Shown: positions 1 through 64,000, counted from the first letter of the stretch. The stretch is 64,000 nucleotides of DNA from Octopus sinensis (GCF_006345805.1 NW_021832606.1:45668-109667); one strand, 5' to 3'. Notes: generated from the sequence alone by a model not told the origin. Made by a program: numbers and translations.

Positions 1-1469
1 CACAGAAACGTGGAGAATCTGAACATGAAGGACAGCCTCAACCAGTGTTGCATATTCCAAGTTGTGTCGATATTCCAACCCAGAAGGCTGAGTGGCCTCC
101 ACCATTTCCAGAGCTAAGGCTCCAATCGAGGCCTGCACAGAGGCCTTAGGGAACCAGGCAATGGCCACGAAAAGTCTTTCCTTTCTGGTCAGTTTAGCCC
201 GAGCAGTGGCAAGGAAGGCAGTCGACATTCGAGCCACCAGACAAGTGAGAATAATCCCCACAGCCTTCCCTACAAGTTAGTCCAACGGGACATCACCTCC
301 CACGTCCACAGGAATGTTCGAGAAGACTATAAGACTCCCAGCAGTCCCAAATAGGAGAGGCTGTGCTGCAAACCAGCATAGTCTAAGACAATATTTAACC
401 GAGTCCTAAGAGTGAGAATATAAGCATACAAAAGTGTCCTTGTCCTCTCTCCATTTGTGGGACAGGATGATGGACAGAGTGAGACAGCCGAGTGGTCCCC
501 CACCCGAGTAGCCCACCTTGCCAGTTCCGTAGAGAATGGAGAGTGTGCTGAATATGAGCATACTCACTCTGAGAGGCACCACATTGTCCTATATATACAC
601 ACGTGTGTACTGCTGTCTTGTCGGGAATAACCCACATTATTCCAGCCAAAACAGACCCCACAGTCAGTCCAATCAACACATTGATAGGCCCACTCAGAAC
701 GACTAGACTTGTACTTCCTAGGATGAGGGATTAGGGAACCACCAGTGGAGAACACTGTGGAGAAAAACACGTTGAAGAGAGTGATGCCGATTATGTTGTC
801 GACAGTGGCAGTCCCCACGAGGAAGGAGGGGATCCCCTTCCACCCACCGTACCCTTCTTCTTCCAGGGCGACAAGTCCGGGGACGAGCACCCCCAAGGAG
901 ACGTTGGCCACCATAAAACTGGTATAAGAAGGGAGACAACCCCATCATCAATGCCCACAGCCAGGGCAGTCCAAAAATGAAGTGAGTCATCAACATCACG
1001 GTGGTTCCCTCCACCAGACAAGGACTCACGGAAAGAAGGAGGACAGACAGAGCCATTTGTCTCACTTTTTGTATGTCGAGTCCCATTCCTGCGAGAGTGA
1101 GCACAAACGTGAAGGCCAGAGTTCTAGAATGGACAAACTGTGCTCACCGTAGTGCAGAGGCTAGTTTAGAGTCGAGTTGGTAAATTAGTTTTATTCCATT
1201 CACGTTTCCAAAGATGAACCCGACTAGGAGCATCCCTGCTGTCTCAGCACATGGGGACCTGTTAGTGAAGGCAATCCTCCCAGACTGGCCAATTTGCCTC
1301 CCAATGTGGAAAAGAAAAAAATAATTATGATTGATGATAACTGCCACCCCAGGCCAGTTGTGACGTCAAAGAGAGACCACGTGAGTAGGTAGAGGAGTCC
1401 GGTTCCTGCTACAAAGGCAACCAAGTTAGAGAAGGGTTTCCTCAGCTTTTTCCTCAGCTTACTATTCAT
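1..1469 (-). CDS. SLC9B: CPA2-family Na+/H+ antiporter (NHA/SLC9B-like), multi-exon, 3' end beyond window start
   Basis: ATG at 1469. Spliced fragments give GGLPSLTG|MLLVGF, LALxFVLTLAGMGLD, VSPCLVEG, ATVDNIIGI, QPLLFG and IAWFPKASVQASIG, typical of NHA1/NHA2. Micro-introns include 1236-1258 (23 nt). Confidence 0.87.
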
Positions 1470-1610
1470 TGTGGTTATCCGTTAATTCAATTAAATTTAT
1501 GACGTATATTTATTTAGGGTTATTTATTTTGAATTAATTAGTACAAGATTTCATGTTTTAGCCACAAATTATTAATAAAATATTTGAAAATAAGCGCCAA
1601 ATAATTTGTA

Positions 1611-2087
1611 ATGAGCAGTGACAGCAACTCAATGACTGGAGACCAAGATCAAAGGACCAAGACCATATTACAAACCAAGATCAAAGGAGCGACAAATATA
1701 ATAAAGAAAGCACTAGTATTGGTGAATAAACAGTACATAATTAAGTATAGTGGAATAGAATAGACGAGGGGTCCTGCTATAACATGGACGACAACAGCCA
1801 TGAACTACTCAACCATCTCCAACAGGCACTCCTAATATTGTCGGACGAGTCGTGCAACTCTAAAATGTCAGTGACATCCTGTTCAGTCACAATAACACCA
1901 GAGAACAGGCTGTCCTTAAACTATAATATGGCAGTGACTCGACCGACTGCGGACTCTGCCAGAAGGTAGTCCCCCTAACACACAGCAGTACTACGAGGGA
2001 TTCGGGATAAGACCCAAGAACTGCAGTGGGCGGGAGAGTGGGAGGAGTGTGTGGCACCTGGACTGAGCGTTAATAAGAATGTGTCTT
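1611..2087 (+). CDS. Hypothetical small multi-exon gene, divergent from SLC9B and convergent with NEDD8-like
   Basis: ATG at 1611, GC-elevated stretch with plausible GT..AG micro-introns and ORF 1784-1969. No recognisable family; exon joins and stop position are uncertain. Confidence 0.35.
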
Positions 2088-2104
2088 AATAAAAGAGAAT
2101 TGTT

Positions 2105-2443
2105 TTAAGCAGTCCCCCCACGGAGAGAGAGAACGAGGTGGATCATGCAGCCTGCGTCTATTTTGTAGAAACTGGCCACTTTGTCGTTCTCCCTGAGTGA
2201 GTTAGGGAGTGGGGTACATTGCCTTGCCCGCCACGATCAGTCGCTGTTGGTCTGGGTGGATGCCTTCTGCCTCGTATATCTTTTCCTTTATTTCTCTGGT
2301 CTACCATATTAGTCCGTGTTGGCAAACAGTGCAGTCTTCCTGAATGCTGATGTTGATCTGCCAATATTATCCACAGTTATACCTCTCGACCTGTCATTGT
2401 CTACAATTTTATTTTTTTATTTTACCTTCACTTTGATCATCAT
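2105..2443 (-). CDS. NEDD8: NEDD8/Rub1-like ubiquitin-fold protein (76 aa + TA extension), absent from the ORF track
   Basis: Removing introns 2401-2425, 2358-2382, 2301-2327 and 2193-2217 (25, 25, 27, 25 nt) gives MMIKVKTMTGREINISIQEDCTTREIKEKIYEAEGIHPDQQRLIVAGKAMENDKVASFYKIDAGCMIHLVLSLRGG-TA*. G76 falls exactly at residue 76 and the MxIKVKT start is NEDD8-type. Confidence 0.85.
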
Positions 2444-2617
2444 CTTTGTACAACAAGAACACGATTTCTTGGTCTATATACACTATTTTTAAATATAGTA
2501 ATGAACGAACAAATAATTTTTTATTAATTATATCTAACAATTAGGTTACTTTTCAAGGAATCCAACTCAAGACAAGCACTTTCAGGACACTCAAACTACC
2601 TTCATAAAAACACACTC

Positions 2618-2710
2618 GTTTTATTTGTGAGTTTATTTTTGAGAAAAATGGTCCCCAGTTGGGTCGCCGTAACTTGACTGAAAAGACAGTTGGTCTCGGA
2701 ATGGTTCCTA
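2618..2710 (+). repeat. Dispersed ~95-bp repeat, inverted copy at 17394-17490
   Basis: Shared core (a/g)agacagttggtctcggaat(g/a)gttcc and upstream atttgtg(a/g)gtttatttttgag in opposite orientation at the two sites; probably a transposon subterminal segment. Confidence 0.6.
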
Positions 2711-2859
2711 TATGTAGTTCTGTAAATTTTTGTACATAAAAATAAGTGTCGTAATATGTGATTTAATTGGATAGTTTGTTTTGTTTTAACAATATTTCAT
2801 TATTGATTACATATTGATTGCCTATTTAACAGTTCTACCTAAAAGCTCTAACATTGAGT

Positions 2860-3065
2860 TTTAGGATCCAAGTGGCAGAGAAACCTATAAAATTGCAATG
2901 ATTATGGCAAAAATAATTGTTCTCACGTTTCTGGTGAATATCTCATAAACCATCGATATCAATAATTCTATCAGATCTGAAGGGTTTAAATCTTGAAGAA
3001 ATTTTAAAACCAGTGCCAATAGTAATGATTCAATTCCCCACAGGATTGACGAAATGTCGGAAAAT
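2860..3065 (+). mobile_element. hAT (Buster/Charlie-like) transposase fragment
   Basis: Ends in KPVP.SNDSIPHRIDEMSEN, matching the LSNxTxxRRIxxM motif of ZBED5-type transposases; 31 bp identical to 7568-7598. Confidence 0.45.
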
Positions 3066-3079
3066 GTTCCATAATTCAG

Positions 3080-3600
3080 GATAAACCTAAATGTGGAGTT
3101 ATCTAAAAGAAATGAACGAAGTATTGTTTATCTTTTTAAAACAACCAATCAAGTTAGATCGGATCTCAATTTGTCATCATCCGTTTCTGTGGATACGATA
3201 AAACGATGTTTAAGGTCGAATAATCTTCATGGTAGAATAATAGTAAAAAAACCGAAACTTTTAATAATAAATTTGATGTCAAGATTAGACTGGTGTTTTG
3301 AAAAACTTACATTGGGATTTGAAGAATAGAGTAATGTATTTTTTTCTAATGAATGTCGATTATGTTATTCCAATTGTTGGAAGATGTTTAAAAGACCAGA
3401 AAAATGTAGAGAAAGAGAATAAAATAATTCATCCGAAAACTGTAAAGTTTCTCCGAATATCGTGGTATGGGGTTGCTATCACTGCAACTGGAAAAGAGCA
3501 TTGGTTTTGTGTAGAAAAAATGTTTATTTCAATAAATACCAAAGAATTCTAGAAGAAGGATTAGAAAATATTCGAACAAATTGAAGGAAACGCAAAAAAG
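3080..3600 (+). mobile_element. Degenerate Tc1-like transposase (HTH2 to start of DDE)
   Basis: VSVDTIKRCLRSNNLHGRIIVKKPKL...RLDWC followed by NVFFSNE-like motif; stops and frameshifts. Confidence 0.7.
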
Positions 3601-3652
3601 GTTTAACACCACAAAATATTAATGCAATTTGTTAACCGGTTGAAAAGTATTA

Positions 3653-6600
3653 TGTCACAGGGTGATCAGACCCCTATGGGCAACCTGGCCTTTACGTGTT
3701 TCCATGGCAACTACATAGCAAATTTACAAAAGGCCACTAAAATAAAGGCAATCGATCCGAACTAATGATTGAACTTTAAATTTTTGAGAAAATGATGTTT
3801 TATATTTGAACCATGCTTGCTTTAAAATAATAAAATTCTTTACAACATTAGCAATTATAACGTGAATATTTTTTATTTTTGATAATATAAATTGCAACTT
3901 AGCAATTATAATTTACATCAATTTTTTGCAAAGTTTGTAACAACTTTAACTCTAACCCAAACCCTAACGTTGGCAAGTGACAACATAAATATTCAAAATC
4001 TAACCTAACCTAATCCAAACCCTAACGTTGGCAAGTGACAACATAAATATTCAAAATCTAACCCTAACATTAATCCAAACCCTAACGTTGGCAAGTGACA
4101 ACATAAATATTCAAAATCTAACCCTACATTAATCCAAACCCTAACGTTGGCAAGTGACAACATAAATATTCAAAATCTAACCCTAACATTAATCCAAACC
4201 CTAACGTTGGCATGACAACATAAATATTCAATCTAACCCTAACCTTAACCAAACCCTAACGTTGGCAAGTGACAACATAAATATTCAAATCTAACCCTAA
4301 CATTAATCCAAACCTAACGTTGGCAGTGACAACATAAATATTCAAAATCTAACCCTAACATTAATCCAAACCCTAACGTTGGCAAGTGACAACATAAATA
4401 TTCAAAATCTAACCCTAAATTAATCCAAACCTAACGTTGGCAAGTGACAACATAATATTCAAATCTAACCCTAACATTATCCAACCCTAACGTTGGCAAG
4501 TGACAACATAAATATTCAAAATCTAACCCTAACCTTAATCCAACCCTAACGTTGGCAAGTGACAACATAAATATTCAAAATCTAACCCTAACATTAATCC
4601 AAACCCTAACGTTGGCAAGTGACAACATAAATATTCAAAATCTAACCCTAACCTTAATCCAACCCTAACGTTGGCAAGTGACAACATAAATATTCAAATC
4701 TAACCCTAACCTTAATCCAAACCCTAACGTTGGCAAGTGACAACATAAATATTCAAAATCTAACCCTAACCTTAATCCAAACCCTAACGTGGCAAGTGAC
4801 AACATAAATATTCAAAATCTAACCCTAACCTAATCCACACCCTAACGTTGGCAAGTGACAACATAAATATTCAAAATCTAACCCTAACATAATCCAAACC
4901 TAACGTTGGCAAGTGACAACATAAATATTCAAATCTAACCCTAACTTAATCCAAACCCTAACGTTGCAAGTGACACCATAAATATTCAAAATCTAACCCT
5001 AACATTAATCCAAACCCTAACGTTGGCAAGTGACAACATAAATATTCAAAATCTAACCCTAACATTATCCAAACCTAACGTTGGCAAGTGACAACATAAA
5101 TATTCAAAATCTAACCTAACATAACCAAACCCTAACGTTGGCAAGTGACAACATAAATATTCAAAATCTAACCTAACCTTAATCCAAACCCTAACGTTGG
5201 CAATGACAACATAAATATTCAAAATCTAACCCTAACATTAATCCAAACCCTAACGTTGGCAAGTGACACATAAATATTCAAAATCTAACCCTAACCTTAA
5301 TCCAAACCCTAACGTGGCAAGTGACAACATAATATTCAAAATCTAACCCTAACATTAATCCAAACCCTAACGTTGGCAAGTGACAACATAAATATTCAAA
5401 ATCTAACCCTAACCTTAATCCAAACCCTAACGTTGGCAAGTGACAACATAAATATTCAAAATCTAACCCTAACCTTAATCCAAACCCTAACGTTGGCAAG
5501 TGACAACATAAATATTCAAAATCTAACCCTAACCTTAATCCAAACCCTAACGTTGGCAAGTGACAACATAAATATTCAAAATCTAACCCTAACCTTAATC
5601 CAAACCCTAACGTTGGCAAGTGACAACATAAATTTCAAAATCTAACCCTAACCTTAATCCAAACCCTAACGTTGGCAAGTGACAACATAAATATTCAAAA
5701 TCTAACCCTAACCTTATCCAAACCCTAACGTTGGCAATTGACAACATAATATTCAAATCTAACCCTAACATTAATCCAACCCTAACGTTGGCAAGTGACA
5801 ACATAAATATTCAAAATCTAACCCTAACCTTAATCCAAACCCTAACGTTGGCAAGTGACAACATAAATATTCAAAATCTAACCCTAACATTAATCCAAAC
5901 CCTAACGTTGGCAAGTGACAACATAAATATTCAAAACTCTAACCCTAACCTTAATCCAAACCCTAACGTTGGCAAGTGACAACATAAATATTCAAAATCT
6001 AACCCTAACATTAATCCAAACCCTAACGTTGGCAAGTGACAACATAAATATTCAAAATCTAACCCTAACCTTAATCCAAACCCTAACGTTGGCAAGTGAC
6101 AACATAAATATTCAAAATCTACCTAACCTTAATCCAAACCCTAACGTTGGCAAGTGACAACATAAATATTCAATCTAACCCTAACATTAATCCAAACCCT
6201 AACGTTGGCAAGTGACAACATAAATATTCAAAATCTAACCCTAACATTAATCCAAACCCTAACGTGGCAAGTGACAACAAAATATTCAAAATCTAACCCT
6301 AACATAATCCAAACCCTAACGTTGGCAAGTGACAACATAAATATCAAATCTAACCCTAACATTAATCCAAACCCTAACGTTGGCAAGTGACAACATAAAT
6401 ATTCAAAATCTAACCCTGACCTTAACCCAAACCCTAACTCGAATTAAATGATGTTTCTGCTGACGATTCTTCAGACATTTTTTACAAAAATTGGAAGCCT
6501 TTTTGGCCACCGGTGTTTGCTTCGAGCATTCATATCCTCCGGGAATATCCCGATTAACGCTTCCTTAATTTGATTGTATTCGTTATATATTTCTGACGTA

Positions 6601-6849
6601 ACCCTTAAACCCAGACATCACAAAGTGTGAGTAACCACGCTGTTAAAATTAATATACTTTTGGTAAGCCATTTTAAAAGATATTCAAATGTAATTTTAAT
6701 TAGAATAATTGATTTTTTTTTTTTTTTTTTGATTAATCTACACTCTTCCATATATAAATTGCTATATTCAATATTTAATACCTTTTTCTGCGTTTCCATA
6801 GAAACGTAAAAGGACTGGCTGCCCTAGCGACATAGTCGCCCATGTGACA
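3653..6849. mobile_element. Putative non-autonomous TGT...ACA (Ginger/TDD-like) element enclosing the 60-bp satellite
   Basis: Starts TGTCACA at 3653 and ends TGTGACA at 6849. Flanked by TATTA on both sides (3648-3652, 6850-6854). About 60 bp of degenerate inverted repeat. Confidence 0.65.
3942..6438 (+). repeat. Tandem array, 60-bp unit, ~41-42 copies, half telomere-like
   Basis: Unit atctaaccctaac(c/a)ttaatccaaaccctaacgttggcaagtgacaacataaatattcaaa. Lines 5401, 5461 and 5521 are identical. Contains CCCTAA twice per unit. Confidence 0.97.
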
Positions 6850-7099
6850 TATTATCCCCGAGTTACTCGTGGTGAGGACCTTTATGATTTTTTAATTTAA
6901 CAAATAATATTTGTTCTGTTTCCCATAGCATGATTACAATTAGTATATACAATATTTTGATAAAATGCAAGCTTGAATTTCAAAATTGTACATTTGAAAT
7001 TTTCAATTGCAATTAGAGATTTTAATTATAAATTTGAAATTTATAATTGACAAATTGACTCGAAAATGGTATAGACACGCACGTTTATATACTTACTTA

Positions 7100-7567
7100 C
7101 AGTGCTGGTGGAAAAAAACCGGTTTTGAAGTTACTAACTTTTTTGGCGGATAGCATTTATTTTTTAACTGAATTGAACTCTTTGTAGTTGATTAGATTTA
7201 TAATTTTTTTTGTTTATACAAAATTTCATCAATCGTTCAAAATTTTGAAGATTTAAATTTTTGCTTGTGAATAAAAAACCGGTTTGATTTATTGAGTGAT
7301 ATTTTATTTGCTGAATTTTAAGTTTTATAAGCAAATGTTAAATGCAATAATTAAAGGAAAGATCCTTGCTCTTTTTGAGTTAAATTGGGCGATAAACGAT
7401 ATCGCAAAACATCTAAATACTCCAAAATCGACAATCGGAAATTTTTTTCGAAAATTCAAAAAATATGAAACTGCTGATAGGATTTCTGATTTCGGACGTC
7501 ATAAAAAGCTTCAGAAAACAGACATTGAAATCCTATTACATCTTATTGAGTGCGATCCAAAAAAATC
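7100..7567 (+). mobile_element. 5' end of a Tc1-like element (TA|CAGT terminus + HTH region)
   Basis: TA then CAGTGCTGG at 7100. ORF ...IAKHLNTPKSTIGNFFRKFKK...GRHKKL is a Tc1 paired-like HTH. Confidence 0.7.
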
Positions 7568-8740
7568 TAGTAATGATTCAATTCCCCACAGGATTGACAA
7601 AATGTTAGAAAATTAACATATTTTATGAAAAAGGCTTAAAAATACTATTTTTTGCTTCAAATCGACAAAAGTCATATATGTGACAACCGACCAATTCTAA
7701 TAAAATATGTCAGGTTAGTATTATTAAAAGCTAACTTTTTAAGATATTTTGACGATCATGTTTTTCTTACAGAAGATTTATTATTTGTCAAATATTTGGA
7801 AATTGGTATATTTTTACGTAATCAAATGATTTTTGGATGACAAAAAGATTCTATTTTGAAATTTGGTTTCTTGCGCCACAAATGATGCAATGTCTATGGT
7901 TGGGAAGTATTAAAGATTTGCAGCACAATTGAAAAAATTGTTCAAATGTGATTCATATGGATTGGATTCTACATAGACATTATTTGGTTTCAAAAGCTTT
8001 TTCGTCAATTCTACATGAAAAGTGAATTATAATCATTAAAATCATCAACAAAATTAAAGCAAACAGCAATTAGAAAATTTTGCGATGAGAGAAACATATG
8101 TTCGTCTTGTGCTTCGCAATAAGATTATAGTTTTGAATTTTATTACATTATAACGACTTTCAATATTATTTGACACAATCGTAAATTTTTTAACTTCCGA
8201 GGGTGATATGAATTTAACAGATTTAAATGTATCAAAAAAGAAAGAAATTGTTTATTTGACGTGGATTTTTGGAAAATTTAATTAATTTTTTTAATTTTTA
8301 ATTTTTACTGACTAAAAGACCGGGGAAAGCCAGTTAATTATAATCCCCCGTGATCCACGATTTATGCAAGCAAAGTAGATCCTTCTGAAAGGTTCGAGTC
8401 TGCCCACAATGATCGGACTGAGACATGATGTCCCAGGGTCAGAAAATTTAATGAAAATTCATTAGAGCTTCAGGGAAAGTATGTGACCTTAATAGATTGT
8501 AAAAGAATTTTTTAAATATTTATCGAATAAATTGAGCTATATAAATATAACTTGAAAAATTATTATAACATTCCCGAGTTCCACTTAATTGGTCAAGCAT
8601 TTAATAATAAAAATATTAACAATTTTTTTGCAAAATTTATTAAGTATAGAAAAAGAAAATTTCATCTTGGATAATGAATTCTTTGTTGTCAAATCCAGAA
8701 GAAAATGAAAATATTCAAGTGAATTAATTATTTTAATATT
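7568..8740 (+). mobile_element. Degenerate hAT (Buster/Charlie-like) transposase, interrupted by a retroposon
   Basis: SNDSIPHRIDKML, (F)QIDKS...KYVR, VSCATNDAMSMVGK and FGKFNENSLELQG after removing the 8283-8441 insert. Confidence 0.6.
8283..8441 (-). mobile_element. 5'-truncated SINE-like or LINE-tail retroposon with A-rich tail and 11-bp TSD
   Basis: GAAAATTTAAT at 8272-8282 and 8442-8452. T-rich tail on the left. Homologous to 15436-15575. Confidence 0.72.
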
Positions 8741-9759
8741 CAATTTAGAATTAAAGCTATATTACAGTGCAACCCCTTATTGGAACGATTCTAGATGTGG
8801 CCTCTTCAGGTTTTGGGGCACTTTGAATTTCTATTAGGAGTTTGTTTATTGTTGAAAAATAAACCCCGTTTTGGGGCATTTAATATTATATATTTTTTTA
8901 GTTCGAGTTTCTAAATTTTATTTTATAATAAAAAATAATAGACTAAAGAAAATTTCTGTCGAAGACAAATTAGAGATTTGCGAAGACTTTAAAAACTAAA
9001 AATATAAATCGATTATTTGAATTGATTAATATAGATTGATTAACTTTAAAAAGTGGTTTTTTGAGCAGATATTCCTGCGATAGTACGCTTCTGTAACTGT
9101 TTCTTGATCGCGTCAACCTCTCTCGCGGAGAACTAGACACGCACGTTTATTAACTTAATGTCGCACCTTTAAGTAAAACTTACTGTTATAAAAAAAGAAA
9201 TAACTTTAAAAAGTTAAAGATTGATCGATTAATTCAAAAGTTCAAATTTGAAGACGAAATGTCAGATTTATAAATTTATTAATTGTTATTTTATTATAGA
9301 TTTATGCTAAGGTACAAACCTAACATCGGGTTTGATTATTAACAATGAATTCTTTTAAATACAGTGAACCCTCGCAAATTGGCCATTTTTGGTACATGAA
9401 AATTTTATGGCCAATTTAAAAAAAATCAAAACATACACGTTTAAATTTAATTAATTCCTAATTCCTTTTTATTTGCCCGTTTCTTGCCGTTTTAGGTTTG
9501 TTTTATATTTTCTTATTGCAGTAATGAGCGAAGCATCATTTTCATTTTCCGCATTACATTAAGGTTCCCTTTCTATTCCGGTTAATCTTCTTGAAATGTC
9601 TTCTATCAAATGGATATGTGATTTTTGTATCTTCGTCGCTACTTTCTGGATCTTGATCTTCTTGTAAACAAATTTCGTCTATATTTTGATCTTCTCTGTT
9701 TGATTCGAAAAGTCTTTACTCATTAAAGGATCGAAAATATTAGTTCCATTTCAGTATCA

Positions 9760-10290
9760 TAGTTAGTTAATGCACGTTCGCGTTGCCAGTAAACAAAGTT
9801 TATGGTTTCGCTTGTGCCATGTTTTTAACTATTTTTGTCGTTAGCCCCTTTCATCCCTTCCGTCGTCTTGCCCTCTTTCTGATTTCGTCCAGATCGTCTG
9901 CATCCTTCAATCGGCTTCCGATCGTAGCATATTCCTTTGTAAGTATTCCCGGAAGACAGTCTATTGGACGTCCTCTATATTTAGAGTATTCAGTATGGCC
10001 GAAAAATTCTTCCATGGCCATATTGCAAGGTGTTTCTTTCTTCATTCGTAAAATATGTCCAAACAGACGCCAGCGGGTTTCAAGTATATTTAGACTTATA
10101 GGCCCACAATTAGCTAATCTGTATAATTTATCATTTGATATTTTCTTCGGCCACGAATAGCCGAGGAGTTTTCTCAGTTGACCCCTGTGGAAAGAGTCAA
10201 GTTGCTCCATGTTTTTCTTTGATGTTCCCCAAGTACCTGCGTTGTACATGAGGACATGTTCCTAAACATGTTCGTATCATAGTGTCCAAT
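9760..10290 (-). mobile_element. 5'-truncated RTE-clade LINE (post-RT C-terminal region)
   Basis: YNAGTW...LDSFHRGQLRKLLGYSWPKKISNDKLY...RWRLFGHILRM...RGRP motif series of RTE elements. Confidence 0.8.
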
Positions 10291-10314
10291 TATCAAATTT
10301 TCGTGATTAGATTC

Positions 10315-10737
10315 TGTCGCGACCCACGCTGGCGACCATCCTACGCTGGCGACCAGAGCGACCTTCATTGTTGACAAGCTTTCGTATTCCCCAGTGGGAT
10401 TCTTGGTGAATGGCGAATGCTAGTGTCCTGATCTCCAATTCATTGTCCAGACAAATGACCAATTTGTGTTTTTGATTATTCTCGTCCTTTAGATAAAGAC
10501 TATGAGTTAGGAGTCGCAAATATACCGATCATTAATAATGATAAATTGAGTCGCTTTTTTCATGCTAACATCTTTTGAGAGAAACTATAATTTTTTTTCT
10601 AAAATGACGCTAAACCATTTCTTAAAATGAATTTTTTCCGGTTTAAATATCAAACTAATCACCTGTCAAACTGAAGGTCATAACCTGTCAAACTGATGGT
10701 CGCCAGCGTGGGATGGTCGCCAGCGTGGGTCGCGACA
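10315..10737 (-). mobile_element. 423-bp deletion derivative of Ginger/TDD-like transposon
   Basis: 40-bp TIRs TGTCGCGACCCACGCTGGCGACCATCC(T/C)ACGCTGGCGACC and 5-bp TSD GATTC (10310-14, 10738-42). Internal HKLVICLDNE matches the 23526-23744 ORF. Confidence 0.9.
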
Positions 10738-11932
10738 GATTCATTTAAAATATTAAAACAATTTTAAATTGTTTCAGTAGATACGTCACCCCAACCCATA
10801 TTAACAAACAAAATTGCATCTTTTAATGTTAAATTTTGTATAAATTGTATACAGAAACATTTTTAGTTTCGAGTAAATCATTTAAGTATTGTAGCTTTCT
10901 TCTCATGAAATGAGTTTTGAATGTTTTTATAATTCCGATAGTAATCCAGTAGAATTGTAGTAAAAATAAAATCTTAATACAATCCAAGTTTTGAAGAAAA
11001 CAATGTGCAGGACAGTGGTCTATTAATAATAAAATTTTCTTCTTTTTAATTTTAAGCTGAATATTAAGCTAAAAATCCATTCAATAAAAATAGATGAGGT
11101 CATCTAAGATTTCTGTGAGCTGTAATGAGACTAGACATCCATAGTCAAAATTTCTAAAGAATCTAGGCATTTTTGATTTTTAAAACTGGTTTTAATTTAT
11201 GACTTCCGGTCATATTTGAAAAAGCATAATAGACACACGGTCTTTAAAATTTTTATATTCTTGAATCAATTTTTAGATATGCTTTACGGTGGAATAAGCT
11301 TGTAGTATTGTGCAGTTTCATCCAGATCGGTTAAAGGTTCCATGCATGCGGATGTCTTAATCGGCCATAAAACAAAAATGGGGTGACAAGATAGAGCAGA
11401 AGAGACACATGACTTTGTCTGGATTAGTTAGTTCTTTGGTAAAATGTTCTCTTTCTGTCTTATTTTTTGTTTACATTTGCGGTAGGGCTATTTAACGATT
11501 CAGATAATAGATTTGATCAGTCTTATACAATTTAGCAATTTCTTAAAATTCTTGACGAAAAGAATTAATGCCAATTACTTTATCAGTTCGCATCTATCTG
11601 TGTAATTTTAGCATTCTAAAATCATGCCTCTTTTTGAATTTTGCCAGAAATCCGTTATAATTTTTAAAGTAGTAACTCTTCGGCAAAATGCGCAGCCTTA
11701 CACGATATTAAAAAATCATTCAAAAAACCGATAGAAATTAATACTTTTAGACTCTATTGTATCCATCTATTCGACCAATTTTTCTTTAAGCGTAGGAAAT
11801 TTTGGTTTGTGAGCAGCTTTAAAAAAATTTGGATAGATTGTCGAATCCCGTATAATAGACATTCAGGCTAATCAAAAAGATACACTCGAATATCGAATCA
11901 TCACATTGTTGAATAGTATAAAATAATCATAA

Positions 11933-13675
11933 CTATCCCTTAATAACTGCAACGGGACACAACTTGACACACTTATTGCTGATTTTAGCCGCATGACACG
12001 TGTCGACGACAGCTGACACATCCTTATATGACTCGGGGGCCTCCTCCATCACCAGCTTGGGAGAGGCAACACGGACGGCTATCCCCTTCCGCCTCATCGC
12101 CTCCAAAACGTCCTCAAACGCCAAACACCTCCTGGCCTTGGAGCGGGAGAGAGCCCTGCCCTGCACACTCACACACAAGGCAGACCGCCCCGTGACATGT
12201 CGTCCCAAATGTCTCCTCAAACCCCGTGTCCGTGCCCGTGAGGACATAACTGCATGTCCCCATCGTCCCCCCTATCAGAATGGGCTGGCCAGTCAGCTGA
12301 TAGTCCACGGGGATGAGAGGGTGGTGTGGCGGGAATGCCCTCGTCGACCCCTTCCGATGGACCAACAACTCCATTTGTTTGCCCTCAACCACATGTTCTT
12401 CCAACTTGGCAATATTGTGGGACACATCGTACACCACGTGCATATCCAAATCATCCGCGGTGGTCGAAAATACTTTAGAAAATGCCTCCGACTAGTCCAC
12501 CACCACAACCTGTCTGGCCAGGAATGTCATGGTCGACCGATTGACCCAGGCATAGTTGGCAGCCCCCGCCATGGCCTTCAAATAGTCCTGTCCTTCCGAC
12601 GAGTGGATTCTCGCACACGCCAACTGTCGGTCATTCACCTGAATATTGTCCCGCCGCATTGACTTGTCCATCTCCACCAGGGCGTCTACAGTCAGTGGAG
12701 GACACACCTGTGGCCACTTGGTGACCCAATCCTCGACTCCCACTGTGAATCATCACACAGATCTGCCCCACTCGCCCAATCCCCATCTTCGAGGCACTCC
12801 ACTTGTCGTATATCTCCTCCACACACTGAATCTCCGCGTAGTGATTCCCAGCCCCCAATGTCCCCAACTGAGGCAGTCCCCTCTTCTTTGCCTTCGAACT
12901 GACCTTTCCCGGGTCTGCCTGCAACATCCGCCCACTTTCCTCGCAATGTTCCTTGTCCTCTGCCCACGAATAGCCTTGTCGGACACTCCAATCCATCCCC
13001 ATCAGCAGAGAATCCTCCAAATCTCTGGGATTAACCAGAATGGCACTTTGGAGTCATTGGGACAATTCCACGTGACCCCACCCCCACTGGGATGTGGTCG
13101 AACAGTGCTTGGGCCAGTTGTTCCTTCACTGGTTCCACGTCCTCCACGCTCAGATTGGTTCGTATTAGCCGAATTCCGCAGTTTATGTCGAAACCAACTC
13201 CGCCGGGAGAAACGACTGCTTTTTCGTCTTTCACGTCGAAGGCTGCCGTGTTTCCTAGTGGGTTATTTGTTTTTTAAACCAATTGCAAATCCATATCCGG
13301 AATGGACGTCTGGGAGTCCTATTGACCTCTAAAATAATAATGCCCCACATCGAACAAAATAATTTAAATATTTATTAAATTAATTTTTGTATAAAATAAA
13401 TAACTTACCCCTACAATTCCTGGAAGGGATGCGACATTGGCTATTTGCTTGATGGAAGGCAGGAACCCCCCGACTCCTTCGTACTGGCAGAAATGTCTCA
13501 ATTCTGACAAAACCAACTCTTCGAGTGATTTGTTGACGTAGAGGAGACCTTCCACCTATTTGTGAAGGGGGTTAATAACATTCATGTTGGGCTGCATTCC
13601 TTTCAATATACGCCAGGAATAATTGTTCTTCTTTTCTAGATATTTAAGTTCTTCCTCGTATGTGCGCACAACCAT
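11933..13675 (-). CDS. RTCB: RNA-splicing ligase RtcB
   Basis: [10 protein letters not shown] start, [63 protein letters not shown] and VAVIKG* end. Seven introns of 24, 80, 25, 22, 22, 24 and 25 nt. Confidence 0.97.
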
Positions 13676-14366
13676 CAAGACCACGACATTTTATTATAAA
13701 TAAATATTTTCATTTTAATTAAATGAAAAAATAATTTTCAATATCTACAGGTTTTGAAATTTCCACCAAATACTTTTCCACGTTTATTTGAAGTTCTGTT
13801 TTTATTTGAAATTCGTTTATTTGAACCACTCAATGTTAGAACTTTTGGTAGAACAATGAGTAATGGAGTATATTGTTGAAACAAAACAATCCCAATTAAA
13901 TCATATGTGACATTCGTTACGCATGGGCTACATTTTTTGACCTTATAGATTCAAAATCTGATTACCACAAATATTATTTTTATATACCAATTCAATATGG
14001 CGTCGTTGAGTTGACTCTGACTACTCTCTCTTACCTACCCTATCTGGCATCTAACCTTAGTCTTAAATTCCATATAACGCCAGGAATCAAAAATGGCGGA
14101 TTCGAGAGAGTTTACTTCAACTATTTTTTGTATTGATTTAAATTATTTTTGTTCATGTACTTCAATAATATAAAAAGTTGCTTTTAACGTTGGTGAACCT
14201 AAACCGATTGCAAAAATTTTTAGCATTCTACATTTGATTCGCGTAATGGTTTTTTAGAGCAGTCTTTCTCAACACTTTTTTAATTGTGACTCCCAAAATG
14301 CTCCAAAAAAATTACAGAGACCCCCTATATCAATTTTATCTTAATCAAGAATTGAATCAAATCTAA

Positions 14367-14833
14367 TAATTATAGGGTTTTCGGATCAATATAATAATTT
14401 TTCGAACCAATATAATAACTTTTCGAATCATATAAAAATTTTTCGAACCAATATAATAATTTTTCGAATCAATATAATAATTTTTCGAATCAATATAATA
14501 ATTTTTCAAATCAATATAATAATTTTTCGAATCAATATAATAATTTTTAAATTCAAAGAAATTCAAAGAAAAAAAGATCAAAAAGAGTAAATTATCGTTA
14601 TTCTTGAATCACTTCAGAATTTGAGCATCTATTCAAATACGTTAACATCTTTCTGTAGAAGGATCCGCAATGTTCACTTGTTAAGCTTTATCATTATGCA
14701 AAGCTTCCAGATTTCTAAAATTTGTTGCATATTGTCTTCTGCTTTCTATAGTTGAAACTGAGTTTCTTCTTGGTTCGAACAATTATTATATGATTCGAAA
14801 AATTATTATATTGATCCGAAAACCCTATAATTA
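14367..14833. mobile_element. MITE-like element with long TIRs and subterminal 21-bp tandem repeats
   Basis: taattatagggttttcggatcaatataataattt at 14367 is inverted at 14800-14833. About 8-9 copies of caatataataatttttcgaa(t/c) on the left and 2 inverted copies on the right. Confidence 0.8.
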
Positions 14834-15266
14834 AGCTGCCTAATGGACTTTTGTTTTTGCATTTTAGAGATTAAAATATTAATGTTCGGTTTTGTCTCAG
14901 ATAGGCATACGCAAATCATCTACTTTAAGACGGTTTCGATACTTTGACTTTTATTATGCAAGATGTGACATTGGCATTTTTCACATTTTATAACTTCTCT
15001 GATGCTATTGAACTGAGTAGTGGATATACAGTTCTTAGTTTTTAAACGATGTCAATGCACTTTGGGAACTTTTTAATTCAAAAAGGGATTCTTGAGTTTT
15101 GAGATTGTCATCCACATTTATGGGAGAAAGGAAGAGATTTACAATCCAATCAGGAACAGAATTTTGTACAGGAAAATAATTTTCAAATTTTTCAACAAGA
15201 TTTGCATGATGTTCATCAATAATTTCCAATAAAGAATTATCGGATCTGTATTTTTATAAAAAGTTT

Positions 15267-15592
15267 CAGCACGAGGATACATTGATATATTTAATTTCAA
15301 ACCTTCCTTCCTTCCGGTCTTAGCGTGGTCTTAGTGTGGCGTTATGGGGTCCACCATGTCAGTTGGAAAATTCCATTCGGATATGGCAACGCTCAGGAGG
15401 CACTTAATGCCTACCGAAAAAGGACTTCTAGATCTCTGGCCCTGGGACATCGTCGTCTCAGTCCGTTCATTGTGGGCAGGATCGAACCTTTCAGAAAAGA
15501 TCTCCCTTGCATGAATCGGGGGATCACGGGGATTATAATTAACTGGCTTACCCTGGTCCTTTGGTCAATAAAAAAGTGTTAAAAAGTGTTAA
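15267..15592 (+). mobile_element. Longer copy of the SINE-like retroposon
   Basis: Ends AATAAAAAAGTGTTAAAAAGTGTT. Candidate TSD AAAAAGTTT at 15258-66 and 15593-601. Distal half homologous to 8300-8441. Confidence 0.62.
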
Positions 15593-16629
15593 AAAAAGTT
15601 TATTTCTCCACAATATAATTTATTTTTGAATGCAATGATTTTTCATTTAATTCAATTGAAGACATATATTTGCTCATAAATTTATAAATATAGTTAACTT
15701 TGCAAAGATAAATTAAAATCATTCAAAATAGAAAAAAATGTCGGTTAGATAGAATAATTTTTTTGGAATTTCATTAATTTGAATAAATAAAAATGATGAT
15801 TATCTTTCAAAAACATTGGAATAGCATCAGACAACTCAACAACTCTTGTCAAAGTCTTTCCCGGGAAAGTCATCTGACTTCTGAATGATATAACAAAATT
15901 GAATGTTCTGAACCAAGTTCTTGTGACAGCTTTTGAAAAATTTCATGACTAACTGCTCTTGAACAAATAGTATTAATTATTTTTATCATTTGATCAAGGA
16001 CAATCTTCTTTTTTACATGTGCAACAAATCCTGATCGATATCCAGGTATTGAAGGAGCTCCGTCAGTACAAATTGATCCGAATTTATTCTATTCAATAGA
16101 ATTAAGTTCTACAACAAAAATATCCTAACCTCGTCTTCTTCCATTAAGTTCGATACAAAAAAGAAAATCCTAAACGATCTAGTTTGCCTATATAAAAACT
16201 ACAAAAGAAACCAACTGACAAATCCAAGTTATATCGATCGATTTATCGAACTGGATGCTTTTCAGGAAAGAACTGCAGTTAATACGATGAACAATCTGAG
16301 ACAAGATGTCACCAGAAATATCTTGAATTCTTCGAGAAATTGTATCATTTGACAAAGAGACCTCCTTGAATCTAAATATAGAATCGGAGCCAAGTAAAAT
16401 TTTGGTCATTGAAATAATAGAAGGTTTTATTACAAGTTTCTAGGAATGCAAATATAGATTTGTGAAAAAGATCGAGAATTTTACAATAATCTAGATTCAC
16501 TTGATTGTTAAAAATTTTACTTCTTTTCTGAATGAAAAGTTTCATTTAGATCTTCAAAAGGTACCAATGGCCTGACTGAAAAAATAATTAATCTTAATAT
16601 TTTTTTGTAAAAATACATTATTCTTCGAG

Positions 16630-17140
16630 ATACTTCACAGGATCGGCTCAAGCAGAGGGAAGTTGAAAAGTATCACAAGTATGATCTACTGGCAAGTGAG
16701 CTTTCGCTTCTGTATAGTTGTAAGTTAAAATAATTCCTGTGGTTATGAGATGGGATGAAGTTGTCTCGAAATGCTTCAAAAATTATATGAAGAAACTATC
16801 TATTGGAGCAGGAACGAGGACATACATCCAATCCGTTGTACTGAAAAGAACGCTCGAGAGTATGATGATCGAACACAAGCACGGAATGAAGGTATCTGGT
16901 GAAGAATACGCTTTTGTTCCAACCGGCTTGTGGAGATGGCATGCAAAAATGAAGACAACCTAATGAATGCTAAAGAAGATGCAATGGTTAAATCAGATGT
17001 GGTAATGGGGAGTAAGAGACAGCTGGAAATAGGCTCTTCTTCCAAGAGAAGGAGAGTGGATATCAGCAAGCTGGAGTGAGATCTGTTTAGTTTCTGATTT
17101 ACTATTAATTTATTATTGTTCATTGTTGCGTTTAGAAGAA
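16630..17140 (+). mobile_element. 3' end of RLE-type (R4/R2 group-like) non-LTR retrotransposon
   Basis: EKYHKYDLLASEL...IIPVVMRWDEVV...YIQSVVLKRTLES, the tail of a restriction-like endonuclease domain. Similar to 24900-25430. Confidence 0.65.
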
Positions 17141-18218
17141 TAGGTTCTTCAAGTTAATCTATTATTAAAATAGTATCATTTGTTCAAGGTTAAGATTTGT
17201 CGGACTGACCTTCAGGTCAATGACAGCCTGAATCGATCTACACATATATTTTGACTTCCTAATTCTTATCTGGTTTAAAAAATTAAGATTTTCCAAAGTA
17301 AAATATAATCGGTTGCCCACGTCACATATTACGACAATCATTTTTATTTACAAAAATTTACAGAAATAAATATAATCCCCCGGGAAAAGTCAATGGGAAC
17401 TATTCCGAGACCAACTGTCTTCTCGGTCAAGAATACGACGACTTTATTAGAGACCATCTTGCTCAAAAAATAAACCCACAAATCAAACTACTGTCCTTTT
17501 ATGAAAGTCAGTTAGTGTCCTAAATGTGCTTTTGATTCCTCAAAAAGTACATAGAAAGGAATTTTTGACATAATAATACTTTATCACTACATCTAATATC
17601 AATGGTGTCACTAAAAACCGCATTTTTGATTTAAATTATAGTTCTGAATAAACTGAGTGCATTTAATGGAGAATCAAATCCAGTCATGATTTTTACCAAA
17701 AAAAGCCGAACAGCGTCCAGTTTATTGGCTAAACAAATCCTCAATTTACTTGAAATCCGATAGATCCAAGAATATTGACAGGTCACTTGTGTTAGTCATC
17801 AATCAATCAAAAACAAAAAAGGCGGAGTTTCTTTCAATAAGAAATGTGACGCGAGCATGTTCGTTCGAACTGAGCAAAATCAATCATATAAACACAATTG
17901 TTTCAATTTAACTTTGATTAATGACCTCGAAGAATTAAATTATCATAATTACTTTTTATCTCAAGTTACAAATCCATTCACATTTTTGAAAATATCTTAT
18001 CCAGCAAAATCAAAGATAAAAAACAATTCAGAAATGATCAAATTACTGTTTCGATGAAACAAACAAATTAAATTAGCGAAACATCCAGCAGAGAAGCTAT
18101 TGATTTTGACAATATCGACAAAACAGACTGCTACTAAGGACTAATTAAACTTGAAACGAACCAAATAAAACTGCCACAAGAGTAAAGAAAAGAATAATAT
18201 TAAGAAACATTTGTCATA

Positions 18219-18569
18219 TTAATTGACAGCACAACATGAGTTATTTGTTCTCCTCTTTTTTTGTTTTTTTGGAAGAGGATTTACTGCATTTTCATCAGGG
18301 GGGTTTTGAGAGGCGTCATTCTCTTCTGCGGGCTTTTCTATCACCTGGATTTGGTTCGAAGATGAACCCTCGGATTGGTCATTAGGCAATTTTGACTCAG
18401 TTACCGGTTCTTCTACAAAATCTACACGAGAAATGCTGTTCCTCTGCATTTCTGGAGCCACCTCGGCCAAAACAAATTTTCCGTCTTTAAAATTATAATT
18501 TTGGAGGACGCCCTCTGACTCAATGTCCAGTTCTTTGCCAGCTCGGAAGGGATTTTCGTTTGAATTCAT
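18219..18569 (-). CDS. Small acidic/disordered protein with polybasic C-terminus and CC-aaX end (extra 5' exons possible)
   Basis: Uninterrupted ORF MNSNENPFRAGKEL...PKKQKKRRTNNSCCAVN*. Divergent from the AsnRS gene. Confidence 0.6.
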   Translation of the reverse strand: MNSNENPFRAGKELDIESEGVLQNYNFKDGKFVLAEVAPEMQRNSISRVDFVEEPVTESKLPNDQSEGSSSNQIQVIEKPAEENDASQNPPDENAVNPLPKKQKKRRTNNSCCAVN

Positions 18570-18823
18570 TAACAAAAAATGACTACCACTAGAAATTAAA
18601 AGAATGACAAATTAGAGGGTTTAAACAATATTACATTCCAATTGGCTAACCACCAAAATTATATTTATAAATTCAATATTAATAATTAATAAAAAATATA
18701 TAAACACGGAACATTATTACTTAATTACAAAACAACCTACAACAGACAGTTTATTGAATAAGACACGCGGTGATAAATATGAATTTTAAAAATAATATTA
18801 AATTGAATAAAATTTATTATAAC

Positions 18824-20504
18824 ATGTTTAATGGTTGTGTTTATGAATAATTTTAGTCCGAAATTGGCCAATTCGTAATTTATTCACATCAATAAGTGAA
18901 ATACTCTCCAAATCAGTTCAACAAGACTGTTCGAATGAATTGATCACAGTCCAGGTAGATCAAAGTAAAACATCAAAGGGATGGGTCAAGTATGTCCGCA
19001 AATTCAGATCCCACACTTTCCTGCATATAAACGACGGCCATAGCCACAACAAACTTCAAATCGTAGTCCAAGACCCCCACCTCAAAGAGTTGGTCCTCAG
19101 TTCTCTATTTAAAGGGAAGGTCTGTACGGATCTGCGGTGAGAGTGACCGGCCGTCTTATTCGGAGTGTCGGTTCTAAACAGTTTCTTGAACTTTTGGCTC
19201 AAGATTTTGAGTGTCTTGGCAGAAATGACTCGAAGGTTTAATTTATAGTTCAAAACAACAGAACTACCCACTTTACGCCTCCCAGGCTTTATCAGTCGAC
19301 TATTTAAGAAACTTCCCTCATCTCCGGCCCAAAACTGATTTGTTTTCGTCGATTTTACGTTGCCGCAGTGAATTGACGTGGCTCACCCACAATTACTTCA
19401 AAGTATTAGTCGGCCCATTATGTAGAAACACAACTTTGTGCTCATAAATTGTCCCGTCCTCACCAGAAACGACTGCGAGGGGGGCAGCAACGTGTTCTCG
19501 GTCGAGGGATGTCCCGTCTCCCAGGGCGAGACCTCAAATAAAAGATTTTTTGAATTTTTGGTCTATTTGACTGTTTCTAGTCAACTCCACCTCGAGTCAC
19601 TGATGACGTAACAATACAATTTGAGGGTTAAGGTCAGTTTCCAAGGTTTATTGCCTTGGTCCTGTGTTCCGGGCAGATTATTCGGACAGTAGTCGACATC
19701 ACTTGGCAGAATTCTACATGCTTGAGGCCGAAATGGCATTTCTGGACTCCTTGGAACAACTAATGAGCGTTGTGACTCTCATTGTTAACATAGTTTGTCG
19801 AAAATATGATTTCTGTCATATCTTCTCAGCTGATTGCGTCTGTGGAGAACGACATGGCCACCATCAGCGCACACCACGACTCAGTCAAAGGTACCACTGT
19901 CTCACAAAAAAGGCAAAATTGGCCGATATGTCCAAGTCCCGTATCCGAGGTTGGTAGACTCGGTTTTTTAAATTGAGGGTCTCCTATGACCAAGTTCTGG
20001 CAATTCTCAGTACATCAAATAATAGATTTAAAAGACAAGTTCGGGTTAGTTTGGTGATTGAATTTTTGTCGTAGAAGGGGGTCGACATTTCGAAGGAGCA
20101 CGAAATGTTTTTGTGTGACTATTTTGGAGGATCACCCGTGTTTATAACTGATTTTCCAGCCGAAATGAAATCATTTTATGTCAAAAAGTCCCCAACCGGC
20201 CTAGTTTGTCTTCTAAACGTTTTTGTAGGCTTTGGCGTTTGATTTAGTGGGGCCTGATGTCGGGGAGATTGCTGGAGGTTCTCTTCGGGAGATGGACGAG
20301 GATGAATTGTTGGGAAGGATGGACGGGTTTGAGGAACAGACGAGGCAGAATTTGAATTGGTACCTGGAAATGAGGCGACATGGCTGTCCTCCTCACGGGG
20401 GCTTTGGACTGGGAGTGGAAAGACTTCTGCAGTCTTTTCTGGGAATAAAAAACATCAGAGACGTCACCCTATTCCCCCGTTATTCTAATTCGTGTGTTTT
20501 TTGA
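18824..20504 (+). CDS. NARS2: Asparaginyl-tRNA synthetase, mitochondrial type
   Basis: Short basic presequence-like start, then OB-fold TVQ|GWVK..RK..FLHINDG, motif 2 FRAD.SDSSRHHLAEFYMLEAEMAF and motif 3 HGGFGLGVERLLQ...IRDVTLFPR. No N-terminal extension of the cytosolic enzyme. Confidence 0.9.
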
Positions 20505-20717
20505 TATCATCCAATAATATTTTTGGTGTAATAAACCTGGGGTCGGCAAATAGTTTTGGAGAAAAACCAATTTTTGACATTTTTGGAAATTTCGACAAAT
20601 TGAAGAGCCGTTTTTTACCACTTTTCCAAATCAAATATTTAAGAATCCAAATTTAAAAAATAAATATGTTAGAAAAGTGACCCCAGTTTGAGTCCCGTAG
20701 TCAATTTACATTATTAC

Positions 20718-22497
20718 TAGGGCAATTTTTTTTTAACCTAAAAACTTCGATTTTTTAACCTAAAAATTTTAACTTTTTAACCTAAAAATAACCAAATTTT
20801 AACCTATAAAACAAAAATTTTAACCTAACAAATTTTAACTTAAGAATCATTTATTATACAAACATATAACATAATTCTCTATATTTTCAATATTAAAATT
20901 TCTGTTATCCCTCATAAAGTTTTTAATTTGAGAGAAGCATCGTTCTATGGAAGAGGATGAAGGCTGACACTTTAAAAGCATACAATATTCTTCAGGAGAA
21001 ATTGATGAATTTGTCATTCTTATAATTTGACATAAATCATTTTTTTGTAATCGTTCATTCAAATATTTTTCAATTATATCTGATTCGTCGTCAAATTTTA
21101 AATTCTTTAGCTCATTGTAAGCTAACTCTATTGAGGAGTGAGAACTTTCAAATTTGCACAATAATTCTGCTATTATTAAACTAGTTTTACCTGGAATTGT
21201 CGAATAATTTCTAACAATAGAACTTAAGCTTTTTACTAGAGATTCATCTCTTAGGCTATTTTTTGCAGCCTGAACAATGATTCCATCATCAGGAATTGTT
21301 TTGAAAATGTTTATCACATGTATTAAATTTTTTGCATAATAAAATGCAGCAGTTAGCCAAGTACCCCATCTAGTTAAAACTACATGAGGTGGAATTCCAA
21401 TTTCATTAAATAGTCGTTTTCTCTTGTTATTTTTTGTTATTGCCGCTTGAATTGATGCAATAAGAGAATCAATTTCAGGATAAATAGTCCTGATTTTCAT
21501 TGAACAATTATGCATCAGATGAGCAACACAAGTTACGTGAAATAACCTTGAATATAAAAGCTTAAGAACTTTTCCAGCTATAATTATATGTTAAATTAAA
21601 ACCTGCTAGCATATATTTAGCGGAATCTGTTATTAGGAGAAGGAAATTTTGTCTTTCAATTAAAACGCATTTAATCGTATCGTCAACAATTTGAATAATT
21701 GTTTCTTTGGTAGAAGTTTTATCAATTTTTACGAAAGAAATCAAATAAGTTTTATCGGGATTTTTAAGTATCCCCATTAAAACTGCAACAAATTTTTGAC
21801 TACGAATAGTGACCTCGTCACTTATGGCGAATACAAGTTGATTTCTAAAAAATTATATATTCATAAACCTAAACTTTTCTTGAAATAATACAATATATTC
21901 AGTTTTCAATTGTTTAACGCACATTCTTGCTTTGTATTGGGAAGGAAGAGGCAAAGAAGTATTCTTGAATAAATTCTTTAGAGGAGGCATAGTCAATTTA
22001 TGCAAGGGTATATCGCATTGAATAAATGCTTTAGTGACTTGCATTGACCAGTCATCATTGGGTAACTCGTCCAAACAAGGCTGATAGAAATTATTCTCTA
22101 AAAATTATATTAATTTGTAAAAACTTAATAAATTTGAGTGCTTCTTCGATTCTCGGTGAGAATTCACAAAATGCTTTTTCTCACACCTGACTGTGCATAA
22201 GCAAAGTTGACATTGCAACTCGCCATTCTCTCGTAATAAAAACTCCAGCGGATATTCAATAACAATTTTTTTTGCCTTAAAATACATTGTTTTTGCAGTT
22301 CTTGGCATACTAAACACCCACGCGCTATTTTAAATAAAGTTAAAATTTTTAACTTTATAAAAAAATTTTTTTAACTTTTTTAACTTTATTTTTTTCTTTA
22401 ATAAGTAACTATTTCATTTAAAAAATACTTTATTTTTACTTTTAAGCCAAAATACACATTTTCATATATTTTAACTTTTTTAACTTAAATTGCCCTA
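20718..22497 (-). mobile_element. Full-length hAT element (DUF659/CGGBP1-like transposase, frameshifted)
   Basis: TIR TAGGGCAATTT at both ends and 8-bp TSD ATTATTAC (20710-17, 22498-505). BED-like CQLC...H...H, ITDSAKYM, TRWGTW and SSSIERCFS. Subterminal ttttaacct and ttttaactt repeats. Confidence 0.92.
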
Positions 22498-22511
22498 ATT
22501 ATTACATATTA

Positions 22512-24182
22512 TGTGACATGGTTTGCGTGATACCTATGGGCCGCGCGATACCTGACGTGACCTTGCAGCTTAACTTAATGTCAATATTGTAATTAATATT
22601 AAACTTCAAAGAATAATAACTTGTTAATTATTTTTTAAGTCTGGACATTGGCACAACCGAATTTCGCTCATCGAATTTTTTATCTATTAAATTTGAATGT
22701 TTATACTACCTCAACGCGATTGTTTGATAAAATACTGATAATTTCTGCAGATGGATAATATGGAGATTCAAACTTATTCAGTCGCAATCTTTTCGGACTT
22801 GTAAACGAATAATTACAATCATCTACATATAGAAATTCAAATTACATGAATTTTCAATTGGACTCGGACAATTGTTTGCATCATCGACTTGATCAGGACT
22901 CAACAAATCATTACTTGAATTATCTAAGGAATAATTTTATAATTACAACATAAAATATTGTATTTATTCCACTTATTCCCCGGTATCTTTCAAAAGGGCT
23001 CTCATTAGAAGATGAGTGGACAGAAATGTTATAACTGTACACTGCATTTTCTAATTTTTCCAGCCACTTTTTATTATCATTGTCGATCATTTTTGCCATT
23101 TTTCTTGTAATTGACTGGTTGAAGCGTTCGACAATCCTTGTGAGCGGGGATTGTTTGGCCTTCCGTGAATTCGTTTGATATTGAATTCCTCACATAGATT
23201 GGTCATTTCACGATTCTTGAATTCAGTCCCATTATCGGACTGAAGAAATTGACACGGACCATTTAAGAAAAATAAGGTTTTCACAAACTTCATTTGAGGA
23301 CTTAGTGTAGAGCGACCTCGCAAATGCAAATCTATGAAAATTGTTGAAAAAACTAACCTGCTATATACGTCAATGACCGTTAAAATCCATTTAAAATTTT
23401 TATTTATAGTAGAAAAACTTTTCAGATCTATAAGATATATCTGAAATCTTTCATTTGGGCAAGATGCAAAGACATGGTTATTTATATCTCCAATCTAGGA
23501 TTTAAAAAGTTAAAACTTTTAAGGGTCACGCAAATTTACAAATTTCACAGTTTCGAATGACTTTTCGAATAATCTCATTTTTAACTGTGAAATATCGTTG
23601 TCGACATTCATATTCAATTTTGTTAACTCCTCCATGCAAGAAGTCATGCAAACTTTTAGCAACGATCTCCATTTCGGGTTCATTGTCCAGACAAATCACT
23701 AGCTTGTGATCTGAATTCGCACATTTAAGATACAATCTATACATTTACAATTTGTATGATACCTTTCATTAATTACAGTAAAATTTTCAATTTTCTTAAC
23801 TAGTCTATATTTTTTTTGCTTTGTAAGATGTTCAGGAAATTTATCCTGTAAAACATCTTTTAAAATTTGATATTCCAAACTATTCTTTACATAACCTTTG
23901 TACGAGGACATTGCTGCAAAACATACTTGCACGCTAGAAATAACTTAAGAAATTTAGGTTTTCCACCAAAAAAATTAATTTCTGATAATTAAATTCTTAC
24001 AAATATAATTTTTTGTCAAAATGAGAGAGTCTTTAGCTAATTTAGTAAATTATTAAATGATAAGAATGAGTCGCGGTCTAATTAAAAGATTTATAATTTA
24101 ATCCCATCAATGTCATAATTGCACATTTCAAGGTCACGTCAGGTATCGCGCGGCCCATAGGTATCGCGCAAACCATGTCACA
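22512..24182 (-). mobile_element. Full-length Ginger/TDD-like DNA transposon with decayed gypsy-type integrase
   Basis: About 55-bp near-perfect TIRs TGTGACATGGTTTGCG(T/C)GATACCTATGGGCCGCGCGATACCTGACGTGACCTTG and 5-bp TSD TATTA (22507-11, 24183-87). H..H...C..C zinc finger and IDL / QSDNGTEF / RSQG-ERFN catalytic triad. Confidence 0.92.
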
Positions 24183-24208
24183 TATTAGTATGTTAGTAGT
24201 TAAGTTAC

Positions 24209-24553
24209 TCATTTGAGATTTCCAATTTTATAATTTTTTAAAATTGTGAGAGCATCAACCCAGGGATGGTTCTTAAACAGTTACTTTACTCTCACAGAAC
24301 CTCATCAAACAGTTTGGAAGCATCCCCACCAGCCGCACTCATAATTTCATCAACTCCTCCCGGATGAAACGCTAAATAATCAGTTATGTCGAAGACATGT
24401 CCTTCAGGGACTTTTGTTGGAAAATAAACCTCTTAAGGAAATCCATACGTCTTGGTGAGTACAATGAGTCGACAACTCTTCCAATGTGACCACCCTCAAT
24501 TTCCTATTCTTAGCCTCCTTTTGTTTTTTAGATGAAAACGAAGCCCAGTCCAT
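24209..24553 (-). CDS. Stand-alone cytochrome b5 heme-binding domain (CYB5R4 N-terminal-like), absent from the ORF track
   Basis: Two micro-introns removed gives MDWASF...VTLEELSTHCTHQDVWISLR|GHVFDITDYLAFHPGGVDEIMSAAGGDASKLFDE|NHPWVDALTILKNYKIGNLK*, with HPGG and a second His ligand. Confidence 0.8.
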
Positions 24554-24899
24554 AATTCCTTCGACACTATTTTCTTCGTAATGTTTGTTATTTTAGTTCA
24601 ATTTTGACATAATTGCTACAAATTAACGTAATAATTATATAACGTAATATTAACGTAATAATCTCGATGCGCGGAATAATCAGACAACCCGTCGTTCGGG
24701 TTAAGACAACGATATGACAAAATTCCTAATTTCCAAAATAATTTAATCATTCAAAAAAGTATTTGATGATTGTTAACAATGACTATGATAACAATATAAC
24801 TCAATTAACTAGCTATTCTTCTTTTATTAGAATTCTCACAAAATACCACTCGATTTCCACTTCCTTTTTGACATCAGTACTCGCCATTTTGTGATCCAA

Positions 24900-25430
24900 G
24901 TTGATATAAGATTTCCGACTGATAATGCTATCCCGAATAACAAGCCCGACATATTTTTTCATGACAAATCGAGCAACACAATTACACTTATCGAGGTGAG
25001 GATCACTTCACAAATTGTCTCAAGCAGGTAGAAGTTGGGAAGTTCCACGATTTGCTGGCGAATGATATAAGAGCGATCCAGCGGACAAAAGTAAAAATCG
25101 TCCCTGTCGTCATGACTTGGGACGCAATAGTGCCAAAATTCTTCAACAACAACCTAGAACAATGAAGGACATGGTGAAGAAATATATCCAGACACTGGTG
25201 TTGCAGAAGATCTTAAAGAGCATGCAAGCCAAGACAAGGCACGGGTTATCGATGCCTGTTGAGGAGGTAACCCCTGAACTGCGCGTTAACATGGATCTGC
25301 CCATCCTTGCACTGAACGTGGGTCCTACGAGGGTGAGGTTGATGCCACAAAAAACTACAAATAGCGAAAACGGAAGCTAAATAACTATTAATTATTTTGT
25401 TTTATTAACATTCTGTTACATCGTATTGCT
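24900..25430 (+). mobile_element. 3' end of RLE-type non-LTR retrotransposon (second copy of the family)
   Basis: NNKPDIFFHDK..TITLIEV (PD..D/E-xK-like), HDLLAND...KIVPVVMTWDAIV...YIQTLVLQKILKS, then an AT-rich tail. Confidence 0.7.
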
Positions 25431-27150
25431 TAATGGTCAACGGATTTTTTAGCTTTGTTACAGTGATTACATATTGATTCTTTTGGATCAAAAAATAAAT
25501 TTCTATCTTGAAGAAAAAATATTTTTGTGCACCTGAGCTGGAAAAAATCTGGAAAAGTCGGCCACGAATGCCGCATTGCTATCAACGGAAGAAAAAGTTG
25601 ACGAAATCGATGGATATAAGTATTTGTGAGCACTTAAAGTTTAATTCAAAAAGTCCAAAAACCAGACATGCTGAAAATAATTATTGGAGAAGTAGACACG
25701 CGAATTTAAAAAATAGCAAATACAAAACTAAATGGAGTGAACTTGTTCAAAGCAATTTATGAACACGCTCTCTCACTGTACAACTATTTCATTGGATTAG
25801 TCGATATTGAGCAATTCGAATATGAAATGATGGACGATAAAATCCAGTCAAAATTTATAGAATACAAGATACACTTTCGATTTCATACCTCTTTTGAAAG
25901 TGGATTGAGTTAAATTCTTCTTCCAAGTGAACTTATGCTTCTTTGATTTTTTATGGACTTAAACATTGATGTGGTGTCTACAAAAGAAGCTTCTCAATTC
26001 TTTAGGCTAAAATGATGGAAAAATTCATCTGGTCACTATCGGAGAGTACCTGAAGCACAAATATTTACTTGAAGAATCAGTTCTACTTAACAAAAACTAG
26101 TGGTAGATGTTCAGAAAAAGTATTTACTGGGCCAGATTTTTTTAAATGTCTATTACATCTAATAAAAAAATGGTACAGAAGATTTTGTTAATTTTATAAA
26201 CTCTAATCACTGGCTAGCCAGAGGCAGCAGCCTTAAACAGTCCGGAGGCTTATTCTGTCTGATGCAAGATAGATATTTGCAAGATAGATATTTGTAAGTT
26301 GATGATGGTTTGATTTTTATCACAAAGTATTAAAATTCTGCATGCATATAATAATCTTCGTAATAATATTGACTCCACCACAGACTTGTAGACAAAAATG
26401 AAAGTTTTCGCATCCATGTTGAAATGAATTAGACTTGTCGGTATTTTGGTCGCCCTCTGCTTTCTAATTTACATCCTTTAAGTAGTTTTCCATTATTTTG
26501 AAATACAACTCCAAAGTAATACAACTCCCAGATTTTGTTTGAAATCAGATAGTCAACTTTTATCGTGTCTATTATTTCTCTTTCTAGCTATATGAGTAAC
26601 TGTGCATTTGTCTGATGCTAGAGAAAGACCTTTACTGAGGACACATTTTATTCATCAAGTAGTTTGATCAATCTGCGCTATGTATTGCATGATCTCATAA
26701 TCTATTCTTTGTTAAAATATCATTTTCGTAAATAACTAAACAACAGTCATATTTCGCTGGTTTCAGAATATTAGCCATGTAAATGTTGAATAGCATAGAA
26801 CTGAACAGAGATTCCCGTGGAATCCTTCTTTGATGCCAGAGGCTTCGATACATTGTTTCCAACACAGATGTAAAGTTTTTTTTATATTTAAAGAAATTTC
26901 TGATTCAATTAAAACATTTCAGGTCTTTTGACTCTCGCTAAAAGTTATAGATGCCATTCATTGTCAAACGCCTTCGTGATATTCAGACAAATAGGAGTTA
27001 ATGTATTATTTGAGCCATTCATGGGAACTCACAGTGGAGTTCAAAAAACAATGTTGTATTCTCTGTGTGACTAGACAATTTACTGTAAACATTTTGTTCA
27101 TTATTCGGGACAATGTGCAGATAGAGCTAATCGGTGATTGGTCTTTACTT
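25430..27150 (-). mobile_element. Highly degenerate non-LTR retrotransposon remnants
   Basis: KAFDN-like, RIPRESLFSSMLFNIYM (GVPQGSxLSPxLFNIY-like) and YEND (YADD-like) near 26700-27000. LQDRNLFF...CNHC...KSVDH zinc-knuckle at 25430-25560. May be more than one element. Confidence 0.45.
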
Positions 27151-27701
27151 TTTCAAGTATTGAGATCATGGATATAACAGTTTTTCTCCGACCTAACGAC
27201 AAGCTTGAATTGAAAATATCAAATTTGATAAAAAATGATTTTTACAATCAATTCTTGTATGTTGTGAGTGGAATCATGTCATACCCAGTTGCACTATTTT
27301 TGCACGTTTGATCTCACTAACAATTTTTGTTGTAAACGTTGCATTATAGATTAGCAAAACCCAATTAGTCGACTGCAATTATCAACATCGGTAGATTTAT
27401 CCAACTGGAGTGAAATCTCGATGAAAAATTTTTTTTCAAAAACAAGTTGGAGGGGAAAAAGTTTAGTAAATCTTGCAATGGTCTGGCTTCTGATGGCTAA
27501 ATGTATTAATACTATTTTTATCTTATAAAATATAGATAAGCAAGGAGTACCAGATACAAAAATAAAGAAGCATCATTTTTGGCGCATCCCACTGCTACAC
27601 TTATATCAACACAAACAAAATATGGAATAGCTAATACGCAATCATTTGGATAAAAAGTTATTTGAATACAAAACAAAAAAAACAATTTGGAAATAGAAAA
27701 A

Positions 27702-29459
27702 TCAAATCTGAACTTTTCTTTTTCGAGAAGTTGGTTTTGCGGATTTCTTAGTAACCCTACCACCGTTTTCCTTGACGTTGGTGGTCCCCTCAAATAAAAG
27801 GTCAATCTTACCAACGGATCCCCCAACTGCTCTGCCTTAAGCATAGCCCTACAACGGACAATATGCATATCCACGTTGGTTTCGTCGAATGCCTCTTCTA
27901 ATTTCACTTTTTGCACATTTTCCTTAAAATCAGTCAATTCAATACATTTATGAACTTTATTTGTTTGCCGACCAAATTGACGAGGGCATCCTTGTCATCC
28001 TTCACTACAAACGACTCGACAGCGTCAGTCAATCCCTTCTCAGTCAACAAATTCAGTCTTTGCCCCGACGAGTCAGGGTTCACAGCCTACGTGTCCAATA
28101 GTCACAATACTGTGGCCGAGAACCTCTGTCTCACCATGTCGACAATGTTGGCTGATTTATTAACAGTTTCCTGTTTTTTTAAGTTTGAACTGTCATTTTT
28201 AGAGTTCTTTTTGTTTGAGCGGAAGAAAGTCACAATGTCACGGGGATTTGCGACCCGGTCAAAAAACTGTTGTGCCAGCTTAAAAGTGGAGAATGACTCG
28301 AATCCCCCAGTGAGATCGACTCTAACTCTAACCAATGGAAGGACATCCGAGTGCCCCCAGAATAACAACCAGAGTGGACCCTCGTGAGGATACTATCAAT
28401 CTCTGCCTTCACATGACTCTCAATCTTGGAAGAGTCGCAAAAACTATCAAAAATGGAATCAATACAAATCGATTCAAAAATGAATGGGCGGACTGTCTTT
28501 AATTCAATTTTATTCATTTTGAATTGCCGCCCTGTGACCTACAACGAAGAGAAGACATGTTTACTTGGAGGAGGCCGACATGTTTAGGCTTGGACTCCCC
28601 TTCACTGAGGGCAGTGGCCACGGAAGAGCCTGGTTGGGAGACGTGGAATTGAGTGATGGGGTTGAGGACTGGGTCAATCAGACTCTCGTGTTCGTGTCCC
28701 CATATGACCAGGTCAATGAAGTGAGCCAAGTACTCCTCGGGGATGTAGTTCTTTGGTCCGTGGGGCACACGGTTTTGGTGGATGACGAATATGTTGAACC
28801 ACTCCTCCCAGTGTTCAGCAGGACGTAATAACTTTACTTTCCGATGCTCAAAAATGCTATTTATAGTCCAAATAGAACAGACCGTCTCAGCCGCTCGTCC
28901 CTGACCGACCCCAGTCCATATATGCTCAGTCTTGTCCCCCCCTTCGAGAGGAGGAGAGGATTCACCACCACTTCTCCCAACTCCTCGGAAAAACCGAAAT
29001 AGTTGAGCAACCCCACGGAATGGAGAATGTCCAGACAAGACAGATTCTTCTGGCCTGTCGGGTCATCGTGATTGCCTAATTCAGTCAGTGAGTGAGCACA
29101 CCGTGGATGGAGAATATAGGGAAGGCGATGTTGAGGTGGGGATCTCCGTGGTTGGCCCATTTGAAGTCCGAACGGCCAAAGTTGGTGGCCTGGTCACTCA
29201 GGATTTGGAATCGGCAGTCTCCACAGCCAAAGCAGTATTTTCGAATGAGATTGGCTGTTCTGTGGAGAGTGTTGCAGGAGGGTCTGTTGTCGTGAAATAA
29301 ATCTCCGCCCAGTAAGATCAAGTCCACTGAGTTGGAGACAGCTTGTTGTAGGATTTCTTCAAATGTTATAAAACTGTCGTCTCCTCGGATGGGGTCCTTC
29401 TCTGCATACCCCAGGTGGATATCTGTGGCCACTAGTATGTTGAATGTGTCTTCCGTCAT
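27702..29459 (-). CDS. MRE11: MRE11 double-strand break repair nuclease
   Basis: [27 protein letters not shown]|NHDDP, LYGLGS.RDERL, FVIHQNR, IWGHEHE and [15 protein letters not shown]-terminal exon joins and stop (27702) approximate. Confidence 0.95.
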
Positions 29460-29699
29460 TTTCTATAATATATAACAACTGCCCACCAAAAATATATTTT
29501 ACCGCGCTAAACAAATTAATTTAATGTTTCTTAAAACTAATTTATAATTAATTAATATAAAGAACTAACTAACTTTTTACTCCATCTTATATAAGTTGTC
29601 TAAAATTACAATTAATTATTTCATACATTGTCGATTTGTTGATCGGAAATATTATTTATTTAATTAATAATAAATTTCAATATTATTGATTAATTAAAT

Positions 29700-30550
29700 T
29701 TCAGCAATAAATACGCAAGCGGTAAAAAATAAATCAAAACGCAGAAGCATTATCAATAATGTGCTTCCTTTCAACACGTACCTTCATTCCCTCTAATTTC
29801 TCCAGAAATTGACAAACTGAGACTGATGTGGAAATTCTTGGCCACCAACTCCAACCACGACCTGACGGACCGCCAACTAAATTTGGTGTTGACTGCCTTC
29901 CTCAGACTTGCCTCGCCAAGTCCTGAATTCAAACTGATTTTATCCAAAATCCTGTGTTTGGAAGGATGGGTGGTTTCCCTGCTTTTTGAGTTGGGGAGGT
30001 CTGACTGAGTGTTATAATATCCCAATAAATTGTTACCTGAGTAGTGTAAGGCAGCAAACACAAATTGATTGATCATTGGAAACCAATATTTGGTTTAATA
30101 TTAATTGACCAATCTATTGAGACATTCGATATAGTTCCATCCAAAGTACATTCGAAAAGTCGATTTTACTCAAATGTGATAAAATCAGCTTTTTGTTTTC
30201 CTGTCGAAATATCGGATTTTAGTTTATTTTAATAAATATTAATGGGCCATGACTGATATGTCTGTACATTTAGTGTATTTATTACGTCATTTTACCATTC
30301 AACAATGTCATCTCACTTGTCTTGACGTACAAAACTTACGTCTCTCATAAAGTTCATTTTTATAGTTAAATGCACATACGTCGACAATCCAAAATGTATA
30401 AAAATAAACCGGACTTTTGAGAAGTAGGTGTATTCGAACAAATATGATCATTCGAAATAGAAGTAGCAAAGTTGAAGATTGACTCGATGGACACATCAGA
30501 AATGTAGATTAACGTAACTTACACATCATGATTGGAGAAAAGGCAGATAT
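29700..30550 (+). CDS. Possible unknown micro-intron gene divergent from MRE11
   Basis: Short open blocks (e.g. 29826-30008) separated by GT..AG 20-30 nt candidates. No family recognised; strand and limits uncertain. Confidence 0.3.
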
Positions 30551-30823
30551 AAATTACTGTGGTACATTCAGGAATGTCATTATAGATATTCTCAGCTTTA
30601 TGGATCTTAACCTAGCACAATCAACTTTTGTATTGCTCTAATCATTTTTGTGATTGATTAGATTTTTATTTGTATAAAATTGATTTTTATGATATTTTTG
30701 AAATTATCGTAATTCTCAACTTATAAAAGTGTTTTAAAATTAACTCAGAGGATAATAATTCGAACTAGAAAATGGCGGATAATAACTGGGAGAATATCAC
30801 ATGTAACATTACTAATAAATGTG

Positions 30824-32367
30824 TTAAAAATTAACTCCAAGAGCGAACTGAAATCCCCGACAAGTCCTAAAAATAATAAGACAGACGACCTGTCATGAGC
30901 AGCCGACACAACCGGCACCACAAAATTGCATTCGACACGACACACATTGGCCAGTGAAGTGACCATCCCCACCCCCACAGCCAACCTGTAATCCCCCAAC
31001 AACTCAGACACGCCAGAAAATGCACAAGACAAGGCCCCACTATTGACAAACGTTTGGAGAGTAAATAATCGGTTGAGAGGATGTGAGGACGACAGAAAGG
31101 GGAATGGGAAATACAAATGAGCGTTGGCAGTCCAAAAGACATTCCCGCCGAGCATTGCGTCTACATCCATTACATCACCAATTAACCATCGGAGGACGGA
31201 CCCAGCCCGTTCAGTTGAAACCCCCGCAGCCTCAACGGCCCTCCGTGGAAATACCGGTCGCAGAGGTTGGACTCCCCCGAACCAGGCAAAACAATTCCGC
31301 CGCCCAATTTCAACTCGATAAGCTACACAATCATCTTATTAATATACGTATTTTTCTATCGGTTCGACACACGCAAGCAACGAAACTTCATTGCTCACAA
31401 AACAAGTATCCCCTCCCAGTCCAGCCAATTCCTAAATATATTACAATTATTAATATTGGAAATATATCGATGTGGAGACCTGGGTTAACTTGAAAGCGAA
31501 TCCGGGTGTGGGGACGAGGAGATCCGCACAAGTGGACGTAGAGAACACGTGCTGGAAAATAAAAAGAATATTACTTTGATGGAGGACTTGAGACTGTGTC
31601 CGAATTGTCCCCTCACGTCGAAGGATACGTCTTTCCCACCCAGTCCACCCAAATGTCTCCACACTCCCTCCCAACGAAGGCTGTGAGTACCAAATCGGGA
31701 GTTTGTCTGCAGTTAAGGGACCCCCTAACCAAATACTCAGCCAAGATCCCCGTTCCCGTAAGTCTGGATGTGTTCCAATCATGTTCCTGACTTTGACGGA
31801 ATAACTCAATAGATATTCTTAATATTTCTACCAAAAATGACCACCTTTTACTAAGATCAAAGCCGAATGGTTTCTCGGCCTTCAAAGAGAAGCTTTCTCC
31901 CTCAGTCCCACAACATAGGAAGACGACAATTCCTCGCACCTTCCGAGCGTGTTGGGCATATTCAGACTCCAGCTCTGCACACTCAGTGCAATAACAAACC
32001 AGAAAAGAGTCGGATTTGCCAGTAGACACGTCACAACTTCCCGTCAGTCGGCCTTTCTCCTTCACATCAAAGGTTATGTCGTAAAGTGAAGGTTCCTCAG
32101 TGTTGGTCGTACCCACCACTACGTCAGTCTTGCTGAATATTCCCAGAGAGTCCAATTTGAGCTTAGTTTCATGGGCCTTGGTGATCATCTGCCTTGATTA
32201 GATCTAGTGGGGTCACCAACGTCCTTCAAGTTCGAACATTTGAATAAATCACGAATGTAGTTTATTAGGAAATGTCGTGATGTGCGCGATATTCCATCAA
32301 AGTGCACATTTTCCACAAAAGCAGGGATATTCTCTAGTTTGGTTATATTCGCCGAGTCGTTGGTCAT
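30824..32367 (-). CDS. SAMM50: Sorting and assembly machinery 50 (Omp85 family)
   Basis: [17 protein letters not shown]..., KLDSLGIF, then barrel [19 protein letters not shown] and RVECNF. A 23-nt intron gives the beta-signal end DR|[13 protein letters not shown]. Confidence 0.9.
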
Positions 32368-32669
32368 CTATAACGTGGATAACAAACACGCCAAAAGTTG
32401 AAAATTTTATTATAATCAAAAATTTGTATCAAATGTCTGAAAAAGAAATGTAAAATATTATTTCTAGGACCTTAAATTACAAAATACAGTTGTTAATAAA
32501 AATGTGGAATCTGGTCTATGGCGCATACTCGGAGAAAGAATTCTTTTTTAATGCTAAAGTCATTATTAAACAAATTCTAATGAAACCAGAAATTGCGTTT
32601 TTGCGGTTCGTTCTTGACACAATAAGTTCGCTAAAATTCGAAATATTTAAAAAATAGGTTTGTCCTCGA

Positions 32670-35307
32670 ATGTCCATAACTATTTCTGAACCGACTCAAA
32701 AAACAATTTTACTTCGAGTGGTTGTGCCAAAAACTAGTTCCGAAGTATTCACTTTGGTCGAATTTAGAAAGTAATAGAAGTCTGCCCATCCGCCTCCATT
32801 TGGGATGTCAAAACTCAAATAATCAATGAAATAGGCCACGTCAGTAAACTCGGAGTTTGACCTTAGCAGACTTTGAAGGATCCGTACAACTATGAGCTCC
32901 ATCTCCACTCCAGACCCTACCGGGAGGGGGCGTTCCTGGAGGAGTCCAAGCATTTAAACGACTACCAAGTCGAATTTCCGATTGACACGATCACGGTTTG
33001 CCTACAGGACTAATCTTAGTTCAAAAAAATGAATATAAAAAGAAAACTCGGAAAAGTTTGATTGCCATTTCACTTTTAGAAAAACCTGTCAAAGTTATTG
33101 AGTCACATTAAAGACAACAACTTGGAAATGGTCAGGAAAATCATTTCGTTGAGGTACAACATCAACGTGATCGACAAAGAGTCCGGAGGTTTGTCGTGTA
33201 TTGTAATTGGTAGAGACACCATTGACCTTGGCCTCGCAAATCGGGGCGACGAGTTCTATAATCTCCGAAATGCACAAATATGGTGGATGCTTGTCTTATA
33301 GAAATGCCGAGTCCTTCGCTCCTCTCCACAAGGCGGCCCAATGCAACAATTTCCATGTCATCAAGGTATAGTAACGCACTCATCCTAGACACTCGTACAC
33401 CTGGGGGGCTCGACCCTCATCAGGGACTGCTTCAACCTCACTCCTCTCTACTATGCTGTCAAAAACATATCAAATCCAAAGCTGATTCAATTCCTGCTCG
33501 AAAACGGGTCTCCTGTCAATTGTGTGGACAGTACTGGCAAAACAGAGTTACATTACGTTTATGGTCTGCTTACTCACAGCGCAGGCTTGCACGTTTTGTT
33601 CCCTTGAGGCATTCGAGTTGCTGTTGAATTACGGGGCTGACATCAACGCGGAGGACGCAGAGGGCAACACTTGTCTTCATATTTGTGTCAAAATGAATAA
33701 CGTATTTCCCACTATCACCCTCAGGCCACGGCTGTAGAGTTTTTGCTTCGAAAGGGGGCCAATCCGGGACTGTTAAACTTGGCGATGATGTCCCCGTACG
33801 ACCTCGCTCTAAATAGTGACAAAAAGTCAATTTTGTCACTTTTTCCGGGAAAAAACAGTATTTCAGCAACTCTGAATATTAGTGACTACGAACCCTAAAG
33901 TCAGGTCTGACCGGCCTCCAAAACTGAGTCAACTAAAGTCTAACTGTACGATGATTTCTGCTTGGGAAAGCACGAAGAGTATGAAATTAAGTCCAAAGTC
34001 TTTCATGGGTTCATTAAATTCACTTTTTTCAAAAAAATCAATTCTATCAAAATACTCACTCAGTTCTGTGTCAAGTTATCTTGTCGTGCCATAAACCTAA
34101 AGGACTGAGACTGGACTGCTCTGACTCGATCGACCTCCAGTCAATGGAACCGACTGCTAAATCATACGTCACCAAAACGCTATGGTTTTGCAGGCGATTC
34201 AGAAAATGTGGAATAGTTATTAGAGGAACTACAAGTTTGACACGTGTCTTTGAAGCTTGATAGAGAAAAGGAAACCAGAAGACCTTGATTCGGGGTTCTG
34301 TTCGATTCCGTCGTTCACTTTTGTCGAGTTAGTGGAGAAAGGGTCTGAAGAAATAAAGGCTGGTTTCAGGAAAAATGACTTTCTACTGGAGGTTACTCAT
34401 ATTTGTCGTCCATTAGTAAGATTGACGGGGTCGACGTACGATGTATGCACAAAACCAAGGTCCAAAGCATTATTCGCCAACGTGGAGTTGTTCAAACTTA
34501 TAAAATTGCCTACGTCGAAGGCTCTGATGTGGCTGAGTCTGAGTACTTAACAAACCACTACGAAAGAACTCTGTCCACATTGACAACATCAAGAATTATT
34601 TCAAAGTGACAACTATGGTGTATTTTAGGCCAAAAACCACAACTAGAAAATTGGAAAGTCTAATGAAGGACTACCCTCCTCCGGATACCTTCTCTTACGA
34701 GACAATAAAGACAATTGTTTTGCCCTCTTCTTTGAACGCCCAGACGCGTATAATTCCCAAAAATGACATTTCCCCTCCTGAAGAGTTTATTTCAAAATTC
34801 CCAGAACGTGTTATATCAACTCCGAAAAAAAATTACACGCTAATCAGGGAACTTAAGCAAGTACTAAAAACAAGACAATTGCGAAAACAATCCTCACTTC
34901 CTCAGGAGATCAAATCTGACCGTTTGAATCAATTCAGACATAAAACTCACTCCATGTCCTCGCAAGGTGGAGAATCTGGTTACGTAGATTCTGTGAAACA
35001 GGGAAACGTGCTAACATACTCCACAAATTCCGATTCTTTCAACCACGGTGAAAATGGAAATTCTATCAGACAAAAATTATTTTTAAAATATGGAATTGAT
35101 CCAAAATCTCTAGATGAAGACACCAGTGAAGGGGTGGCGATGCCCGTCAGTAGCAAAATCGCATATTCATCTCAGGCAACTCTCCCAACGAACACGAGAG
35201 CAAGCAATAAAAAACAGGATTTGACTTTGACACTGTCTTCAAACAGAATATCAAGATGGGTCGTTGGTGACATGTCGCCGCAAGGCTTTAAATATACCAA
35301 CTTTTAA
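32670..35307 (+). CDS. SHANK: SHANK-like scaffold (SPN domain, ankyrin repeats, PDZ; no SH3 or SAM recognised)
   Basis: LLRVVVP...SIWDVK...TLKDPYNYELH...GAFLEESKHLNDY (SPN); ETPLTLA, PLHKAA, LTPLYYA and GNTCLHIC (ANK); GIVIRG...AGFRKNDFLLE|IDG (PDZ); long Ser-rich tail. Confidence 0.8.
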
Positions 35308-36138
35308 AAACCAAATAACTTGTTCTTATCGTTAAAAGCAATAAAAGTTATTTTAAACCCGCTATATTAATAATCAAACTGAGTCTGTATGCTCTTTTAA
35401 TTGATTTACTAGTTGAATTCTATAAAAGGGTTTATATTTTTAAATTAAATCAGTTTATGAGAAAACCTTCAGTATTGTAGGTCTAGGGTCAAATGCTCGA
35501 CCTCATCTAAGGTATTTACAATTATTAAAGTTTTTTAGGAGAAATTTGATTTCGATTATTTTTTTGCTTTAAATAGAACGTTTTCGTGGGATTTATGACA
35601 AATTATACTATTCTACAACAAATGTCGGAACTTAAACTTAAGGGAATTTTAGTAGATTGATGATTCCTATTTGTACTGAGATTAAATATTTAAGAGACCA
35701 AATTTAATTAATTAATCAATAGAATTTTTTTTATTTGAATGCTAAAAGAGAGCTTTAATTGAGTCATTCAGAAAAATATGAATCAATCATTAAAAATCTG
35801 TTCTTATTCAGAACCACTAAATTTCATCAAACTCAGTGATCGCCTTTCGCTAGGTGACTGTTATTATATTTTGAAAATTCTATTTAGGCAATACTAATTA
35901 ACTTTTTCTATAAAATCCTTAGACATTATTGATTATATATCAGGAAGGGATAATTTCTCAAGGAAACAGACAAAGTAACTCCAGATGTTCTGCAGTCATA
36001 AAATCGTATTAAAAATTAATTTAGTAAATTGTTATTTAAACATCAGCTTGTTTAAGAAAAGGAAAATTCGATTAGCGAAGTGACGCTCAGAAAAATATTT
36101 AAACATATGTGACACTTTTTTAAGCACTCGTGTGCATA

Positions 36139-43291
<7,153 letters not shown>

Positions 43292-43902
43292 TAATAACTG
43301 ACTAATGTAACATTTTGTTCAGTAATTCAAATTTACAATTGAATTTATCTCACTACTAAGCACATTAATTACCCACAATGCTGAAACAAAAAGGTGTTTA
43401 TAAAACAAATAAAAAACCCACGAATATACAACTATCATGTAAGCAACCTTCCAAAGGATCCGTCAGAAAGCCACGATCTTCTGAAAACCTCCGTACTTTG
43501 ACTTTGTATACAGACGTGTGTCGATGGTCACTTTCCTTCCCAGGAATGACACACTGACTTTACCCTTCAGCAGGGAGTCTGATTTATAGGAAAGCAAGAG
43601 TGTCATGACCCTCCACTCAGCTTGACAACTATGAATTATCACAACATCAAAAAATTAAAATATTAAGCATCTCTAATTAATAACACGTCGTCTAGGAGAT
43701 ATGTTTGTCACGTGAAATGTAAATCTATATAGCAGATAAATAGTTATAATAAAACAAGGAAAAAATGTTACTTAAGGGTGGCATCCTTAAAAGTTGAGCT
43801 TTCAGTACAAGAGAGAGCCCGGACTGTCGAAAAGAGTAATTAAGAAAGAAATAAACAAAATTAAAAAATAAACAAGAAACGAGGATATTAGAAATTAAAA
43901 GA

Positions 43903-44263
43903 TCAGAATCCGTGTGTTTGAATTTGATCGGCAGTGGCATATTTATGTTCTACCAACAAAGCCTTAAGGCGATCGCGGTGGTCGCCCAAAAAATGAAGGA
44001 CGAGGCCATATTTGTCATGATTGGTGACACCAGCACCAGTCGCTAGTTTCTATACGTGTGAACAAATCGAGACTTTTTTGAAGAGCTTCGCAATTTGTTC
44101 ATAGTCTAATTTTTTATCAAGTCCCTGAACGTAAGTCATCGTTTTACGAGATCCTCGCTGAATAACACGAATGTGAATAACAGATGATAGTGAATCTTCG
44201 AACGAAACTCCAAAATCTGAAATAAAGTACCAAAGACGGACCATCGAGTTTGCTACTTTTCAT
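43903..44263 (-). CDS. EIF1: Translation initiation factor eIF1/SUI1, divergent
   Basis: Two introns (25, 24 nt) removed gives MKSSKLDDFG...IHIRVIQRGSRKTMTYVQGL...FKK|KLATGAGV...YGLVLHFLGDHRDRL...IQTHGF*, with the SUI1 HGF end. Confidence 0.85.
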
Positions 44264-45199
44264 AACACACAGGAGCAACGTGAATGTAATAATTTATTTT
44301 ATATAAACTGATGGATATAAGATTAATTAAATATTATTTTAATGCTTAACTATTTATTTGCCTATATAAACTTAAATAAACTGAGTACTTCATGTTCTTT
44401 TCGTTCTTTATTTTCCATCAAAGATTTTGATTGATCAGACCATAGTACACGTGATAATTTATTTGTCCGTCAGATTACATAACACAATATAATCAGATTA
44501 CATAAAAGTGATTGATAAGTTGCCAAGAAAGCTCGATTCACAAACATGCAGGAGCATCCGCACAAGTTTGTAAGCGAGATCCTCTGTCTTTGCCAAGAAG
44601 ATTCGCTGCATCCATATTCCTTCGAGCGATAAGGAGACCGACTCTTTCAGGAATTTCGATGTTTGTGGTCGGAAGTCTTGAATGTCAGAGGAAGAAAGGA
44701 ATGATGGACGGCGAATTGATTGTAATTCTCGGTTTTGTGGCCTTCAGGAGATGTGAATGAGAGTATCGCAGAATGGGGACCAAGTGTCTGTACAATTAAA
44801 CTTGGATTAAATTTATTTTATCAGTTTCGATTATTTTATAGCGTTTAAAGGATTATAGACGAGTTTTAATTTGTTACAATCCAATAAAATTAATAATCAT
44901 GTGATTTGTAATACAAATATTAACGGGATAATTTACAAAGTAAACATACACCATTATTACACTAATTGATCAGGTAGACAATTCACTTATCAAATAATTG
45001 TGTAAAAATGTGTCAATACAATTAATGAATATGGCTAAATTAATACAACAAAAAGGAGACACAATCAACACAACAGAAAGCATCTCTCACTACTATTTCA
45101 GTTCGACAACTAGTTTAGCTGAGGGTTTCCTATTCACAAGTAAACAGTCTACTTTTATTTATTTGCTATCAGATTCTGATTAAACCAAACCTTATTCAG

Positions 45200-46500
45200 T
45201 GCCCAAATTGCCTTTGAAACCAGCCGGAAGAGCGAAATTTTTGTAAAAATTAGCAAAATTTTTGTAAAAGAGACCACTAAATAGACCGGACGTCGCCTGG
45301 ACTAGATATACACCGATTTTTAAATACATTGGCAGAAACATCCCGATTGGAAGCAGGAACAACCGAAAGAGACACGTCAAAATAATCTCTGTGTTTATTA
45401 CTTCTTAGTCGAAGTCGACGTTGTTCGAACTCTTCCTGATCACTGCCAGATTTATCATCTGCTCGACGCGAGCACAGCGGAGACATTATGGAGTTGAGTA
45501 ACTTTCTTGATCTCGTCTTGAGACCTTTTTTCTTCCTATTCTTTAGCCTATCACCAGGAATTTCCTTGGGGAAGCGAGGACCAACATCTGAGAAAGTTGT
45601 TAATTGAGTGTCAGAGGCATAAACATAATGGAATATTGCTCCTTCAATGCATCATGAGGGAAACACACGACCTTCAACATCACAACCAACCTCCTCAATG
45701 GAAGGAACAACTGAGCACACGCCGGGCCTCGGCAACTCTTAATCGAGGACTACCTTCCAATATCCGATCCAATAACCTATCAGAAGATAGTCTGGTTGGG
45801 TGAGGGGATGAACAAACTACAGACATAAGAAGAGCAGGACAACAATCGTTTTCCATTGCATCGAATGTACCACTCGATCGAGCAATCCGTTCAATTTCAG
45901 CTTCAAATGCCTCTACTTTGAGAAGGAGGAGAGAATTGCTTTCCAAAACAGCCGAGTGGGAACGAAACAGAGAATGAATACGATTCTCCAAAAAAGTATT
46001 CGGTGGGTCAGCACAATTATTGTGAGGAGGCTGAAAGGACTTTAAATTAGTCGCATTTAGTTGAGTCTCCATTATAGACGAATCAGGATGTATTTCACTC
46101 AGATGGGAGTGTTGGAGTGTTGATGAGAAGCCAATGGATCCTTGTTATTTTCAGTTTGACTTCATCAAGTCTCTATCGCAGAGGCAATGGATGTGAACTT
46201 ATATGTTCCCCTGTCCAAAGTCTTATATTGTACCTGCCCTACCTTTCTTCTCTAAAAGACGTGATAATTGGAGAAGACAAGCATCCTCTTTGGTTTGCTG
46301 GCCAAACGCGAATCTGTTCTCTTACGGTCCTGAATGACCGTATAAACAATTTGAGAATCCTTTTCCTTCAAAAATTGCGATAATCAGAGATCCTGGCAGT
46401 TTAATCCTATCATCATTTCTCTCATACAAACCAGGAGGGACTTACAGTGACACACACATAAAGAGTAGACCACCTATTTCTGGGCATCCTAAAAAGTTTT
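45200..46500 (-). CDS. Probable unknown multi-exon gene(s)
   Basis: Open blocks 45695-46072 and 45277-45486, charged C-terminal run and candidate micro-introns. No family recognised; limits uncertain. Confidence 0.3.
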
Positions 46501-46639
46501 CCAACACCTTTGAAAGGAAATATTTAATTCTATTCAAGGAAAATCTTATGCAATATGTAATGATTAATATATTTAGCACGTTTGTAATTTTATTTAATAA
46601 TTGTAATAAATTACGCAATCGTGTATTTTGAGTTTTGTT

Positions 46640-48111
46640 ATGAGGACAAGTCGACATATAGAAGTATATATTTTATTTGTATTTCAGACTAAAAAATCAA
46701 CAACTGTGCCATCGAGAGGCACTAATCCAACACTTCGAAAGACGGGAGCAAGTAAATCTATTTTTAAATCAGACATAGCGACCAAAAAGGCAGAAAGGAA
46801 ACCGTGGGACATACGAGGCCGGCTCGAAGATTTAGAGCTGCAATTCGAGTCAATAAACAAGGAGAAGACGGAGATTTGCTCAAAAAAGGAAAAGAACTCG
46901 ACTGAACTGACCAGCAAAATATCGTATTAATAAATATTCATGTTAAGATTATTAAAACAACAACTCAACGACTTGCACTCTCGAGAACAATCCAAGGATG
47001 ACGAATTGAAATCACTCGAGAAGGAAAGACAGTTTCTAGTCGAACAAATAGAAAGACAATGCGAGAATGTTGAAAGAATAACAACACTTACTGATTTGAT
47101 GAATGTACTCTAGTTCTCTCACTGTAGGCTGGAGTGTGTCAGTCTAATAAGAAAGCCCAGGTCCTCTCAGCCGAGTGGGCTACCAAGAGTGATCAGTTAA
47201 AGAAGGAGGTGATGGAAATTGTAAAATTATCAATGAAAGTGGAATTTTTAAAGGGAGGATTATTGTGATGAGGTTTCAGGGGGGTGTGAGAGTAGTCTGT
47301 CTTGTCAATTCTCCTGAATGCGGGGAGGCGATAAAGATCATAAATTCCCAGCAAATCTCAACAAATAGTCTTCCTCTCAAGCAAGTATAATTACTTTTAT
47401 TCACACACAGTTGAATGGAAGGAGGGATATACGTCCAAATAATTACAACTTTGACATTGTGGTGTGCGGAGAATATTCTGTGGACCAATCTCTACTCAGA
47501 GCAGCCGCATGGGGACAGAATGTGTGTGTTTGTGTATATGGACAAACCTCGGAAAGATTACTACTTCAGTCTATTGAAGAAATAAAAAAGCTGACGAGTG
47601 AAGTGAAGAGAATCGGGGGAGAGTGTAGTCTGTTTTTCTCTGCAGTGGATTTTGAAGATGGGGACATGATAGACTTGCTTCAAAATAGCAGTCGAATCTC
47701 TAAAGAGGTGTCTACTCTATGTTTGGATGAGGATGTCCTTAACCTCGAGTTTGGAGAGAAGAGGTTGGGAGTCCACCGTGTCTTTCAAATCACGATATTT
47801 AATAAGAAGGCAGAGAGGAACGGATTCTTTACATTAGTGGACCTGTCTGTGAATGCAGTGGACTCATCAACTGACGACTTTAATGAACTGTGTTGTGCTC
47901 TGGCTGGCAAGAACACAGTCATTCCACGTCCCAAGACTAGGCTAACCAAGCATATGGAACACATTTTGGTGGCTGGGTGTTTCGTAGTATTTCTCGTCGG
48001 TATATCTTCGATGTGGAGTGATATAGAACAAACTATACTTTCCTTGAACTATGCCAGAAAAGTAGAGATTTGGGTATATATTACTAGATCTATAAAGCAC
48101 GTGTCATCTGA
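46640..48111 (+). CDS. Kinesin-14 (KIFC1/Ncd-like) protein with degenerate motor domain
   Basis: Basic tail, RKPWDIRGRL (cf. KIFC1 RPAWDLKGQL), coiled coil, GGVRVVCLV neck, YNFD, VCVYGQT, DLL, HRVFQI, TLVDL, RLTK and LNYARK. Last exon (ARK|IYKARVI*) inferred. Confidence 0.75.
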
Positions 48112-48160
48112 ATGCACTAAATTAATCCTTCCAAATCAATCGAATTTATCAATATTATGT

Positions 48161-48793
48161 TTATTGTAGATATGTAGCCTGGCGGATTGCCAAACTGTTT
48201 CCCCGGATAATGGCAATCGAGAACCTTGCATTAGCCAGTCCGCCTCCCAGGGTGCGCATTGAGATTTTGGCTCCGAGCTTGCGAAGGAACTTTTCAGTTT
48301 TTGGACCGAGAGCACCCGACGTCTCCGCCGCGATCGGCACCACGGAAAAATTCTCCGAGAGGGCAGAATATTTAAAAAGCTTTAAATCTTCAGCCTTCTT
48401 AGCTGCAGATTTAGCCTCCAGAGCACACGAAGTTAAGTGAGAAGCAGAAAAGGTGTCCCAGCAGGTTGCATCCCATACGAGGCCTTTTCCGCCTTCAAAG
48501 GGAAAAAGGGTTATCCCGTCAGGACGTTTCCCGTCGCCGCGGTCAAGACCCGGTGGTTCGAGAACCGAAGGAAATCCCGCCGAGTCGAGGGCCCTCCGTA
48601 TGATGTCAGCATAGCAGAGTGCCTCGGGAAACGTCCGGCACTCTTCTTGCACAATAAAGGGTGCAGACCGAAAGGGTCAACAGTGCAGCCACAGCGGCAC
48701 GTGTGCGGGACACATTGCCTTAGTCCGAGTCGCAGAGAGACTCCGATCCTTACCGCTTCATCGTCAAGGAGAGTGCCAGAAGAGGAAGGAAAA
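48161..48793 (-). mobile_element. 3' fragment of CRE-like RLE retrotransposon (zinc finger + RLE)
   Basis: LRLG...HTCRCG...GLHPLLC...RH, then [15 protein letters not shown]...LVWDAT...AE..KL.KY...PIAAETSG. One frameshift. Confidence 0.75.
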
Positions 48794-51700
48794 TTTTTAT
48801 TTTAAATAATTAGTTAGAGAGGCTGTTAGTGAGGTAACATAAGGAGACCTTCGGCATTCCTGCCTTTTCGGTCCAGCACACACGCTCGCCTCTCTACACA
48901 ACCACAGGTTAGGACTTACCGTCTTACCTGCCACCCAGTCATTATCTTCTCTAGGACCTCAGGGAGGCCTTTGAGGGACAATTCCTGGGCGTTGGAGAGC
49001 TCATCACGCCATCCTAAGCCATAGGCTAGCCGGATGGCTCGTCTTCTTACTTTCTTAAGCGCGTCAACGTACTTCTCCCTGTCCTCGCAGAAGTGCCAAG
49101 CGTGCACGCCATAGGTTAACACGGGTAACACCATGGCGTTGAACACACGAACCAGGCACCTCTCCTCAAGTGGAAAGCACGCAACGCGCCTAATCGCAGC
49201 ATTGCACGCATTTTAGTACGTGCAATGTGATCATCGAACTTACCTGACTGCTTGAAGACCACGCCCAAGTAAGTCGTCCGATCAACTACAGCGATCGCTG
49301 ACCCGTCCAGCGATAACCTAGGGATAAAATTAGTGTAACCCCTCGTCCTTTTACAGACTTTAAGGACACTGCACTTGTCCACACACATCTTTAGACCCCT
49401 ACTCCCACACCAGTTTACAAGTTCATCCACAGCAACCTGTAGCCTACGACACGCACACTCTGGTTTCATCGACTGATCCCAGAGGATAATGTCGTCTGCA
49501 TAGATCACCATTCCAGTACGAGCATTGACTGGCATAGGTGCAGAGGCCATAAAGATATTAAACAGTGTGGGACTCAGCACAGAACCCTGAGGGACCCCGC
49601 GAAGGACTGTTGCGACTTTAGAAAAGACCCCCTGGTGTCGCACGACCTGACCGCGAGATTCGAGGAACCCCGACAGCCAGCGCCTTAGACACGGAGAAAC
49701 CCCACACGTGGCGAGGGAACTCCGCAGGCCGTCGTGCCACACCGAGTCGAAGGCCTTTTCTATGTCAAGACTAACTAACATACCACACTCCCTTTTCTGG
49801 AGGGCGTTCTTCATTTCGGAAGACACCTTCCACAAGCAGTCTCCACATGAACGACCCTCCCTGAAGCCCCATTGGAACTCCGGGAGGGCGTCAACCACCG
49901 TCAGCTCCTCCAGGAGCCTTCGGTGCATGATCCTTTCTAGGATTTTAGATATAGCGGGAAGCAAGGAAATGGGCCTATATCCCCCGGGGACTTCATGAGG
50001 CTTCCCAGGTTTTCCAATGAGGATTACCTCAGCCACTTTCCACCTGGAAGGAATCATCCCAAGTCGCAAGCTCCCGCTAAACAAAACCTGTAAGGCCGTG
50101 ATCAACAACGGCGGGGCCTTTTTGAAGATGGACATAGGGATCCGATCTAGCCCCGCCGCGGTGTTCTTACTTCGGGAGATCGCTGCCAGGATCTCCCTTT
50201 CGGAAACTTCGCCTGCATCGACCCTTGATATGTCCAGCTGGCAGCGCTTGTCCCAAGACAATACCTCCTGGATAGTAACAAAAGACGACGTCTCTACGAA
50301 CTGACTTCCGTCAGTTCCCGAGATGTTTTGAGGTGGGTTGAAAATATATCAGCCACCTCAACCGGGTCCGAGGCGAGGGTTCCATCAGAGCGCTTAAGGC
50401 GCACTGACTTTGCCTCCCCTCTCCCCGACAGGCTCTTCAGTTGTTTCCAGAAGTCCGGAAAGCGCGGGTCCACTCTTTGGCAGGCCCGCTCCCACCGTGA
50501 ACTTTCGTGTTCACGGATTTCCCTCCGGATCTCCCTTTGAAGCCGGCTGATCCAGCCGCGAAACCAGACACGGTTCTCCTGGTAGACGCATTTGTCCCGC
50601 AGTCTGGACAGCCGGCGCTTGAATCTAATTTTATTTAGCACCCGGTACGGGAGCGTGGAATGTGCCTGGCCCTGTACTGGGTTCTGTTTGAAATTATCTC
50701 GCATATAATCAGACAGGGCAGCATTGATTCCATTATCTAACGCCTCCAACTCTCGTATGTTGGCGCAGGTATTCCCACCAGAAGTGAGGGCAACCTGCTG
50801 GCCATGAACCTCTCCAGGTTGGCCCAGGAACCGGACCGGAGGTCAAAGTATCCTGGGGCCCTTTGAGGAACTGGCTCACGGAGTTCGTGCAATAGAGGCA
50901 GATGGTCGCTCCCAATATCAGGCAATAAGATTGTGTTACTAACCCAATTTAGCATCCCGGGGCTGACCAGAGCAAGGCCTAGCCAGTCTTGTCCTCCCCG
51001 CGAATCGATGTGGTTTGGCTCGCTTGAAGATCTGAATTCCACCCGAGGTCTTCAACCAGCGTCTTTAGAGCCAAACCATGCGCGTTGGTTACCCTGAAAC
51101 CGAGCTCTTGGTGCTTGGCATTCAGGTCCCCAACGACCATCGCCTTCGGATGCTTTCCAAAGAACTCCCGTACGTGCCAAGAACACGCCGTAAAGTTCTT
51201 CGAATACATCGCCCCTAGGTAAAATGTTAAATTACCTATGCGAATCCTCACTTGGAGGAATTCACATAGGCTACAAGAACATAAACCTGAGCTCCGGAGA
51301 GCAAGGTACGGCTTGTAGAAGAGGCTAGTTCCAGTGCCACATGTTGACCCCTGTTTCCAGGGTATGTGACAGCAGTTGTAGCCATCAACTACGTACCGAT
51401 CCTGCTTTAACTTTGTTTCGTTGACCACCAGGATGTTGAGCATCATATCGGCTCCTCGCCAAGGATCTTCTTGGCCTCGGCATAGTTGCGGCGTAGCATA
51501 TCCGCTACACTGCACTTCATCTCCCTACAAAGTGTTATCAGGCGTATACATAACTCCACCGCAGGACTAACACTGTCCTGCGGCACACGCTCGCAAGGGG
51601 GTGAGTGCAATGGCATCTCCACGTATGGAGGAAGCCTTTTCGCCCCCAGGTTTTGCTGGGCGGTGTCACCTGTAGCCGACTCGGAGGGCATCGCAGGCTT

Positions 51701-52921
51701 CGGCATCCGAGCTGACTCGGATGCTTTCACCCGCTTTGCCGGCTTTGTCGGCGACGGCGGTACCGACCCGCTAGCAATGTGGCTCGCAGGCTTCGCCACC
51801 CAAGCGGACTTGGGAGGTTTGGCCTGCTTTGCCTGTTTGCCAGGTTGTGGAGCGGGGGCCGCGACGCTGGGGGTGCGGTGGCTTGCAGGCATCACAGGCT
51901 TCGCCACGCAAGCGGACTTGGGAGGTTTGGCCTGCTTTGCTTGTTTGCCAGGTTTTGGCGCTGGGGCCGCGGCGCTAGGGGTGCGGTGGCTTGCAGGCTT
52001 CACAGGCCTCGCCACCCAAGCGGACTTGGGAGGTTTGGCCTGCTTTACCTGTTTGCCGGTTGGTTGTGCGGGGGCCGCGACGCTAGGGGGGCGACTTACC
52101 TTCGGGATTACATCCCCACCAACCTGTCGGGTTGCCTCCTTGAACTTACGACAACCCTTGAAGTTGGCAGTGTGTCCTAACTTACCACAGTTGACACACT
52201 GCCTCACCATAGGTGGTGAGGGGCATGTCTTGCGACCATGCTCCCCACCGCAGATTAGGATGACGCTCCACCACTTCAAGAGGCGGTTACCCTGCTTGAA
52301 GGTGCAAGGGCAGAGGCACTGGGGTACTCCCGCTGTATGTGTCCTAAAAGATCATTATCCTCGAAGTCCCGGGGGACCCCGAGGAGCAGGACTCTTACCT
52401 GCCTTACCTTTCGTTCAATCCTGACAAGCCGATGCATGCCAGGACCGAACGGGCTGGACTTCTCCAGCTCTCCTTTAAAGCTGAAGAAGTCCTCCTCCTT
52501 CTCCCACCCAAGCAGGAATTGGGTGGGCTCCCTCTTCAGGACTCTATACCGCCTAGATGGCTGTATAGAGTCAAGCGTCCCCAGGATCTTTATGACCGAG
52601 GCCTTTCCACTGGTGGGAAAGACCTCTAGTCTAGCCACCACGCCGAAGGTAATTCTACCCCCGGCGCGAGCGGACTTCTTCGACGGCGGATCCATCTCCG
52701 AAGACGAATTGCGAGAACCTAAGTTGTTAGAAATTGGACGGCAAGCGACACGTTTAGGTTTCCCAACGGTACGCCAGCCGTCCTCATGGGCTACCTGAGC
52801 AGGTTCTACCACATCCCCTTCTGTTCGGGATGGCTTTGCACCCCTTTTTTCTGCTTTAAGATTGTCATTTTTGCGCATCACAGGAAAAACGACCATGCTT
52901 GCACGCTACAATTTATTCAAC
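48794..52921 (-). mobile_element. Near full-length Jockey/I-group LINE (ORF1 gag-like, ORF2 APE + RT), frameshifted
   Basis: ORF1 52896-51443 with CCHC knuckles (CVNCGKLGHTANFKGC). APE NETKL, VVGDLNAKH and GSDHLP. RT YRPISLL, QWGFR, LDIEKAFDSVWHDGL, GVPQGSVLSPTLF and YADD. A-rich tail near 48794-48810. GC-rich against AT-rich flanks. Confidence 0.92.
51783..52090 (-). repeat. 108-bp tandem repeat (~3 copies) coding a 36-aa P/A/K-rich repeat in LINE ORF1
   Basis: caagcggacttgggagg recurs at 51801, 51909 and 52017. Peptide PGKQAKQAKPPKSAWVAKP..PASHRTPS..APA. Confidence 0.9.
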
Positions 52922-54457
52922 CTGATCCTCTGAAAAAATGAGCTCGATTGATATCACACACGTGGAGAAATGAGTAGGGATCTTTATAATTACGCAAATC
53001 TTGCTGAAAATTTTAAAACGCCAGACTAGAGTATATAAAAAGGATTTAGACGGGCTGTAAAAAGCGCATATTATCCAGAAATATTTCAAACTGATCCCCT
53101 TAAAAAATGAGCTCGATTGATATCACACACGTGGAGAACTGAGTAGGGATCTTTATAATTACGCAAATCTTGCTGAAAATTTTAAAAAGCCAGAATAGAG
53201 TATATAAAAAAAATTTAGACGAGCTGTAAAAAACGCATATTATCCAGAAATATTTCAAACTGATCCCCTGAAAAAATGAGCTCGATTGATATCACACACG
53301 TGGAGAACTGAGTAGGGATCTTTATAATTACGCAAATCTTGCTGAAAATTTTAAAAAGCCAGAATAGAGTATATAAAAAGGATTTAGACGAGCTGTAAAA
53401 AACGCATATTATCCAGAAATATTTCAAACTGATCCTTGAAAAAATGAGCTCGATTGATATCACACACGTGGAGAACTGAGTAGGGATCTTTATAATTACG
53501 CAAATCTTGCTGAAAATTTTAAAACGCCAGAATAGAGTATATAAAAAGGATTTAGACGAGCTGTAAAAAGCGCATATTATCCAGAAATATTTCAAACTGA
53601 TCCCCTGAAAAAATGAGCTCGATTGATATTCACACGTGGAGAACTGAGAAGGGATCTTTATAATTACGCAAATCTTGCTGAAATTTTAAAACGCCAGAAT
53701 AGAGTATATAAAAAGGATTTAGACGAGCTGTAAAAAGCGCATATTATCCAGAAATATTTCAAACTGATCCCCTGAAAAAATGAGCTCGATTGATATCACA
53801 CACGTAGAGAACTGAGTAGGGATCTTTATAATTACGCAAATCTTGCTGAAAATTTTAAAAAGCCAGAATAGAGTATATAAAAAGGATTTAGACGAGCTGT
53901 AAAAAGCGCATTTTATCCAGAAATATTTCAAACTGATCCCCTGAAAAAATTAGCTCGATTGATATCACACACGTGGAGAACTGAGTAGGGATCTTTATAA
54001 TTACGCAAATCTTGCTGAAAATTTTAAAACGCCAGAATAGAGTATATAAAAAGGATTTAGACGAGCTGTAAAAAGCGCATATTATCCAGAAATATTTCAA
54101 ACTGATCCCCTGAAAAAATGAGCTCGATTGATATCACACACGTGAAGAACTGAGTAGGGATCTTTATAATTACGCAAATCTTGCTGAAAATTTTAAAAAG
54201 CCAGAATAGAGTATATAAAAAAGATTTAGACGAGCTGTAAAAAGCGCATTATATCCAGAAATATTTCAAACTGATCCCCTGAAAAAATTAGCTCGATTGA
54301 TATCACTCACGTGGAGAACTGAGTAGGGATCTTTATAATTACGCAAATCTTGCTGAAAATTTTAAAACGCCAGAATAGAGTATATAAAAAGGATTTAGAC
54401 GAGCTGTAAAAAGCGCATATTATCCAGAAATATTTCAAACTGATCCCCTGAAAAATG
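52922..54457. repeat. 169-bp tandem satellite, 9 units + 18 bp
   Basis: ctgatc(c)cctgaaaaaatgagctcgattgatatcacacacgtggag... starts at 52922, 53091, 53260, ... 54440. Confidence 0.97.
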
Positions 54458-55787
54458 ATATACTGCCCACCAAAATATATTTTACCGCGCTAAACAAATT
54501 AATTTAATGTTTCTTAAAACTAATTTATAATTTATTAATATAAAGAACTAACTAACTTTTACTCCATCTTATATAAGTTGTTCTAAAATTACAATTAATT
54601 ATTTCATAAATTGTCGATTTGTGATCGGAAATATTATTTATTTATTAATAATAATTTCAATATTATTGATTAATTAAATTTCAGCAATAAATACGCAAGC
54701 GGTAAAAAATAAATCAAAACGCAGAAGCATTATCAATAATGTGCTTCCTTTCAACACGTACCTTCATTCCCTCTAATTTCTCCAGAATTGACAAACTGAG
54801 ACTGATGTGGAAATTCTTGGCACCAACTCCAACCACGACCTGACGGACCGCCAACTAAATTTGGTGTTGACTGCCTTCCTCAGACTTGCCTCGCCAAGTC
54901 CGAATTCAAACTGATTTTATAAAAATCCTGTGTTTGGAGGATGGGTGGTTTCCCTGCTTTTTGAGTTGGGGAGGTCTGACTGAGTGTTATAATATCCCAA
55001 TAAATTGTTACCTGAGTAGTGTAAGGCAGCAACACAAATTGATTGATCATTGGAAACCAATATTTGGTTTAATATTATTGACCAATCTATTGAGACATTC
55101 GATATAGTTCCATCCAAAGTACATTCGAAAAGTCGATTTTACTCAAATGTGATAAAATCAGCTTTTGTTTTCCTGTCGAAATATCGGATTTTAGTTTATT
55201 TTAATAAATATTAATGGCCATGACTGATATGTCTGTACATTTAGTGTATTTATTACGTCATTTTACCATTCAACAATGTCATCTCACTTGTCTTGACGTA
55301 CAAAACTTACGTCTCTCATAAAGTTCATTTTTATAGTTAAATGCACATACGTCGACAATCCAAATGTATAAAATAAACCGACTTTTGAGAAGTAGGTGTA
55401 TTCGAACAATATGATCATTCGAAATAGAAGTAGCAAAGTTGAAGATTGACTCGATGGACACATCAGAAATGTAGATTAACGTAACTTACACATCATGATT
55501 GGAGAAAAGGCAGATATAAATTACTGTGGTACATTCAGGAATGTCATTATAGATATTCTCAGCTTTATGGATCTTAACCTAGCACAATCAACTTTTGTAT
55601 TGCTCTAATCATTTTTGTGATTGATTAGATTTTTATTGTATAAAATTGATTTATGATATTTTTGAAATTATCGTAATTCTCAACTTATAAAAGTGTTTTA
55701 AAATTAACTCAGAGGATAATAATTCGAACTAGAAAATGGCGGATAATAACTGGGAGAATATCACATGTAACATTACTAATAAATGTG

Positions 55788-57331
55788 TTAAAAATTAACT
55801 CCAAGAGCGAACTGAAATCCCCGACAAGTCCTAAAAATAATAAGACAGACGACCTGTCATGAGCAGCCGACACAACCGGCACCACAAAATTGCATTCGAC
55901 ACGACACACATTGGCCAGTGAAGTGACCATCCCCACCCCCACAGCCAACCTGTAATCCCCCAACAACTCAGACACGCCAGAAAATGCACAAGACAAGGCC
56001 CCACTATTGACAAACGTTTGGAGAGTAAATAATCGGTTGAGAGGATGTGAGGACGACAGAAAGGGGAATGGGAAATACAAATGAGCGTTGGCAGTCCAAA
56101 AGACATTCCCGCCGAGCATTGCGTCTACATCCATTACATCACCAATTAACCATCGGAGGACGGACCCAGCCCGTTCAGTTGAAACCCCCGCAGCCTCAAC
56201 GGCCCTCCGTGGAAATACCGGTCGCAGAGGTTGGACTCCCCCGAACCAGGCAAAACAATTCCGCCGCCCAATTTCAACTCGATAAGCTACACAATCATCT
56301 TATTAATATACGTATTTTTCTATCGGTTCGACACACGCAAGCAACGAAACTTCATTGCTCACAAAACAAGTATCCCCTCCCAGTCCAGCCAATTCCTAAA
56401 TATATTACAATTATTAATATTGGAAATATATCGATGTGGAGACCTGGGTTAACTTGAAAGCGAATCCGGGTGTGGGGACGAGGAGATCCGCACAAGTGGA
56501 CGTAGAGAACACGTGCTGGAAAATAAAAAGAATATTACTTTGATGGAGGACTTGAGACTGTGTCCGAATTGTCCCCTCACGTCGAAGGATACGTCTTTCC
56601 CACCCAGTCCACCCAAATGTCTCCACACTCCCTCCCAACGAAGGCTGTGAGTACCAAATCGGGAGTTTGTCTGCAGTTAAGGGACCCCCTAACCAAATAC
56701 TCAGCCAAGATCCCCGTTCCCGTAAGTCTGGATGTGTTCCAATCATGTTCCTGACTTTGACGGAATAACTCAATAGATATTCTTAATATTTCTACCAAAA
56801 ATGACCACCTTTTACTAAGATCAAAGCCGAATGGTTTCTCGGCCTTCAAAGAGAAGCTTTCTCCCTCAGTCCCACAACATAGGAAGACGACAATTCCTCG
56901 CACCTTCCGAGCGTGTTGGGCATATTCAGACTCCAGCTCTGCACACTCAGTGCAATAACAAACCAGAAAAGAGTCGGATTTGCCAGTAGACACGTCACAA
57001 CTTCCCGTCAGTCGGCCTTTCTCCTTCACATCAAAGGTTATGTCGTAAAGTGAAGGTTCCTCAGTGTTGGTCGTACCCACCACTACGTCAGTCTTGCTGA
57101 ATATTCCCAGAGAGTCCAATTTGAGCTTAGTTTCATGGGCCTTGGTGATCATCTGCCTTGATTAGATCTAGTGGGGTCACCAACGTCCTTCAAGTTCGAA
57201 CATTTGAATAAATCACGAATGTAGTTTATTAGGAAATGTCGTGATGTGCGCGATATTCCATCAAAGTGCACATTTTCCACAAAAGCAGGGATATTCTCTA
57301 GTTTGGTTATATTCGCCGAGTCGTTGGTCAT
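55788..57331 (-). CDS. SAMM50: SAMM50, second copy
   Basis: ORF-track translations identical to 30824-32367 at offset 24964. Confidence 0.85.
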
Positions 57332-57633
57332 CTATAACGTGGATAACAAACACGCCAAAAGTTGAAAATTTTATTATAATCAAAAATTTGTATCAAATGT
57401 CTGAAAAAGAAATGTAAAATATTATTTCTAGGACCTTAAATTACAAAATACAGTTGTTAATAAAAATGTGGAATCTGGTCTATGGCGCATACTCGGAGAA
57501 AGAATTCTTTTTTAATGCTAAAGTCATTATTAAACAAATTCTAATGAAACCAGAAATTGCGTTTTTGCGGTTCGTTCTTGACACAATAAGTTCGCTAAAA
57601 TTCGAAATATTTAAAAAATAGGTTTGTCCTCGA

Positions 57634-60271
57634 ATGTCCATAACTATTTCTGAACCGACTCAAAAAACAATTTTACTTCGAGTGGTTGTGCCAAAAACTA
57701 GTTCCGAAGTATTCACTTTGGTCGAATTTAGAAAGTAATAGAAGTCTGCCCATCCGCCTCCATTTGGGATGTCAAAACTCAAATAATCAATGAAATAGGC
57801 CACGTCAGTAAACTCGGAGTTTGACCTTAGCAGACTTTGAAGGATCCGTACAACTATGAGCTCCATCTCCACTCCAGACCCTACCGGGAGGGGGCGTTCC
57901 TGGAGGAGTCCAAGCATTTAAACGACTACCAAGTCGAATTTCCGATTGACACGATCACGGTTTGCCTACAGGACTAATCTTAGTTCAAAAAAATGAATAT
58001 AAAAAGAAAACTCGGAAAAGTTTGATTGCCATTTCACTTTTAGAAAAACCTGTCAAAGTTATTGAGTCACATTAAAGACAACAACTTGGAAATGGTCAGG
58101 AAAATCATTTCGTTGAGGTACAACATCAACGTGATCGACAAAGAGTCCGGAGGTTTGTCGTGTATTGTAATTGGTAGAGACACCATTGACCTTGGCCTCG
58201 CAAATCGGGGCGACGAGTTCTATAATCTCCGAAATGCACAAATATGGTGGATGCTTGTCTTATAGAAATGCCGAGTCCTTCGCTCCTCTCCACAAGGCGG
58301 CCCAATGCAACAATTTCCATGTCATCAAGGTATAGTAACGCACTCATCCTAGACACTCGTACACCTGGGGGGCTCGACCCTCATCAGGGACTGCTTCAAC
58401 CTCACTCCTCTCTACTATGCTGTCAAAAACATATCAAATCCAAAGCTGATTCAATTCCTGCTCGAAAACGGGTCTCCTGTCAATTGTGTGGACAGTACTG
58501 GCAAAACAGAGTTACATTACGTTTATGGTCTGCTTACTCACAGCGCAGGCTTGCACGTTTTGTTCCCTTGAGGCATTCGAGTTGCTGTTGAATTACGGGG
58601 CTGACATCAACGCGGAGGACGCAGAGGGCAACACTTGTCTTCATATTTGTGTCAAAATGAATAACGTATTTCCCACTATCACCCTCAGGCCACGGCTGTA
58701 GAGTTTTTGCTTCGAAAGGGGGCCAATCCGGGACTGTTAAACTTGGCGATGATGTCCCCGTACGACCTCGCTCTAAATAGTGACAAAAAGTCAATTTTGT
58801 CACTTTTTCCGGGAAAAAACAGTATTTCAGCAACTCTGAATATTAGTGACTACGAACCCTAAAGTCAGGTCTGACCGGCCTCCAAAACTGAGTCAACTAA
58901 AGTCTAACTGTACGATGATTTCTGCTTGGGAAAGCACGAAGAGTATGAAATTAAGTCCAAAGTCTTTCATGGGTTCATTAAATTCACTTTTTTCAAAAAA
59001 ATCAATTCTATCAAAATACTCACTCAGTTCTGTGTCAAGTTATCTTGTCGTGCCATAAACCTAAAGGACTGAGACTGGACTGCTCTGACTCGATCGACCT
59101 CCAGTCAATGGAACCGACTGCTAAATCATACGTCACCAAAACGCTATGGTTTTGCAGGCGATTCAGAAAATGTGGAATAGTTATTAGAGGAACTACAAGT
59201 TTGACACGTGTCTTTGAAGCTTGATAGAGAAAAGGAAACCAGAAGACCTTGATTCGGGGTTCTGTTCGATTCCGTCGTTCACTTTTGTCGAGTTAGTGGA
59301 GAAAGGGTCTGAAGAAATAAAGGCTGGTTTCAGGAAAAATGACTTTCTACTGGAGGTTACTCATATTTGTCGTCCATTAGTAAGATTGACGGGGTCGACG
59401 TACGATGTATGCACAAAACCAAGGTCCAAAGCATTATTCGCCAACGTGGAGTTGTTCAAACTTATAAAATTGCCTACGTCGAAGGCTCTGATGTGGCTGA
59501 GTCTGAGTACTTAACAAACCACTACGAAAGAACTCTGTCCACATTGACAACATCAAGAATTATTTCAAAGTGACAACTATGGTGTATTTTAGGCCAAAAA
59601 CCACAACTAGAAAATTGGAAAGTCTAATGAAGGACTACCCTCCTCCGGATACCTTCTCTTACGAGACAATAAAGACAATTGTTTTGCCCTCTTCTTTGAA
59701 CGCCCAGACGCGTATAATTCCCAAAAATGACATTTCCCCTCCTGAAGAGTTTATTTCAAAATTCCCAGAACGTGTTATATCAACTCCGAAAAAAAATTAC
59801 ACGCTAATCAGGGAACTTAAGCAAGTACTAAAAACAAGACAATTGCGAAAACAATCCTCACTTCCTCAGGAGATCAAATCTGACCGTTTGAATCAATTCA
59901 GACATAAAACTCACTCCATGTCCTCGCAAGGTGGAGAATCTGGTTACGTAGATTCTGTGAAACAGGGAAACGTGCTAACATACTCCACAAATTCCGATTC
60001 TTTCAACCACGGTGAAAATGGAAATTCTATCAGACAAAAATTATTTTTAAAATATGGAATTGATCCAAAATCTCTAGATGAAGACACCAGTGAAGGGGTG
60101 GCGATGCCCGTCAGTAGGAAAATCGCATATTCGTCTCAGGCAACTGTCCCAACGAACACGAGAGCAAGCAATAAAAAGCAGGATTTGACTTTGACACTGT
60201 CTTCAAACAGAATATCAAGATGGGTCGTTGGTGACATGTCGCCGCAAGGCTCTAAATATACCAACTTTTAA
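57634..60271 (+). CDS. SHANK: SHANK-like, second copy
   Basis: Identical to copy 1 except three substitutions in the tail (S>R, L>V, F>S). Confidence 0.78.
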
Positions 60272-61109
60272 AAACTAAATAACTTGTTGTTCTTATCGTT
60301 AAAGGCAATAAAAGTTATTTTAAACCCGCTATATTAATAATCAAACTGAGTCTGTATGCTCTTTTAATTGATTTACTAGTTGAATTCTATAAAAGGGTTT
60401 ATATTTTTAAATTAAATCAGTTTATGAGAAAACCTTCAGTATTGTAGGTTTAGGGTTAAATGCTCGACCTCATCTAAGGTATTTACAATTATTAAAGTTT
60501 TTTAAAAGAAATTTGATTTCGATTATTTGTTTGCTTTAAATAGAACGTTTTCGTGGGATTTATGACAAATTATACTATTCTACAAGAAAAGTCGGAACCT
60601 AAACTTGAGGGAATTTTAGTAGATTGATGTATCCTATTTTTACTGAGATTAAATATTTCAGAGACCAAATATAATTAATTCATCAATAGAAATTCTTTTT
60701 TTTATTTTAATGCTAAAAGAGAGCTTTAATTGATTCATTCAGAAAATATGAATCAATTATTAAAAATCTGTTTTTATTCAGAACCACTAAATTTTATCCA
60801 ACTCAGTAGTCGCCTTTCGCTAGGTGACTGTTATTATATTTTGAAAATTCTATTTAGGCAATACTAATTAACTTTTTCTATAAAATCCTTAGACATTATT
60901 GATTATATATCAGAAGGGGGATAATTTCTCAAGGAAACAGACAATGTAACTCCAGATGTTCTGCAGTCATAAAATCGTATTAAAAATTAATTTAGTAAAT
61001 TGTTATTTAAACATCAGCTTGTTTAAGAAAAGGAAAATTCGATTAGCGAAGTGACGCTCAGAAAAATATTTAAACATATGTGACACTTTTTTAAGCACTC
61101 GTGTGCATA

Positions 61110-64000
61110 ATGTCACTCGAAATAAGCAACCTACAATGTGGAGATACGTCAGCCTTTGGCGACATTCTCGACATTTACCTCAAAATAAAATTCAAAGGTT
61201 AAACAAATTTTACTCCAATTAGTCAATTTACTTGTTTATATCATTTTTAGGACGCAAAAAACAGACTCAGGTAATCAAAGGAGAGACAAAACCAAGATGG
61301 ACTGAGGTTAAGTCGATGACTGTAAAATAGAAATTATATTTTGCTGCTGAAGAACTTAGAGAAAGCGATGAAATCTCGATCACAGTTGTTGAATGGCAGA
61401 GAATAGGCAAAAACAAGTAGTACGTATAATAATCTGTAGGCATATTGGTACTGTTCAAACCATGTTGGAGGAGGTCGTTAAGACGGGGTCGGCAGAATAT
61501 CACCTTTTACTCGAACATGACAAGGCCAAGTCCGCGGTTTAGTAGCTTGAATATTCACCATAGTCCGTTTTTGTGGAGTTTAGTGTAAAATACGAAAAAC
61601 AAGGCATTGGTTCGAATGAAGCTGAAAGAAAAGCATCCTTTTATCGTATTTTTGAAAAATATACTCCTAAGCTCTCTACGACCATATTTTGGACACCGGA
61701 ACGGAAAAGTCTGAACAATTTAAAGAATCCTCAATTCGAAAAGCTAATTTTCTGAACAATTTATCGTCCAAAAAAGAAACTTTTCAGGTATTTTGGATAT
61801 TATTTTACAGGATTTAGGTGAGGGTCAAAGTTGTTGGGGCCCGCAACCTCCAGGGAGGAAACATAAGGCCAATATGCAGAATACTCTTTGGCCGCAAAAG
61901 AGACAGACCAGTGCAAAAAAGGGGAGTCAAAATCCAGAATGGAACCAAATTTTTTATTTTAATTTGTACATTTCACAAAAAGATTTGATGGAAGAAATAT
62001 TAGAATTTCAAGTTTAATTCTTATTGGATTAATCCTTGCAGGTTTTTGACTCGAAAAAACTAAGATCAGATGCATTTATTGGCGGCTTTAAGGCACTTTT
62101 TATTAAACTAAGCTAAAAGTGTGACATTGGAATAATCTACAAAGAAGAAGCCCACGCATTCGTCAACAAGTGGCTATTTCTTCACGTACCAAACGACGAT
62201 AGTCCAAAGGGGTTCTTAAAGACTTGTGTAGCGATTGTGGGCATTGGAGACGAGCCTCCAGTCTTTGTGAATTGTTCCGACGATGACATTGAATCGTCTA
62301 TTTTTAACTGTCAAAATTATAGGAATCTATTAAAGCCTGCGGGCGTAAATCTACGTCAGCATAATTTGGCTCTCAAATTATATTTGGCTGAGGATTTATG
62401 TCAGAGTGCTATAAATTGATTCTAATTATATTTAGTGGATTCCCAGTCTTATTCCACAATGAGAAAGTTATTCGGAGTAACAAAAGATGCCGAGAACTAC
62501 GTCGACCCCTACGTGATTTTTTCTTTTGCGGGGAAAAATGTAAATATAATTTTGATCATTTTAAGGTTAAATCAAGTGTCCATACCGGGACTGCTCGTCC
62601 GGATTTTATGGAAAGACTAAACATTAGCTTTATGGTAAATTTCAAGTCACAATTAGTTTCCTTCTTTGTGCGAAAACTTGAAAGTCACAATTATGGATTG
62701 GTTGTAAAAACTTGGTAACTAATCTTCAGGGATCGGATTACCGAAGATGATATAATCGGAGTATGTCCTCTCGCACTATCTACAATTTCAGCTTCTGGAG
62801 AAAATGGTTCATAAAGTTGTGAATAGTCTGGACAGGTTTTATGCCCACGTTTGGTCCTGCATATGTCAATATTTATGGTTCACATCGAGAATTCAAACTA
62901 ATGAACAACAAATTGGAATGTCTTAATAAAGGAAAGGGGGAAGGCTGTTCATATCGCGGAAGAATTCTATTCGAGCTACAAACAGTTCCACATGAACAAA
63001 AAATGACCCAAGTGACTCCTATCCCTGAGGAAGAACAAAAAATGATTTCTGTTCTTTTTTATAACTAAACACAGAGTTATATGGAAAGGCATAAATACAT
63101 TTTATATGGCATGATTCAAAGTGCAAACCTTATTAAGGAGAATAACGGACTTGTTCACTTTGAAATTAGCATTGGTTGTATCAGAGTTTTTATTTAGGAA
63201 ATTATGGAAATAGTTTCCCTGAAAAAATATATCCGACGTCAGTCACAGGACAGTTCTCTCCATTTTATGACGAAAACAATTATTTTTATATTCCATTCGG
63301 CAGCAGAAAGCCAGCATTGAGACTTGAATGTCATCTAGAGGACATTACTTACCGAATTGAGGCAAGTAATCAACTCAAGTATATTCTCAAAAAATTGGTA
63401 TGCCCTTGAAATAATAAATTATAGACTTTACTCATAGTTCATATTCAGGAAAACCATCGAAACGACATTGAATATTTGAAACAAGCGAATGATGCAATTG
63501 TAGGGATTCGCGATTTCATCGACATGTGCCAGTTGTATTAACCCCTTCATTCTTAAGGGAGGACATCCCGACACTTGGAGGAAGAACAGACACTCTACTT
63601 GACATTAAACTTTATGAAATGAGGAAAGATAGTCTGAAAAGTATTGCACTTCGCGCATTGAAATTGATGCGGACAGCAACTCAGATTCAAATCGTTCTCG
63701 ACGAACTAGAAAAATATGCCTATGAAATACAGAAGCTTATAAACGACGTAAAACATTCGAAATAAAGATCTTAGCCACAACTGTCAATCCCTGATGTTAT
63801 CATTTGGATGATTTCTGAGCAAAAAAGAATTGCATTTGCTAGAATAAACGCTTGCGAAATATTTTACTCTGAGCATAATTTGAGGATTGGAGAATTTTGT
63901 TGGAAGAAAAAAAAGATTTTCCTATACGTTCACGTGATTAAATCATCATTTCAGAGACCTGCACTCAGGAAAAAATATAAACATCAACTGGCCAAGATCG
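61110..64000 (+). CDS. Ferlin, second copy, 5' part; 1-nt deletion in the C2B exon as assembled
   Basis: Matches 36139-39031. gccgcaaaagagacag versus gccgcaaaaggagacag in copy 1 shifts the frame near 61895 (real or sequencing error). Confidence 0.75.

Follow-up and report, generated by a model that had tools for sequence, protein, structure and literature searches.

A kinesin-like gene of KIFC1 descent that appears to have lost its nucleotide pocket, in a probable dicyemid contig of the Octopus sinensis assembly

The DNA analyzed here (the window, 64,000 nucleotides) comprises bases 45668-109667 of VCDQ01012447.1, an unplaced contig of 109,667 bp in assembly GCA_006345805.1 (Octopus sinensis), and reaches to the end of this contig, on which the exon-1 ORF of the Mre11 gene described below is recorded at NCBI. 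The features of the window are collected in Table 1. The kinesin-like gene that is the subject of this work corresponds to positions ~92307-93778 in the coordinates of the contig. Its upstream neighbor on the same strand is a ferlin gene, one exon of which matches myoferlin and dysferlin around residues 1500-1625 (E 1e-21 and 1e-19) and which extends to both sides of that exon. Downstream, a non-LTR retrotransposon (LINE) lies in convergent orientation; ~50 nt separate its 3' end from the kinesin-like gene's stop codon, and it may have disturbed the 3' end of that gene. The GC content of the LINE (51-55%) stands out from that of its flanks (33-40%), and one of its ORFs is proline/lysine-rich with a zinc-knuckle-like CxxC..H..C stretch. 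A satellite of ~9 copies of a 169-bp unit, most of them 95-97% identical, separates the LINE from the second copy of a ~9.56-kb direct duplication, which starts right after the satellite and reaches the contig end. The two copies share 99.25% identity and may have arisen by tandem segmental duplication or reflect an artefact of the assembly. Because the kinesin-like gene sits between them, the sequence past the end of the contig could contain another copy of this gene. Elsewhere, a second satellite contains ~42 copies of a 59-bp unit (~95% identity), with a GC skew of -0.52 over 4001-6000. Four long ORFs of 125-233 aa have no Pfam match; two of them are present in both duplication copies, and one of these two has no PDB match either. 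Rfam and tRNA scans of the 64-kb window found nothing.

Table 1. Features located in the 64-kb window (positions counted from its first nucleotide)
Feature	Position	Strand	Remarks
Satellite, 59-bp unit	3947-6438		
Long ORF	20847-21515	-	no Pfam match
Mre11 nuclease gene	~27500-29470	-	at least two 26-nt GT..AG introns
Direct duplication, first copy	29478-39031		
Long ORF	31613-32188	-	no Pfam or PDB match; in both duplication copies
Long ORF	34606-35307	+	no Pfam match; in both duplication copies
Ferlin gene, one exon	41096-41557	+	
Long ORF	45695-46072	-	no Pfam match
Kinesin-like gene, whole CDS	46640-48111	+	7 exons, 440 codons + TGA; six GT..AG introns removed
Exon 1 (MRTSRHIE)	46640-46663	+	ATG is the first after an in-frame stop
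Intron 1, 24 nt, GTATAT..TTTCAG	46664-46687	+	in frame, no stop inside; retention possible
Exon 2	46688-46923	+	basic Ser/Thr/Pro-rich tail and start of coiled coil
KIFC1-type tail motif AERKPWDIRGRLEDLE	46790-46837	+	from alignment A1
Intron 2, 24 nt, GTATTA..TTAAG	46924-46947	+	TAA TAA inside; splicing obligatory
Exon 3	46948-47104	+	coiled-coil stalk; weak coiled-coil family matches
Intron 3, 23 nt, GTACTC..TGTAG	47105-47127	+	stop inside and frame shift
Exon 4 (..KVEFLKGGL)	47128-47264	+	end of stalk and start of neck
Intron 4, 26 nt, GTGATG..GTGAG	47265-47290	+	TGA TGA inside and frame shift
Exon 5	47291-47384	+	strand β1 of motor-homology domain; N4 at 47301-47312
Intron 5, 26 nt, GTATAA..CACAG	47385-47410	+	frame shift
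Exon 6	47411-48061	+	217 codons; bulk of motor-homology domain
P-loop remnant, YGQT then S	47537-47551	+	GSGKT and the next ~13 residues absent after 47548
Switch I remnant GEKRLGVH	47753-47776	+	consensus NERSSRSH
Switch II remnant DLSVNA	47840-47857	+	AGSE and loop L11 deleted (21-25 residues)
Best-kept kinesin segment, L12-α5-β8-α6 (IPRPKTRLT...LSLNYARK)	47897-48061	+	only stretch matching Pfam Kinesin
Intron 6, 26 nt, GTAGAG..ACTAG	48062-48087	+	uncertain; if retained, ORF extends to TAG 48167-48169
Exon 7 (IYKARVI + TGA)	48088-48111	+	
LINE (non-LTR retrotransposon)	48161-52900	-	reverse transcriptase 49116-50261; endonuclease fragment 50979-51515; proline/lysine-rich ORF 51443-52279
Satellite, 169-bp unit	52916-54460		between LINE and second duplication copy
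Direct duplication, second copy	54462-64000		

The structure of the kinesin-like gene is not apparent from its open frames. In a bacterial-style ORF list, the region 46640-48171 is represented by a single ORF of 252 aa (47411-48169), and the coding signal jumps between the three forward frames at short GT..AG segments. Read as one continuous frame, the region contains about ten stops and resembles a frameshifted pseudogene; this reading was rejected, as the removal of six mini-introns restores one frame from the ATG at 46640 to the TGA at 48109-48111, ends that are identical to those given in the earlier note. All six introns are of the GT..AG type and measure 23-26 nt, five of them starting with GTA, and four must be spliced out because they contain stops or shift the frame. 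A 25-nt GA..AG version of intron 4 gives the wrong frame and was discarded; the canonical 26-nt intron also fits the neck register, its removal producing the sequence LKGGLLVVCLV in exact register with LKGNIRVFCRV. The earlier note had described the junction of YGQT with SERLLLQS as lying within one uninterrupted ORF. This is correct for the motifs that it quoted, all of which fall inside exon 6; the complete coding sequence is obtained by removal of the six introns.

Introns of this size are corroborated by a second gene of the same window. In Mre11, encoded on the minus strand, a universally conserved motif (FSIHG|NHDDP) is split by a 26-nt GT..AG intron (29076-29101), which establishes that introns of this kind are real here. 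The removal of a second 26-nt intron (28857-28882) restores the Mre11 frame at ..DERLRR|, bringing the number of such introns in the two genes to eight. The spliced N-terminus of Mre11 aligns with animal MRE11 across 99% of its length, with 58-60% identical residues, and is far better conserved than the kinesin-like protein. Among animals, myxobolid myxozoans and Dicyema japonicum are the only ones reported to possess introns shorter than 30 bp (PMC13644364), and dicyemid introns have a median length of 27 bp (PMC6543705). The D. japonicum genome, sequenced from the host Octopus sinensis, has ~5,000 genes, 36.7% GC, 6.2 introns per gene and 49% repeats, with many LINEs (PMC6736024); the GC content of the window is 37.8%. 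Taken together, intron size, GC content, LINE load and the octopus host indicate that the contig is very probably DNA of a dicyemid renal parasite included in the octopus assembly. Cephalopods also host renal ciliates. A ciliate with a reassigned genetic code was considered and rejected: the long exons are free of TAA and TAG, the frame shifts need real introns, and the LINE, the ferlin gene and the KIFC1 tail motif fit an animal. A myxozoan origin is unlikely, since the contig stems from a sample of octopus, which is the host of dicyemids (PMC6736024).

The origin of the gene was examined by comparison with KIFC1 and other kinesins. The human KIFC1 query agrees in 356 of 357 residues with PDB 5wdh and is 97-100% identical to database KIFC1 proteins. 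In BLASTP the 440-residue protein aligns to it with E 5e-9 in one colinear alignment running from the stalk to the C-terminus (residues 110-434 with KIFC1 237-660), and the motor region alone is found by tblastn with E 2e-4. Identity to KIFC1 is 20-23% over the full length, within an overall range of 20-27%; in the motor region it amounts to 27% to human KIFC1 and 21-25% to yeast Kar3. Two alignments, one with KIFC1 and Kar3 motor domains and the other with seven full-length vertebrate KIFC1 proteins (A1), agree with each other: tail motif, coiled coil, neck and the region up to helix α6 follow one another in the protein colinearly with KIFC1. The tail motif ERKPWDIRGRLEDL aligns with KRPAWDLKGQLCDL of KIFC1 (consensus KRPAWDLKGQLxDL / RP(A)WDxKGxLxDL), and its R45, W48, D49, G52 and D56 are invariant in all seven vertebrate proteins; this motif is regarded as specific to KIFC1 as against KIFC2/3. 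It is followed by a coiled-coil stalk of ~125 residues with heptad character and by the neck, where LKGGLLVVCLVNS is in exact register with the consensus LKGNIRVFCRVRP, and where L180, K181, G182, V186, C188 and V190 occupy invariant columns of the KIFC1 alignment. The retention of tail motif, coiled coil and neck, proposed from the bare sequence in the earlier note, is thus seen directly in the alignment with vertebrate KIFC1 proteins.

Within the motor region the signatures FD.V, VC..YGQT, DLL, H..FQ..I and L.DL, and the segment α4-α6, are still recognizable. The Pfam Kinesin profile (PF00225) matches residues 379-434 at profile positions 268-324 with 25.8 bits (E 6e-6), under its gathering threshold of 29.3, and the protein has no Microtub_bd match. 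Matches among PDB sequences are weak, the best ones all being kinesins with the kinesin-14s KCBP, Kar3 and KIFC1 on top. The KIFC1/kinesin-14 origin claimed at first reading is borne out, beyond what chance would produce, by the colinear BLASTP alignment, the Pfam Kinesin match and the kinesin character of the best PDB matches, and descent of the gene from the KIFC1 (kinesin-14A) lineage is supported by these sequence comparisons.

The nucleotide-binding motifs, in contrast to the parts named above, have been lost or replaced. The adenine-binding N4 motif RVRP (RxRP) reads LVNS. At the P-loop (N1), GQTGSGKT, with the consensus GQTxxGK(S/T), is reduced to GQTS followed by a gap of 17-18 residues, and GSGKTFTMEGGPGGDPQL has no counterpart. 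The KIFC1 alignments reproduce the direct junction, recognized before, of YGQT with SERLLLQS, as well as the 43-residue stretch behind it, in which ERLLLQS...MIDLL runs without gaps against EGLIPRA...VRDLL of KIFC1. In switch I (N2), where RLGVH takes the position of SSRSH, no residue of the consensus is kept apart from the E and the last H, and in switch II DLAGSE is cut to DLS, then 21-25 residues are missing before VNA; the loss of both switches had likewise been read correctly. Beyond what was listed then, the loss covers the N4 motif, ~36 residues around L8/β5 and the whole switch II/L11 loop. Deletions relative to KIFC1 comprise 6 (in α1), 17, ~36, 4, 4 and ~21-25 residues, all of them in frame, so that the motor-homology domain has ~260 residues instead of ~345. 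Neither coding potential for GSGKT, SSRSH or DLAGSE nor a hidden exon for them was found anywhere within the 64-kb window. As far as sequence allows a judgement, both ATP binding and ATP hydrolysis can be excluded. Human KIFC1 and the Kar3 proteins of S. cerevisiae and Ashbya have the same residue in 145 alignment columns; here only 40 of these residues remain, while 82 have been replaced and 23 fall into deletions. The share that remains is similarly low for the nucleotide motifs (7 of 24) and for the rest of the domain (33 of 121), which indicates that the erosion is general and not focused on the active site.

Structure prediction was carried out with AlphaFold2. A single-sequence model was of low confidence (pLDDT 48), and Foldseek retrieved only noise with it, no kinesins. 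Exon 6 (47411-48061) modeled with an alignment of 33 KIFC1-type sequences (A2) gave pLDDT 69 and pTM 0.71, with strands and helices in the order found in kinesins; the best PDB hits of this model in Foldseek were Ncd, KCBP, Kar3 and KIFC1 (TM 0.6-0.68), in a comparison where the alignment itself carries the fold and biases the model. The protein is therefore described as compatible with a trimmed kinesin fold, which falls short of independent proof.

Several features bear on whether such an eroded gene is maintained. The spliced frame contains no stop in 440 codons, compared with 34 and 31 when the sequence is read in the alternative frames and with a mean of 30.6 (minimum 15) in composition shuffles; the chance of an open frame this long from composition alone is P about 2e-14. 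Codon-position composition is uneven (chi-square 27.6, p 1e-4), with 64% purine at the first position, as in neighboring genes. The marks of a pseudogene are absent: there are no stops and no frameshift, and 6/6 splice-site pairs are intact. The assertion that the frame had been kept therefore stands, with no in-frame stop in the spliced coding sequence and every deletion a multiple of three. Since neutral drift at such divergence would not have left the frame open, we read the locus as an intact protein-coding gene, probably with its translation under selection, and not as a pseudogene.

An alternative is a decaying or dead gene: in the reduced genome of the parasite, a KIFC1 orthologue would have escaped constraint and would still be open by chance, or would be translated without function. 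The equal loss of invariant residues inside and outside the catalytic motifs would fit such a decay, as would the Pfam Kinesin score under the gathering threshold and the LINE adjoining the 3' end. It is also in line with the lack of detectable relatives: the 440-aa model has no match at E <= 0.01 among 5.8 billion proteins, and the large-exon ORF (47411-48166) has, among 1.84 billion cluster representatives, one match to a spurious repeat protein, with no real similarity. Mre11 of the same contig likewise lacks a close relative in the protein libraries searched, so these libraries seem to be without other dicyemid data; their silence says nothing on expression. The gene shares with unitary pseudogenes a strong general loss of conserved residues but, unlike them, has no stop, frameshift or broken splice site. 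Near saturation (20-27% identity), it shows no stops where ~30 would be expected, five or more deletions that are all multiples of three, six intact splice sites and a persistent codon periodicity. We consider decay unlikely on this basis, while granting it some weight.

The absence of the P-loop might also be imitated by errors of assembly or consensus, if the contig is a contaminant of low coverage, or by an over-fitted intron model. The assembly is built from long reads, the contig probably represents contamination of it, and the two copies of the 9.5-kb duplication differ by 0.75%, which would be in keeping with this explanation. Long-read errors are small indels, and a clean in-frame loss of 51-54 nt accompanied by dozens of substitutions does not resemble them. 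In addition, the YGQT-SERLL junction lies in the middle of an exon of 217 codons, where no splice alternative is possible, and the window holds no coding potential for the missing motifs. An artefact of this kind is, in our view, highly improbable.

We judge it rather probable that the locus carries an intact and selectively maintained gene of dicyemid type, a descendant of KIFC1 whose motor-homology domain has shrunk and lost its nucleotide pocket, and whose product would serve as a static microtubule binder or as the subunit of a heterodimer. The sequence suggests that the protein itself most likely binds microtubules without working as a motor. It would dimerize through the ~125-residue coiled coil and, having no ATP turnover, could act as a static microtubule binder, cross-linker, bundler or brake. 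One end would contact microtubules through the basic KIFC1-type tail, and the other through the retained face formed by part of α4, L12, α5 and α6. In real kinesins, loops L8 and L11 contribute to microtubule binding; as both are gone here, while L12/α5 (IPRPKTRLT) is kept, binding of the head to microtubules is not assured. Alternatively, the protein may pair with a catalytic kinesin-14 and form the inactive half of the resulting heterodimer.

This last possibility recalls Vik1 and Cik1, the non-catalytic partners of Kar3, for which heterodimerization and microtubule binding have been demonstrated (PMC3384419, PMC4338441). For the kinesin-like protein both properties are a proposal from its sequence. 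Vik1 and Cik1 of budding yeasts likewise consist of a coiled coil followed by a C-terminal kinesin-fold domain without a nucleotide site, a fold that in our case is modeled. They have no recognizable kinesin sequence, whereas the kinesin-like protein still has some, and there is no sequence relationship between them. As a special case of the preferred explanation, the protein could therefore form a stalk heterodimer with an intact dicyemid kinesin-14 and provide a non-catalytic 'foothold' head. The design it has in common with Vik1/Cik1 (coiled coil, neck, and a modeled C-terminal kinesin-fold domain without nucleotide site) and the functionality of non-catalytic heads in yeast (PMC4338441, PMC3384419) speak for such a partner. 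The deletion of L8 and L11, the lack of sequence similarity to Vik1 (no Vik1/Cik1 chain appears among the PDB sequence matches up to E = 1) and the small gene number of D. japonicum (~5,000; PMC6736024), which may mean that this is the only KIFC1 orthologue, speak against it, and we regard it as quite doubtful. A tblastn search with the motor found no second kinesin gene and no catalytic kinesin-14 paralogue within the 64-kb window. The check for an intact paralogue, proposed in the earlier note, was thus carried through for the window, which holds none.

The wider scenario, in which dicyemids independently turned a KIFC1 paralogue into a dead head of the Vik1/Cik1 type that pairs with a catalytic kinesin-14 as an asymmetric motor with one active head, is similarly improbable. 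To our knowledge, the one-active-head design of kinesin-14s has so far been found only in budding yeasts. The idea of an animal equivalent needs a qualifier: the contig belongs to an octopus assembly, but its gene structure is that of a dicyemid, a parasite that evolves fast and whose genome is reduced.

Judged by the catalytic features that define kinesin motors, the protein does not count as one, its descent from the KIFC1 lineage notwithstanding. The closest architecture is that of KIFC1 / HSET / XCTK2, with which it has in common the order of its parts: basic tail motif, coiled coil, neck LKGxxxVxCxV and C-terminal motor-type domain. Compared with KIFC1 (~670 residues) it is shorter, with 440 residues, a reduced tail and stalk, no nucleotide motifs, and L8 and switch II/L11 deleted. 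Kinesin-derived proteins reported to be without motor activity include plant KAC/KCA (kinesin-14 related), KIF26A/B, Costal-2 and VAB-8. These are likewise scaffold or binding modules of kinesin derivation without productive ATP turnover, but they belong to other kinesin families or kingdoms and most of them keep a recognizable P-loop region. We know of no animal kinesin-14A of the KIFC1 type among them, and a full-text literature search on pseudokinesins found no animal kinesin-14 case.

A 110-kb contig of the Octopus sinensis reference assembly thus probably consists of dicyemid contaminant DNA, whose introns of 23-26 nt make genes resemble frameshifted pseudogenes to ordinary ORF and gene callers. 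Examples of kinesin-derived proteins that no longer hydrolyze ATP already exist in yeast and some further kinesin families. If the reading preferred here is true, an animal KIFC1-type protein that lacks all four nucleotide motifs, and whose gene is still open and spliceable, would represent a natural experiment on which parts are needed without motility, the surviving ones being tail motif, neck and α4-α6 face. It would also bear on spindle organization in an organism with a body of ~30 cells and with ~5,000 genes.
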